The notes beneath the pieces were generated by a model that saw only the letters and a program-made list of their open reading frames with translations, ran no database searches and was not told the DNA's origin. The translations under genes were made by a program, and so were the position numbers. From an uncultured Burkholderiales bacterium (GTDB lineage Bacteria; Pseudomonadota; Gammaproteobacteria; Burkholderiales; CAZDFJ01): a stretch of 64,000 nt of DNA. Numbering within the stretch: position 1 is the first letter of the stretch; each line of letters begins with the position of its first letter. Where the stretch lies: positions 23,225-87,224 of the forward strand of contig CAZDFJ010000005.1 of the NCBI GenBank assembly GCA_964504875.1. Direction: 5' to 3'. Positions 1 through 64,000 of the stretch are shown here, in pieces.

Positions 1-1038
1 TTTTAAGGCGAGTTTTAAATCTTGAAAAGCTTCCGCAGAATGCGCAGGGGACAAATGAATATGACAATAGCTTCGGCCTAAATAAAAACTAGATTCGTGC
101 GGGGCAAGCGCTAATGCATGATTAAAATCATGATAGGCATATTCATATTGCAATAATACAAGATGACAAAACGCGCGAAAGGCATAGAACTGGGCTTCAT
201 TAGGATCAAGTGTTAAAGCACATGTAAAATTATACAATGCTTGTGTTTCATTTTTGAGGGTCAAATAGCATAATCCTCGCTGGAAATACAATAACGGATT
301 GTTTTGTGTTCTTTGAATTTCCCGTGTATACAAACGTAATGCATGATGACAATCGGCATATCCGCCTTTTTTTTTGCCAACGGCGAGGTGACATTGGCCG
401 CGGCCATGATAGGATAAACCTGAATAAGGATCAATAATTAATGCCCGCGTATAATCTTTTAAAGCGCGATCATATTGGTTTAAGTGGTAATAAATTGCGG
501 CGCGTTTTTGGTAAAAATACGCTTCATTTGGGCTCAAATCCAACGCAAGATGAATATCTGCTAAAGCAAGTTCCATTTCGTATAATGCCGCATAACAATC
601 GCTCCGCATAGCGTAATAATTAGAAGCCGTTGAATGGGCACACAAAGCAGCGCTCAATTGCACAATCGCTTCTCGATAACGTCCTTGTTTTTTGAGTTTT
701 TTCCCTTGACGATACGCCAGTTCATGTGAAGGCGGTAAAGCTGATTGAGAAACAGCGTCACATTGAGAAGAAATTTTTTTTACATCTGATCCAAAAAAAT
801 CTTTAAATTTATTGAGATTTTTACGAAAATTCTCTAAAAAAGAGAAAGAAGAGACGTCTTTTACAGAGGATTGTGTACTTAAAAAAAGTAAATAATGTTG
901 TTGGGCTTGTTCTTTGCGTTCATGTTGTTCTTCTTGTGTTAAAACACGGTCATAATCCCAACCGCACGCAGAACAAATGCCTTTTTGTGCGATGCAAGGA
1001 CATACTGGATTGTGAACCACGCATCCTTTGTGAGTCAT
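1..1038 (-). CDS. TPR-repeat protein with Cys-rich N-terminus (partial; 3' end runs off the window)
   Basis: Absent from the ORF track because no stop lies inside the window. Reverse-strand ATG at 1036-1038 is preceded by AGAGAGGAAGGA (SD). My translation is MTHKGCVVHNPVCPCIAQKGICSACGW..., followed by repeated TPR-like units (e.g. AYFYQKRAAIYYHLNQYDRALKDYTRALIIDP). The frame stays open to position 1. Confidence 0.7.
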   Translation of the reverse strand, partial: MTHKGCVVHNPVCPCIAQKGICSACGWDYDRVLTQEEQHERKEQAQQHYLLFLSTQSSVKDVSSFSFLENFRKNLNKFKDFFGSDVKKISSQCDAVSQSALPPSHELAYRQGKKLKKQGRYREAIVQLSAALCAHSTASNYYAMRSDCYAALYEMELALADIHLALDLSPNEAYFYQKRAAIYYHLNQYDRALKDYTRALIIDPYSGLSYHGRGQCHLAVGKKKGGYADCHHALRLYTREIQRTQNNPLLYFQRGLCYLTLKNETQALYNFTCALTLDPNEAQFYAFRAFCHLVLLQYEYAYHDFNHALALAPHESSFYLGRSYCHIHLSPAHSAEAFQDLKLALK

Positions 1039-1220
1039 TCCTTCCTCTCTTGCATTTCTCGATAAAAATCAAACAAACATAGAATTATATATGAATGTCT
1101 TTAAAAACGGGCTGTCAAAATGAAGGGATGAATTTTGTTTTAAAAAGAACCGTGTTTTGTCTATGAAATAAATAGAAAGAATTATGCTATGATGACAATC
1201 CAAATTAATGAGTATGCAAA

Positions 1221-1913
1221 ATGACAACTGTGATAAGAACAACTCCAATTATTACCATCGATGGGCCTGCGGCTTCAGGGAAAGGAACCGTTGCCAATTT
1301 GGTCGCAAAAGAATTAGGTTTTCATTATTTAGATAGTGGCGCACTATATCGTATTACTGCTTATGCAAGCCAGCAAAAAGGCTTAGCTTGGCTCGAAACC
1401 AATCAGCATTCTATTGCGGATCATATTCAAAATGTAGAAATCTTATTTGAAGCCGGACGAATTTTTCTAGATGGGCTTGAAATTACAGAAAAAATTCGTT
1501 CTGAACAAATTGGGGAAGGCGCATCAAAAGTGGCCAGTTTTGCTGCTATTCGCACAGCCTTAGTCGCCCGTCAACGTGCCTTTGCGCATCATCCTGGCTT
1601 AGTTGCAGATGGGCGGGATATGGGTACAGTGATCTTTCCAAATGCAACACTGAAGGTCTTTTTAACAGCAAGCGCGGCAATTCGTGCAGAAAGACGCTAT
1701 AAACAGTTGTTATTAAAAGAAAAATGTGTTAGTCTTAACCAAATTTTAGCAGATATCCAAAAACGAGATCAACGCGATCAAGAACGGACACATGCGCCTC
1801 TTGTTCGTGCGAGTGATGCGGTTTATTTAGATACGGATCCATTGACGATTGAACAAGCGGTTTCACATGTGTTGTCTCACTATCATCAATGTGCTGTTAT
1901 CGGATCGCATTAA
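1221..1913 (+). CDS. cmk: cytidylate kinase
   Basis: P-loop ITIDGPAASGKGT and full-length resemblance to Cmk; classic cmk-rpsA-ihfB order. Confidence 0.95.
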   Translation: MTTVIRTTPIITIDGPAASGKGTVANLVAKELGFHYLDSGALYRITAYASQQKGLAWLETNQHSIADHIQNVEILFEAGRIFLDGLEITEKIRSEQIGEGASKVASFAAIRTALVARQRAFAHHPGLVADGRDMGTVIFPNATLKVFLTASAAIRAERRYKQLLLKEKCVSLNQILADIQKRDQRDQERTHAPLVRASDAVYLDTDPLTIEQAVSHVLSHYHQCAVIGSH

Positions 1914-2212
1914 TTTTTCTCCTGAATTTATTTGTTTTCAATTAGCATTTCGCTGTTAAAACCACTTTAAATTGTTGAGAATATGTTATAATGCTCGGTT
2001 TATTCTCGTTTGATCAAAAGAAACTTCTTGTAACTAGAAGACATTTTTTTTGTGAACATAAAAAAGGGTTAGACATCCCTTTTGTTTTGGGCAATGTTGT
2101 CGTAAAAAACGCAACAAAATCGACAAAATTTGTAATAAAAACAAATAAATAAATGTCAATAAATTTATTTTGGATATATATTTAACTGGGTTCTTTTTTT
2201 AACTAATTTATC

Positions 2213-2270
2213 CCCATCCTCATGTTTTTCTTGATTCTATCAAGTGGTGAGATGGGTTTTCTTATTTCTT
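2213..2270 (+). promoter_or_regulatory. rpsA leader stem-loop followed by a U-rich run (possible attenuator or translational operator)
   Basis: cccatcctca (2213-2222) pairs with tgagatggg (2248-2256) with one bulge. It encloses an inner hairpin cttga-ttcta-tcaag and is followed by ttttcttatttctt, ending 15 nt before the rpsA ATG. Confidence 0.3.
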
Positions 2271-2284
2271 AGGTTTTTTTGTAA

Positions 2285-4015
2285 ATGACGAATGTTTTAA
2301 TTGAAAACGCCAATGCAAGCGTCGAAAGTTTCGCATCCTTGTTCGAAGAAAGTTTAAAATTACAAGAAATGCGCACCGGGGAAGTCGTCGACGCTGAAGT
2401 CGTCTCTGTTGATCACAATTTTGTAGTTGTAAATGCGGGGTTAAAATCTGAGAGTCTTATCCCAGCGGATGAGTTCCGCAACGACCATGGCGAATTGACC
2501 GTAAAACCCGGTGACCGTGTTTCTGTCGTCATTGAAACATTAGAAGATGGATATGGCTTTACCCGTCTTTCACACGAAAAAGCGCGTCGTTTAGCGGCTT
2601 GGGCAGAACTCGAAAAAGCAATGGAAGCTGGTACACTCGTCAGCGGTGTGATCAATGGCAAAGTCAAAGGCGGTTTGACTGTCATGATCGACAATATCCG
2701 TGCGTTCTTACCAGGTTCTTTAGTTGATATTCACCCTGTTAAAGATACTACGCCTTATGAAGGCAAAGAGATGGAATTCAAGGTCATCAAGCTCGATCGC
2801 AAACGCAACAACGTTGTTGTGTCTCGTCGTGCAGTGCTTGAAGCCTCTCGTTCTACAGAACGTCAAGCCTTGCTGGAATCCTTACAAGAAGGAACACGCG
2901 TTAAAGGTATCGTCAAAAATATTACTGACTACGGTGCATTCGTTGATTTGGGCAGTATCGATGGTTTATTACACATCACAGATTTAGCATGGCGTCGTGT
3001 GAAACATCCATCTGAAGTCCTTTCTATTGGTGATGAAGTCGAAGCAGTGGTTCTCAAGTTTGATCAAGAGAAAAACCGCGTTTCTCTCGGCTTGAAACAA
3101 TTGGGCGAAGATCCATGGATCGGTTTAAGCCAACGTTACCCACAAAGCACACGTCTCTTCGGTCGTGTCACAAACTTGACAGACTACGGTGCATTCGTTG
3201 AAATCGAAAAAGGCATCGAAGGTTTGGTTCATGTTTCTGAAATGGATTGGACAAACAAAAATGTTCACCCAAGCAAAGTCGTTCAAGTCGGCGATGAAGT
3301 GGAAGTGATGATTTTAGAAATCGATGAAGAACGTCGTCGTATTTCTTTAGGCATGAAACAATGTCAGCCTAATCCATGGGAAGAATTTGCTGCGAATTAC
3401 AAGAAAAATGATCGTGTTCGTGGTCAAATCAAATCCATCACTGACTTTGGTGTCTTTATTGGCTTACCAGGTGGCATCGACGGGTTAGTTCACTTGTCTG
3501 ATCTTTCTTGGAGCGCACCAGGTGAAGAAGCGGTTCGTCAATACCGTAAAGGCGAAGAAGTTGATGCAGTTGTATTAGGCATTGACGTTGAACGTGAACG
3601 CATTTCTTTAGGTATCAAACAATTAGATAGCGATCCTTTCACAGAATTTGCTGCAAATAATGACAAAGGCACAATTGTTAAAGGTGTTGTCAAATCTGTT
3701 GATGCAAAAGCAGCAGTTGTTGCTTTAGCAAATGATATTGAAGCAACATTACGTGCAACAGAATTCACACGTGATCGCGTTGAAGATTTACGCTCCCTCT
3801 TAAAAGAAGGCGATGCTATTGAAGCTTCAATTTTGAGTATTGATCGCAAAAACCGCAGCGTTTCTCTTTCTGTCAAAGCAAAAGAAACCGCTGAAGAAAG
3901 CGAAGCAATGAAAAAAGTTTCAACTGAAAATAGCGTTGCAAGTGCTGGGACAACAAACCTCGGCGCGTTGCTGAAAGAAAAAATTGATTCAAAAAATGCT
4001 GAAAACAACGGCTAA
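2285..4015 (+). CDS. rpsA: 30S ribosomal protein S1
   Basis: 576 aa with six recurring S1-domain units (G.V..I..YGAFV.l....GLlHiSe pattern). Confidence 0.97.
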
Positions 4016-4039
4016 GCCTGCGCTGTCATTCTGAAAAAG

Positions 4040-4060
4040 CAAGGGGGATTCTCCCCCTTG
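4040..4060 (+). terminator. GC-rich hairpin after rpsA (weak U-run)
   Basis: caaggggga-ttc-tcccccttg lies 25 nt after the rpsA stop; the trailing sequence has only scattered T. Confidence 0.4.
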
Positions 4061-4241
4061 TGATATTTCTTAATTAATCAATTCATTATTTTTGCTACTT
4101 TCTGGTGTGATTTTTCTTATGGAGGGCGAAACCTCTTTGAGACGGGTGTCACATCATGTGTCTCGTATTGTCTCATTACAATGATAAAAAACGAGATAAT
4201 AAGATGGAAAACTTGTCTGAAAAGTGGTCGCAAAAGATTGA

Positions 4242-4538
4242 ATGACCAAATCTGAACTGGTTGCAGAGTTGGCTGAGCTCTACGTCGCACGTCATGCCAA
4301 TGTCAATATTAGTATTAAAGACATCGAACAAGCGGTGAAAGTGATTTTAGATGCGATGACTGAAACATTATCGAATGGCGATCGAATTGAAATTCGGGGT
4401 TTTGGTAGCTTTTCTTTAAATCACCGTCCAATGCGTATTGGACGTAATCCCAAAACAGGGCAACAAGTACATGTTCCAGAAAAACATGTGCCGCACTTTA
4501 AAGCTGGGAAAGAATTACGCGAACGTGTTTTGGGCTAA
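4242..4538 (+). CDS. ihfB: integration host factor subunit beta
   Basis: MTKSEL... [26 protein letters not shown]...[12 protein letters not shown] matches the IHF-beta pattern; it follows rpsA. Confidence 0.93.
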
Positions 4539-4563
4539 TTTTGCTAAAACATGTTAATTTAAT

Positions 4564-4593
4564 AAAAAAACCCTGTTATAACAGGGTTTTTTT
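4564..4593. terminator. bidirectional rho-independent terminator
   Basis: aaaaaaa-ccctgt-tata-acaggg-ttttttt lies between convergent ihfB and the Mth938-like gene. Confidence 0.85.
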
Positions 4594-4605
4594 ACGTCTA
4601 TTAAT

Positions 4606-4980
4606 CTAATCAAAAAATAAAGCAAGCGCCACGCGCCGGTCTTCTGCTACAAGAATATTATACGTTCGGCAAGCGGCTTGGGTATCCATACATTCCACCC
4701 CTATTTTATGCTCAAATAATTGGGCGATTAATTTAGGATGGATAAATTTTTGTTTTGGGCCCGTTCCAATAATTAAAATTTCAAGATTCATGTCTAAAAA
4801 AGGCGTAAAATGCGCCGCTTCTAGTGTTTTAAAACTGACCGTTTTCCATTCATCTAATAATAAACTTTCAGGTAAAATAATCAGAGGCGAATCATAACGT
4901 ATTTTATTAATAAAGACATGGTCTGCCCCATAACCCGTAATCACATTCAAGTTTGATTTTTGTGCAAGATGTAATTTCAT
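4606..4980 (-). CDS. Mth938-like (DUF498 / NDUFAF3-like) domain protein
   Basis: ILIIGTGPKQKFIHP...GVECMDTQAACRTYNILVAEDRRVALALF fits the family signature as I recall it. Confidence 0.75.
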   Translation of the reverse strand: MKLHLAQKSNLNVITGYGADHVFINKIRYDSPLIILPESLLLDEWKTVSFKTLEAAHFTPFLDMNLEILIIGTGPKQKFIHPKLIAQLFEHKIGVECMDTQAACRTYNILVAEDRRVALALFFD

Positions 4981-5021
4981 AAAATTCCTGTTTTAATCAA
5001 TTTTGGATAGACATCAATGAA

Positions 5022-7688
5022 TTATAAAATTTTTAGTTCGGCTATTAAGGGGACAGATAACGTCGCAACGTGCGCCATCCAGTCGGGCAAATCCTGCTCC
5101 AATTGTGGTTGCTCTGTCTGGGGGACTTCTAAAATAAGCTCATCATGTACCTGCATAATTAAACGACTTTTTAGATGAAGCGCGCGCAATTTTTGGTCTA
5201 CTGCCAACATGGCTAATTTAATCAGATCGGCCGCGGTCCCTTGCATCGGGGCGTTAATGGCCGCCCGTTCTGCTTCTTGACGAATATGATAATTCGGACT
5301 CTGCATATCAGGCAGCCATAAACGTCGTCCAAAAACAGTTTCAACAAAACCTTTATTTTTCGCCTGCTCCCGTGTGCGGAGCATATAAGTTGCGACGCCT
5401 GTATACCGTTCAAAATAACGATCTATATAAGCTTGCGCTTCTCTAAAATCTAATCCCAGTTGTCGGCTCACACCGTGTGCAGACATACCATAAATTAGCC
5501 CAAAATTAATAATTTTAGCATAACGTCGTTCTTCTGAAGTAATTTGTTCAGCAGATTTGTCAAAAATCTCACTCGCAGTTTGACGATGGACATCTTGATG
5601 TTGGCGGAAGGCCTCCAAAAGTTTTTCATCTTGAGAGAGATGCGCCATGATCCGTAATTCAATCTGCGAATAATCCGTGCTCATTAAAACGGACCCCGCG
5701 GGGGCAATAAAAGCCGCCCGAATTTTACGCCCCTCGGCAGAACGAACAGGTAAATTTTGCAAATTTGGCTGGCGACTTGCAAGCCGCCCCGTCACGGTTC
5801 CCACCTGATCATAATGCGTATGAATGCGTTGTGTCCGTGCATTAACCATTAATGGCAATTTATCTGCATAGGTCGACTTTAATTTAAATAAACTCCGATA
5901 GGTCAAAATAATTTCGGGGAGTTGATGTTGTAATGCTAATTCCTGTAAAACCTGCTCATCCGTAGAGGGAACCCCTTTTGGTGTTTTTTTCAAAACAGGT
6001 AATTCAAGTTTCTCAAATAAAATTGTCTGTAATTGTTTTGCTGAATTTAAATTAAAAATTTGTCCTGCTAAAGCCTGTGCTTCAGACTCGAGCGGAAGTA
6101 AACGCGCGGCTAACTCTTGGCTAAATTGATGTAATTGCCCCCGATCAAGTAAAACGCCTGTTCGCTCCATAGCACATAAAATTGGAAAAAGGGGCAGTTC
6201 TATTTCTCGATAAATCTTTGCTAATTTTTCTTGACCCGCAAAAACAAATTGGGTTTCTAAAATTGGATTTAAACAAATAAGCGCAATCAGATCAACAGCG
6301 AGTTTGTCCATTTTTTCAGCAAAAATCGCTAAATCAAGATTTAAATATTTTTTTGCTATTTTGAACAAATGGGTGTCTTCATGGCTAGATAACACATAAC
6401 TTTTTAGTAAAATATCATCATGAATTTCACCGAATGCCCTATTTTCTGATAAAAAAATATGTTGCATTTTTTTTGCATCAAATGTCACGCGCCGAAAGGA
6501 AGGATTTTCAAAGAGAAAACCAATTTGATCAAAAACAATCTTGGGCGTAAGGGTATCTTTATTTTTTTGTTCTAAATCAAATAATTGAGGGGAATTATTT
6601 TTTTGTAAGACAAAAATGAAGACATGAATTTGATCTGATTTTTTAAAAGCAATTCCTAAACGATCTAGATGAATCTCAAAAATATTGATCTCTTCTTTGG
6701 TGTCAAAATCAAGAGAAGGGGTTGTTTCACAAAAAAATGCTATTTCTGAGATCCCTTGGATTTGCTCCAAAAAAAAGGAAATTTTTTCATAGGAATCAAT
6801 CAGATGAATGGGGACATTTTCGAAGGCTTGTTGTGATTTTTGTGCTTTTATTTGATTTAAATGAGAAGTAAATTCAAAGCGTTCGTAACATTCAATAAGC
6901 GCACTTATTTTTTCTTTTTGGCAAACTAAATGGTCTAATTCTACGGGGAGTGTTAATCGCGCTTGTATTGTGACAAGATATTGAGCCGTGGGTAAAAACG
7001 ATAAATGGGCTCGAAAAGACTCGCCTACTTTGCCTTTGATTTTATCAGCTTGATGGATTAAATTTTCAAGGGATTGATATTGTGTCAACCATGAAACAGC
7101 TGTTTTAGGTCCCACTTTAGGAATACCTGGAACATTGTCGCTACTGTCCCCGATCAAGGCTAAATAATCTACAATTTGGTCAGGACGAACGCCGAATTTT
7201 TCTATCACACCTGCTGTATCTAAAATCGTATGCTGTTTCATTGTATCTAGGAGTTGCACAGAATCATCAACAAGCTGAGCAAAATCTTTATCCCCCGTGA
7301 CAATCAAAACAGATAATCCCGCTGCTTTCGCATGGGTTACAAGCGTTCCAATAATATCGTCCGCTTCCACCCCATCCACTTGAACAGTAGCCCAACCGAG
7401 GGCTTCAATAAGTGTTTTTGTTGGAGCAAATTGTTGTTTAAGTTCAGTGTCAGTTTCAGTTCGGTTGGCTTTATAATCAGGATACGCTTTGTGTCGAAAA
7501 GTCGGCGTTTTTGAATCAAAAATACAAGCCCGATGGGTACAAGGGTAATTTTTATCTAAATTTGTCAACATATTTAGGACGCCATAAATCGCCCCAGTTG
7601 GTTCGCCTTTAGAATTGTGAAAACGCGGTAAAGCATTAAACGCACGATGCAAAAAAGAAGAAATATCAACAAGTAACAGTCTATTCAT
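5022..7688 (-). CDS. polA: DNA polymerase I
   Basis: 5'-nuclease N-terminus; polymerase motifs DYSQIELRIMAH, RRYAKIINFGLIYG and QVHDELILE. Start moved to the internal ATG (MNRLLLVDISS...) at 7688, which removes the overlap with the upstream kinase gene. Confidence 0.95.
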   Translation of the reverse strand: MNRLLLVDISSFLHRAFNALPRFHNSKGEPTGAIYGVLNMLTNLDKNYPCTHRACIFDSKTPTFRHKAYPDYKANRTETDTELKQQFAPTKTLIEALGWATVQVDGVEADDIIGTLVTHAKAAGLSVLIVTGDKDFAQLVDDSVQLLDTMKQHTILDTAGVIEKFGVRPDQIVDYLALIGDSSDNVPGIPKVGPKTAVSWLTQYQSLENLIHQADKIKGKVGESFRAHLSFLPTAQYLVTIQARLTLPVELDHLVCQKEKISALIECYERFEFTSHLNQIKAQKSQQAFENVPIHLIDSYEKISFFLEQIQGISEIAFFCETTPSLDFDTKEEINIFEIHLDRLGIAFKKSDQIHVFIFVLQKNNSPQLFDLEQKNKDTLTPKIVFDQIGFLFENPSFRRVTFDAKKMQHIFLSENRAFGEIHDDILLKSYVLSSHEDTHLFKIAKKYLNLDLAIFAEKMDKLAVDLIALICLNPILETQFVFAGQEKLAKIYREIELPLFPILCAMERTGVLLDRGQLHQFSQELAARLLPLESEAQALAGQIFNLNSAKQLQTILFEKLELPVLKKTPKGVPSTDEQVLQELALQHQLPEIILTYRSLFKLKSTYADKLPLMVNARTQRIHTHYDQVGTVTGRLASRQPNLQNLPVRSAEGRKIRAAFIAPAGSVLMSTDYSQIELRIMAHLSQDEKLLEAFRQHQDVHRQTASEIFDKSAEQITSEERRYAKIINFGLIYGMSAHGVSRQLGLDFREAQAYIDRYFERYTGVATYMLRTREQAKNKGFVETVFGRRLWLPDMQSPNYHIRQEAERAAINAPMQGTAADLIKLAMLAVDQKLRALHLKSRLIMQVHDELILEVPQTEQPQLEQDLPDWMAHVATLSVPLIAELKIL

Positions 7689-7722
7689 AATATTGTTTAG
7701 CAAAATAAGAAAGCCGAAAAGA

Positions 7723-8829
7723 TTAAATTTCCTGGCCCGTTTCAGGATCAAGTAGCGGAAGTAAAATTGAAAAACATGTTTTGCCTATTTCGCTTTCACA
7801 ATTGATACTTCCTTGATGTTGATGAATAAAATTCTGTGCCAATGTTAAACCTAAACCTGTTCCATCACTACGCCCTGTCACAAGTGGAAAAAACATTTTT
7901 TCTTGAATATCGTTTGAAATACCGGGCCCATTATCAATAATTTGAAGCAGTAAAACATGTTTATAACGCCGTTTCAAAATGGTAGCGCGCCGAATGACAC
8001 GCGTCCGAAAACGAATATGACGGGGCGCCGGTTGATTACGCAACGCTTGGGCCGCATTGCGGGTAATATTCAGTACAACTTGAATCATTTGCATTTTATC
8101 TGCGCGAAAATTGGGTAAGCTAATGTCATAATCGCGCTCCACAAAAAGAGGACTTGTTTGTGCAAATTCGGCTAAAATTAATTGACGAACATGTTCTAAA
8201 ATTTCATGAATATTAACTGAACCAAATTCGGCAATACTCCGAGCAAGAAGCATTTTATCTAACAACGCTTGTAAACGATTAGATTCTTGAATAATCACTT
8301 GTGTATATTCTGTGAGTTCAGGGCGATTTAATTCAAATTCGAGTAATTGAGCTGCGCCCCGAATGCCGCCAAGCGGATTTCTGATTTCATGCGCGAGATT
8401 ACGGACCATTTCACGATTAATTTGATGTTGACGGGCCATTTCTTCTTCACGGGCAATCCGCAATTGATGATCTAAACGACGCAATTCTAGAATACAAAAG
8501 CGTTCTTGTTCAATTTCGGTCGTTGTAATCGCAATATGCAAAGAAAGGGGCATTCGCCGCTGCACACAAAATAAAGTCAATTCATGTTCAATTAAACGCG
8601 TTTCTTCTTGACGCGCTTTTTCTAAAACATTTTGCAAATTTTCTGTATTCGCAAAAATATCGCGGAGGGCTCGACGGCCAGCATGGCGTTGGCTTAATGC
8701 AAATAAATCTTCAGCCGCGGCATTGGCATAAACAATCCGATCTTCTCGATTGACCACCAAAATAACAGTGCTAATCAAGTCTAAGATTCCCAATTGCACA
8801 AACCGTTCGGAGGTTAACGCATTTATCAT
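7723..8829 (-). CDS. ntrB: NtrB/GlnL-like PAS sensor histidine kinase
   Basis: H-box LAHEIRNPLGGIRGAAQLL is near-identical to the NtrB signature; N-terminal PAS and C-terminal HATPase (DNGPGI...GTGLGL). Start placed at ATG 8829; the track uses an upstream alternative start at 8862. Confidence 0.8.
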   Translation of the reverse strand: MINALTSERFVQLGILDLISTVILVVNREDRIVYANAAAEDLFALSQRHAGRRALRDIFANTENLQNVLEKARQEETRLIEHELTLFCVQRRMPLSLHIAITTTEIEQERFCILELRRLDHQLRIAREEEMARQHQINREMVRNLAHEIRNPLGGIRGAAQLLEFELNRPELTEYTQVIIQESNRLQALLDKMLLARSIAEFGSVNIHEILEHVRQLILAEFAQTSPLFVERDYDISLPNFRADKMQMIQVVLNITRNAAQALRNQPAPRHIRFRTRVIRRATILKRRYKHVLLLQIIDNGPGISNDIQEKMFFPLVTGRSDGTGLGLTLAQNFIHQHQGSINCESEIGKTCFSILLPLLDPETGQEI

Positions 8830-8862
8830 GATAGTTTTCAGCTTTATTCTCAAGAAAAACAA

Positions 8863-8897
8863 GCAAAAAATAGAAAAGCGATCCCAAAAGATCGCTT
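8863..8897 (-). terminator. rho-independent terminator after the carbonic anhydrase gene
   Basis: On the minus strand: aagcgatc-ttttgg-gatcgctt followed by ttctattttttgc. Confidence 0.6.
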
Positions 8898-8951
8898 AAA
8901 CAAAGAAAGTGCCGATGAAATAATCAGATAATTGACTATTGATTATCTGAA

Positions 8952-9725
8952 TTAATGGCTACTTTTAGAAGTCGTTGATTTTGTGGCTTTAGCGGTAAAT
9001 TCTCGAATTTTATTCTGATCAGTATTGCCGTTTACATTAATGATATTCAAAGTACCATAGCCTTTGCCCATAACGTCTTTAAAATCGTAGACGGCCCCAA
9101 TAATTGTTAATTTACCTGATTTAACCTCAGATTCAAATTTTCTTAATGAATTAGAGACTTGATTGTCAACATTCATTTTGACCCCTGACAAATTATCAAT
9201 GCCTTTAGGAATTTTAATACTATCCAATTCACGCTTAATTTGATCAGATTCTTTAGCATAATCACCAGAAGCAGCGTTAATCGCGCCACAAGCGGAATGC
9301 CCCAAGAAAATTAACAAAGGCGTGTGCAAATGATGCACACCATATTCAATGGATCCCTCAGCTGTCCCTAATTGATTCCCGATGTTACGAATCATAAACA
9401 AATCATTATCGGGATCTTGGCTTAACGCTTGCGTATGAACGCGAGAATCCGAACAGGTAATGACTGTCGCACGAGGATGTTGGGCGTCTAAAAATGGCTC
9501 AAAATGCTTTTTCTTATATTTACTTCTAAATTTTGCATTATCATTTATTAAATCTTTAACTAAAGCGCGGACTTTTGACATTTCATCATAATGCATAATA
9601 GGTGATTCATCAGAACCATGATCATGCGCTTCTTCTGCTCGCACTATTGAAGTGGTCACTAAACCTGTCACTAATAAAGATGCCAGTAACCCCTTGAAAA
9701 GTTTTTTATTTAACACGATACACAT
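8952..9725 (-). CDS. beta-class carbonic anhydrase with N-terminal signal peptide
   Basis: Zinc-ligand motifs CSDSR and HSACG; hydrophobic N-terminus LLASLLVTGLVTTSIVRAEE. Confidence 0.85.
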   Translation of the reverse strand: MCIVLNKKLFKGLLASLLVTGLVTTSIVRAEEAHDHGSDESPIMHYDEMSKVRALVKDLINDNAKFRSKYKKKHFEPFLDAQHPRATVITCSDSRVHTQALSQDPDNDLFMIRNIGNQLGTAEGSIEYGVHHLHTPLLIFLGHSACGAINAASGDYAKESDQIKRELDSIKIPKGIDNLSGVKMNVDNQVSNSLRKFESEVKSGKLTIIGAVYDFKDVMGKGYGTLNIINVNGNTDQNKIREFTAKATKSTTSKSSH

Positions 9726-10152
9726 TCCTCTTTTGGCTGATTAAACAGTCGGATCAATGCGTTTTGCATAATGTTGCAAAACAACAGGGGTTTATTATAA
9801 AACAATTATGTTTATTTTTACTAAATTTATTCAATCAATTTTGTGATCATGTTGGAACTTTTCCCTAATTTTCTTGCCAGCGCCAAAAAAAGTTAAATTT
9901 GTCTCTTTTTTGAGACTTTTTACTATTTAACAAAAATGATTCAGATAAAATTATATTTTTTCTAAATAAAAATGCTTTATTCGGAAAAATATCGCATTTA
10001 AGCGAAATAAATCTGTTCAGGATCTTGCAAAATAAAATATCAAGATCTTTTTAACAAATTTATACCTCAACAAAAAATGATTAATCATTTCAATTAGGAA
10101 TGAGTGTGTTAAGATTAGAAAATGATAAATTCTTTGCACTTTCTCAACAGCT

Positions 10153-12369
10153 ATGCCGTTCTACTTTATTAAAATAAAATATAAATTTTTGTTGATGGTA
10201 CTTGCCATGATGGGGATTTTTTTAGTCAGTTTACCTATTGGTGTCCATCGTTATGATGCACTTGCACATATACAACGTATGCAAGTTAGTGAAGCGATCT
10301 TGCAAACTCAAACAACTAAAGTGACTAGTTTTTTTAAGCAAGCGTTTTTTAACATTAACGTATTATCACAAGTCTATCATCATTTTTCTGATGAAGAACA
10401 ACGCCTTTTTGCTCAAAATATAGCAACCTCGTCCCATTCAAATCAGGCTTGGAATCCATTTGTTTTTGCGCAAGTCGCACAAGAAAAAGCCTACAGGAAA
10501 CACGTTCTTTTTCTTTCGGAAGCGCCCCCAAAACAGGGGCAATATGTCGAATATCTTCCGTCCCAACAAATTTCCGTATCCTCTCCAAACCAGCAAATTC
10601 TTCAACTTTTTCAACAACTTCAATCGAATAAAAAACAAGTTATTTCTGAACCTTATGTCAATCAAAACCAGCACTTAATTATGATTGCAGTCCCTTTATA
10701 TGATGCGCAACAAAAATTGGTGGGACTGATTGGAACGGAGTTGGACCTCACGCACTTAGACAACCAACTGAAAAAAACAGCTTTACCCCCTGAAAGTCAG
10801 TTTTTTCTGGGGACGGCGCAATTGAATGATGCCGGGGGTATTCATGAACAAACAACATTTGGAAATTCGCTGACCGCAAATATTTTTCCACAAGAAGTTA
10901 TCGAAAAAATTAAAAATGCGTGGCAAACAGATTCAAGCGGCAAATTATATGAAATTTCAACAGAAACAATGTATTATCAAAGTTTGCCCATTTTATTTGA
11001 TTCCATGGAAACCCAATTCAAATGGATCGGTATTTATACGATTCCATTAAATGAATTTCCGATTATAAATTTTTTATGGAATCCAGTTGTTTTTGTTTTT
11101 TCTATTTTAGCTTTTCTATTGTTTTCAGGAAGTTATTATTTTTTCATGCATCCCGTTTTGAAAAAATTTAAACAAATTTTAAGCGTAATTCCCCTCTCAG
11201 AAAAAATTGTCCAGCATCGTATTCGTGATGAGTTTCATATCGCTTTAGAACAAATTCAATATTTAGAGGCGGAGAAAAATCAGCTGCAAGCGCAACATTT
11301 AACTTGTGTTGAAGAAACAACCCGTCTCAAATTTATCTTTGATTCCGCGAATGCAAATACCATGTTTGCCAATAATGATGGCATTATTATCTATGTCAAT
11401 CAAACTGCGGTAAAAACATTCCAAAACGCTGAAAAAGATATTCGTGAAGTTTTACCACATTTTAGTGCGGCACACATTATTGGTGCGAATATTGATACTT
11501 TTCATAAAAATCCCAATGCAATTCGTCAAATGATCCAAAAATTAACACGGACGCATTATGGTGTTGTACGCTTAGGAAATCGCATCTTCAAAATGATTGC
11601 GTCACCTGTGATTAATCAAAAAATGGAACGAATCGGGACCGCAGTCGAATGGTTTGATCAAACTGCCGAATTAGCTATTCAACGTGAAGTTAAGCAAATT
11701 TTAGGACAAGTAGTGCAAGGTGATTTGTCGTTACGTATTGATTTAAATAATAAAACAGAATTTCTAAAAGAACTTTCTTCAGATATTAATTCATTATTGG
11801 AAACAATTGAATCTGGCTTAAAAGACATCACAAATGGTATGACACATATTCAATTGATTGTTTCTGATAATGCACAAAAAGCAGCAATTGTTGAAACAAA
11901 AGCAAAAAATACACAAACTTTGGCTCAAACGGGTAGTGAACAAGTGAGCCAATTAACAACAACAATGAAAGTAATTAATAATAATGCCGAGAAAATTAAT
12001 GAGTTTTTAAATCTCATGAATGAAATTTCAATGCAAACCAATGTACTGGCATTAAATGCTTCGGTTGAAGCGGCGCGCGCTGGAGAAACAGGCCGCGGTT
12101 TTTCTGTTGTGGCTGACGAAATTCGAAAATTGGCTTCCCGTTCTGATAATGCTGCAAAAGAAATTAAACAATTAGTTCAAAATTCTTTAGTTTCTGTCCA
12201 TGAAGGGGATCTTGCTGTAACGCACGCCATTGAAAGTATTCAAACAATTACAGTTGCGGTGCAAGAAATGAGTACACATATGATTGCCCTTGCGGAATCG
12301 GCCATCAAAGAAACAGAAGAAATTTTATTTATTCAACAAACCGTCAATCAACTTCACAAGATTTCTTAA
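10153..12369 (+). CDS. methyl-accepting chemotaxis protein (periplasmic Cache-like domain, TM, PAS, MA domain)
   Basis: Signalling hairpin [34 protein letters not shown]; PAS block FHKNP...GTAVEWFDQT shared with the two downstream MCPs. The exact start is uncertain. Confidence 0.88.
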   Translation: MPFYFIKIKYKFLLMVLAMMGIFLVSLPIGVHRYDALAHIQRMQVSEAILQTQTTKVTSFFKQAFFNINVLSQVYHHFSDEEQRLFAQNIATSSHSNQAWNPFVFAQVAQEKAYRKHVLFLSEAPPKQGQYVEYLPSQQISVSSPNQQILQLFQQLQSNKKQVISEPYVNQNQHLIMIAVPLYDAQQKLVGLIGTELDLTHLDNQLKKTALPPESQFFLGTAQLNDAGGIHEQTTFGNSLTANIFPQEVIEKIKNAWQTDSSGKLYEISTETMYYQSLPILFDSMETQFKWIGIYTIPLNEFPIINFLWNPVVFVFSILAFLLFSGSYYFFMHPVLKKFKQILSVIPLSEKIVQHRIRDEFHIALEQIQYLEAEKNQLQAQHLTCVEETTRLKFIFDSANANTMFANNDGIIIYVNQTAVKTFQNAEKDIREVLPHFSAAHIIGANIDTFHKNPNAIRQMIQKLTRTHYGVVRLGNRIFKMIASPVINQKMERIGTAVEWFDQTAELAIQREVKQILGQVVQGDLSLRIDLNNKTEFLKELSSDINSLLETIESGLKDITNGMTHIQLIVSDNAQKAAIVETKAKNTQTLAQTGSEQVSQLTTTMKVINNNAEKINEFLNLMNEISMQTNVLALNASVEAARAGETGRGFSVVADEIRKLASRSDNAAKEIKQLVQNSLVSVHEGDLAVTHAIESIQTITVAVQEMSTHMIALAESAIKETEEILFIQQTVNQLHKIS

Positions 12370-12389
12370 TTTCTTAAAAAAAGAAGAAG

Positions 12390-12422
12390 GCCGTCTCATT
12401 AAAAAAATGACGGCTTTTTTTT
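12390..12422 (+). terminator. rho-independent terminator of MCP-1
   Basis: gccgtc ... gacggc stem followed by a T8 run, 20 nt after the stop. Confidence 0.7.
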
Positions 12423-12640
12423 CAAAAATGCTGTGTTTCTGTTACACTCAAATGATTCTGATAGAAAATAATTCTCATTTTTTTTGTTGACGAGAGATTT
12501 AATTAGATATTAAGACCTTAAAATCTTTTTATTCTAGATAAAACACCCTTTTAAATATAAAAATGAGATGTGTAATTAAGTAAGTTTAATCAAAAATATG
12601 GTACCTTTGTTTAACTATTATTAACTAAATTGCATTTTTA

Positions 12641-13573
12641 TTAAAATGCATGTGATTGCTGAAAATAAAGCTTTTGATACTCTACTGCGAGCTGTACTGT
12701 CTGAAAATAAATTTCGACTGTATCCAGAATATTGACTGCATATCCACCGGCCATACAAATGGCAATTGGAATGTGGCGCGTCAGACAGCTTTCAAAAACA
12801 AGTTGATCTCGATGCATAAGGCCTTGTTTTGAAAGATTTAAACGGCCCAGCCGATCGCCTTGATAAGGATCTGCTCCCGCTAAATAAATGACCAAATCAG
12901 GTTGTACCATCGTGAAAACATAACTGAGGCCTTGTTGCAAAGCATGCAAATAATCCTCATCAGTGGTGCCATCCGGAAGCGGAATATCCAAATTACTGTG
13001 CTCTTTTGTAAAGGGGAAATTATTTTCACCATGAATTGAAAAAGTAAAAATAGACTCATCTTGATGGCAAATAGAAGCTGTGCCATTCCCTTGATGTACA
13101 TCACAATCGATAATAATCACGGATGAAATTAACCCTTCATTTTGCAGGGTTCGCGCGGCAACCGCACTATCATTAAAAAAGCAAAACCCCTGCCCTTTGT
13201 CAAAAAAAGCATGGTGGGTTCCTCCCGCTAAATTAATCGCAATGCCGGATTGTAAAGCGGCCCGAGAGGCATCAATTGTGGCACCAACAGAACGCCGGGC
13301 GCGTTCCACAGCAGCAGGCGACCACGGCAGCCCAATTTGTTTGGTTTCGTGGGCAGAAAGCAAACCTTGATGTACCCGTTTAATATAATCAAGAGAATGC
13401 GCTAATTCAAGCTCCTCATTAGTTGCTGCATGAGGGCGAATAAAATCAATCTGTGGATTTAATTTAGTCCGGACATATTCTCGTAATAGGTGATATTTCT
13501 CCATAGGAAAACGATGATTTGGAGGTAAAGGTAGTACAAATTCATCAGTGTAAAAAACGGGTAATTTCATCAT
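12641..13573 (-). CDS. histone deacetylase-family (class II HDAC/AcuC-like) deacetylase
   Basis: GGTHHAF..GQGFCFFND...IIIDCDVHQGNGT active-site region. Start moved to MMKLPVFYTDEF because the upstream track extension is AT-rich nonsense. Confidence 0.85.
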   Translation of the reverse strand: MMKLPVFYTDEFVLPLPPNHRFPMEKYHLLREYVRTKLNPQIDFIRPHAATNEELELAHSLDYIKRVHQGLLSAHETKQIGLPWSPAAVERARRSVGATIDASRAALQSGIAINLAGGTHHAFFDKGQGFCFFNDSAVAARTLQNEGLISSVIIIDCDVHQGNGTASICHQDESIFTFSIHGENNFPFTKEHSNLDIPLPDGTTDEDYLHALQQGLSYVFTMVQPDLVIYLAGADPYQGDRLGRLNLSKQGLMHRDQLVFESCLTRHIPIAICMAGGYAVNILDTVEIYFQTVQLAVEYQKLYFQQSHAF

Positions 13574-13846
13574 AAGAATCATAAAAAGTTGTTGGGATAA
13601 AAAAATTTTTTGTTTATTGTAACAATAAATACATTTAATAATTCGAGTGATTTTAATAGTTGTTTTGATTAAAAATACAGTATTTTTTATTCTCCTTCTA
13701 ATCAATATACAAATTATGACAAAGAGTGATTTAAAAAGCTCAAATTAAATAATAATAATGAAATTTGTTTCTAATATTTTATGATATAATTATCCGCATA
13801 TAAAAAATAAATTTAAATAAAATCTCACAAAATGATGCTAAAAGTT

Positions 13847-13882
13847 AAATCCTTATTTTATATATGTGTTTTTTTTACAACA
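13847..13882 (+). promoter_or_regulatory. conserved upstream block (copy A), 207 nt before the MCP-2 start
   Basis: aaatccttattttatatatgtgttttttttacaaca matches 16640-16675 at 33 of 36 positions, at an equivalent distance from the start codon. Confidence 0.35.
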
Positions 13883-14088
13883 AATTACTACTTAGGTCAT
13901 TTATTTAATATAAAATTAGAGTAAAACTAGCTTATAAATGTAAAAAATAATATGTTTTTTGTAAAAATAACAAAATTAAATAAGATTTAAATCCTCAAAA
14001 AGGATATTTTTTTCAAATTGATCAGATTTTTTTGTCAGTATGTCTTTTAATTTTTTCTCAATTTCTGTAATTTTTTGGGGGCTTGAGG

Positions 14089-16299
14089 ATGTTTGAGCGT
14101 GTGAGTATTCGGGCGAAATTATGGCTCATTATGCTAGTCGCATTTGTAGGTATGATGGTCGTTACACTTTTTGGATTTCATATTTATAAATCAACGTTAA
14201 TTTCTGAGAAGATAGATAAAATCCAAGCAGCAGTCAGAATTGTGACAAGCGTACTAGATTATTATAATCATGAGGTCAGTGTTGGGCACTTAACAAAGGA
14301 TGCAGCACAAGAACGTGCGCGGACCATGATTGAAAAAATTGCGTATGAAAAAGAAGGTTATTTTTGGGTTGTCAATAATAGCGGAATTGTGATCAGTCAT
14401 CCTTATGCGACGCAGTTAGTTGGGACAAATGCGATGGATTTGCGGTCCACCGACGGTAAGAAAATCGTTCAAGAAATTTTGTCTGATTTAAAACAAAATG
14501 AGGCCGGAAAGATTATTTCGTATCAGTGGCAAAACCCTAAAGAGAATACACCCCGCGAAAAATTGAGTTATGCGCAAGCGTTCGCGCCGTGGGGATGGGT
14601 TGTGGTTTCGGGTGTATATATTGATCATATTGAACATTCTTTTTGGACAAATGCCATGCCTATGGGCATCACAATTACACTAACCATGTTCATTTTAGTT
14701 TTGACGGGCTTTTTCCTTTTTAAGAGCATTACATCCAATATTGATCTTATTTTGCATTATTTAAATAATATTGCGAATGGAAAATATGATGAAGATTTAG
14801 ACATTCCGCGTGGCAAAACAGAAATGCGGGCAGTTTTACTCGCACTCAAAAAAACCCAAGAAGAATTACGGCAATATATTTCCGCGCTACAGGAATCACT
14901 CAAACAAACTGAAATCATGAAAATTACACTCGATAATGTAACAACCTGTGTGATGATTAGTGATCCGGCGCATAAAATTGTTTACTTAAACAAAGCGGCG
15001 ACGAGCATGTGGGCTAAAAATGAACACATGATTAAAAAACAAATGCCGAACTTTTCCGCAAAAGATTTGTTGGGTTCCAGCATTGATGATAATCATAAAA
15101 ATCCAAAACATCAGCACGAATTACTTGAGAAATTGCAATCTGTGTATCGTTCTGAATTACGACTCGGCGGATTATATATGCGTTTTTCGGCGATTCCCAT
15201 TTTTGATTATGATAACCAACGAATTGGGACGGCGATTGAATGGTTTGACGATACTAAACAATATTTAATTCAAAACGAAATTGACAATGCGGTGGGAGCG
15301 GCGATTACTGGCGATTTTTCGCAAAAAGTTAATATTGGACAAATTGAAGGCGTTAATCACAGTATTGGAGAAGGAATCAATCGATTATTAGATAATACAG
15401 GCCGGGTGGTCGCCTCCATTGCAGAAATGATGGAAAGCATTGCAGATGGCGATTTGCGTCATCGAATTGAGCATTCATTTGAAGGAGTCTTTCAACAAAT
15501 TGTTGATGACGTCAATCTTACTACGGACCGATTATCAACCCTTATTGCAAATATCAAAGAAAGTGCAAATTTAATTCGATTTGCTTCTTCTGAGATTTCT
15601 TCGGGCAATATATCGCTTTCCGAACGAACAGAAAAATCAGGTTATAGCATTATTCAAACGGGTCAAAATATTTTGAACCTTAAAAATATGCTCGAAAAAA
15701 ATGCCTCCAGTGCCAAAGAAGCTAATGCGATGGTTTCTCAAACCTCAAATGTAGCGCATCAAGGTGAGCATGTTATGCAACAAGTCATTGAAACAATGCG
15801 TTATATTCGTGAAAGTTCCCAGAAAATTGAAGAAATTATTCACGTCATTGATGGCATAGCGTTTCAAACGAATATTTTGGCGCTCAATGCAGCAGTAGAG
15901 GCGGCCCGGGCCGGCGAACAAGGAAAAGGCTTTGCTGTGGTCGCAAGCGAAGTGCGTAGTTTAGCGCAACGTTCTGCCTCTGCATCAAAAGAAATTCGAA
16001 CCCTGATTATGAATTCTGTTTCTCGCATTGAAGAGGGCGCTTCCCTTGTTGAAACAGCGGGAAGCACGATGAATGACATCATGAATTCTGTCAATGCAGT
16101 GACTACCATTATGGATGCAATTAATCAAGCCTCTCATGAACAAATGGACGATATTATTGCAGTGAATCATGCCATTAGTGATATTGACAATGTCACACAA
16201 CAAAACACCGCGCTTGTAGAAGAAGTCGCCGCCGCCAGCGAAACGCTTCAAGAACAAGCAATGCAATTGGTTCGTGTCATTTCTAACTTTAAATTATAA
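14089..16299 (+). CDS. methyl-accepting chemotaxis protein (sCache_2-like, TM, HAMP, PAS, MA)
   Basis: [14 protein letters not shown]...W.WVVVSGVY Cache-like sensor; [43 protein letters not shown] 14089 is preferred to the TTG at 14083. Confidence 0.9.
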
Positions 16300-16332
16300 T
16301 ATTTATTATTTTCTAATCCCGCTACTTGCTTA

Positions 16333-16366
16333 AACCAGAAATGTTTATCATTTCTGGTTTTTTTTT
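16333..16366 (+). terminator. rho-independent terminator of MCP-2
   Basis: aaccagaaatg-tttat-catttctggtt followed by a T-run. Confidence 0.85.
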
Positions 16367-16639
16367 ATAACAAGAAAACAGAATAAAATCTGAAAAAAAC
16401 AAAGGCAAGTTTTTTTTATAAAAACAGATTTTTTTCTATTTCACACAAAAAAAATCAGGCTATTTAAGTTTTTCTTAAGTAGAAATATGCCCCCAAAAAA
16501 TGCGCAGAAAGCACGTTTATTTTCCTAAAAATATTTTATAAAAAATCAAATATTTAACTAAATTAAATATATTTTAAGATATATAAATCCCAATATAAAT
16601 AAAAAATATTATCAATTCAGGATTTAATCTAGAAAAAAT

Positions 16640-16675
16640 AAACCCCTATTTTATTTATGTGTTTTTTTTACAACA
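16640..16675 (+). promoter_or_regulatory. conserved upstream block (copy B), 204 nt before the MCP-3 start
   Basis: aaacccctattttatttatgtgttttttttacaaca; see copy A. Confidence 0.35.
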
Positions 16676-16878
16676 TAAATAAAATTAGTGGGGCTTTTTA
16701 ATCCAAAAAGTAAGACAAATTATTTTTTATAAATAGAAAAAATAATATTTTATATTAGAAATTTTAAATAAAATCCCTTGTAAAATAAGGGGTATTTATC
16801 GCTATCATAATTTGAATAAAACAAAAATAATATCTGAAATCATATTGTTTTATTACATTTTATAAACAAAGGAAAATA

Positions 16879-19107
16879 ATGATGTTGCACTTGTTTGATC
16901 AATTGAGTATTCGCGCTAAACTTTATTGGATGATCATTATGGCGCTTTTAGGCATGATTATTGTCACTTTAGTTGGATTTAATTTATATAGGGAAAGTTT
17001 AATTCTAGAAAAAACGCGTCAAGTTAAAGCGTCCGTCCGAATTGCAACAAATTTAATGTCATATTATGATGCGCAAATCCGGGGGGGGGGGGGGGGTACA
17101 AAATCAGTGGCACAAATGCGGGTCAAACAGATTTTGGAACAAACCCAATATGACACGGACGGTTATTTTTGGATTATTGATACCAATGGCCAAGTAATTA
17201 GTCATCCATATGCGAAACAATTTGTGGGCAAAAATGTTTTTGATCAAAAATCGACAGATGGCAAACTTTTTATTCAAACACTTTTATCCACACTACGTAC
17301 TACTTCTCAAACGGAACAATTGATCACTTACACATGGCAAAATCCACAAGATTCTCAGCCGCGTGAAAAAATGAGTTATGCCCAAATTTTTGTTCCATGG
17401 GGCTGGATTATTGTTTCCGGATTTTATACGGATCAAATAGAACAGTCATTTTGGAATAATATTTTCCCGACTGCATTGGTTATTTTTCTTACGATGTTGG
17501 GATTAGTTTTAGCCGGCCGCGTTCTTTTTAAGAATATTTTAGAATCCATTGATTTAATTTTATATTATTTAAATCAGCTTGCTGACGGTAGATGTGACCA
17601 ATTTATTGAAATTTTGCATCCAAAAACAGAAATGGGTTGTGTCCTCCGTGCATTGAAGAAAACACAAGAGGAATTACGGCAATATATTTCTGCATTGAAA
17701 GAGTCATTAAATCAAAATGAAATCATGAAAATGACTTTAGATAATGTCACTACAGCAGTCATGATTAGCGATCCGGATAATAAAATTATTTATGTCAATA
17801 ATGCGGCCCAAAAAATGTGGGTCGATAACGAAAAAATGATTCAGCAACAAATTCCCAGTTTTTCTGCGGCCAATTTGTTAGGGTCCAGTATTGATGACAA
17901 TCATAAAAATCCCAAATATCAACATGATTTGTTAGAAAAATTGCAGAATGTCCATCGTTCTCAATTACGTTTGGGCGAATTACATATGCGCTTTGCGGCG
18001 ATTCCCATTTTTGATTACGAAAATAAGCGGGTTGGCACCGCCATTGAATGGTTTAATGACACAAAACAGTATTTGATTCAACAAGAAATTAATAAAGTCG
18101 TGACCGCAGCAATCTCTGGCGATTTTTCGCAAAAAGTCACATTAGGTCATGCAGAAGGGATTCATCATAGCGTTGTGACGGGAATGAATCGCTTATTAGA
18201 CAATACTGGCCAAGTTGTGATGTCGATAGCACAAATGATGAAAAAAATTACTGAAGGCGATTTACGTCATCGGATTGATAATCATTTTGAGGGAATATTT
18301 CAACAAATTGTTGAAGATGTCAATAAAACGACAGATCAGCTTGCTTTAATTATTTCAAATATTAAAGATAGCTCAAATTTAATTCATTCCGCTTGTGCCG
18401 AGATTTCTGAAGGAAATATCGCGCTCTCTCAACGGACGGAAAAATCAGCTGATAGTGTGATTCAAACGGTTCAAAATACAGTCACCCTAAAAACGGTACT
18501 TGAGCGTAACGCGTCCAGTGCTAAAGAAGCAAATATGATGGTCACGCAAACCGCAAGTGTGGCATTACAAGGCCAAAAAGTTATGCATGATGTCGTGGAA
18601 AAAATGGGATATATTCACGATAGTTCAAAAAAAATCGAGGAAATTATTCGTGTTATTGATGGCATAGCGTTTCAGACAAATATTTTAGCACTCAATGCGG
18701 CTGTGGAGGCGGCGCGGGCGGGCGATCAGGGGAAGGGTTTTGCAGTCGTTGCCAACGAGGTGCGTCATTTAGCACAACGATCGGCTTCCGCCTCAAAAGA
18801 AATTCGAGAACTCATTATGCATTCTGTTTCTCGCATTGAAGAGGGGGCAATGCTTGTTGAAAAAGCCGGATCGACGATGAATAATATTATGGATTCTGTG
18901 AATGGCGTCACCCATATGATGGATGAAATTAATCGGGCTTCTCACGAACAAATGAAAGAAATTACGTCTGTTAATCATGCCATTCATGAAATTGATCAGA
19001 TTACACAACAAAATACGGCACTCGTAGAAGAAGTCGCCGCCGCCAGCGAAATGCTACAAGAACAAGCGACTCAGCTCGTAAAAGTTGTTGAAAATTTTAA
19101 ATTATAA
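16879..19107 (+). CDS. methyl-accepting chemotaxis protein, tandem paralog of 14089-16299
   Basis: Collinear with MCP-2 over its full length and shares the same C-terminus (NFKL). SD AAGGAAAATAATG. Confidence 0.9.
17081..17096 (+). repeat. 16-nt poly-G homopolymer inside the MCP-3 coding sequence
   Basis: atcc-G16-taca encodes RGGGGGT. It is currently in frame. Confidence 0.95.
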
Positions 19108-19141
19108 AAAATCTTATTAATTAGGCAAAGTTATCAGAAAG

Positions 19142-19177
19142 CAGATCAAAAATACGCTTATTTTTGGTCTGTTTTTT
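19142..19177 (+). terminator. rho-independent terminator of MCP-3
   Basis: cagatcaaaaata-cgct-tatttttggtctg (one G-U pair) followed by tttttt. Confidence 0.75.
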
Positions 19178-19240
19178 CGCTATTTTCATAAAATATGCTA
19201 AGATATTGCTTTTTTTCTTGGCTATAGAGCGTGTTCTCTT

Positions 19241-20317
19241 GTGTGGTCTGCGTTTTTTTCTTCTCAAAATAAAACATATCTTACTTTTCTTTTGGTAAGT
19301 CTTCTTTTTATTCTCTTTTTTTGTTTTTTATGGGCAATAGGGCAAGGCGATTTTGAGCTCCATTGGTGGCAGGCAGGGGGGCTGATTTTCCATAAAATGA
19401 GTTCATTTTACGAACAAAAAGAAACCATAGCGCCGGCTATTCCGGACGTTGTTTTATTTGAATTACGTTTACCTCGTATTGTAATGTCGATGTTGACAGG
19501 GGCGGCATTAAGCGTAGCTGGGGTCGCGATGCAAGGGCTTTTTCGTAACGCTCTCGCCGATCCAACATTAATTGGTGTTTCTTCAGGCGCGGCAGTCGGC
19601 GCCGCATTAAGTCTTTTGGGAACCCCCTTCTTTTTGGCTTTTCCTGAATATTTAACGTCGTGGTTTATTGCTTTCAATGCTTTTTTTGGCGGATTAATTA
19701 GTACTATTTTAGTGTATTATTTTTCCCGTTATCAGGGCCGCATTATACTTTCATGGATGCTGATCATTGGCATTGCGATGAGTACTTTGTCTGGCGCCAT
19801 TATTGGTTTTTTATCTTATTTTTCAAGTAATGAGGCCTTGAGACGTTTTGCTTTTTGGAGCTTGGGAAATTTAAATAACCTTCAGTCCGAAAGCATTCTG
19901 CTCATGGGAATAGTGTTTGTGGGGTGTTTTTGGGGATTACAACGCGAAGCTCTCGCGCTGAATGTTCTTTGTCTTGGTGAACGAGAGGCAAGCACTTTAG
20001 GTATTCCGTTGAAACAACTCAAACTTAAAATTATTACATTAACGGCGCTTTTAGTTAGTACTAATGTTGCGATTTGTGGCTTAATTGGTTTTGTAAGTTT
20101 AATTATTCCCCATATAATGCGTCTTTTGGTTGGGGCAAATCACCGTATTTTATATACATTTTCCGCATTAGGCGGAGCACTATTACTGTTACTCGCTGAT
20201 ACAGTTGCCCGAACTTGTTTGGCTCCGATCGAGCTTCCTGTCGGAATCGTCACGGCCTTATTGGGCGTGCCTTTTTTTCTGATTTTATTTATCCAAAAAA
20301 GACACGCGCTTGAATAA
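19241..20317 (+). CDS. FecCD/BtuC-family iron-chelate or B12 ABC transporter permease
   Basis: LRLPRIVMSMLTGAALSVAGVAMQGLFRNALADPTLIGVSSGA is typical of the FecCD family; multi-TM. GTG start as in the track. Confidence 0.85.
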   Translation: MWSAFFSSQNKTYLTFLLVSLLFILFFCFLWAIGQGDFELHWWQAGGLIFHKMSSFYEQKETIAPAIPDVVLFELRLPRIVMSMLTGAALSVAGVAMQGLFRNALADPTLIGVSSGAAVGAALSLLGTPFFLAFPEYLTSWFIAFNAFFGGLISTILVYYFSRYQGRIILSWMLIIGIAMSTLSGAIIGFLSYFSSNEALRRFAFWSLGNLNNLQSESILLMGIVFVGCFWGLQREALALNVLCLGEREASTLGIPLKQLKLKIITLTALLVSTNVAICGLIGFVSLIIPHIMRLLVGANHRILYTFSALGGALLLLLADTVARTCLAPIELPVGIVTALLGVPFFLILFIQKRHALE

Positions 20318-20318
20318 A

Positions 20319-21035
20319 TTAATCACCCTGTGTTAAGGCTTGTTTTTGTAAAGCCAATAAAGTATGAATCCCTTTTTCAGCAAGGGACAGCATATGATTC
20401 ATTTCGGTACGAGAAAAAGCGGCCCCTTCTGCGGTCCCTTGTACTTCAATAAAATCACCTTGACTTGTCATAACAATATTCATATCTGTTTCACATTGCG
20501 AATCTTCGAGATATTCCAAATCTAAAATAGGGGTATTTTGGTAAATACCAACCGATATGGCCGCAACGGCACACTGTAATGCCTCGACACACCCCAATTT
20601 TTGCAGCGCATCATACAATGCCACATAGGCCCCCGTGATGCTTGCGGTTCGTGTGCCCCCATCTGCTTGCAAAACATCACAATCTAAATAAATGGTTCGC
20701 TCACCAATTTGGGTCAAATCAACCGCCGCGCGTAATGACCGCCCAATTAAACGTTGAATTTCTTGAGAACGCCCGCTCGGACGTTGGTTTTCTCGAGCGT
20801 GACGAGTATGTGTTGAACCCGGTAACATACTATATTCGGCTGTAAGCCACCCTTGATTTTTGTCACGCAAAAAGCTGGGAACCCGTTCTTCTACAGAAGC
20901 TGTACACAACACTTTTGTATCACCAAAAGCAACTAAAACAGAGCCTGCTGCATGCTTAGTGTAATGTCGTGTGAACGAAACAGAACGCAAGGCATCCGCC
21001 GCCCGCCCACTCGGACGTTTAAAAGAGAAAGACAT
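20319..21035 (-). CDS. rph: ribonuclease PH
   Basis: 238 aa; [11 protein letters not shown]...[18 protein letters not shown] is a typical RNase PH sequence. Confidence 0.95.
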
Positions 21036-21065
21036 TTCTAAAATTTCCTAATAAGACAAGCCTGA

Positions 21066-21092
21066 AAGTGGCGGATTTTACGCCACTTTTTT
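21066..21092. terminator. hairpin between the DUF3683 gene and rph (T-run on the plus strand only)
   Basis: aagtggcg-gatttta-cgccactt followed by tttttt on the plus strand, although both flanking genes are on the minus strand. Confidence 0.4.
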
Positions 21093-21114
21093 GTTTTAAA
21101 ATAAAAACGAATTC

Positions 21115-24100
21115 TTAAAGTAAAATGCGTTCAATGCCACCATGATTGGCTTTATGAACAAATTCTGCCATCCAGTTTTCACCCAATAAATGGCGCGCCA
21201 TTTCAACTACAATGTACTCTGCGTCCGCACCAATATCATTACGATAGCGCGACAAACCTTGTAAACAAGAAGGACAAGAAGTTAAAACCTTCAGTTGGGC
21301 TTGAGGGGCTAATTCACGTAAAGCCACCACGCCTTTTTGCAGCTCCTCATGCTTACGGAAACGGACTTGATTGGACACATCAGGTCGTGTCACTGCAAGT
21401 GTTCCGGACTCACCACAACACCGATCGTTCAGTTTGACATCGCTCCCCAAAAGTTTACTCGCCACTTCTATGGGTTTATAAACTTTCATTGGAGAGTGAC
21501 ACGGATCATGATACATATACCGTGTTCCTGAGATGCCTTCTGCTTTGACGCCTTTTTCTAAAAGATATTCATGAATATCCAACAGACGGCATCCAGGGAA
21601 TATTTTTTCAAACTCATATTGCATGAGCTGATCCATACATGTGCCGCAAGAAACAATTACGGTTTTTATGTCTAAATAATTAAGCGTATTCGCAATGCGA
21701 TGAAATAAGACCCGATTACGCGTGATAATTTCGAGCCCCTTGTCTTCTTGACCGGCGGCATTTTGTGGGTAGCCACAACATAAATATCCTGGAGGTAAAA
21801 TCGTTTGTGCCCCCACTTCGTAAAGCATCGCTTGGGTAGCTAAACCCACTTGGCTAAATAAACGCTCAGAGCCACATCCTGGAAAGTAAAAAACTGCATC
21901 AGAATCATCCGTGACTTTTTGCGGATCCCGAATAATCGGAATCGTATGACTTTCTTCGATGTCTAACAAAGCCCGCGCTGTTTTTTTCGGCAGATTCCCT
22001 GGCATGGGCCGGTTCACAAAATGAATGACTTGCGCTTGAATGGGGGCTTTGCCAACCGTCGCAGGCGGACGGGTCACTTGGTCTTGAATCAAGCCCATTT
22101 TTTTTGCTAAATCATGCACAGCAATTTGTAGTTTATAGCCCCAATCAATCATGCCCTGACGCAATAATTTAATTGATGCGGGATCCGTTGCATTCAAAAA
22201 AGCCATCGCGGCCGCAGTACCTGGATTAAATTTCTTTTTCCCTTGCTTGCGCAAAAAGTTCCGCATGGCCACAGAAACATCACCAAAATCAATTTTAACA
22301 GGACAAGGGCTAACACATTTATGACAAACCGTACAATGATCTCCTACGTCACTGAACTCATCAAAATGATGCAATGAAATGCCCCGCCGCGTCTGCTCTT
22401 CATATAAGAACGCTTCAACCAATGCGCCCACCGCCAGAATTTTATTACGGGGACTATAAAGCAAATTTGCCCGAGGCACATGTGTTGAGCAAACCGGTTT
22501 ACATTTACCGCAGCGCAAGCAATCTTTAACAGAATCTGCAATTTGGCCAATTTCACTTTGCTCTAAGATTAAACTTTCAGATTCGAGCAAACTAAAACTA
22601 GGTGTATATGCCTTGCGTAAGTCCGCATCAGGCATTAATTTACCTTTGTTAAAACGCCCTTCGGGATCCACTTGTTTTTTATACGCTACAAATGCGTCAA
22701 TAATGTCTTTCGGCAAAAATTCTAGTTTAGTAATCCCAATGCCATGTTCACCAGACACAACGCCGTCTAGATCATTCGCGATTTTCATAATCCGGGCGAC
22801 CGCTTCATGAGCTTCTTTCAGCATTTCATAATCCGCGGAATGAACAGGAATATTAGTATGTATATTCCCATCTCCAGCGTGCATATGCAATGCGACAAAA
22901 ACCCGGCTTTTTGAGACATGTTTATGAATCGCAAAACATTGATCTAAAATAAGTTGATAGGGTCGGCCTGAAAAAATTTGTTCTAATTTCTTTTTCACCT
23001 CGCGTTTCCAAGAAACCCGAATAGCGTGACTTTGTAATGCGCGAAAAACAGTATAATCAGAACTCACTGTCAAACTTGGATCTAAACTCGGAAAATCCGC
23101 AAAACGCAAGGCCGCTTCTGTAACAGGTGCATCCAGATGATTCAACTGCCATTCCCAGCGCGTCCGGGTTTCCTCTAATGATTCAATCGCCCGTTGCGCA
23201 CGGGATCCAAGCACATCCGCATTGGATAATAAACTCTCATCATCACGTGCAATGGGTAAATTCCCTGCTTCAAAAAAAGCTTTAAGGGCATCAATCAGCT
23301 TTAATTTGTTTTTAATAGAGAGCTCAATATTAATCCGTTCAATTTCGTCTGTGTAACGACCCAAATTATGCAGGGGTATCACCACATCTTCATTAATTTT
23401 AAAAGCATTCGTATGTTTGGCGATAGCAGCTGTGCGTGACCGGTCGAGCCAAAATTCTTTTTGTTGGGCGGCCGTTGTCGCAACAAAGGCCTCCCCGCCG
23501 CGTAAATTCGCAATACGCGCCACATGGGAAGCGGCTTCTCCCACAGCAGGCTCGTCATCGCTCACAATATCGGCTAATAAAACCATGACGGGTAAATCAG
23601 GCCGTTTTGCTTTGGTCGCATAACCCACCGCCCGGACATAACGCGCATCTAAATGTTCTAATCCCGCCAATAATGCTATTTTATTTTGAGCAAGATAGTC
23701 TTTAATTTCAACAATAGTCGGAACAGCCTTGCTGACTTCCCCAAAAAATTCTAAACAAACAGTGCGTTTATACTTAGGCATCCGGTGTACAATAAACGTT
23801 GCAGAAGTAATAATGCCATCACATCCTTCTTTTTGTACACCGGGCAAGCCGCCTAAATATTTATTAGTCACATCTTTGCCTAGGCCTTTTTTACGGAAAG
23901 TTTCGCCTGAAATTTCTAGGAGAGTGGGTTCACCCATCCGGGTTTTTCCATCCTCTTGAAATTTTGTGAGGCGAAATTTTGCCACAGGCACGTCATGAAT
24001 CTTGCCTAAGTTATGGTCGAGGCGTTCAACAAATAACCATTTTGCATCCGGCGTGACCATTTTCCATGAGGCAAGATTATCAACAGCTGTTCCCCATAGG

Positions 24101-24957
24101 ACAGCTTTTTTTCCACCGGCATTCATGGCAATATTACCGCCAATACAACTGGCATCAGCAGAAGTCGGATCCACAGCAAAAACACGGCCTTTGGCTTCCG
24201 CTGCTTCCATAACCCGCCGTGTCACCGCGCCCGCGCCACAATGTAGCACACCATATTCTTGTTCCACACCAGGCAACGTGACAAATTGAACAGGCTTAAT
24301 AAAATCAAGCTTTTCAGTATTAATCACCACAGAACGTTTACTGAGTGGCACCGCCCCCCCTGTATAGCCCGTGCCGCCGCCGCGCGGAATAATAGTTAAA
24401 CCGAGTTCAATGCAAGAACGGACGAGAGGGGCAATTTCTTCTTCTGTATCAGGCGTCAACACCACAAAGGGATATTCAACCCGCCAATCTGTTGCATCAG
24501 TCACATGTGAAACGCGCGCCAAACCATCAAATTGAATATTATCTTTCCGGGTATAATGGGCTAACTGGCGTAAAATTTGTCGTCTTAAACTTTCGATTTC
24601 TTTAAATTCATTTTCGAAATTAGATAACGCAAGATTCGCAGCCTTGAGTAATTCAGCTACTTTTTCGTTATTTTGGCGACGGGCTTCAATGGCTTGTAAA
24701 CGATGTCGTAAGGCTTCAATCAATGCGTGCAAGCGTTGTGGATTATTAAGCAAATCATCCTGAATATAAGGATTACGTTCGACAACCCAAATATCCCCAA
24801 TCACTTCAAATAACATGCGGGCGGAACGTCCCGTTTTTCGTTCTGCGCGCAACTCTTCTAGTAGATTCCATATTCGTTCCCCTAAAATCCGAATCACAAT
24901 TTCGCGATCAGAAAAAGAGGTATAGTTGTACGGAATTTCTCGTAAACGTGTGTTCAT
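21115..24957 (-). CDS. DUF3683 / FAD-linked oxidase (GlcD-like) / Fe-S CCG-domain (GlcF-like) fusion protein
   Basis: 1280 aa. N-terminus [17 protein letters not shown]; FAD-binding region [14 protein letters not shown]; two 4Fe-4S motifs [11 protein letters not shown] and [11 protein letters not shown]; C-terminal Cys-rich CCG-type repeats. Confidence 0.85.
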
Positions 24958-25196
24958 CTTGAGACAACCTATTGAACTAAAATCATATTATATACAATAT
25001 TTTTATAAAAAAAACGTTCGCACCTAAATACTTGACTATTTTATTAGGTTATTTTAAAACAAGACCGTTCATTTTAAAAATGAATTTTTGCACAAACTCA
25101 AAAAATGAGAAAATAGTCTGAATGCATGAAATATTAATACATGCTCTCACAAAAAAGGGGAGAGAACAAAAAAAGCGGACATTTTGTCTTAATCAA

Positions 25197-25862
25197 TTAA
25201 CGTAAAGAAATAATAGACCATTGGTGTGTTTGAGCATGATGCGTTAATTTTTCATCGGCATCAACCGCAACAGGATGGGTTACTTTTTCTAATAAAGGTA
25301 AATCATTACAAGAGTCGCTATAAAACCATGATTCTGAAAAGTCAGTCCATGTTTGGCCTAATGCATGTAGCCACATTTCTACGCGTTGAATTTTGCCGGC
25401 CTGAAAACAAGGAACGCCTGCCGGATTCCCCGTATAAAGACCATTTTTTATTTCTAAATCAGTGGCAATTAAATGTGAAATTCCTAATTTTTGAGCAATC
25501 GGGGCTGTCACAAATCGATTGGTCGCTGTTACAATTGCAACTAAACAATCTGCATCTGCCAGATAGCGATCAATTAAATTTTGAGCTTTAGGTAACAAAA
25601 TTGGTTCGATTTTTTCATGCATAAATTCAGCATGCCAGACTGCGAGTTCCGCTTGACTTCTTCCTGCAAGCGGCCCTAATTGAAACTGTAAAAATGCAAA
25701 AATATCCAGTTTTCCAGCACGGTAATCATCATAAAATTCCTGATTTTTTCGCGCTTGTTCTATCGGATCAACAATGCCTTTTTCAGCAAGAAAAAGCCCC
25801 CAGTTATAATCACTATCCCCCCCTAACAAGGTATTATCTAAATCAAATAAAATTAATTTCAT
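25197..25862 (-). CDS. HAD-IB family hydrolase (SerB-like)
   Basis: N-terminal DxD motif LFDLDNTLL and a C-terminal YSDSCNDLPLL motif. Confidence 0.8.
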   Translation of the reverse strand: MKLILFDLDNTLLGGDSDYNWGLFLAEKGIVDPIEQARKNQEFYDDYRAGKLDIFAFLQFQLGPLAGRSQAELAVWHAEFMHEKIEPILLPKAQNLIDRYLADADCLVAIVTATNRFVTAPIAQKLGISHLIATDLEIKNGLYTGNPAGVPCFQAGKIQRVEMWLHALGQTWTDFSESWFYSDSCNDLPLLEKVTHPVAVDADEKLTHHAQTHQWSIISLR

Positions 25863-25957
25863 GTATTCTGCCTTTCTCAGTTTAGGTTAAAATAATGATT
25901 CTAGCATTTATTGTTTTATTTTTTCATAAAAAGATGAATAAATAGGAAGAAAAACCA

Positions 25958-26959
25958 ATGCCAAATAGTAGCCTTTATTATTTTTTGCATCAACAGTTAC
26001 CAGCCGATCATGAGAACCACGGTTTAATTAGTGTTTTAGATGCCTTAATGATTGCATGTAAAAAAATTGCGGATCAAGTCGGGCGCGGGGCCTTAGCTGG
26101 AATTTTAGGGACCGCTGGCAGCGAAAATGTCCAAGGGGAAACACAAAAAAAATTAGATATTATTTCTAATCAGATTATTTTAGATGAGTGTCAGATTTGC
26201 AACGAATTGGTTGGGCTGGCTTCAGAAGAAATGGATGAAATCGTCCCGCTCACCCATGCGACGCCCGCTAAAAAACGTTATTTACTATTATTTGATCCTT
26301 TAGATGGATCTTCTAATATTGACGTTAATATCAATGTCGGAACAATTTTTTCAATTTTGCCCTGCCCAGATGAGGTGGTTGTCCCGACACTCAAAGATTT
26401 CTTGCAGCCTGGAAAAAATCAAGTGTGTGCGGGCTATGTGATTTATGGTCCTTCTACCCAACTGGTTTTAACTTTAGGTCAGGGGACACATGGTTTTACT
26501 TTGGATCGTTCTATTGGTGAATTTCGATTAACCCATCCGAATATTCAAATGCCAGAAAAAACCCGGGAATTTGCAATTAATACTTCAAATAGTCGTTTTT
26601 GGTACCCACCTATTCAGCGTTATATTAACGAATGTGTAGCGGGGAAAACAGGTCCACGAGGGGAAGATTTTAATATGCGCTGGGTCGGGGCAATGGTTGC
26701 GGATATTCATCGTATTTTAATGCGCGGGGGGATTTTTATGTATCCTCGTGATACGAAAGATCCCAATAAATTAGGCCGCTTACGCTTATTATATGAAGTT
26801 AGTCCGATGTCTTTTTTGGTGAATCAGGCCAATGGACTCAGCACAACAGGGTCTGAATGGACTTTAGATGTCGAACCAACTGCATTACATCAACGTATTG
26901 GTTTGATTATTGGTTCTAAAGAAGAAGTGCTACGGCTTGTGACTTATCATAAAGTTTAA
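25958..26959 (+). CDS. fbp: class 1 fructose-1,6-bisphosphatase
   Basis: LLFDPLDGSSNIDVNINVGTIFSI and GGIFMYP motifs; 333 aa. Confidence 0.93.
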   Translation: MPNSSLYYFLHQQLPADHENHGLISVLDALMIACKKIADQVGRGALAGILGTAGSENVQGETQKKLDIISNQIILDECQICNELVGLASEEMDEIVPLTHATPAKKRYLLLFDPLDGSSNIDVNINVGTIFSILPCPDEVVVPTLKDFLQPGKNQVCAGYVIYGPSTQLVLTLGQGTHGFTLDRSIGEFRLTHPNIQMPEKTREFAINTSNSRFWYPPIQRYINECVAGKTGPRGEDFNMRWVGAMVADIHRILMRGGIFMYPRDTKDPNKLGRLRLLYEVSPMSFLVNQANGLSTTGSEWTLDVEPTALHQRIGLIIGSKEEVLRLVTYHKV

Positions 26960-27024
26960 TTTAAATAAAACCTTGACTTTATAGTCTAAATTAACTAAAA
27001 TTATTTCTGAAGTTTAATGCTTAG

Positions 27025-27067
27025 GCCCTGTCCAGACCCTCCCTATATTCAGACAGGGCTTTTTTTC
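27025..27067 (+). terminator. rho-independent terminator of fbp
   Basis: gccctgtc ... gacagggc stem followed by ttttttt. Confidence 0.7.
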
Positions 27068-27106
27068 CGCAACTTAAATTAAAAAGACTATTTAAACTAG
27101 TATTTT

Positions 27107-28747
27107 ATGTTGAGAAAAAATTATTTTTTAGGACTCAGTTGTTTTTATTTGGTTGGCTGTGCTGGATTGACGCCGTCACCTCCCTCTGGGGCCCATTTAA
27201 ACCAAAAAGAAGTTTACAATACGATTCCACAGGTTATTTCAAAACCTGCTCCCCATCATGGGGTAAGTTCGCCTTTTCCCTCGCCACCCCCGCGTCCTCA
27301 AAAAAAAATAACCATTTCTGTCCAAAATGCCCCTATTCAGCCCCTTTTATTTGCGATTGCAAATGCCCTGAAAATTAATCTCAACTTACATCCACAACTT
27401 CAGGGCGGGGTATCACTGAATTTAGTGAATATTACATTTCCTGAATTATTAGAACGGGTTTCTCAGCAAATAGACATGCAATATGATCAGAAAGGGGAAA
27501 CATGGCAAGTCGCACCAGATAGACCCTCTTTGAAACATTATGCAATTGATTATGTCAATATTCAACGAGCGACTTATGCAGAATCAAGCATGATGAATCA
27601 GGTGACGGGCGCATTTAATCTCGCAAATCAATCTGTCACAAACGGCAATACAGATAATGCACTGGCTAGTACAAATAATCCTAATAATCCAACGCGTCAG
27701 CAAAATTTTTCATCCTTACAGCTCAAAAATGTGAGCACCAATAGTTTTTGGCAAACCTTGATTAAAAATATTGAACTTCTTCTCAAGCAAACGCCAGAGA
27801 CAATTGCAGAAAATACTTCACTTAACACACAAATTATTCCCAATCCAGAAGCAAGTTTGCTGAGTGTGTATGCCACAACCAAACAACATCAGCGGATTGA
27901 GGCTTTTTTGAGTCATATCTTAAAAAATGTAAAAAAACAGGTTTTAATTGAGGCAACGATTGTAGAGGTTGAATTAAATCAAGAATATCATCAAGGTATT
28001 AACTGGTCTCGTTTGGCGGGAGAACAAACAGGGTGGACGCTCACACAAGCCCCGACAGTCAATTTTCAGGGCAATTTAGAACATGTTTTTTCGATAGGTT
28101 ATAAAAATGCCCATTCACAGGTTGGAAATATTACAGGAACAGTCACGCTATTAGAACGTTTTGGGCGTGTGAAAGTCCTGTCTAGCCCGAAAATTAGTGC
28201 CTTGAATAATCAAACGGCTTTACTGAAGGTTGTAGATAATCGCGTTTATTTTACTGCGGATGTGATTCAAAACGCAACGGGCGGACAAAGTAGCGTTTTA
28301 ACGACCTATGTGCGTTCAAATTTACATACAGTTCCTGTTGGGCTGACAATGCATGTAACGCCTCAAATTGATGATGAAGAAACGGTGACCCTCAATATTC
28401 GTCCTGTGATCACACGTATTATTGGCTATGTTGCTGATCCGAATCCAGAGCTCGCTAAAGCAGGTGTCAAGAGTTTGATTCCTGAGACCCAATCACGAGA
28501 ATTAGAATCGTTATTGCGTGTTAAAAGTGGAGAAATTACAGTGATTGGGGGCTTAATGCAAGATAGTCTGGATAAAAATCGAGAGGCCCCGTTCGATGTG
28601 GGTGAGGGACTATGGGGCAATCTTCTTAATGCTCGTCGAGAAACTGCAAAAAAAACAGAATTAGTCATTTTTCTTCGCCCCCTTGTCCTCAAAACAGCTT
28701 CCATCCAAGAGGAACTCAAATCATTTCAAAAATTTTTACCGCAATAA
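27107..28747 (+). CDS. secretin-family outer-membrane lipoprotein, MshL-like
   Basis: Lipobox LVGC near the N-terminus. C-terminal secretin core: VLIEATIVEV.L......GINW, RVKVLSSPKISALNNQTALLKV, VIGGLMQD and ELVIFLRPLV. Confidence 0.8.
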   Translation: MLRKNYFLGLSCFYLVGCAGLTPSPPSGAHLNQKEVYNTIPQVISKPAPHHGVSSPFPSPPPRPQKKITISVQNAPIQPLLFAIANALKINLNLHPQLQGGVSLNLVNITFPELLERVSQQIDMQYDQKGETWQVAPDRPSLKHYAIDYVNIQRATYAESSMMNQVTGAFNLANQSVTNGNTDNALASTNNPNNPTRQQNFSSLQLKNVSTNSFWQTLIKNIELLLKQTPETIAENTSLNTQIIPNPEASLLSVYATTKQHQRIEAFLSHILKNVKKQVLIEATIVEVELNQEYHQGINWSRLAGEQTGWTLTQAPTVNFQGNLEHVFSIGYKNAHSQVGNITGTVTLLERFGRVKVLSSPKISALNNQTALLKVVDNRVYFTADVIQNATGGQSSVLTTYVRSNLHTVPVGLTMHVTPQIDDEETVTLNIRPVITRIIGYVADPNPELAKAGVKSLIPETQSRELESLLRVKSGEITVIGGLMQDSLDKNREAPFDVGEGLWGNLLNARRETAKKTELVIFLRPLVLKTASIQEELKSFQKFLPQ

Positions 28748-28753
28748 TAAAAA

Positions 28754-28780
28754 AAGAGCGTTGATTCAACGCTCTTTTTG
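28754..28780. terminator. bidirectional rho-independent terminator
   Basis: aaaaa-gagcgttg-att-caacgctc-ttttt lies between the convergent secretin gene and the nrdB operon. Confidence 0.8.
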
Positions 28781-28801
28781 CCAGAAGAATTTTTTCTTCG
28801 A

Positions 28802-29212
28802 TTACATTTTTGTTTTCTTTTTACCAAAGATTTCTGCTAAATGGGTTGCAGTCAGCAGATGAGCATATGTCGTATAACGAGGGGCTTGAGGGGCTAATCC
28901 TCGTGCTAAAACAGGATCTGTTGGTAAACAAACAGGCTGAGCCAATGCGTGGGCGGGCTCCGCAAAATTCAACACATAGCGGGTTTTCCCGTCTCGCACT
29001 TCCCAGACTTCAATGGATTGAACAGGAGCAATATGCGTAATCCCTGAAATCGGTTTACGACGATAAATCGCACAATATTTGATTTTATCTAAATGTTTTT
29101 GGGCGATAATCGGCGCATGCCAGCGATTTTCTTTTAAGAAAACTTCCGCAAATGTAATCTCGCAAGAAGGGACCACAATTGTATCAAAGTCAGCCTGATC
29201 CTGCTTTACCAT
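28802..29212 (-). CDS. hypothetical protein, translationally coupled to nrdB
   Basis: 136-aa ORF whose ATG overlaps the nrdB stop (TCATGGTAA). No family recognised by eye. Confidence 0.6.
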
Positions 29213-30297
29213 GATAAATTTACGCCTGTCTGATATTCAGTTACGCGACTTTCAAAGAAATTTTTCTCTTTTTTGGCATCAATCGCTTCGCTCATCCATG
29301 GAAAAGGATTAATGGCTTCTGGATAAAGCGGAGGGAGCCCAATTTGCTCACAACGACGACTACAAATATGACGCAAATATTCTTCGAAATTACGACGAGT
29401 TAAACCTAAGATGCCGCCAGAAGGCATGGTATCCAATGCGTACGCATATTCTAATGCCACCGCTTTTTCAAAGAGATCTAAAATTTCATTTTGAAATTCG
29501 GCCGTCCACAAATGGGGATTTTCTTGCTTAATTGCATTAACCATATCCACGCCAAAATTGAGGTGCATAGATTCATCACGCAAAATATATTGATATTGTT
29601 CTGCGGCGCCTCGCATTTTATTTTGGCGACCCATGGCCAAAATTTGGACAAAGCCTACATAGAAAAATAAGCCTTCCATAATGCAAGAAAAAACAATTAA
29701 GCTTTTTAATAATTGTTGATCAGCTAAAGTAGTACCCGTTTTGAAGTGAGGATTCGTCAACGTGTCAATAAATGGAATCAAAAATTCATCTTTGGCCCGA
29801 ATACAAGAAATTTCATGATAAGCATTGAAAATTTCAGATTCATCTAAGCCTAATGATTCAACAATATATTGATAAGCGTGCGTATGAATCGCTTCTTCAA
29901 AAGCTTGACGCAATAAAAATTGGCGGCATTCTGGTGCAGTAATATGACGATAGGTTCCTAACACAATATTATTCGCAGCTAAACTGTCTGCTGTTGTAAA
30001 AAAACCTAAATTGCGTTTAATAATGAGTTTTTCATCTTCCGTTAATTGACCGGATTTCCATTGTTGAATGTCGTTTCCCATCGGAACTTCTTGCGGCATC
30101 CAATGATTCGCACACGCCGCCAAATATTTATCCCATGCCCAACGATATTTAAAGGGTACCAATTGGTTTACATCAGAACGACTGTTAATAATTGTTTTGT
30201 CTTCAACACGGATACGATCGAGATGAGAATGAGAAGCCCCATTGCGTGTTACCTCTTTGGTAACCACAATATCATCGTCAAAAGATAACATAACCAA
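29206..30297 (-). CDS. nrdB: class Ia ribonucleotide reductase beta subunit
   Basis: Di-iron ligand motifs [18 protein letters not shown] and [10 protein letters not shown]. Start ambiguous (TTG 30297 or ATG 30291). Confidence 0.93.
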
Positions 30298-30578
30298 ATT
30301 ATCCTTAGAAAAAGTTTATAATTCAATGAGTTAAGTATAGTGAGCAAAAAGCGAGCATGATCAAAACCATGTTACTTTTTTGAGATCATATAAAGACTTA
30401 ATTTTATCTGCTAAGAAGAGAGCTGCTTTTTAATTGAGCTAAGCTTAATCGAGTTAATCTAGCATGTCAATGCCATAATAATGCTGTTTTGCTTATTTTT
30501 AAAAACTGTTGACAGTCTAATCTCGATAAAAAAATGATCAGAGTAGGACCAATCTTACGAGAAAAAAGGCATTTTTAC

Positions 30579-31049
30579 TTAAAAATGAAAGTAAGAATTG
30601 AGGAATAAATGGGATCCGCTGGCAAAAAGAAAATAACGAATTGCTTTGCCCGTTGCCATAATTACAACAACTGGCAAGGGATTGAGTCGTGTCATTCCTG
30701 CAAAAATACAAAGCGCATCGCCAATCAATGGAACCCATGAGAAAAAAAGGCTGAAAGGGCCGTATCGATGAATCCATAATCTTGCTCGTGGCGGAATTTT
30801 CGCTTCTTGTTTTTCAGAAAAGGGGTAAAAGCGGCCCATCAAATAGGATGTCATTCCACCGAGTGTATTGCCGAGTGTCGCCATACAAATGGCTAAACTG
30901 AACACTTCTGGCCGAAGATGAATTAAATCAAAAAGAATGACTAGTTCTGCGCCGCCTGGCAAGACAGTGGCTCCAATGTAAGCACTGAAAAAAAGCGCAG
31001 GTAAATTGACAAAGTGTACATTAAATAAACTCATAAACCAATCAAACAT
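30579..31049 (-). CDS. yqaA: YqaA-family (DedA-related) membrane protein
   Basis: SAYIGATVLPGGAELVIL ... FSWVPLIGDALCIFAGMTRL resembles the YqaA family as I recall it. Confidence 0.7.
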   Translation of the reverse strand: MFDWFMSLFNVHFVNLPALFFSAYIGATVLPGGAELVILFDLIHLRPEVFSLAICMATLGNTLGGMTSYLMGRFYPFSEKQEAKIPPRARLWIHRYGPFSLFFSWVPLIGDALCIFAGMTRLNPLPVVVIMATGKAIRYFLFASGSHLFLNSYFHF

Positions 31050-31134
31050 AGGGGACTTCCTGCTAGATTATTTTGTTCTATAAAACAAAATAGTGAGAAT
31101 TTTTTATTCTAAAAATGCGAAAAATAATATTGTA

Positions 31135-31173
31135 GCAAAAAACGCTCTTTCTCAAGACAGAAAAAGAGCGTTT
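31135..31173 (-). terminator. rho-independent terminator of topA
   Basis: Minus strand: aacgctcttt ... aaagagcgtt stem followed by tttttt. Confidence 0.75.
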
Positions 31174-31209
31174 TAACAAAAAATTAGATTAAATTATCTT
31201 CAAAAAAAA

Positions 31210-33579
31210 TTAGGTTGGGGCAGATTCCTGATCGCTTTCAAGATCTGTCACACTGATTTTGTAGCCACATTCCTTATTGGGACAAACTTTTTGCAATCCC
31301 CACCGTTTTGTGTGTTTAAGCATCAAAATTGGCGACCCGCATTCTGGACAAGGCTCAGGAATAGGGCGATGCGGTAAAGCGTAATTACATTGAGGATAAT
31401 TACTACACGAGTAAAATATTGATCCAAAACGATTTTTTCGTTCAATCATAGATCCTTTTCCGCAAGCGGGGCAAGTCACACCCGTATCTTTTGGTTTTTC
31501 TAATGGTTCAATGAAATTACATTTTGGATAGTTTGTGCAACCAATAAAGCTGCCATATTTCCCTTTTTTGATTTGTAAAGCACTTTCACATTTTGGACAA
31601 GTACGATCAGGGATAATTTCCCCTGCTTGGGCTTGACTGGCGTCTGCTTTTTCGGGGTTTAAATCCCGAGTATAATCACATTCTGGGTAGTGGGAACAGC
31701 CCACAAAGTTGCCCCGTTTTCCCAAACGAATCACGAGCGGATTGCCACACTTTGGACAGGCTTCATCTAATTTTTCTTGCGTAATTTCTTCACGCGGCAA
31801 AGATTGTTTTTCTACTAAAAGCTGATGAAAATCATCCCAAAAATGAGCCAAAACAGGAACCCATTCTTGTTCATTATTTGCGATTAAATCAAGATCATCT
31901 TCAAGCTTCGCTGTGAAATCATAATCAACATAACGTGTAAAATGATTCGTTAAAAACCGATTCACGACCCGCCCGACATCTGTTGCAATAAAGCGTTTTT
32001 CCGACTCTTCGACATAAGCCCGCGCTAATAGCGTGGAGATAATCGTGGCGTAAGTTGACGGCCGCCCAATACCATATTCTTCTAATGCTTTGACTAATGT
32101 CGCCCGATTAAAGCGTGGGGGCGGCATAGTAAAATGCTGTTTACCAAAGAGACGATCCACTGGCAAAACCTGTCCCACTTCAAGCGCAGGCAAAAAGACT
32201 GCATCGCTTTGTTCTGCTTGGGTCGGATCATCAAAACTTTCTTCGTAAACACTCAGAAAGCCCGAAAAAAGTACCACTTGTCCATTTGCCCGAAAAATGC
32301 CACATGTTTCTGTAGGGGTGGCCGGATCAATCACTGCAATGTCAACGCCTGTCAAACTAAACTCAGCACTCGCTAGTTGACACGCTAAAGTCCGTTTCCA
32401 AATCATATCGTATAATTTGTACTGTTCTGCTGTCAGAAATTTTCTTAGACTTTGTGGCGTTCTAAAAATAGAGGTCGGACGAATGGCTTCATGCGCCTCT
32501 TGAGCGTTTTTCGACTTGTTTTTATACACATTCGGATTTTTAGGCAAGAAATTTGGCTCAAAATGCTGTGAAATATAATTTCGAATTTCCTCAACAGCCT
32601 CTTGTGCCAGATTCACCGCATCTGTTCGCATATAGGTAATCAGCCCGGTTACCCCTGTATCAATTTCGACGCCTTCATACAGTTGTTGTGCAATCCGCAT
32701 GACTTTATCGTTGTGCATATTCAGTTTGCGAACGGCTTCTTGTTGCAAGGTAGAAGTCGTAAAGGGAGCTGTGGGATTTCGTTTTTTATTTTTCCGTTCT
32801 ATCTTTTGAACAACAACATTTCCCTGGCTTTTCTCTATTAATTTTGTCACAATTTCAGCTTGTTCTGACTCTGAATGAATACTTAATTCTTTCAGTTTTT
32901 TACCCTGATATTGTGATAAAGTGGCGTCAATCCGTTGCGCTTGTGTTTTGCCGCGTGGTTTTGTTTGATCAACATGACTTTCCAAATGAATCGACCAGTA
33001 TTCTTGAGACTGGAAAGCTTGTATTTCAATTTCCCGTTCTACAATTAAGCGCAAGGCAGGGCTTTGTACCCGCCCAGCAGAAAGTCCACGCCGGATTTTT
33101 TTCCACAGTAATGGCGACAGATTAAATCCGACTAAATAGTCCAGTGCGCGACGGGCTTGTTGTGCATTCACAAGCGACATGGACAAATGACGGGGGTTTT
33201 CTAGTGCCTGTGTCACTGCTGTTTGTGTAATTTCATGAAAAACAACACGTTGCACAGATTTGCCTTGCAGAAGATTTTCCGTCTTTAAAATTTCTGTCAA
33301 ATGCCACGCAATCGCTTCTCCTTCACGATCCGGATCGGTCGCCAGAAGAATTTCATCTGCATTTTTGACTGCTTCAATAATTGCTTCAACGTGCTTGACA
33401 TTTTTTTCAATCAGTTGATATTTCATTGCAAATTGATGTGCGGGATCAACAGCCCCCTGCTTGGGCACTAGATCGCGGATATGTCCATACGAAGCAAGAA
33501 CTTCAATATCCCGTCCACTTAAATATTTTTTCAGCGTTTTGACTTTCGCTGGGGATTCAACAATCAAGACACTTGACAT
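31210..33579 (-). CDS. topA: DNA topoisomerase I
   Basis: TOPRIM N-terminus (IVESPAKVKT, DPDREGEAI), active-site region and four C-terminal C4 zinc ribbons. Confidence 0.95.
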   Translation of the reverse strand: MSSVLIVESPAKVKTLKKYLSGRDIEVLASYGHIRDLVPKQGAVDPAHQFAMKYQLIEKNVKHVEAIIEAVKNADEILLATDPDREGEAIAWHLTEILKTENLLQGKSVQRVVFHEITQTAVTQALENPRHLSMSLVNAQQARRALDYLVGFNLSPLLWKKIRRGLSAGRVQSPALRLIVEREIEIQAFQSQEYWSIHLESHVDQTKPRGKTQAQRIDATLSQYQGKKLKELSIHSESEQAEIVTKLIEKSQGNVVVQKIERKNKKRNPTAPFTTSTLQQEAVRKLNMHNDKVMRIAQQLYEGVEIDTGVTGLITYMRTDAVNLAQEAVEEIRNYISQHFEPNFLPKNPNVYKNKSKNAQEAHEAIRPTSIFRTPQSLRKFLTAEQYKLYDMIWKRTLACQLASAEFSLTGVDIAVIDPATPTETCGIFRANGQVVLFSGFLSVYEESFDDPTQAEQSDAVFLPALEVGQVLPVDRLFGKQHFTMPPPRFNRATLVKALEEYGIGRPSTYATIISTLLARAYVEESEKRFIATDVGRVVNRFLTNHFTRYVDYDFTAKLEDDLDLIANNEQEWVPVLAHFWDDFHQLLVEKQSLPREEITQEKLDEACPKCGNPLVIRLGKRGNFVGCSHYPECDYTRDLNPEKADASQAQAGEIIPDRTCPKCESALQIKKGKYGSFIGCTNYPKCNFIEPLEKPKDTGVTCPACGKGSMIERKNRFGSIFYSCSNYPQCNYALPHRPIPEPCPECGSPILMLKHTKRWGLQKVCPNKECGYKISVTDLESDQESAPT

Positions 33580-33610
33580 AAAATGAGCTACACAACAAAG
33601 ATAAGTTATT

Positions 33611-34891
33611 TTATAAAATTTTATAGAAACCAGCTGCTGACTGAATTTTTCCGTCCAATTCCAACCCTAACAAATGACTAGAAAGTACTGAAACAGTCAG
33701 CCCCGTTTCTTCACATAAACGATCCAAATCAAGCTGTTTAAAACGCTTCAAGACATGGAGTACAGGGTCCTTCACAATTGTCGATTCGGCAAGCGATGAC
33801 TGATTTTCTTGCGCGGATCCAAACAATTGAAGTGATATTGCGTTATTAATATCTTGAATTTTTGTCTGACTGTCAATAGTTCGTTTGCTTTTCTGTATCT
33901 TTTGCTGTTGTAGCTTTGCATCATTTTTTGAAAAATCAGACAAATTCGTTAAAAAAGAATGGGATAAATTCAACTCATTTAAGACATCCTCTGGATGCAT
34001 CACCAGTTTCGCCCCCATTTGGATTAATTGATGACAACCTGTTGATAAATCAGAATAAATTGAACCCGGGACAGCAAAAACATCTCGGTTTTGATCGACA
34101 GCATGATGAGCAGTTGATAAGGATCCACTTTTTATTTTGGCTTCAATCACTAAGACCCCGATACTCAGTCCACTAATCAAGCGATTCCGACGTGAAAAGT
34201 TACGTTCTATTGGAAAATTCACCCCAATAGGAATTTCAGAAATTAAGAGTCCCGTTTTCGCGAGGGTTACCGCCAGGGTCTTATTTTGCGCCGGATAGAT
34301 TTTATCTAAACTAGTGGGTAAAACAGCAATACTTTGGCCGTAACCGCATAATCCACCTTGATGCGCGGCCGTATCAATGCCTAATGCTAACCCGCTGACA
34401 ATACTTAAGCCTTGCTCACTCAAATGTTGGGCAAAACTATAGGCGGATTGCCGCCCTTCTTGCGTGCATTGACGGCTTCCAACGACTGCTAAACATGGAT
34501 TTTCTAAAAGAGAAAGTTGTCCAACAGTGTAGAGTAAAACAGGTGGATCAGCCAGTTCCTGCAATAAGGAGGGATAAGTTGCGGCTGTAAAATAGGCGGC
34601 GCGAGGTGGGAAAAGTAAAGTTCGTTGAGGGGCAGCGGCCGCCCAGTTAAGTTGTTTTTCAATCTGCGCATACGGTAGGTCAGCTTTGATTTTTTTAGCA
34701 ATTGCCGCGGGAATAATTTGACACAAGTCATGATATGACGCAGAAAAAACATGCGTAGCAGAACCAAACGCATCAATTAAACGAAAGAACCGAATAGATC
34801 CCACACCTTCTGTCAGCGCGAGTCCGATCCAATGATATAATTCTGTTTTTTTTGCCTGATCCGAAAGGGAAGGGGTGTCATTTTTTGGCAT
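33611..34891 (-). CDS. dprA: DNA-processing protein DprA (Smf)
   Basis: VVGSR.C...G...A......GL.IVSGLALGID.AAH and RNRLISGLS motifs; classic dprA/def divergent arrangement and topA adjacency. ATG 34891 is preferred to the TTG at 34936. Confidence 0.85.
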   Translation of the reverse strand: MPKNDTPSLSDQAKKTELYHWIGLALTEGVGSIRFFRLIDAFGSATHVFSASYHDLCQIIPAAIAKKIKADLPYAQIEKQLNWAAAAPQRTLLFPPRAAYFTAATYPSLLQELADPPVLLYTVGQLSLLENPCLAVVGSRQCTQEGRQSAYSFAQHLSEQGLSIVSGLALGIDTAAHQGGLCGYGQSIAVLPTSLDKIYPAQNKTLAVTLAKTGLLISEIPIGVNFPIERNFSRRNRLISGLSIGVLVIEAKIKSGSLSTAHHAVDQNRDVFAVPGSIYSDLSTGCHQLIQMGAKLVMHPEDVLNELNLSHSFLTNLSDFSKNDAKLQQQKIQKSKRTIDSQTKIQDINNAISLQLFGSAQENQSSLAESTIVKDPVLHVLKRFKQLDLDRLCEETGLTVSVLSSHLLGLELDGKIQSAAGFYKIL

Positions 34892-34942
34892 TTGTTTACC
34901 TAAAGGAAATATTCGGTATTTTTTGAGAGGAATCAATCTATT

Positions 34943-35476
34943 ATGGCTATTTTAGAAATATTAAGTTATCCAGATGAGCGGTTACGTCGTGTGGCCAAAC
35001 CTATTCAGAAATTTGATGAGTCATTACAAAAACAAATTGATGACATGGCTGAAACAATGTATGCTGCTCCCGGTATTGGCTTAGCAGCAACACAAGTGAA
35101 CTATCATTACCAACTTATTGTAATTGATATTTCAGAAAAACAAAACGAATTATTAGTCCTAATTAATCCAAAAGTCACAAAATCGTTCGGATCACAAGTC
35201 CGAGAAGAAGGGTGTCTTTCTGTTCCGGGCATCTATGAAGAAGTCGTCCGTTATGAGCAAATTCATGTTGAAGCATTAGACCGAACAGGAAAACCTTTTT
35301 CTTTTGATGCAACTGAATTACTTGCCGTCTGTGTTCAACATGAAATGGATCATCTCAACGGCAAAGTTTTTGTTGATTATTTATCTCGCTTAAAACAAAA
35401 TCGGATTAAACAAAAACTAAAAAAACATCCGCCCCGTTCTAATGTGGGACGTCACAATGAACGTCCACCAAAATAA
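34943..35476 (+). CDS. def: peptide deformylase
   Basis: [17 protein letters not shown] and HEMDHLNG motifs. Confidence 0.95.
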
Positions 35477-35680
35477 ATTTCATGAAATTTTTTCGAAAAA
35501 CATGCAACTAAATAATTAGTTTACAAACTAATTGTGAAAATAATGTATACGAATTGTCTATGTGAAGCGTTATAGAAAAAAACGATAAATCAATTTCTCA
35601 AAAAACTTGACGTATATTAATTTGATTAGAGCATGGGCTCGTGTTTTTATGAATCAATTTATTTAAAATTAGGAAAAATT

Positions 35681-36241
35681 ATGTTGAATCAAGTGAAAAA
35701 AACAGTGTTGATGGCTTTGGGCGTTGTTGCTTTGACAGCAAGTAGTATGACTTTTGCGGCAGAACCTGTTGCACCAACACCAGGGTCGCCTAATCCTAAT
35801 ATGCGCGGTGGCATGCCTGGTTATGGTGGAATGTTTGGTTATGTTGAATCCATGCATAAAGAATTGAAACTTTCTGCAGATCAAGAAAAAGCTTGGCAAG
35901 AAGCTTCCCAAAAAACCCGTGACTATATGAACAAAACGCATCAAGAACATTGGGCAGATATGCAAGCTGTCCGCGATGAATTTAAAAAAGAGACGCCTGA
36001 TATTAATGCCTTGGCCAAAAAACATGATGCAATGCAAGATGCGCATTTAAAAGCTTACCGTGACATTCGTGACCAATGGTTGCATGTGTACAATAACTTA
36101 AATGCAGACCAAAAGCAAAAATTAAATGGTCATATGAAGAAATTCTTTGAACGGATGGACCAACACGGTAACCGCCATGCAGGTGGAAATCGTAGCGGGA
36201 TGCGTCCAGGTATGCCTGCTGCGGCTCCTACACAAAAATAA
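35681..36241 (+). CDS. periplasmic Spy/CpxP-like (LTXXQ-type) protein with Gly/Met-rich tails
   Basis: Signal peptide MLNQVKKTVLMALGVVALTASSMTFAAEP; LKLSADQEKAW and LNADQKQKL repeats. SD AGGAAAAATTATG supports the internal start. Confidence 0.55.
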   Translation: MLNQVKKTVLMALGVVALTASSMTFAAEPVAPTPGSPNPNMRGGMPGYGGMFGYVESMHKELKLSADQEKAWQEASQKTRDYMNKTHQEHWADMQAVRDEFKKETPDINALAKKHDAMQDAHLKAYRDIRDQWLHVYNNLNADQKQKLNGHMKKFFERMDQHGNRHAGGNRSGMRPGMPAAAPTQK

Positions 36242-36274
36242 TTTTTCTTTGAAAGCATTATTTTTATCTTTCGA

Positions 36275-36303
36275 AAAGAGCGTGAAATTCACGCTCTTTT
36301 TTT
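36275..36303 (+). terminator. rho-independent terminator
   Basis: aagagcgtg-aaatt-cacgctctt followed by a T-run. Confidence 0.8.
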
Positions 36304-36657
36304 ATGTGAATTATGAATATTTTTATTCATTTCACAAAAACATGTTAATATTTTAGGCTTTTTATATCAAAAATAAAGCGAGCACGATTCGCATTATTAT
36401 AACTAATCCAAACAAAAAAAGTTTTTTCAAAAAAAGCTTTTTTTAATTTGTTCATTAAAACTATCTTTTTCTTCTCAACATATTGAAAATTCGCGTTTTT
36501 CCGTAAAAAGCAGATTCAAAAACGAGACTTGTCTCTAAATATAAAGCGCGCTAGAATAATGTCATTTTTACGTGATTAAATTCATTTTTACATCTTTTTT
36601 GGTTATAAAATTAAAAAAGAAGCGAGAAAAAAGATTATATTGACAAATATGAAATAA

Positions 36658-37731
<1,074 letters not shown>

Positions 37732-37873
37732 CAATGGATGCTTTTTTTTTATAAAATAAAAAAAATACTACTGAGAAAGCGTTTATTTTATTTTTCAAAT
37801 GCGATAAGGAGAGGGGCAGGATGGCACAATAAAAAAACATATTGTGTCTTCATTAATTACCCAACAGCAAATT

Positions 37874-39445
37874 ATGAATCATCAAAAAATATTGATTTTA
37901 GATTTTGGCTCGCAATATACGCAATTAATTGCGCGCCGCGTCCGAGCGATGCAAGTATATTGTGAATTACATCCTTATGATGTTTCCATGGATTTTGTCC
38001 GAGCGTTTAATCCGAAGGGAATTATTTTGTCAGGGGGCCCTGCTTCTGTCACAGTCAATGATCCGGAAACGCCTCGTGCTCCCCAAGAAATTTTTGAATT
38101 AGGCGTGCCTATTTTAGGCATTTGCTATGGTATGCAAACTTTAGCGGCCCAATTAGGGGGGCGCGTTGAACATGGCAAAACGCGAGAATTTGGTTATGCC
38201 GAAGTGGAAATCCTGAAAGAAAATCCTTTATTTCGCGGTTTGCAAGATCACGAAAATCATCATGGTCGTTCTGCGTTAGAAGTGTGGATGAGTCATGGCG
38301 ACCAAGTCTCAACGTTACCGGATGGTTTTGAGTCTATTGGGGGCAATTTTCACACTCCTATTGCAGCGATGGCCGATGAAGTCAGACGTTTTTATGGTGT
38401 ACAATTTCATCCAGAAGTGACACATACCCGTCAAGGGGAAGCCATGTTGCGGCGGTTTGTCTTTGATATTTGTCGCATTTTACCTGATTGGCGTATGCCT
38501 GATTTTGTTGATGAAGCGGTCGAACGGATTCGTCAACAAATTGGCCAAGATGAAGTCATTCTCGGCCTATCTGGGGGGGTGGATTCTTCCGTCGCCGCGG
38601 CATTAATTCACAAGGCTATTGGCGATCAATTGACATGTATTTTTGTCGATAATGGTTTATTGCGCTTGCATGAAGCAGAACAAGTGATGTCTACTTTTGC
38701 CCAAAACTTAGGGGTGAAAGTGATTCATATTGATGCGAGTGAACAATTTTTGACCGCGCTCGCAGGCGAGACGGATCCAGAGAAAAAACGTAAAATTATT
38801 GGGTCAGAATTTGTCAATGTTTTTCAAGCTGAAGCCCAAAATTTACCTCAGGCAAAATGGCTTGCACAAGGAACCATTTATCCAGATGTGATTGAATCCG
38901 CAGGGTCCAAAACTAAAAAAGCGCACGTTATTAAATCCCATCATAATGTCGGCGGGCTCCCTGAAACGTTACATTTAAAATTACTAGAACCTTTACGTGA
39001 GCTTTTCAAAGACGAAGTTCGGGAATTGGGTTTGGTCTTAGGCTTACCTCGCGATATGATTTATCGCCATCCCTTCCCAGGTCCTGGTTTGGGGGTTCGT
39101 GTCTTGGGAGAAATTAAACGCGATTATTTGGATTTATTGCGTCGTGCGGATGCAATTTTTATTGAGGAATTACACAAAGCCCATTGGTATGATCGTGTTT
39201 CTCAAGCCTTTACTGTCTTTTTGCCAGTCAAATCCGTTGGCGTCATGGGAGATGGCCGGACATATGAATATGTTGTAGCTTTACGCGCCGTAGAAACCAC
39301 TGATTTTATGACAGCTACATGGGCAGAATTACCTCATACGTTATTAGCGCGTATTTCTAATCGTATTATTAATGAAGTGCGCGGTATTAATCGCGTTGTT
39401 TATGATATTTCTGGTAAGCCACCTGCAACCATTGAGTGGGAATAA
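37874..39445 (+). CDS. guaA: GMP synthase (glutamine-hydrolysing)
   Basis: GATase N-terminus [19 protein letters not shown]-loop SGGVDSS and the conserved C-terminus PPATIEWE. Start ambiguous (ATG 37874 or GTG 37844). Confidence 0.95.
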
Positions 39446-39452
39446 TTTTTTT

Positions 39453-39953
39453 ATGAGCGCACCTTTTACAGCACAAGATGAACAATTTATGCGCTATGCG
39501 CTCACGCTTGCCCAAAAAGCCGCCGATCAGGGAGAGGTTCCTGTCGGTGCAATTGTTGTCTGTCAGAATGAAATTATTGCTGAGGGGTTTAATACCCCTA
39601 TTTCTAAAAATGACCCGAGCGCGCATGCGGAAATGGTCGCTTTGCGTGCGGCGGGGCAAATTCGTCAAAATTATCGCTTGATGGATTGTCGTTTGTATGT
39701 CACGCTCGAACCCTGCATGATGTGTATTGGGGCGATTTTACACGCTCGTTTAGATCAAGTCATTTTTGGGGCGTTTGATCCAAAAACAGGGGCAGCAGGC
39801 AGTGTCATTAATCTTTTTGAAGAATCCCGATTAAATCATCATACAAAATGCGTAGGGGGATTACTAGAATCCGAATGTAGTTTGATTTTGAAAACTTTTT
39901 TTCAAGATCGACGGCGTTTGCAAAAAGAAAAAAAAGCCCAGCAACGCGAATAG
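39453..39953 (+). CDS. tadA: tRNA adenosine(34) deaminase
   Basis: HAEMVALR and PCMMCIGA zinc motifs. Start moved to ATG 39453, just after the guaA stop. Confidence 0.9.
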   Translation: MSAPFTAQDEQFMRYALTLAQKAADQGEVPVGAIVVCQNEIIAEGFNTPISKNDPSAHAEMVALRAAGQIRQNYRLMDCRLYVTLEPCMMCIGAILHARLDQVIFGAFDPKTGAAGSVINLFEESRLNHHTKCVGGLLESECSLILKTFFQDRRRLQKEKKAQQRE

Positions 39954-40037
39954 CCTGAAAAACTATTTAAGCATTAATTTTATCTCTACGGCTGACCTAT
40001 TATTGTTTGGTTCATTTTTCATTCACACAGTGGTTTT

Positions 40038-40997
40038 ATGTTTATTTCACATGGTATTTCTTATTCGCAACGCCCAACGGCACTGACATTAGGCAACTTT
40101 GATGGTGTTCACCTTGGCCATCAGGCCATGCTTAAACGGCTCGTTAATCATGCTAATGCATTAAATATTCCTAGTGTTGTGATGACTTTTGAACCGCACC
40201 CAAAAGAATTTTTTCTCAAAGAGAAGGCGCCTTATCGTCTGACAAGTTTGCGTGAAAAAGTGGAACTCCTCTACGATATGGGCGTCAATCAGGTACATGT
40301 TTGTCGCTTTGATCAACATTTTGCGCAAATTACGGCGGAAGATTTTGTTGAACATTATTTGGTTCGCCAATTGAATGCGCGTTGGATTTTGATTGGGGAT
40401 GATTTCAAATTTGGGGCAAAAAGAGGCGGCGATTATCTTTTATTGCAAGAGTTGAGTCGCGAATATCGTTTTTCTGTTGAGGCAATGCATAGTGTTTGTC
40501 AGCAGGAAACTAGAATATCGAGTACCGTTGTTCGCGAGGCATTATTACATTGTGATTTTGAACGCGTTGCGCGTTACTTGGGAAGGCCTTATAGTATCAG
40601 TGGGCGGGTTATGCATGGACAAAAATTAGGCAGGCAATTAGGGTTTCCGACAGCGAATGTTCATTTACAACATAATAAATTATTATTTCAAGGGGTCTTT
40701 TGTGTCACATTTGAAGTTGAAAATCATGTTTATACGGGCGTTGCCAATTTAGGCTATCGGCCAACTGTGACAGATAATTTATTAAAACCGCATCTCGAAG
40801 TCCATCTCTTTGATTTTAACCAAGATATTTACGGTAAACATGCCCGGGTGTACTTTTTACATCAGTTACGTGCTGAACAAAAATTTGCCTCTTTGGAGGC
40901 GCTCACATACCAGATTCAAAAAGATACAGACGCCGCCCGCGCCTATTTTTCCGCATTAAATATAATACGATCGCCATCTCTTTGCATAGAAGAATAA
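40038..40997 (+). CDS. ribF: bifunctional riboflavin kinase / FMN adenylyltransferase
   Basis: LTLGNFDGVHLGHQAM N-terminus and GFPTAN kinase motif. Confidence 0.93.
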   Translation: MFISHGISYSQRPTALTLGNFDGVHLGHQAMLKRLVNHANALNIPSVVMTFEPHPKEFFLKEKAPYRLTSLREKVELLYDMGVNQVHVCRFDQHFAQITAEDFVEHYLVRQLNARWILIGDDFKFGAKRGGDYLLLQELSREYRFSVEAMHSVCQQETRISSTVVREALLHCDFERVARYLGRPYSISGRVMHGQKLGRQLGFPTANVHLQHNKLLFQGVFCVTFEVENHVYTGVANLGYRPTVTDNLLKPHLEVHLFDFNQDIYGKHARVYFLHQLRAEQKFASLEALTYQIQKDTDAARAYFSALNIIRSPSLCIEE

Positions 40998-41001
40998 TAT
41001 T

Positions 41002-41202
41002 ATGACGCCGACACTGATAATTTTACTAGGTTTTACAATTTTTTTCTTAGTCATTATGATTTTTGGGATTTTTTGGGCGATTAAACATAATCAATTTGAA
41101 GATATGGAAGGCCCTGCGCAACGGATTCTCATGGATGACAGCGATCCAATGATCCCCAAAAAACCTGAAGAATCAAAAGAAGTCATTCCCAGCAAAAAAT
41201 AA
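41002..41202 (+). CDS. ccoS: cbb3-type cytochrome oxidase maturation protein CcoS/FixS
   Basis: 66 aa, single TM, then WAIKHNQFEDMEGPAQRILMDD, which matches the CcoS signature (W..ksGQFdD.egpa..iL.DD) as I recall it. Confidence 0.75.
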   Translation: MTPTLIILLGFTIFFLVIMIFGIFWAIKHNQFEDMEGPAQRILMDDSDPMIPKKPEESKEVIPSKK

Positions 41203-41203
41203 A

Positions 41204-41222
41204 GCCCTCTTATACAGAGGGC
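41204..41222. terminator. short GC hairpin between convergent ccoS and hslU
   Basis: gccctct-tatac-agagggc. The only U-run is on the minus-strand reading, where it overlaps the ccoS 3' end. Confidence 0.4.
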
Positions 41223-41250
41223 TCACCAGCAACACCAGAAAAATTTTATT

Positions 41251-42666
41251 TTAGAGAACGTAACGGGCTAAATCTTCGCTCGCTGCAATATCTTGTAAAG
41301 ATTGGTCAACATAGGCTTTATCAATAATCAACTCAATCACTGCCTCTGGCTCGCCCCCATTGAAAGAGACTTCTTCTAGTAATTTTTCCATGACTGTATA
41401 CAGACGCCGTGCCCCGATATTTTCCATTTTTTCATTAACTTGATGAGAAATCTCAGCAAGACGCGTGATGCCTTCTTCCATAAAACGGACATGAATTTGG
41501 TCTGTTGCCAACAAAGCTTCATATTGACGGGTCAGACATGAATCAGTATTGGTCAAAATCTGTTTGAAATCTTCGACGCTGAGAGAATCTAACTCCACAC
41601 GAATAGGAAAACGTCCTTGCAACTCTGGAATTAAATCAGACGGTTTTGCTAAATGAAATGCACCACTCGCAATGAATAAAATATGATCCGTTTTGATCAT
41701 GCCGTATTTAGTTGAAACGGTCGTCCCTTCCACAAGCGGTAATAAATCACGTTGTACACCTTGACGAGAAACTTCCCCACTATTTGTTTCGTTTCTACTA
41801 GTAATTTTATCAATTTCATCTAAAAAAACAATACCATTTTGTTCAACGCTTTGTACTGCTTTTGTTTTTAAATCTTCATCATTGACGAGTTTTAAACTTT
41901 CTTCTTCAATGATGGTTTTCATGGCATCTTTGATTTTAAGCTTCCGTGCTTTTTTCCGATTGTTCCCCATATTTTGGAACATTCCTTGGATTTGAGAAGT
42001 TAAATCTTCCATTCCAGGGGGCGCAAAAATTTCCATATGAGGGCCATTTGTCGCAACTTCAATCTCGATTTCTTTTTCATCAAGTTGCCCTTCCCGTAAC
42101 ATTTTACGGAATTTTTGGCGTGTCGGATTTTCCGAAGCATTGGCAGAGGGATTCGTGGCAATGGCTTGTTTTAATTGATTTTGTTCTTCAGAAGACAATC
42201 CGCTTGAAAAACCAAAATCTAAATTGGTATTTTCACGCGCACTGGGCAATAAAACATCTAAAATACGTTCTTCAGCAAGGTCTTGTGCCCGCTCTTTCAC
42301 TTTTTTTGTTTCTTGCTCACGAATTTGCTTAATTGCAGATTCAACTAAATCGCGAATAATTGAATCAACATCGCGTCCAACATAACCCACTTCGGTAAAT
42401 TTTGTAGCTTCCACTTTGATAAATGGCGCGTTGGCTAATTTCGCTAAACGACGGGCAATTTCAGTTTTACCCACCCCTGTTGGCCCAATCATTAGAATAT
42501 TTTTCGGGGTAATTTCTTGACGAAGGGGGGAAGGGACTTGCTGGCGACGCCACCGGTTGCGCAAAGCAATCGCAACGGCCCGTTTAGCCGCTTTTTGTCC
42601 CACAATGTGTTTATCTAATTCTTGCACAATTTGAGACGGTGTTAATTGTGAATTTGCGGAAGACAT
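41251..42666 (-). CDS. hslU: ATP-dependent protease ATPase subunit HslU
   Basis: Walker [16 protein letters not shown] and full-length HslU architecture. Confidence 0.96.
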
Positions 42667-42720
42667 ACGGATCTTTCCTAAAAGAATAGAATTAAAATGA
42701 AATCAAACAGTTAAAATAAA

Positions 42721-43260
42721 TTAGGGCTTTAATACTTCAATAATGTGATTTTGATTTGTGTAAATACACAAATCTCCCGCAATAGTCAAACTTTTTTTCA
42801 CAATTTCTTCAGGATTCAGTTCTGTATTTTCCACAAGAGCCCGCGCAGAAGAATATGCATAAGATCCCCCACTCCCGATTGCCACAATACCATATTCAGG
42901 CTCTAAAATATCCCCATTTCCTGTGATAATTAAAGAATGATTTTTATCTGCAACAGCTAACATTGCTTCTAAACGCCGCAAAATACGATCCGTTCTCCAA
43001 TCTTTGGCTAACTCAACGGCCGCACGCATTAAGTGTCCTTGATGTTTTTCTAATTTGGCTTCAAAGCGCTCGAATAATGTAAATGCATCAGCAGTACTGC
43101 CTGCAAAACCAGCTAAAATTTTGTCATGATACAGACGTCTTACCTTGCGGGCTGTCGCCTTGACAACAATATTTCCTAATGTCACTTGCCCATCTCCACC
43201 CAGTGCTACATACTCGCCACGTCTCACTGAGAGAATCGTTGTACCGTGATATTGTTCCAT
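42721..43260 (-). CDS. hslV: ATP-dependent protease subunit HslV
   Basis: Catalytic N-terminal TTILSVRR, then GDGQVT; 179 aa. Confidence 0.96.
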
Positions 43261-43542
43261 AAAATTTGCCTAAAAAAGTAAGTTTTTTTAATAAGAATCG
43301 ATAAACCCAAACTTGGGCAATGCATCAAAAAATAATTTTTACAATGCTATTGAATCTCTTTGCTAATCTGTTTTATTATTCTCGTTCTATCGATCAATGA
43401 TTAGCCTTCATTCAAAATACGTGATGAAATGCATGTATTGTACTCAAATAAGTACTACTTATGAAAAATCAATCATTTTACTTATATTTTTTGAAATTTG
43501 TTTGTTTAACTATTACATAATAGTCTTTTTTTGTTATAAATA

Positions 43543-43638
43543 ATAGATAAAAAGCTTGTCTATTATATACGTTTTACAAAAAAAAGACAGTTTTTTATTT
43601 GATTTGTCTGGATAGATTTTGTCTTATTTTTATAGATA
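43543..43638 (+). promoter_or_regulatory. cluster of repeated TTGTCT and ATAGAT(A) hexamers (candidate operator array)
   Basis: ATAGAT(A) at 43543, 43612 and 43632; TTGTCT at 43556, 43604 and 43619. Includes the inverted repeat TAATAGA-N11-TCTATTA. Lies 120-215 nt upstream of the 43758 ORF. Confidence 0.3.
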
Positions 43639-43757
43639 AAACATATTTATCACGATAACACAGTCATATCAAAGAGGATTCTTTTATTTTGATTTTTTGT
43701 TATTAACAATATGTAAAAGACTTGTTTATTTACTTTCTCTTTGGATAGTCCAAAAAT

Positions 43758-45029
43758 ATGTACTCTTGGTTTCAGCCGCATACGCATTTTTTTATGGTAC
43801 ATGGAGAAATCTTTGATCATTTTTGTGGTGCCGATTTGGTGATGCGCACCCTTGATGAAAGTCTCATTTTACATTTAGAAACGATAGGGTACCGTCGTTT
43901 TTTTGGTTTTGCAGAACAGAATCAAAGTTTTAAATGTTTCGCGTATAATCTTGAATCATTAGAATGGTTTAATTTTGTGTTTCAAACTTATCAGAGTTTA
44001 TGTGTCGGATCGGCTCTGAATTACGAAGCCACTTTCCGCTTATTAAAAAAAATGTTCAATCGGGCCCATGACACTGTCTTTTTCATTAAAAGCCCACTTT
44101 TTATAGAAAGACTGGGATATGCTCATTTTGATGAGTTAATTCAATGGGAACTCACTTTAACACAGACAAATCTTATTATTCTCATTCAACCCCAACCTTT
44201 AGAAAACGAACGCTGGCAGACGCTTATTCAACCAGCTAAACAAAATTTGATTCACATTAGTACACCTTATCCTGACGAAATATTACATTTGATTTTACGG
44301 ATTCAATTAAACGATTCGTCTCGAACGTTAATCACACATGGTCAATGGACTAGTTTATCACAGCAAGCTTTTCAGCTCTATGCGCAGTTTTCTCAAAGTG
44401 AGCTCTTTCCACTTAAACGACTTTCTTTACTTTATGCAGCATTACGTAAAAGATTGATTCGTCTTGAGCCAAATCAAGGACTTTATGCTTTAAAAAGCCT
44501 GACTTCCCCTGAAATAGTCAAAAAGGTGGAAAAAAAAATAGATCTTTTTCAGAAAAAATGGCTTAAACTTCATCAAGACACAATACAGCGCCTATTACCC
44601 TCTCAAGATCGTCATTTTATTTACCATACATTAGGTATATATCGTCAATTTGATTTAGATAAATTGAAACAGTTTGTGACGCGTTTTGCACAAGCCTATT
44701 ACGAAAGCGGATTATTAGCGTCAAAACATTGTGTCTTTTTTTTGGCGACGCAATTATTAGGTTCTTCTATTGAAGAAACTGAGCAGCGGACACGTCTTGC
44801 GATCCAAAAAGCACAAGGAGGCGTCCTTTGTTTATTTAAACTTGAATTATTGACTCAAGAAATGTATGGAAAGGACGTTATTCGAGAATTAATTCGTATG
44901 ACACAGCGGAACGAAAAACCCTTACACGTGCTCGGTTGGACGCAACGATATACGGAAAAAACACTGATTCAATTGGATTCGCGTATTTTTGAGTTTTTCC
45001 TTCCGCAAGAAGCCCTTGTTCTCTCATAA
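43758..45029 (+). CDS. hypothetical protein with two tandem degenerate AAA+-like (CbbX/SpoVK-type) halves
   Basis: C-terminal half: GGVLCLFKLE (cf. GGVLFIDEAY) and PLHVLGWTQRY...LDSRIFEFFLPQ (cf. AGY...NPGL.SRF...F.dy). N-terminal half: TVFFIKSP, NLIILIQ and IHISTPYPDEILHLILR. No GxxxxGK[ST] occurs in either half. Confidence 0.55.
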   Translation: MYSWFQPHTHFFMVHGEIFDHFCGADLVMRTLDESLILHLETIGYRRFFGFAEQNQSFKCFAYNLESLEWFNFVFQTYQSLCVGSALNYEATFRLLKKMFNRAHDTVFFIKSPLFIERLGYAHFDELIQWELTLTQTNLIILIQPQPLENERWQTLIQPAKQNLIHISTPYPDEILHLILRIQLNDSSRTLITHGQWTSLSQQAFQLYAQFSQSELFPLKRLSLLYAALRKRLIRLEPNQGLYALKSLTSPEIVKKVEKKIDLFQKKWLKLHQDTIQRLLPSQDRHFIYHTLGIYRQFDLDKLKQFVTRFAQAYYESGLLASKHCVFFLATQLLGSSIEETEQRTRLAIQKAQGGVLCLFKLELLTQEMYGKDVIRELIRMTQRNEKPLHVLGWTQRYTEKTLIQLDSRIFEFFLPQEALVLS

Positions 45030-45059
45030 TCTTTTTTACTTGTAAAATATATAAAAAAA

Positions 45060-46565
45060 ATGACAATTTTGTTGTGTCGATATCGACATGTTTTTACAGG
45101 GTTCTTTTTCTGTTTATTATCATGGTTTTCGCTGATAAGTCATGCAAATTCAGTGGAGATTCCCCAAAAACGTGTAGCTTTGGTCATAGGAAATAGCCAA
45201 TATGAAAATGAGAAATATTATTTGCCCAATGCAGTGAATGATGCCAAAGCCATTCAAGAAGTGCTGCGGCGTTTGGGTTTTGAAGTCACATTTATTGAAG
45301 ATGTTCGTAAAACGCATATGGCAAAAATCTTAATTGATTTTTCAAAAAAAATGGATCATGCCGAAAATGGTATTTTCTTTTATGCCGGCCATGCTTTTGA
45401 AGTGAATCATCACAATTATTTGGTTCCTGTAGATGCACGGGCGATTCCCGTCAAAGATCAAGCAGAATTACAATTACATCTCAAAAGTGATTTTATCGAT
45501 TTTAATGATATTTTAGAAGTTTTAAAAAAAAATCAGACTGTTAAAAACCGGGCCAATTTAATTTTTTTGGACGCCTGCCGTGACAACCCTTGGCGCGAGG
45601 CTTTGCAAAACAAAAAACGGGCCATTATGACAGAAACACATTTTGCTCCCATCGTTGCCGCGCCTGGAAACCATATTTATTATTCAACACAAAGTGGGAC
45701 GCAAGCTTATGATGCTTCTAATAGAGATAATCAACATAGTCCTTATACTGAAGCACTCTTAGAATATATGCAAAAATATCGCTATATTGATGTCCAAATT
45801 TTACAAAAATATCTCAAAAAACATGTCAAAGAACTCACCCAACATGAAGAAGAAGGCGCACAAATTCCACAATATGTTTCACTGAATGTGCCCGCAGATT
45901 TAGAGCAAAAAAAGACAGCAAAATGGGGAATAATAACAGGGGGGTTGATTGGAAGTAGTGGTCTTTTCGTTTTGGTTTTATATTGGAGAAAACATCAAAA
46001 ATCAGTGCAGCAGACCAATCAAGAAGCCCATTTAGCAGAGACAGACTCACCACAAGAAGCAGAAACCTTGCTTAATCAGGCGAAACATCACTATCAAAAT
46101 CAAGACTACGCTTCCGCTATTGCGCAGTATAACGCGATTCTCACAAAATATCCGACATTAACGCTGGCTTATTATGGTCGTGCAAAAGCGTATGATCATT
46201 TAGGCAAGTATGCGCTGGCACAGACGGATTATACTCACGCATTGCGCGCTCATCCACAAGAAGCAAATTTTTATTATCGCCGTGGATCGTGTGCAATGAA
46301 ACTGAAACAACTGCAGCAAGCTCAGTCTGATTATGAAGCCGCTATTCGTTGTGATCAACGTTATTTTGCAGCCTACGCCGCATTAGGGGCACTGTACTAC
46401 GGGCAAAATCAATATGAACAAGCATTAGAACAATATAATTGGGCGATTGCATTAAATCCACGGTCTGCGCGGTATTATCAAATGCGGGCGCATATCAAAA
46501 CAAAATTGGGAGATCTGAGCGGCGCGGAAAAGGACCAGCACATAGCCAAAGAAATCACGATTTAA
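45060..46565 (+). CDS. caspase-like (peptidase C14) protein with N-terminal signal/anchor, central TM helix and C-terminal TPR repeats
   Basis: RVALVIGNSQY...LPNAVNDA; catalytic His in FFYAGHAF and Cys in IFLDACRDNPW. TM WGIITGGLIGSSGLFVLVLYW, then about 4-5 TPR units (YYGRAKAYDHLGKYALAQTDYTHALRAHP etc.). Confidence 0.8.
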   Translation: MTILLCRYRHVFTGFFFCLLSWFSLISHANSVEIPQKRVALVIGNSQYENEKYYLPNAVNDAKAIQEVLRRLGFEVTFIEDVRKTHMAKILIDFSKKMDHAENGIFFYAGHAFEVNHHNYLVPVDARAIPVKDQAELQLHLKSDFIDFNDILEVLKKNQTVKNRANLIFLDACRDNPWREALQNKKRAIMTETHFAPIVAAPGNHIYYSTQSGTQAYDASNRDNQHSPYTEALLEYMQKYRYIDVQILQKYLKKHVKELTQHEEEGAQIPQYVSLNVPADLEQKKTAKWGIITGGLIGSSGLFVLVLYWRKHQKSVQQTNQEAHLAETDSPQEAETLLNQAKHHYQNQDYASAIAQYNAILTKYPTLTLAYYGRAKAYDHLGKYALAQTDYTHALRAHPQEANFYYRRGSCAMKLKQLQQAQSDYEAAIRCDQRYFAAYAALGALYYGQNQYEQALEQYNWAIALNPRSARYYQMRAHIKTKLGDLSGAEKDQHIAKEITI

Positions 46566-47608
46566 TGACTGGCAGAAAGAGCATGACTCAACAATTTAGC
46601 CGTCATATCCACAATTGGAATCATTTTTTCATAATTCATGCGCATAGGCCCAATCACACCTAATGTGCCGACAACTTGATGATTAATTTCATATTGGGAA
46701 GTAATCATACTACAAGCTTGAATAGGCATCAGTTCGTTTTCACCCCCAATAAAAATATGGACCCCTTGCGCTTTTTGGCCCGCATCGAGCAAAGCCAACA
46801 GTTTGTTTTTTTGTTCCAGAAGTTCAAAAAGTTGGCTGAGCTGCCCCATATTGTGGGTTAAATCTTGAGAACGTAATAAATTACTTTCACCGCTGATGAT
46901 ATATTCTTCGCGTTCTTGTTGGACCATTTCTTGACTTAAAGAAACCGCCGTTTTGAGCAAATCCATAATATGATGTTGCAATGAACTAAGTTCCCGTTGT
47001 AACGTGTTCATCATTTGGTGAAATTCTTGATTCGCATAGTGGGCATTAATACAATTTGCTGCCTGAATCAGTTCGTTTTGTGAATAATTTTGGGCGGTCA
47101 TCAAAATTTTATTTTGAATTTCACCATTTGTCATGACAATAATCAACAAAACGCGATTTTCATTTAGGCGAATAAATTCAAGCTGCTTAAACGTCGCTAT
47201 TCTTTTGCGCGGCAACATGACCACTCCAGCAAAGTGCGTGAGTTCTGAAAGCGCGTGAGAAGTGGATAAAATTAATTCTTGAGGAGATAAGGCAATATGC
47301 TGTGTCGTTTCTTTTTGAAAAAGATAGGATTCTAAACGTTGTGTTGCTACAAGATCTAAAGGTTGAACCGTCAATAATGAGTCAATAAAAAAGCGATAGC
47401 CTTTCGCGGTCGGGATTCTTCCTGCGGATGTATGCGGACTGAGTAAATAACCGGCTTCTTCAAGTTGGCCCATAATATTTCGAATGGTGGCCGCGCTAAT
47501 ATCTAATCCAGCATGTTTGGCAAGGGTTTGTGAACCAACAGGTTGCCCCTCACGAATATGTCGTTCTACCAGTGTTTTTAATAAAATTTGCGCACGTTTT
47601 GTCAGCAT
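46562..47608 (-). CDS. hrcA: heat-inducible transcription repressor HrcA
   Basis: MLTKRAQILLKTLVERHIREGQPVGSQTLA...ATIRNIMGQLEEAGYL. Confidence 0.93.
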   Translation of the reverse strand: MLTKRAQILLKTLVERHIREGQPVGSQTLAKHAGLDISAATIRNIMGQLEEAGYLLSPHTSAGRIPTAKGYRFFIDSLLTVQPLDLVATQRLESYLFQKETTQHIALSPQELILSTSHALSELTHFAGVVMLPRKRIATFKQLEFIRLNENRVLLIIVMTNGEIQNKILMTAQNYSQNELIQAANCINAHYANQEFHQMMNTLQRELSSLQHHIMDLLKTAVSLSQEMVQQEREEYIISGESNLLRSQDLTHNMGQLSQLFELLEQKNKLLALLDAGQKAQGVHIFIGGENELMPIQACSMITSQYEINHQVVGTLGVIGPMRMNYEKMIPIVDMTAKLLSHALSASH

Positions 47609-47723
47609 AGGGACTTATTTCATCATTTTTGTACGATCTAAAAAAGAACTGCTCTTTATTAAAATGGCTTGTCTTTGTCTTGTTTCAAGGTAATTTGCCC
47701 ATTTTTTATTTTTGTGTCCTTTT

Positions 47724-48380
47724 TTATTCTAAAATATCCGCTCCTTTTGGTGGATTGAACTTAAATTGTGTCTGATCTATTTTGGGATTTTGTTGCATAT
47801 GATGAAATAATATTTGCGTTTTTTGTCCAAACGCATCTTCAATAAACATCGCTGCTAATTGAGCCTGTTTGGCCGAACTCATTTTGAATCCTAAACGAAT
47901 TTTTTCAAATTGTTTTTCTTGCCCGCGGGGCGTTGCTTCAAGCCAAATGAGCCCTTTATTTTCCCCTAATTCAACAAAATTAAATTTTTTTTCTAAATCC
48001 GCTTCGCCAGCTAGAAAACTAGCGGGCGTTTGTCCTAATGCGTCGCTTAGTTTTTTTACAGTCACTTGATTCAGATCGGGATCATAAACCCATACGCGTT
48101 GTCCATCACCTACAATATGTTGTGTATTTGGCGGCGCGACATCCCAACGAAACAAATTAGGGCGAAATAATGACAATTTTCCTGTGCTATTTTGGATAGA
48201 TTGACCTTGTTTATTAGAAACATGTTGCTCGAATTGTGCCGTCAATGTACGCGTTTCGGTAATAAAATTTTTTAGCAAGAACAGACCTGACGCCGCGTGC
48301 ACAGAGGTTAGACTCATTCCTAAACTACACAATAGGGAAAAAACAAATTTAAAAATCCATGGATATTTTTGTTTTTTCAT
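47724..48380 (-). CDS. lolA: outer-membrane lipoprotein carrier protein LolA
   Basis: Signal peptide followed by a LolA-like fold sequence (LTAQFEQHV..., RVWVYDPDLNQVTV). Confidence 0.88.
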   Translation of the reverse strand: MKKQKYPWIFKFVFSLLCSLGMSLTSVHAASGLFLLKNFITETRTLTAQFEQHVSNKQGQSIQNSTGKLSLFRPNLFRWDVAPPNTQHIVGDGQRVWVYDPDLNQVTVKKLSDALGQTPASFLAGEADLEKKFNFVELGENKGLIWLEATPRGQEKQFEKIRLGFKMSSAKQAQLAAMFIEDAFGQKTQILFHHMQQNPKIDQTQFKFNPPKGADILE

Positions 48381-48910
48381 TAGCGATCGCCCCCGCGTTT
48401 TAAGACATCCAACCCTTCTTCTTTATTAAAAATTGCTGTTTTACTGGGACAAAAATATTCTTTATAGAGTGTCAAATGGGGATTATTGCCTGCTTTAAAT
48501 TCAATTTCTTCCCATTGTATCAACTGGTTTTTCATCCAATGGTATTTTTTTTGCATATCTTTAATAGCAAAAGCATAGCGTTTTACTGATTTTGTTTCAC
48601 AACGTAATCCTTCATACGCAATATTTTGTACGCCTTGAGGCGAACGACTCACTAAAACGTAACGCACGACTCTGTCTTTATCAACAGATAAAGAGGCAGA
48701 ATCAATAAAAAATTGATGCGTTTCTGTTGCACTACTGACAAAAGGAATCAGATTTTTTTCTTCTGGGAGCGGCGGTAATGTAATATTTGTTTCTTCTTGC
48801 CAAGGAGGCGGTTCAACATATGCATGGGCCTGATTGATAGCCCCACCAAAAAAGAGACCTAGAGATAAGAGCTTCAACAACGTATCCCGTGCAATACAAA
48901 TCATTGACAT
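48380..48910 (-). CDS. CNP1-like periplasmic protein
   Basis: Signal peptide ...GGAINQAHA; FFIDSASLSVDKDRVVRYVLV...GVQNIAYEGLRCET resembles the CNP1-like family as I recall it. Its stop overlaps the lolA start (TAATG). Confidence 0.65.
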   Translation of the reverse strand: MSMICIARDTLLKLLSLGLFFGGAINQAHAYVEPPPWQEETNITLPPLPEEKNLIPFVSSATETHQFFIDSASLSVDKDRVVRYVLVSRSPQGVQNIAYEGLRCETKSVKRYAFAIKDMQKKYHWMKNQLIQWEEIEFKAGNNPHLTLYKEYFCPSKTAIFNKEEGLDVLKRGGDR

Positions 48911-48944
48911 GTTTTTTCCATATACAATATGATTAATTTCTTTC

Positions 48945-50699
48945 CTAAGGTAAAGGATAGAATAACTCAATGTGATAATTAATCGCTTGTAATTGATTTA
49001 ATTTTAAATGAATTTGGACTTGTGTTTCTTGCTTACTGGGTAAGCCTCGCTTGAGGACTTTCAGATCGTGATTAAGATTTAAATATTCAGTTGGATGAAC
49101 AAACCGGCGCCCGACCACTTGCCCTTGGTTATTGCTCAGCTCTAACATAATACTTGGAAAGGTGACTGCATAGGCCGCGTGATTCGCCAATGTAATATGT
49201 AAAGTGACCATATCTGTTGCATTGACATGGGCTTGCTCCATATCTGAGCCCACCACCGCTAATTGCTCTAATACTCGCGGCGGATCCATATCACATCCTA
49301 TTATGCCACAAGAAGTTTCAAAAAAAGGCTTCATTGTCGGATAGAGATTGATTAAATCCATCCTAAAAAAGAACAATGATTGGAACAGTAAAATAAAACT
49401 ACTCACTACACTGAGAATCAGCCAATATTTTCTTTTGGGATCGGTTTGTTTTTCTTCTGTTGTGTCAACAGAAACGAAAACGAGGGGATCTTCCTGTTTT
49501 TTTGCTAAATCGACAGGCGGCAATTCAGGAGAAATCGGTTCTTGTGGAGGAGATTCTATTTTAAATTCTTCTAAATCAACAACCGCGCTACTCTCAAGAG
49601 GGCTGTCTAATGCCGGATCAGGGGGCGAGGCGACCGCCTCTTTTTTTTCTTCATCAAAATCCAAAGAAAAATCTAACGCGGGCTTTTCTTGTTTTTTTGC
49701 CTCACTCTCTTCTAAATCCAAATTCAGATCATAAAGGGGCGTTTTTTCAGTGTCTTTCTTTTCAGCTGTGCCCTCAAAATCATCCGAAAAATCCGGTGCG
49801 GGCCCTTGTTCTTCTGTTTTCTCTTCTTCCTCATCATCCTCAATTGGAATCGCTTCAAACTCAATAGTACTAAACAAGTCATCATCTTGAATAGATTGCG
49901 GCAGCGTATTTTTTTTCGGAATTTCTATAGGGGGCGGCGGCACAGCAGGGGCTTCTGCCTTTATCTCTGGTGAGCTTGGCACAACTGGCGGGACAATCGG
50001 TGCAGGTGTTTCCTGTTGCTTAGGTTTTTTTAAAGGCACAACTGTATGACTTGTTGTTTTTTCTTTTTCTTCAACCGGTTTTTGTTCTCCAGAATCAGAA
50101 GGCGTGTGATCATTAGCTGCTTCTGTTTTCATGAGCGCCGCAGGAATTTGCTCAGTGGCTTCTTTATTTTTTTCTTTAGCAAGCTTATCAGCACGTAATC
50201 CATTAAGCATACTATCAAAATCAAATTCCCCTGTATTGTCGGGAGTGCCTGAGCGAAAGGCATTCGACAGATCGTTTGCCTCAAGCGGGGGCGGATTTTC
50301 GCCCCATTGTTTTTGTTCTTCAGCAAAACTACTTGCAAAACCTTGATAGCGTCTCCGTGGCGGGATTGTCGCCTCTAGATCTTCTGTATTTTTAGTTTTG
50401 TTTTCAATAATCTCTTTTGAAGGCGGTTCTGCTTTCTTTGTGACAGGAGTGTCCCCTTCTTCTTTTTTACTTGGAACAGGGGGAGGGGCGGCCTCAAGTG
50501 GGGACGAAACAGGCGGCGCTTTAGCGACTGGAGGCGGCGTAATCTTTTCTAAAGAAGATTTCGCATTAAAAATTTGTCCACACGATCCACAACGTACCTG
50601 CCCTTGTCGGGCTTGGAGTTGCGCTTCATTAATTTTGAAACGCGTATGACAAGCAGGACATGTCGTACGAAAGAAATTTGTGGAAGGTGTGGTTGACAT
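48945..50699 (-). CDS. MJ0042-type zinc-ribbon / DUF3426 protein with a long acidic, Pro-rich linker
   Basis: N-terminus TCPACHTRFKI...VRCGSCGQIFNA, a roughly 350-aa low-complexity region, a TM (YWLILSVVSSFILLFQSLFFF) and a C-terminal DUF3426-like domain. Lies next to prmA. Confidence 0.75.
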   Translation of the reverse strand: MSTTPSTNFFRTTCPACHTRFKINEAQLQARQGQVRCGSCGQIFNAKSSLEKITPPPVAKAPPVSSPLEAAPPPVPSKKEEGDTPVTKKAEPPSKEIIENKTKNTEDLEATIPPRRRYQGFASSFAEEQKQWGENPPPLEANDLSNAFRSGTPDNTGEFDFDSMLNGLRADKLAKEKNKEATEQIPAALMKTEAANDHTPSDSGEQKPVEEKEKTTSHTVVPLKKPKQQETPAPIVPPVVPSSPEIKAEAPAVPPPPIEIPKKNTLPQSIQDDDLFSTIEFEAIPIEDDEEEEKTEEQGPAPDFSDDFEGTAEKKDTEKTPLYDLNLDLEESEAKKQEKPALDFSLDFDEEKKEAVASPPDPALDSPLESSAVVDLEEFKIESPPQEPISPELPPVDLAKKQEDPLVFVSVDTTEEKQTDPKRKYWLILSVVSSFILLFQSLFFFRMDLINLYPTMKPFFETSCGIIGCDMDPPRVLEQLAVVGSDMEQAHVNATDMVTLHITLANHAAYAVTFPSIMLELSNNQGQVVGRRFVHPTEYLNLNHDLKVLKRGLPSKQETQVQIHLKLNQLQAINYHIELFYPLP

Positions 50700-50752
50700 A
50701 CGTAATTTTGTTTTTCAAATAAAAATTAAAAAAGATGATTGACAATAAGTGA

Positions 50753-51709
50753 TTATTTCACTTTTTGACCAACAAGACAAACCCATCCTTGTTCTTCATA
50801 AGCCACTTCTAAGGGTAAAAAAGCAGCATACGTTTCTTGAACCGAAGCAGTTTGCTCTTTTAGGATCCCAGACAAAATAATCCATCCATTTGGCTTTAAA
50901 GAAGCTGTCAGAATAGGCGCTAAAACTTTTAAAGGATTCGCCAAAATGTTAGCCACAACCAACTCTGCGTAAGGCATTTTTTCTTCTAATGTTCGATAGG
51001 CTTGTCCCCGAGGCAAATAAAACGCCACTTTGTCAGCAACAGCATTAATTTCAGCATTGCTATGACTGGCCTCAACCGCAAGGGGATCAATATCTACGCC
51101 TGTTGCTTCTAATTGTACAGCGTATCGTTGTGCTAATTTTAACGCTGCAATTGCTAAAATACCAGAGCCGCATCCATAATCCAACAAATGATAAGACGTA
51201 TTTTTGCTTGCTTTTGTTGCAAAGTAGTCATCCAGCCATGTTAAACATAATTTTGTTGTCGGATGGCTTCCTGTTCCAAATGCTAAACCTGGGTCGAGAA
51301 TTAAATTGACCGCATCAGGATCAGGAGTCGTATGCCATGATGGCACGATCCAGAGTCGTGGAGAAATTTGAATTGGATCAAACTGAGATTGAGTGAGTCG
51401 TACCCAATCTTGCTCTTCAACTTCAATGACTTGATAATTCAATGCCCCAAAAGCATAAGTTGTTTCTAATTCATGAATCAAGTCTGCCACTTGTGCATCG
51501 CGTTCTAAAAAAGCGCGCACAATCGATTCTTCCCAGTAGCGAGGCTCATCAACAGGCATATTAGGCTCGCCAAAAATGGCTTGTTCTTGTTCTGTTTCCG
51601 CATGCGCATCTTCAATACTCGCACTCATTGCACCGAGTTCAAGCAATGCATCACACAATGCTTCTGCATTTTCTGCATCAGTATAAATCGAAAGGGAAAG
51701 CCAAGACAT
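50753..51709 (-). CDS. prmA: ribosomal protein L11 methyltransferase
   Basis: AFGTGSHPTTKLCL and LDYGCGSGILAIAA motifs. Start at MSWLSLSIYT. Confidence 0.93.
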   Translation of the reverse strand: MSWLSLSIYTDAENAEALCDALLELGAMSASIEDAHAETEQEQAIFGEPNMPVDEPRYWEESIVRAFLERDAQVADLIHELETTYAFGALNYQVIEVEEQDWVRLTQSQFDPIQISPRLWIVPSWHTTPDPDAVNLILDPGLAFGTGSHPTTKLCLTWLDDYFATKASKNTSYHLLDYGCGSGILAIAALKLAQRYAVQLEATGVDIDPLAVEASHSNAEINAVADKVAFYLPRGQAYRTLEEKMPYAELVVANILANPLKVLAPILTASLKPNGWIILSGILKEQTASVQETYAAFLPLEVAYEEQGWVCLVGQKVK

Positions 51710-51741
51710 ACGTTTTGTTCTCATTCCTCAAAATAAAAAAA

Positions 51742-53175
51742 TTAACCCTTAGCCAAATACCCTAATCCATTACTTAATGCAACACAAATCTGTTTAAATC
51801 CACTATAAGCATCTTCGTCTAGTGGCAAAGGATTGTTCAAACGATCTGCGTAGATAAATCCTACAGGGTGCTGTCGGACGTAAAGAGACATCGCAAAAAA
51901 ACCTTGTGAGCCAATAATGGGTTTCAATTCAGGCGAAATCAGGGGCATAAATTTTTGGCGATTGGTTTCATGCAGCCATAAGCCTTGTGGCTTTGTCATC
52001 ACCCGCGCAAAAAGATTTTGATCTTCCAAATGAAACTCAAATTGATGGAGTTTTAAACGCTCTTCTTCAACCATAGTACGAACATATTTAGCTTTAATTC
52101 GTTTTCGGTCAGACGTAATCAAACAAAAGACCACACGATTTAGACCTAAACCCTCTTTCATCCCTGTCAACGCGATATCAACCATTTGATTTAACGTCAA
52201 TGAATGATCAGAATGCGTTTTAATAGATTGAATAGTTTCTTCAATGACATGAGGATGCGGACGAAGAAGAAAAGCTTCTTCTTCCTCTTCTTCGGGCCAC
52301 AAACCGGGCAACATCGGCAACCACGCGGCCGCGGCTGGAGTTTGGTACCATTCCCATTGGCGGGCCGCACGCACTGCTGTTGCATGCACTTGGGTGGTCA
52401 CTTCATCAATAGAAATACGTAGAACGGCGGCAACCAATGCGAGCATAGATTGAATCTCTGGACGATACCAACCTTTTTCAGCATGCCGCGCAATGGATAA
52501 GGCTAAATCAAGTCCAATCACCCGCGGCCGCATCATATTTTCTTGATCTAAAAACGCCCGTAATAATTCAGGAAGTTGCCAGGCTTCAGCGAGTTTTTGC
52601 TGAATATCTGTAATTAAGCAGCCTAATGTTTCACGTTGCGCTTGTTCGTAAGGAACCAGATTTTTTTGCCAAATTGTTTCAAGATGAATCATATATTCTG
52701 GAAAGTACGCCCACAATAAGGGTTCACCCATACTACAAAAAAGGGCCGCGACAAAGACCTCTTCAGCGCGTACATCTTGTCGCAAAATGGCTAATTCCCA
52801 AGCTTGATAAGCCGCATGATAACTGCAAAAAAGCGTACGACGAATTCCCGCCAAAATATCAGGCTTGTCTTGATAGCGAGTTTCAATCGTCGGCAGATCG
52901 GTATAACGATCAAAAAATTGTTTAATGCCTAACATCATTACGGCATGTTCAATTGTTGTAATATCCGTATCAAACCGATTATGCACGCTTGTATTTGCAT
53001 CGCGCAAAATACGAATGGTCAAAAAAGGGTCATGCAAGACAGCACTTGATATTTGTCCCGCAGAAATTTGTTCAGGGTTGCTTGCCAAATCCCGAAGCGT
53101 TTGAAGGGAATGCTCTAATACTGGCAAATCGGCATCTTTTAATTCGTCAACCCATTGTTCGATAGTTTTGGACAT
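51742..53175 (-). CDS. HDOD domain protein with C-terminal GAF-like domain
   Basis: N-terminal HDOD-like region (LPVLEHSLQTLRDL...ISSAVLHDPFLTIRILRDANS). The C-terminal roughly 150 aa is GAF-like. Start moved to ATG 53175. Confidence 0.7.
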   Translation of the reverse strand: MSKTIEQWVDELKDADLPVLEHSLQTLRDLASNPEQISAGQISSAVLHDPFLTIRILRDANTSVHNRFDTDITTIEHAVMMLGIKQFFDRYTDLPTIETRYQDKPDILAGIRRTLFCSYHAAYQAWELAILRQDVRAEEVFVAALFCSMGEPLLWAYFPEYMIHLETIWQKNLVPYEQAQRETLGCLITDIQQKLAEAWQLPELLRAFLDQENMMRPRVIGLDLALSIARHAEKGWYRPEIQSMLALVAAVLRISIDEVTTQVHATAVRAARQWEWYQTPAAAAWLPMLPGLWPEEEEEEAFLLRPHPHVIEETIQSIKTHSDHSLTLNQMVDIALTGMKEGLGLNRVVFCLITSDRKRIKAKYVRTMVEEERLKLHQFEFHLEDQNLFARVMTKPQGLWLHETNRQKFMPLISPELKPIIGSQGFFAMSLYVRQHPVGFIYADRLNNPLPLDEDAYSGFKQICVALSNGLGYLAKG

Positions 53176-53180
53176 AATGA

Positions 53181-54053
53181 TTATAGTATCTCTGATTTTT
53201 TTATATGCCAAATGTACAATTTAGAATGATGAAAATCCTCAATTAGGATCACCTCATCTGGCTCAATATCTGGGATAATAAAGCTATTACTAATAAAGAT
53301 TGTTCCCGGGCGCATTTCTCGATTGACTTTCTCCCAAAGTTGGATCATGGGCGCAGGAGAAAGATACGCATAGACAATATCATACTGTTGCAAATTTTGT
53401 TTCCAAAAATCACCCCATAGTATTTTAACGTTTTTTATGGAAAACGTGTTAAGTTTTGCAATTAAAAAGGGGATTGGGGCATGCTCAATTCCCGTGTGCT
53501 GAATACGTGTGAATTGCTTTCCTAAAAAACGGACGACCGTTCCTGTTCCTGCGCCAACATCTAAAAATTGACAAGGAGTCTTCTCTTCGGGACTGTTGGT
53601 AATGCTATATGTCATTAAATAATCCGCAAGCGCTTCTCGCGCTAAATGACTGGTTAAATACAACGGCACGCGACTGGTAAAAGTTCGCCAATACATTAAA
53701 AATAAAAAACAAAAAACGCCAAAGAACCATAATGGTTCTACGGAAAAAGCATCAGTGGCCATCAGACTGATTGACAATAAGGGCGCAAATAATAAATGAA
53801 TGACTTTCCACCATTGCGGCTGTTCTAAACGGTAGGCCATAAAAAGCGCCAAAAGACCCAAAATAACGCCTTGTTTATAATAAGCTAAATTTTCTCCGAG
53901 TCCCCATTCTAACAGCGGAATAAGAATTCCAAAACCTAAAAAACAGGCAAAGACTTGGACCCATAAAGCAAAATAAACAGGGGAGGGTTCATCTTGTCGA
54001 CGTCTTTGGTGACGCTTTTGAATAAAATCAGATTTCGGGTCATCAGATAGCAT
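53181..54053 (-). CDS. membrane-anchored class I SAM-dependent methyltransferase
   Basis: About four N-terminal hydrophobic helices, then motif I FLDVGAGTGTV. Its start overlaps the prmB stop. Confidence 0.7.
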   Translation of the reverse strand: MLSDDPKSDFIQKRHQRRRQDEPSPVYFALWVQVFACFLGFGILIPLLEWGLGENLAYYKQGVILGLLALFMAYRLEQPQWWKVIHLLFAPLLSISLMATDAFSVEPLWFFGVFCFLFLMYWRTFTSRVPLYLTSHLAREALADYLMTYSITNSPEEKTPCQFLDVGAGTGTVVRFLGKQFTRIQHTGIEHAPIPFLIAKLNTFSIKNVKILWGDFWKQNLQQYDIVYAYLSPAPMIQLWEKVNREMRPGTIFISNSFIIPDIEPDEVILIEDFHHSKLYIWHIKKSEIL

Positions 54054-54976
54054 TAGACTGAGGCTTTAAAGTAATTTTTAAGATCAGCAGCAGTGACCAT
54101 AAAGATCATATCTGAGCCCCCGCTCGTCTCTAACCACACCATAGGCAAATCAAAAAATGCGGCTTCTACAAAGTGGCGATTATGTCCAACTTCTATAATC
54201 AAAAGCCCATTTGTATTGAGATGATTTGGTGCGGCTTTTAAAATGCGTCGAACAATATCCATACCGTCCGCCCCGGCCTCTAATGCTAAAGCAGGTTCGT
54301 GTAAATATTCTTTTGGAAGACGCGCCATGCTTTCTAATGTTACATAAGGAGGGTTACTAATAATGACATCATATTTATAATTATCAACAGGATCAAAAAG
54401 ATCCCCCTGGTACAGTTGGATTTGTTCTTCTAACAGATATTGATGCACATTACGGGTGGCAATCTCTAAGGCTTCTGGAGAAATATCAATAGCATGCACA
54501 TTCGCATTGGGAAAAGCTTCAGCAGCAATAATGGCCAAGCAACCTGATCCGGTACATAAATCTAACACTGCATAAATCCCATCCGGATCAGTAATCCATG
54601 GAATCAGTTGCTCGCGCAATAATTCCGCAATAAAAGAGCGGGGAATAATCACGTTTTTATTCACATAAAAACAGTAATCCCCTAGCCAGGCTTCATTTGT
54701 CAAATAAGGCGCCGGAATGCGTTCTTGAATACGCCGCTGTAACATTGCATATACGCTTTCTTTTTCAGTATCCAAAAGCGTTGCATCGAGCATTGTATCC
54801 AACAATTCGAGAGGAAGATTCAGCGTAAAAGAAATTAAATAAACTGCTTCGTCATAGGCATTAGTGGTTCCATGCCCAAAGTGAAGTTGTGCCTTGTTAA
54901 ATTCTGTGACGGCATAACGTACAAAATCACGGATGGTTGTCAATTGCATATAAAATTGTGGATGAGATTGTGACAT
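54053..54976 (-). CDS. prmB: 50S ribosomal protein L3 N5-glutamine methyltransferase
   Basis: FGHGT N-terminal motif, LDLCTGSGCLAI and NPPYV. Confidence 0.85.
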   Translation of the reverse strand: MSQSHPQFYMQLTTIRDFVRYAVTEFNKAQLHFGHGTTNAYDEAVYLISFTLNLPLELLDTMLDATLLDTEKESVYAMLQRRIQERIPAPYLTNEAWLGDYCFYVNKNVIIPRSFIAELLREQLIPWITDPDGIYAVLDLCTGSGCLAIIAAEAFPNANVHAIDISPEALEIATRNVHQYLLEEQIQLYQGDLFDPVDNYKYDVIISNPPYVTLESMARLPKEYLHEPALALEAGADGMDIVRRILKAAPNHLNTNGLLIIEVGHNRHFVEAAFFDLPMVWLETSGGSDMIFMVTAADLKNYFKASV

Positions 54977-55024
54977 ATTTACGTCTTGTAAGTTATTATT
55001 AATGATAATCATGCTAATGATGAC

Positions 55025-56182
<1,158 letters not shown>

Positions 56183-56275
56183 TCAATCAATTCAATTAAA
56201 TAATTTTATTTCAGAATAAGATTATAACTTTTTCATGCTAAAAATTCAAAAATAGCGACAGATTCGTGTTTAGAT

Positions 56276-57055
56276 TTAGTCATAAAAGTATTCTTGACCC
56301 GCATCGGTCGTCACATAATGTGTTACAAGGGGGGCTTCTTTTTCCCATTGATGGACAAAAAATCCTGCGGGATCCAGCGCGTATCCGAGCGATTTTTTCA
56401 CAGGAGGCTTTCCTAAATCTAGCACAATTTGATGCGCAGGAGAAGGCGCGACAAGACAAGGTTTCCCGCCAAAAGTGGTATAAATAGCACGATGGGCATG
56501 CCCACACACAATCCCAACAATCTGCGTATGCCGTGCTACCACTTGCGCGAGTAATTCCGGTTGCTGTAGGCCAATTTCATCCATAAAACTCATCCCTGTG
56601 GCAAACGGAGGATGATGAAAGGCAATCAAGGTCGGCTGAGAGTGCTGTGCTAATTGGGCGTCAAGCCACGCTAATCTTGCCTCATCAAATTGTCCCATTT
56701 CTTGATTAACAATATGACTATCTAACAAAATAATCCGTAATGGAAAATTTTCGATCACTTCATTGCTTTGAGTATATTCAGGAAAAACAGCTTGTAAAGC
56801 TTGCAAATGATCATGATTACCTAATGTAAAATAATACGGACAAGGCAAGGGCGCCAGCAAAGTACGAAGATATGCATATTCTTCAATGCGGCCCCGATTG
56901 ACTAAATCTCCCGTGATTAACACACAATCTGGAGGACACATCAATTGGCCAATGCGCTGGACCGCTCTTTTGAGCGCGGCGGCAGTATCTACCAGACCGT
57001 AAAGCATTTGGCCTTCAGGAACAATATGTAAATCACTCAATTGAACAATCAACAT
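56276..57055 (-). CDS. metallophosphoesterase, CpdA-like cyclic-nucleotide phosphodiesterase
   Basis: LSDLH, ITGDLVNRG, LGNHD, HHPP and CGHAH motifs. SD GGAGAAAAATCATG supports the start at 57055. Confidence 0.8.
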   Translation of the reverse strand: MLIVQLSDLHIVPEGQMLYGLVDTAAALKRAVQRIGQLMCPPDCVLITGDLVNRGRIEEYAYLRTLLAPLPCPYYFTLGNHDHLQALQAVFPEYTQSNEVIENFPLRIILLDSHIVNQEMGQFDEARLAWLDAQLAQHSQPTLIAFHHPPFATGMSFMDEIGLQQPELLAQVVARHTQIVGIVCGHAHRAIYTTFGGKPCLVAPSPAHQIVLDLGKPPVKKSLGYALDPAGFFVHQWEKEAPLVTHYVTTDAGQEYFYD

Positions 57056-57105
57056 GATTTTTCTCCGCACAAGATTAGTGTAAACACAATGAAAAGGTTA
57101 CGTGA

Positions 57106-58062
57106 TTAAACAGGCTGGGTGAAATATTTTCGCAGTGTTTTTCCCTCTAACATAAAGACTAAATCATGACCGCGTGATGTGTTAATCCACTTTAATGCAA
57201 GGCCCGGATAAGCGGCCTCAATGCGCGCGCGATTTTCTGGTAGACCTACATCAAAAAGTAAGGCGCCATTCGCTTTCAAATGCGCGACCGCCCCTGTTAA
57301 AATGCGTTCAACAAAAGTTAACCCGCCCGTCCCGGCATCTAATGCATGTGCTGGCTCATAGCCAAATTCAGGCGGTAAAGCGGCCATTTCTTCAGAAGGT
57401 ACATACGGCGGATTAGCTAAAATCAAATCAAATTTTTGAGTGGCTTTCAGGGGAGAAAATAAATCGCCTCGATATAATTTTACATTGTCCCCCAAGGCAT
57501 AACTTTCACATTGTTCTTTTGCGAGCGCAACCGCTTTAGGATCGATATCAATGGCGTGAACTTTTGCGAGATAGCAGCATTGGGCTGCAAAAACCGCTAA
57601 AGCACCACAGCCTGTACATAAGTCGAGCACTGACTTGAGCGCATCACTTTCTCGATCCCATGGAATCAATTCTTCTTGAAGAATTTCCGCAATCGGCGAC
57701 CGTGAAATCGCAACATGTTCATTGAGGGTAAAACCGTAATCTTCAGCCAAGACGGTGTTGCCTAAAATATAAGGCAAGGGTTTGCGTGCTTCTAACCGTT
57801 GTTGAAATATCTCCAGGATTTTTTCAGCCACTTCAGGGCTAATTTCATCTTCTTCGTAATATTCAAAAAAATCTGTTGGTTTATCCAAGACGGTCGAGAC
57901 GATTTCAATGGCTTCTTCTTCAGCATTCATAGGGCGATGAAAAACCAAATTGACATAGTCCACTAAGGTGCCATGCCCAAAATATAAGCCCCGTGTTTCT
58001 GCTTCTTGCACAAAATAATCAAGGTAATCACCGACTGTTTTTAGAGAGGAAATTTCTGTCAT
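57106..58062 (-). CDS. PrmB-like N5-glutamine methyltransferase paralog
   Basis: Collinear with 54053-54976 (FGHGT, VLDLCTGCGALAV, LILANPPYVPSEEM) but with an acidic insertion DKPTDFFEYYEEDEISPE. SD ACAGGAGTACAAAGATG. Confidence 0.75.
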   Translation of the reverse strand: MTEISSLKTVGDYLDYFVQEAETRGLYFGHGTLVDYVNLVFHRPMNAEEEAIEIVSTVLDKPTDFFEYYEEDEISPEVAEKILEIFQQRLEARKPLPYILGNTVLAEDYGFTLNEHVAISRSPIAEILQEELIPWDRESDALKSVLDLCTGCGALAVFAAQCCYLAKVHAIDIDPKAVALAKEQCESYALGDNVKLYRGDLFSPLKATQKFDLILANPPYVPSEEMAALPPEFGYEPAHALDAGTGGLTFVERILTGAVAHLKANGALLFDVGLPENRARIEAAYPGLALKWINTSRGHDLVFMLEGKTLRKYFTQPV

Positions 58063-58201
58063 CTTTGTACTCCTGTTTGTCATCAAAGGAAAATGCTTTC
58101 ATCATCCTATGGCCTTTCCTAAAAAGCAATGGGCGAATTATAAAAATTTTTCTAGTGTGAAAAAAAGTTGACTTTTAGCAAAAAGTATTATTAATTCAAA
58201 C

Positions 58202-58234
58202 AAAAAAAACCTCCCTATATAGAGAGGTTTTTTT
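58202..58234. terminator. bidirectional rho-independent terminator after purL
   Basis: A8, then acctccct-atat-agagaggt (one mismatch), then T7. Confidence 0.75.
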
Positions 58235-58249
58235 ATTCAAAATGAAAAA

Positions 58250-61200
58250 CTAGCCCAACCAAACCCGCGCATTTTCAAACATGCGCAACCATGCACCCCG
58301 TTCTTGCCACGTATCTGGATGCCAACTATGCTGGACTGTCCGGAAAACACGCTCGGGATGCGGCATCATAATAGTCACCCGTCCATCTTGAGAGGTCACC
58401 CCAGCTAATCCTGTTGGCGAACCATTAGGATTAAAGGGGAAACGTTCTGTGGCCGTTTTCGTGCGTGGATCAATATAACGCAAGGCAATATTGACGTTAT
58501 CTAAATCAAGAGCATGTTGAAACTCAGCTCGTCCCTCACCGTGAGCAATGACAATTGGCATTTGACTGCCTGCCATCCCTTGTAAGAATACAGAGGGACT
58601 TTCTGGCACTTCCACCATGACAAAACGCGCTTCAAATTGTTCTGAATCATTCCGCATAAATCGAGGGAAATGCGCCGCACCAGGAATTAAATCTTTCAAT
58701 TGGGCCATCATTTGACATCCATTGCATACCCCTAAGCTAAACGTATCATTTCGCTGGAAGAACTGTGCAAATTCATCCCGGGCTTTAGGATGGAATAAAA
58801 TTGATTTTGCCCAGCCTTCCCCTGCACCAAGCACATCCCCATAAGAAAACCCGCCGCAAGCCACTAAACCTTTAAAGTCTGCTAATCCTACTTGACCTGT
58901 GAGAATATCATGCATGGTCACATCAACAGGACTAAAGCCAGCGCGTTCAAAAGCCGCCGCCATTTCAACTTGTCCATTGACCCCTTGCTCGCGCAAGATA
59001 GCAACAGGGGGGCGAACGCCCGTTTGCACAAATGGCGCCGCCACTTCCGCATTGATATCATAACTTAATTCAGCATAGAGGGCCGTATCCCGCTCACCCA
59101 CAATTTCAAATTCTTCTTCTGCGCAACTCGGATTATCCCGTAATGCTTGTAATCGATAACTCGTTTCAGTCCATGTTTTTTGTAACGCGTGATAAGGTTC
59201 GCTAAAGATAACTTGATTGTTCATAATAATACTAATTTTATCGACATCTTGTGTGATAAAACCAAGTACACCCGCTGTTAAATTGGCTTGTTTCGCGGCC
59301 TCAATAAAAGCCTTGACTTCTTCTTCATATAATTGAACAACGGCGCCGAGTTCTTCACTAAATAATTGTCCTAATGCATTTTCAGCATGAGGTAAAACAA
59401 TATTCACACCCACTTGTCCCGCAAAAACCATTTCTGCAATTGTCACAAAGAGACCGCCATCTGAACGATCGTGATAGGCTAATAATCGTCCTTGCGCATT
59501 CCAAGATTGAATTAATTCAAAAAAGGCTTTAAGCTGCGCCGGTTGATCAATATCGGGCGCGTCATTGCCTAATTGTTGATACACTTGCGCGAGGGCAGAA
59601 CCGCCTAAACGATTTTTGCCATTTCCTAAGTCAATGTAAACTAATTGAGTGGCTTTTTCTGGAGTTTGTAAAACAGGCGTGAGGGTTTTGCGGACATCGA
59701 CTACCGGTGCAAAAGCTGAAATAATTAATGAAACGGGAGCGGTGACGGCTTTTTCGATTTCATCTTCCCGCCAAACCGTTTTCATTGACATGGAATCTTT
59801 CCCGACCGGAATGCTTAAACCCAATTGTGGGCACAATTCCAGACCAATGGCTTCGACCGTCTCATATAGATTCGCATCTTCACCGGGATGACCGGCCGGG
59901 GCCATCCAATTTGCAGATAATTTTACGCGGGTCAAGTCGGCGTCCACGACCGCAGCGGCGGCTAAATTGGTGAGGGCTTCCGCAATAGCCATCCGTCCGG
60001 ATGCTGGGCCATTAATTAATGCAAGGGGAGTCCGTTCGCCCATGGTCATGGCTTCCCCCGCATAGCCATAAAATCCCAAATTGGTCACCGCTACATCCGC
60101 CACGGGAATTTGCCACGGTCCCACAAATTGATCCCGGGCTGTTAATCCTCCTACTGTCCGATCACCAATATTAATCAAGAAGGATTTATTCGCTACGGTA
60201 GGCAATGAAAGCACTTTTTGAACCGCTTCACTGAGGTCAATACCTGTTGGGTCAAAAGCAGGCAAATCAGGTGAAACATGAGTGACATCCCGCGTCATTT
60301 TGGGGGGATTACCTAATAAGACATCAATGTCCATATTGACGGCATCATTCCCAAAATGTTTATCGTGTAAAACTATTTTTTGCACAGCGGTTGCATGGCC
60401 CACTACAGCAAAAGGACAGCGTTCTCGCTCAGCAAGCTTCGTAAATAAAGCAAGGTCTTTTTCTAAAATGGCCAAAACATAGCGTTCTTGTGATTCGTTA
60501 CACCAAATTTGTAACGGAGTCATCCCGTGTTCTTCAAGATGAATATTGCGGAGTTCAAAATGTCCTCCAACGCCCGCGCCTTCAACGAGCTCAGGAAATG
60601 CATTCGATAATCCGCCGGCACCAATGTCATGAATCGACAAAATAGGATTTTTTTCACCCAGTTGCCAGCAACGGTCAATCACTTCTTGCGCGCGGCGTTG
60701 CATTTCAGGGTTGCTTCGTTGAACAGAATCAAAATCTAAATTTTCTGTATTGGCCCCTGTGTTAATACTACTGGCGGCCCCGCCACCAAGACCGATACAC
60801 ATGCCGGGCCCACCCAATTGAATTAACAAAGCCCCTTCGCTAAATTGTTCTTTATGGGTATGATGATCTTCAATATTGCCAATTCCTCCCGCAATCATAA
60901 TCGGTTTATGATAGCCACGGACTTGTCCCAACACATTTTGTTCAAACGTCCGAAAATAACCAAGTAAATTTGGGCGGCCAAATTCATTATTGAAACTCGC
61001 GCTCCCAATTGGGCCTTCTAACATAATCTGTAAGGCAGAAACAATGCGATTAGGTTTGCCGAAATCAATTTCCCAATCATGTGTAAATTGAGGAATTTTC
61101 AAATTAGAGACACTAAAACCGACAAGTCCGGCTTTTGGTTTTGCTCCTCGGCCAGTCGCTCCTTCATCGCGAATTTCCCCACCCGAACCCGTGGCTGCCC

Positions 61201-62128
61201 CTGGAAAGGGGGCAATGGCCGTAGGGTGATTATGCGTTTCCACTTTCATTAAAATATGGGTAGGGGCCGCGTCAGTATGATAACGATAAACACAATCTTG
61301 TGCGTCTGGATAAAAACGGCGAATCACGCCGCCTTCCATAACCGCAGCATTATCTGAATAAGCGACGACTGTATGTTGTGGTGTGGCTTTATGCGTATTG
61401 CGGATCATGCCAAAAAGACTATATGGTTTTTCTTGGCCATCAATGATCCATTTTGCGTTAAAAATTTTATGTCGACAGTGTTCAGAGTTTGCTTGCGCAA
61501 ACATCATGAGTTCGACATCTGTTGGCGCGCGCTTAATTTTAGCAAATTCACGGGTTAAATAGGCCATTTCATCTGTAGAAAGGGCGAGACCTAAATCACG
61601 ATTCGCTTCTTCGAGTTCACTTAAAGGGACTTCGTCTAATTCTTTGGGAGAATGTTGTTCAAATAATTTTTTTGCAGCATCTGGATTGAAAACAACGGAT
61701 TCCGTCATCCGATCATGTAAGAAGGGCAGGACCGCTTGCTGTTCTTCTTCGGTCAAAAATGAACCATCATTTTTGTGTAAATAAAAGCAAATACCACGCT
61801 CTACTCGAATAATATGATTTAACCCACAATGATGTAAAATATCTGTCGCTTTAGAAGACCATGGTGAAATCGTTCCAAAACGGGGAATGACATAATAACA
61901 GCTTGCTTGTGCCACGCTCGGCGGAAAAACTTGCCGCTCATGAAAATGCAAAATATTTTCTAAATGTTCTTGTTCTGTCGTCGTTAATTTTTGTTGTAAT
62001 GACAGAAAAAAAATTTCTTCACTATAAATTGCATCTAATTTCCCGACTAAATGAGATATTTTTTGTCTTAAATGATTTAGCCGAAATGTTGTGTGCGCCG
62101 CACGCCCTTGTAAAGAAAGAGACAACAT
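58250..62128 (-). CDS. purL: phosphoribosylformylglycinamidine synthase (single-chain large form)
   Basis: 1292 aa with a C-terminal GATase (GVCNGCQMM, HGEGR) and typical FGAM synthase core. Confidence 0.97.
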   Translation of the reverse strand: MLSLSLQGRAAHTTFRLNHLRQKISHLVGKLDAIYSEEIFFLSLQQKLTTTEQEHLENILHFHERQVFPPSVAQASCYYVIPRFGTISPWSSKATDILHHCGLNHIIRVERGICFYLHKNDGSFLTEEEQQAVLPFLHDRMTESVVFNPDAAKKLFEQHSPKELDEVPLSELEEANRDLGLALSTDEMAYLTREFAKIKRAPTDVELMMFAQANSEHCRHKIFNAKWIIDGQEKPYSLFGMIRNTHKATPQHTVVAYSDNAAVMEGGVIRRFYPDAQDCVYRYHTDAAPTHILMKVETHNHPTAIAPFPGAATGSGGEIRDEGATGRGAKPKAGLVGFSVSNLKIPQFTHDWEIDFGKPNRIVSALQIMLEGPIGSASFNNEFGRPNLLGYFRTFEQNVLGQVRGYHKPIMIAGGIGNIEDHHTHKEQFSEGALLIQLGGPGMCIGLGGGAASSINTGANTENLDFDSVQRSNPEMQRRAQEVIDRCWQLGEKNPILSIHDIGAGGLSNAFPELVEGAGVGGHFELRNIHLEEHGMTPLQIWCNESQERYVLAILEKDLALFTKLAERERCPFAVVGHATAVQKIVLHDKHFGNDAVNMDIDVLLGNPPKMTRDVTHVSPDLPAFDPTGIDLSEAVQKVLSLPTVANKSFLINIGDRTVGGLTARDQFVGPWQIPVADVAVTNLGFYGYAGEAMTMGERTPLALINGPASGRMAIAEALTNLAAAAVVDADLTRVKLSANWMAPAGHPGEDANLYETVEAIGLELCPQLGLSIPVGKDSMSMKTVWREDEIEKAVTAPVSLIISAFAPVVDVRKTLTPVLQTPEKATQLVYIDLGNGKNRLGGSALAQVYQQLGNDAPDIDQPAQLKAFFELIQSWNAQGRLLAYHDRSDGGLFVTIAEMVFAGQVGVNIVLPHAENALGQLFSEELGAVVQLYEEEVKAFIEAAKQANLTAGVLGFITQDVDKISIIMNNQVIFSEPYHALQKTWTETSYRLQALRDNPSCAEEEFEIVGERDTALYAELSYDINAEVAAPFVQTGVRPPVAILREQGVNGQVEMAAAFERAGFSPVDVTMHDILTGQVGLADFKGLVACGGFSYGDVLGAGEGWAKSILFHPKARDEFAQFFQRNDTFSLGVCNGCQMMAQLKDLIPGAAHFPRFMRNDSEQFEARFVMVEVPESPSVFLQGMAGSQMPIVIAHGEGRAEFQHALDLDNVNIALRYIDPRTKTATERFPFNPNGSPTGLAGVTSQDGRVTIMMPHPERVFRTVQHSWHPDTWQERGAWLRMFENARVWLG

Positions 62129-62379
62129 AACTATTATTTCCTCAGGTAAAAAATCAAATTTTCCCTCATTTTAGTTGAAATTTCTGAAAATAGGAAAATT
62201 TTCATTGAGAAAGCAAGCAGAATAGGCGGAATCTCACAAGTCTGTATGCTAAAAAAAGCTGAGCGTATATTTTCATGATAACCTAGAGTATAATATTCTG
62301 GGTGTTTAAAACGCATCCAATATTAAGAAAGGTGAGGATTAAACACAACACGCAGACCCGAAAGATCATGCCAGAATGA

Positions 62380-62409
62380 TTGTATCAAGGAAGCCACTTT
62401 TTGTATAAT
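62380..62409 (+). promoter_or_regulatory. candidate sigma70 promoter facing rpoN
   Basis: TTGTAT, then an 18-nt spacer ending in TG, then TATAAT. Consensus match only. Confidence 0.25.
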
Positions 62410-62657
62410 ATGAAAGAAATGCGGAGGAACATTTTTTTCAAACGATGGCATTTTTACTATCTGATAAATCAAAATATTTTCAAAATTAGGGTAAAATCGT
62501 TAGTTTACTATCTTATTTTTGGTTTAATTTGTTAAATCTATCAAAAAAAATTGAACAAAAAAGCTTGTAGGAAAAAAAGCGGGGCGCGAGAATCCTTGAC
62601 AAAAATAGAGACAGAAAATAACAAAAAGTAGTTTTTTTACTGGTTACGGCACCAACT

Positions 62658-64000
62658 ATGCTCAAAAATTCATTGCAACTAAAATTATCACAACAATTAA
62701 CATTAACACCGCAGTTACAACAAGCCATTCGTCTTTTACAACTTTCAACAGTGGAGTTAGAGCAAGAAATCGAGCAAATGCTCGCGGATAACCCCTTGCT
62801 CGAACGGGCGAATGATGAAGAAGATGGCGAGACAGACACGATCTCAACACAAACTGAACTTTCTGAATTAGAACGCTCTGAATTGGAGCAACAACAAACG
62901 CTCTTAGTCCTTGAACAAATGATTCAAGCTTATGAAACGGAAGAAATCCCGCCAGTCAATGAGTCCGTAGAACGACTGACTTTGGCAGATATTACTGACA
63001 CAGAATGGCTTGCCGAAAATAGCAGTAGTTATGGGAGTGGCGAAGACCATTTTCCTGAGGATGAAGACGAGAGTTTATCTTGGCAGAATCAACTCACTGC
63101 AAATGTCACATTGCGCGAACATTTAATCAGTCAAGCTCGGCTTTTGCGGATTTCAGAAAAGCAATTACAATATGTTTTATTAATTATTGAATATCTAGAT
63201 GAACGCGGTCTTTTGACACTTTCTTTAGAAGAATTATCTCTAGAAATTGATCCAGAAAAAAACGAAGTAACTTTACTTGATGAATTAAGCCAAGCTCTTG
63301 ATTCTGTGCAATCTTTAGAACCTGTCGGAGTGGGGGCACGTTCACTGAATGAATGTTTAATTTTACAGTTAAAAGCGTTGGATACCTTGCCTGAGGAAAT
63401 CGTACATCTGGCTTTAGAAATTCTCCAATTTCATTTAAATTTATTTGCTTCTCGCGATTTTAACAAATTAAAACGTCTCTTAAAATGTGATGATGACCAA
63501 TTACGCGAAGTACAAAATCTTATTTTAAAATTGGATCCAGATCCGTGTCGTGAATTTGAAGAAGTGGAAACGCGTTATATTGTACCGGACGTGATTGTGA
63601 CAGAAGGATCTCATCGTTGGATTGTTCAACTCAATCCGGATGCCCTTCCCCGCTTGCGGGTAAATCATGTTTATGCCAATATTTTACAAAATCATCGTGA
63701 GAGAGAACGACCTTATTCAGAATTACTGTCTCAATTGCAAGAAGCAAAATGGATGATTAAAAATATTCAGCAACGGTTTGAAACGATCTTGAAAGTTTCA
63801 GAAGCAATCGTCACAAAGCAAGCTGAGTTTTTTCAAAAGGGTGAAATTGCGATGAAGCCGCTTGTTCTCCGTGATATTGCCGAAGAAGTCAATTTACATG
63901 AGTCAACGATTTCGCGGGTCACCTCACAAAAGTATATGCTGACGCCCCGTGGTTTATACGAGCTGAAATATTTTTTCAGTAGTCATGTTTCGAATCAAGA
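62658..64000 (+). CDS. rpoN: RNA polymerase sigma-54 factor (partial; 3' end runs off the window)
   Basis: Absent from the track because no stop lies in the window. ATG 62658 gives MLKNSLQLKLSQQLTLTPQLQQAIRLLQLSTVELEQEI (region I). Later comes ...LHESTISRVTSQKYMLTPRGLYELKYFFSS (HTH region). Confidence 0.93.
   Translation, partial: MLKNSLQLKLSQQLTLTPQLQQAIRLLQLSTVELEQEIEQMLADNPLLERANDEEDGETDTISTQTELSELERSELEQQQTLLVLEQMIQAYETEEIPPVNESVERLTLADITDTEWLAENSSSYGSGEDHFPEDEDESLSWQNQLTANVTLREHLISQARLLRISEKQLQYVLLIIEYLDERGLLTLSLEELSLEIDPEKNEVTLLDELSQALDSVQSLEPVGVGARSLNECLILQLKALDTLPEEIVHLALEILQFHLNLFASRDFNKLKRLLKCDDDQLREVQNLILKLDPDPCREFEEVETRYIVPDVIVTEGSHRWIVQLNPDALPRLRVNHVYANILQNHRERERPYSELLSQLQEAKWMIKNIQQRFETILKVSEAIVTKQAEFFQKGEIAMKPLVLRDIAEEVNLHESTISRVTSQKYMLTPRGLYELKYFFSSHVSNQ

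Follow-up and report, generated by a model that had tools for sequence, protein, structure and literature searches.

Two co-directional genes, separated by a gap of 30 nt (45030-45059) and preceded by an AT-rich spacer, lie within the 64-kb window, by which we mean the whole stretch of DNA that was analysed (Table 1). The spacer, which has a GC content of 0.23 as compared to 0.35-0.45 in the surrounding DNA, contains no ORF of note and presumably holds the promoters of both hslV and gene 1, promoter-like matches within it being at chance level. It aligns weakly with the ~190-nt upstream regions of two related loci, L001 and L002, which contain the terminator of the preceding gene. The genes for HslV and HslU are located upstream of gene 1 in divergent orientation, and hrcA converges on gene 2, the two stop codons having TTAA at 46562-46565 in common (overlap of 4 nt). 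A previous sequence-only reading of this DNA had described the two-gene layout, the gap, the 497-bp spacer and the orientation of both flanks, and the ORFs are found exactly there. The surroundings consist of core housekeeping genes (guaA, tadA, ribF, hslVU, hrcA, lolA, topA, dprA, def and obg), and the region is core chromosome.

Table 1. Features of the two-gene locus and its flanks (positions in the window)
Feature	Positions	Strand	Description and basis
HslU	41251-42666	-	above NCBIfam curated cut-off
HslV	42721-43260	-	above NCBIfam curated cut-off
AT-rich spacer between hslV and gene 1	43261-43757		497 nt, GC 0.23
Gene 1	43758-45029	+	423 aa; ORF list
Gene 1 N-domain, residues 1-235	43758-44462	+	AAA+-like alpha/beta core ~10-170, helical lid 172-235
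Gene 1 second module, residues ~286-423	44613-45026	+	CbbX/SpoVK-type AAA+ alpha/beta core
Gene 2	45060-46565	+	501 aa; ORF list
Signal-peptide-like N-terminus of gene 2, residues 1-29	45060-45146	+	basic n-region, hydrophobic core, SHA|NS
Peptidase_C14 domain of gene 2, residues 37-277	45168-45890	+	Pfam; predicted periplasmic
Central transmembrane helix of gene 2, residues ~289-309	45924-45986	+	WGIITGGLIGSSGLFVLVLYW then RKHQK; hydropathy
4-5 TPR motifs of gene 2, residues ~334-500	46059-46559	+	Pfam; predicted cytoplasmic
HrcA	46562-47608	-	above NCBIfam curated cut-off

Gene 1 matches no Pfam family. An NCBIfam search gave a weak match of residues 310-387 to SpoVK (E 6e-5), with scores against the curated cut-offs of 22.1 bits vs 423 for SpoVK (TIGR02881) and 11.6 vs 459 for CbbX (TIGR02880), and did not report EccA (TIGR03922). 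The AlphaFold (AF2) model of the full-length protein (pLDDT 79.4, pTM 0.77) has its best Foldseek matches in Rix7, p97/Cdc48, NVL and NSF (470-490 alignment columns, E 2e-7) and also matches CbbX (3syk, E 4e-6). For the model of the N-domain alone (pLDDT 82.9, pTM 0.80) all top-50 PDB matches are AAA+ proteins (E 7.5e-4 to 1.4e-2), among them ATAD2 (with the highest TMq, 0.53), Yta7, ORC/Cdc6, Cdc48, RFC and FtsH. AAA+ ATPases are the sole matches of either model, and the AAA+ fold proposed in the sequence-only reading is thus recovered for the whole protein as well as for its N-domain.

Both modules of gene 1 lack a Walker A motif (GxxxxGK[ST]), which is absent also from the orthologue P0002, and a Walker B motif (hhhhDE). 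The N-domain has GEIFDHFCG at the expected P-loop position, and hhalign found no similarity between its sequence profile and that of the AAA module. In the second module GIYRQFDL replaces Walker A, where the long forms described below have GNPGTGKT, and LCLFKLEL replaces Walker B (aligned to LFIDEAY); the chain stops before the lid domain. This module keeps the Arg of the SRF motif (R409) and matches the CbbX structures 3zuh and 3syl in the PDB with an E of 0.03. Model confidence falls below a pLDDT of 50 at residues 286-294 and in the C-terminal 27 residues (397-423). Gene 1 encodes two AAA+-like modules with neither Walker motif in either of them. This loss predicts that the product does not hydrolyse ATP, while missing Walker motifs are no proof of lost nucleotide binding and residual binding may persist. 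Hydropathy analysis of the protein found no hydrophobic segment and neither signal nor transmembrane sequence, and the product is a soluble cytoplasmic protein.

The relatives of gene 1 belong to an unnamed family in which a P-loop-less N-domain is followed by one to five active CbbX-type AAA+ modules (examples are P0133, P0190, P0136 and P0173). Collinearity of gene 1 with these long forms extends over their first ~470 residues, residues 5-65 of gene 1 corresponding to 5-65 and 160-366 to 230-445, and by column-by-column alignment its second module corresponds to their first AAA module. Residues 310-395 match every AAA module of 70 HMMER hits, the N-domain profile is present at the N-terminus in 34 of these, and the family-invariant N-domain residues G16, D20, F22, Y45 and E174 are found in gene 1, too. 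The 33 long-form hits with the N-domain contain one to five Walker A motifs each, as opposed to zero in gene 1 and P0002. The P-loop-less N-domain defines the parent family, and gene 1 has its origin in the ~470 N-terminal residues of this tandem CbbX/SpoVK-type AAA+ family. The view that gene 1 consists of two AAA+ modules that have lost their nucleotide-binding residues is therefore borne out in part: the AAA+ models and the missing motifs agree with it, but a loss applies to the second module only, as the first is P-loop-less throughout the parent family, even in members whose ATPase modules are active. Nor are EccA-type TPR-AAA+ fusions the nearest kin, as had been assumed, since the relatives are instead proteins with the N-domain and tandem CbbX-type modules, none of which (0/70) has a TPR. 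More generally, no caspase or TPR is carried or adjoined by any of the 70 relatives, which counts against joint action of genes 1 and 2. A C-terminal trypsin-like protease domain follows the AAA+ modules in 11 of the 70, however, so that the parent family is already protease-coupled, and this supports joint action, as do the AAA+ fold of both gene 1 modules and the lack of catalytic motifs in them. The long-form genes at loci L003-L008 stand in clusters with genes for an NrdG-like radical-SAM protein, a 440-520-aa unknown protein and an Hsp70-like protein; these partners are absent around gene 1.

Gene 2 matches Peptidase_C14 (PF00656) with an E of 4.4e-35 and 121.9 bits (cut-off 21.4) over profile positions 1-228 of 233. 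Its catalytic dyad, His111 (YAGHA, codon 45390-45392) and Cys173 (DACR, codon 45576-45578), is intact, as had been noted before, and both motifs are invariant in the orthologues. Among solved structures the caspase domain is closest in sequence to MALT1 paracaspase entries (E 5e-9). The TPR region matches, over residues ~334-495, TPR_1, TPR_2, TPR_16 and related families (E 1e-16 to 1e-9) as well as consensus TPR proteins in the PDB. Two segments of gene 2 are hydrophobic, namely residues 11-29 (hydropathy 1.62) and residues 289-307, followed by YWRKHQK (hydropathy 1.83). The N-terminus of the orthologues has diverged in sequence but is still hydrophobic and ends in GHA|AE, and most of the 120 caspase-TPR homologues listed have a hydrophobic N-terminal segment as well. 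The central helix, whose hydrophobicity but not sequence is kept in the orthologue, occurs at this position in none of the other caspase-TPR homologues listed, among which only P0052 and P0099 have a second hydrophobic segment, the latter with reversed domain order. Because this helix lies between the caspase domain and the TPRs, the two would sit in separate compartments, and gene 2 is predicted, with hydropathy as the sole basis, to be a bitopic protein with a periplasmic caspase domain and cytoplasmic TPRs, in agreement with the earlier prediction. Such a topology would bring the TPRs into the compartment of the gene 1 product, which has neither signal nor transmembrane segment, and this compartment logic supports joint action. 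The charges flanking the central helix are balanced (three K before it; R, K and K after it), and these balanced charges, like the low-confidence C-terminal 27 residues of gene 1, count against joint action.

An exhaustive search of 1.84 billion representatives (~15 billion proteins) found the short form of gene 1 in two sequence clusters only. The two clusters belong to closely related bacteria, with HrcA 86% identical, and in both the gene is followed by an orthologous membrane caspase-TPR gene; this exclusive pairing again supports joint action. The gene 1 orthologue P0002 is 55% identical, and the gene 2 orthologues, P0004 and L001:10814-12358, are 58-60% identical. The gap between the genes measures 30 nt in the window, 64 nt in L001 and -4 nt in L002. 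It contains no terminator, and each lineage has an intergenic region of its own upstream of gene 1, an operon-like geometry that also favours joint action. Identity between the lineages is 57% for gene 1 and 58% for gene 2 as compared to 84-89% for HrcA, PrmA, the HDOD protein and RNase PH, and dN is 0.38 and 0.34, respectively, vs 0.095 for hrcA. Relative to the orthologous locus, dN/dS amounts to about 0.17 (gene 1) and 0.20 (gene 2). Both genes are thus real and under purifying selection, and they remain adjacent and diverge at a matched elevated rate, which is a further point in support of joint action. The two-gene unit is very rare and belongs to one narrow bacterial clade. The expected co-occurrence of gene 1 homologues with C14-TPR genes accordingly holds in so far as the pair is kept wherever gene 1 occurs, but it does so in a single clade of close relatives and is therefore weak phylogenetic evidence.

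But could the two genes be neighbours by descent only? Gene 2 alone would then be an envelope protease, as its secreted caspase-TPR relatives are in their thousands, and gene 1 a decayed fragment of a tandem AAA+ gene whose function is unrelated or minor, if it has any. Proteins with caspase and TPRs abound (5527 hits at E<=1e-10), and at four other caspase-TPR loci nothing like gene 1 is adjacent, which likewise counts against joint action. Adjacency discriminates little here, because all three loci are from close relatives in which synteny extends equally to hrcA, lolA and other neighbours, and gene 1 does resemble a truncation in that it ends within an AAA+ module, has no lid and has lost its motifs. 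However, its ORF has stayed full-length at 55% identity with the low dN/dS given above and is thus not a pseudogene, and its first 75 residues are nearly invariant. Moreover, gene 1 and the transmembrane subtype of gene 2 are, among the homologues listed, confined to one and the same clade, and the spacing is tight in three of three loci. On balance we consider mere neighbourhood a rather unlikely explanation, albeit one of some weight.

The position of the pair next to hrcA in both lineages, with hslVU adjoining in the window, and the derivation of gene 1 from chaperone-type AAA+ proteins could point to a member of the heat-shock or proteostasis network, such as a quality-control protease for membrane proteins that HrcA or sigma-32 would regulate. 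We regard this as very improbable. At L002 the pair lies beside hrcA and downstream of chemoreceptor and deacetylase genes, and comparison with the window reveals a ~30-kb inversion, one end of which falls into the AT-rich spacer. The adjacency to hslVU is not conserved and, being a product of this inversion, is incidental. The rearrangement broke synteny directly upstream of gene 1 and not between genes 1 and 2, which is another point in favour of joint action. The convergent hrcA is not co-transcribed with the pair, a CIRCE element had no match in the 64-kb window at up to three mismatches, and no sigma-32-like match was found in the spacer, the whole scan being at chance level. That the pair interrupts two heat-shock loci, as the sequence-only reading put it, therefore carries no weight as to function.

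NTPase, protease and TPR recur together in predicted conflict systems (PMC7159879), and the pair might accordingly be an anti-phage or abortive-infection system, with the pseudo-AAA+ protein as sensor or decoy and the caspase as an effector acting through envelope damage or toxin activation. In line with this, long-form relatives show partial matches to IetA, the ATPase of the IetAS defence pair, and have trypsin domains like those of defence proteases, and genes 1 and 2 are narrowly distributed and evolve 3-4 times faster than their housekeeping neighbours. PADLOC 2.0, however, returned no hit for gene 1; for gene 2 it gave a 'caspase' match of only 28 bits, together with a PrimPol match that falls on the TPRs and is spurious. 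The two components do not both match models of one system, and the EACC1-associated caspase (NF047832) was rejected for gene 2 (30.9 bits against a cut-off of 140), with no EACC1-like gene adjacent. There is no integrase, transposase or other defence gene near the pair in its core housekeeping surroundings, plasmids, phage genomes and viral contigs contain no relatives of gene 1, and a periplasmic protease domain would be unusual for sensing a cytoplasmic invader. The context thus lends no support to the conflict or programmed-death framing of the sequence-only reading, and we think a defence role quite improbable.

What the two-gene unit does can only be inferred. The explanation we tentatively prefer, at less than even confidence, is that the two genes form a lineage-specific operon under a promoter region of their own and that their products act together across the inner membrane. 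Degenerate AAA+ modules can serve as oligomerisation scaffolds, as exemplified by NSF D2. Gene 1 would likewise be a pseudo-ATPase that has lost hydrolysis but kept the AAA+ oligomerisation scaffold, and would bind the TPR array of gene 2 in the cytoplasm as an adaptor; such docking is plausible and purely inferred. By clustering or releasing the gene 2 protein it could set a proximity-dependent caspase activity in the periplasm, and the signal could equally run outside-in. The most likely role would be to process envelope proteins or to serve this clade in a stress or suicide response, and the data favour neither. A bolder and unlikely version is an apoptosome-like, membrane-spanning device that works without NTP hydrolysis, in which a cytoplasmic pseudo-AAA+ ring or stack would capture the TPR tails, so that the periplasmic caspases become clustered and activated by induced proximity. 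A cytoplasmic cue would thereby be turned into periplasmic proteolysis for envelope remodelling or cell suicide. In this version a pseudo-ATPase would also step in for the active tandem AAA+ modules, which in the parent family regulate the trypsin-like domains fused to them.

The pairing of a motif-less double AAA+ protein with a membrane caspase is described in no library or paper, as had been supposed; gene 1 adjoins a C14-TPR gene and has an AAA+ fold, and the pair falls into no known annotated family of assigned function. How, then, does the pair relate to known systems? With CbbX, SpoVK and EccA of the classic clade of AAA+ ATPases, gene 1 shares the region between Walker A and sensor 1 of its second module (structures 3syl and 3zuh; compare GGVLCLFKLELL with GGVLFIDEAYYL, and YGKDVIRELI with YGQEAIEILL), but it lacks Walker A, Walker B and the lid and has an extra N-terminal AAA+-like domain. 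EccA, moreover, combines TPR and AAA+ in one chain, whereas here gene 2 has the TPRs and gene 1 the AAA+-like modules, and no ESX/type VII secretion genes are nearby. Gene 1 resembles its parent family in collinearity and in the invariant N-domain residues, yet it is shortened, motif-less and without the family's partners, and has a caspase-TPR neighbour instead. The best whole-protein structural matches, p97/Cdc48, NSF and Rix7/NVL, span both modules but have only the AAA+ fold in common with gene 1 (TM-scores 0.25-0.33); proteins of the p97/NSF/Rix7 type are type II (double-ring) AAA+ proteins with one inactive ring, whereas gene 1 has two degenerate modules, the second of them incomplete.

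Among bacterial caspase homologues, known as orthocaspases or metacaspases, TPRs are one of the commonest partner domains, and N-terminal helices, probably signal peptides, are frequent (PMC3501461). Gene 2 conforms to this pattern with its C14 His/Cys dyad and its TPRs. The usual caspase-TPR protein, however, carries a signal peptide, lacks an internal helix and is secreted in its entirety, whereas gene 2 and its orthologue have the central transmembrane helix and, in addition, gene 1 as a partner. Finally, IetAS, further defence pairs of an ATPase and a protease, and the apoptosome-type NTPase-caspase platforms likewise couple an AAA+/STAND-type oligomeriser to a protease in two components. 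The present pair differs from these in that gene 1 does not match IetA, that neither protein is an active NTPase, and that the C14 enzyme is predicted to be periplasmic in place of a cytoplasmic subtilase or caspase. The apoptosome-like reading, if true, would represent a new way to couple an AAA+-derived scaffold to a caspase.

Gene 1 and gene 2 form an operon-like pair between hslVU and hrcA, and the ORF map agrees exactly with the layout that the sequence-only reading had drawn (see table). The stop codons of gene 2 and hrcA have TTAA in common. LolA, RibF, TadA and GuaA also exceed the curated cut-offs of NCBIfam. Small ORFs were sought in the spacer and nothing credible was found, promoter and terminator scans across the pair region gave matches at chance level only, and an Rfam search of the window returned no match. 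The region is core chromosome, with genes for a HAD hydrolase, FBPase, a secretin and the RNR small subunit, topA, dprA, def, obg, guaA, tadA, ribF and hslVU upstream and hrcA, lolA, prmA and methyltransferase genes downstream; no defence or mobile-element genes are among the window neighbours of the pair. As listed, the tadA ORF (39372-39953) starts within guaA (37844-39445) and overlaps its last 74 nt; the first ~30 residues of the ORF are hydrophobic and lie outside the TadA profile match, which starts at residue 34; the true tadA start is probably further downstream.

Coordinates of the pair and its flanking features in the window
Feature	Position	Strand	Basis or remark
hslU	41251-42666	-	ORF map; HslU above NCBIfam curated cut-off
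hslV	42721-43260	-	ORF map; HslV above NCBIfam curated cut-off
AT-rich spacer, 497 bp	43261-43757		GC 0.23 versus 0.35-0.45 around
Gene 1, 423 aa	43758-45029	+	ORF map
Gene 2, 501 aa	45060-46565	+	ORF map; 30-nt gap after gene 1
hrcA	46562-47608	-	ORF map; HrcA above NCBIfam curated cut-off

Gene 1 matches nothing in Pfam or PADLOC; it has a weak SpoVK match of NCBIfam at residues 310-387 and weak matches to solved CbbX sequences. A word-index protein search returned its identical cluster and P0002, the short-form orthologue of the related locus L001 (55% identical), and nothing else; with a profile of the N-domain the same kind of search gave P0001 and P0002 only. Exhaustive HMMER searching of 1.84 billion representatives recovered P0002 at 7e-142, the next match following at 1.3e-16, and 70 matches in all at E<=1e-3, which except for P0002 are tandem AAA+ proteins. 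The AAA+ modules of these long forms appear as repeats of PF00004 and AAA_lid_6 in all eight relatives scanned against Pfam and, in those scanned against NCBIfam, as SpoVK/CbbX/EccA-type modules. In the domain table, gene 1 and the first ~470 residues of many long forms are collinear: residues 5-65 of gene 1 correspond to long-form residues 5-65 and residues 160-366 to 230-445, and residues 310-395 of gene 1 match every AAA module of the relatives. No Pfam family covers the first ~300 residues of the long forms, the N-domain, which nonetheless share the conserved consensus motifs G.T.D.FC, GY.RI.FY, TAVVF, N.NI..F.FP and I.I..P..DEI.N. Of the 70 matches, 34 have the N-domain at their N-terminus by profile search, and 33 of these are long forms that then carry 1-5 Walker A motifs. 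A C-terminal trypsin-like domain is present in 11 of the 70, a caspase or TPR in none. An exact-sequence look-up of gene 1 returned no record. Beyond this set, no confirmed match was obtained in GTDB species genomes, where a scan with the HrcA of the window gave none either, no relatives in JGI metagenome contigs scanned with the short-form alignment, only an already known locus in the same contigs with the long-form N-domain alignment, and none on plasmids, in phage genomes or in viral contigs.

The AlphaFold model of gene 1, built on an alignment of 24 sequences (pLDDT 79.4, pTM 0.77), finds its best PDB matches in the double-ring AAA+ proteins Rix7, p97/Cdc48, NVL and NSF (470-490 columns, E about 2e-7), with CbbX at E 4e-6. 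The TM-scores of these whole-model matches are low and the halves share no profile-profile similarity (hhalign probability 0.06, on which the idea that the N-domain duplicates the AAA module in sequence was rejected); residues 1-235 were therefore modelled separately. Alone they yield a model with pLDDT 82.9 and pTM 0.80, whose top 50 PDB matches, at E 7.5e-4 to about 1e-2, are all AAA+, with ATAD2 (TMq 0.53) followed by Yta7, ORC/Cdc6, Cdc48, RFC and FtsH. It is by its predicted fold, rather than by sequence, that the N-domain would be assigned to AAA+. A column-by-column alignment of the second module shows that Walker A has changed from GNPGTGKT to GIYRQFDL and Walker B from LFIDEAY to LCLFKLEL; the chain stops before the lid, and P0002 has identical losses. 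Module alignments and models together thus describe gene 1 as a protein of two AAA+-like modules, neither of which has nucleotide-binding motifs. The sequence-only reading, which had proposed two AAA+ modules that lost their nucleotide-binding residues, was right that both are AAA+-like and motif-less, and an AAA+ fold is recovered from the whole model as well as from residues 1-235. Loss however applies to the second module, which shed motifs and lid in this lineage, whereas the first is ancestrally P-loop-less across the whole family.

Around the long-form genes there is a recurrent cluster (L003:2561-11136; L004:514-3701; L005:3044-8837; L006:5055-11246; L007:1-10345, and the same in L008). 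It comprises an NrdG/PflA-like radical-SAM protein of ~200 aa that is 40-46% identical between loci, an unknown protein of 441-516 aa encoded directly upstream of the AAA+ gene (25-44% identical, no Pfam family), and an Hsp70-like protein of ~530 aa (32% identical). Neither the cluster nor the long-form N-domain is described in Pfam or PADLOC, the cluster matches nothing in PADLOC or in papers, and it appears to represent a multi-gene system that is so far undescribed.

Gene 2 contains a Peptidase_C14 domain at residues 37-277 (Pfam, E 4.4e-35), whose nearest solved relatives by sequence are MALT1 paracaspase entries, and TPR families over residues ~334-495. The dyad motifs YAGH111A and DAC173R are intact and invariant in both orthologous sequences. 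By Kyte-Doolittle hydropathy the protein has two hydrophobic segments. The first, residues 11-29, has a basic n-region, ends in SHA|NS and resembles a signal peptide; the second, residues 289-307, is followed by YWRKHQK and places one hydrophobic helix between protease and TPRs. Membrane segments typically stay hydrophobic as sequence diverges, and in P0004, the gene-2 orthologue of the related locus L002, both segments have kept their hydrophobicity despite sequence divergence. Should both be inserted, the caspase domain would be periplasmic and the TPRs cytoplasmic; this topology, which the sequence-only reading had also favoured, is a prediction from hydropathy.

Caspase-TPR fusions are common (5527 matches at E<=1e-10) and have been catalogued without characterisation (PMC3501461). 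Among the best 120 of these homologues most have the N-terminal hydrophobic segment, but the central helix at the gene-2 position is found only in the orthologue group P0003 and P0004, so that the usual form is secreted as a whole and the predicted split between compartments is peculiar to this lineage. Two further homologues have a second hydrophobic segment elsewhere (P0052 and P0099, the latter with reversed domain order). Gene 2 is a genuine member of this common C14-TPR class, and its internal membrane helix is unusual within it.

At L001 the P0002 gene is immediately followed by a C14-TPR gene of 515 aa, and at L002, P0004 (58% identical to gene 2) directly follows a gene-1 homologue. 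The L002 protein hardly differs from P0002, so that these and the window represent two lineages, not three. This 445-aa gene-1 homologue (L002:8667-10004) stays nearly identical to P0002 up to about residue 395 and then continues into an unrelated, longer C-terminus, and its gene shares 4 nt with the caspase gene; this looks like a frameshift or assembly difference. The two lineages are close (HrcA 86%, HDOD protein 89%, RNase PH 86% and PrmA 84% identical) and share the downstream order hrcA, lolA, CNP1, DUF3426, prmA and onward, so that conserved adjacency alone carries little weight. More can be learned from three other observations: the synteny break just before gene 1, the equal and fast divergence of the two genes, and the confinement of gene 1 and of the TM-bearing gene-2 subtype to this one clade. 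The main rival explanation, in which the neighbours are unlinked and gene 2 acts alone like its secreted relatives, has to be weighed at this point, and we consider it rather doubtful. A gene-1-like neighbour is absent at four other caspase-TPR loci. A 426-aa gene beside the caspase-TPR gene of L010 was considered as a distant gene-1 relative and dismissed, being a secreted TPR protein. Co-occurrence of gene-1 homologues with C14-TPR genes is borne out in so far as a caspase-TPR gene adjoins gene 1 in both lineages, but these are close relatives only, and the pair is restricted to a single narrow clade.

Upstream synteny is broken right before gene 1. What precedes the pair at L002 are chemoreceptor and deacetylase genes; they belong to a block (L002:1-8666: deacetylase, chemoreceptors, FecCD, RNase PH, DUF3683) that occupies 12.6-25 kb of the window in inverted orientation. 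This gene order implies a ~30-kb inversion (window 12600-43757 versus L002) with one breakpoint inside the AT-rich spacer. Within window 10153-19107 lie three tandemly oriented Cache-domain genes of chemoreceptor size (~740 aa each); the single receptor of L002 shares 76% identity with the product of 14083-16299 and 65% with that of 16879-19107, which suggests a lineage-specific duplication. Between the window and L002, gene 1 (57% identity) and gene 2 (58%) have diverged equally, and much faster than their neighbours (dN 0.38 and 0.34, versus 0.095 for hrcA), at a dN/dS of about 0.17-0.20 with dS saturated. The idea that gene 1 is a pseudogene was rejected, since the ORF has stayed intact while identity fell to 55%, and its dN/dS is about 0.17. 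The sole neighbour more diverged than the pair is the DUF3426/zinc-ribbon protein (48945-50699, minus strand), whose middle part is a long low-complexity stretch, acidic and rich in proline, and which is 46% identical to its L002 orthologue.

The sequence-only reading had pointed out the place of the pair between two heat-shock loci. There is no CIRCE in the window and no sigma-32-like match in the spacer; control of the pair by HrcA/CIRCE or sigma-32 was rejected on this ground, the hslVU adjacency is incidental, and a heat-shock role is unsupported and highly improbable. Overall the sigma-32 scan was at chance (31 matches versus 27 expected); one such match, CTTGAAA-N14-GCCATT at window 47663-47689 (minus strand), lies between lolA and hrcA, some 55 nt ahead of the hrcA start. 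Both the fast evolution of the pair and the theme of domains set out by Kaur et al. 2020 (PMC7159879) would fit a role in conflict or abortive infection, but with no support from library, island or mobile element such a role seems unlikely. We tentatively prefer a functional partnership between gene 1, a soluble double pseudo-AAA+ derived from a protease-associated tandem AAA+ family, and gene 2. Bound to the TPRs as an adaptor in the cytoplasm, the pseudo-ATPase would modulate the periplasmic protease, perhaps via clustering of the caspase, given that activation by proximity is common among enzymes of the caspase family.

If the proteins cooperate, they would provide a compact and tractable case of a catalytically dead AAA+ scaffold regulating a caspase-family protease across the inner membrane. 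Such a case would bear on the control of bacterial caspase homologues, which is little understood despite thousands of caspase-TPR genes, and on what pseudo-ATPases do; the long-form parent family (N-domain and tandem CbbX-type AAA+, with or without a trypsin-like domain) may be the broader lead. The sequence-only reading had the anatomy right, and the literature found contains no description of the combination: our search yielded no paper on the pair or the long-form cluster, and the pair matches none of the PADLOC systems, IetAS included, nor the EACC1-associated caspases. The second module of gene 1 resembles CbbX/SpoVK/EccA, but gene 1 lacks every catalytic feature and stays below every cut-off of that subfamily, and the suggested analogy with EccA-type TPR-AAA+ proteins does not hold, as gene 1 is no such fusion. 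With the unnamed tandem AAA+ family gene 1 has the N-domain in common but neither an active module nor the gene neighbourhood. We regard the pair as a variant, specific to its lineage and of very narrow distribution, of the theme that combines an NTPase scaffold with a protease.
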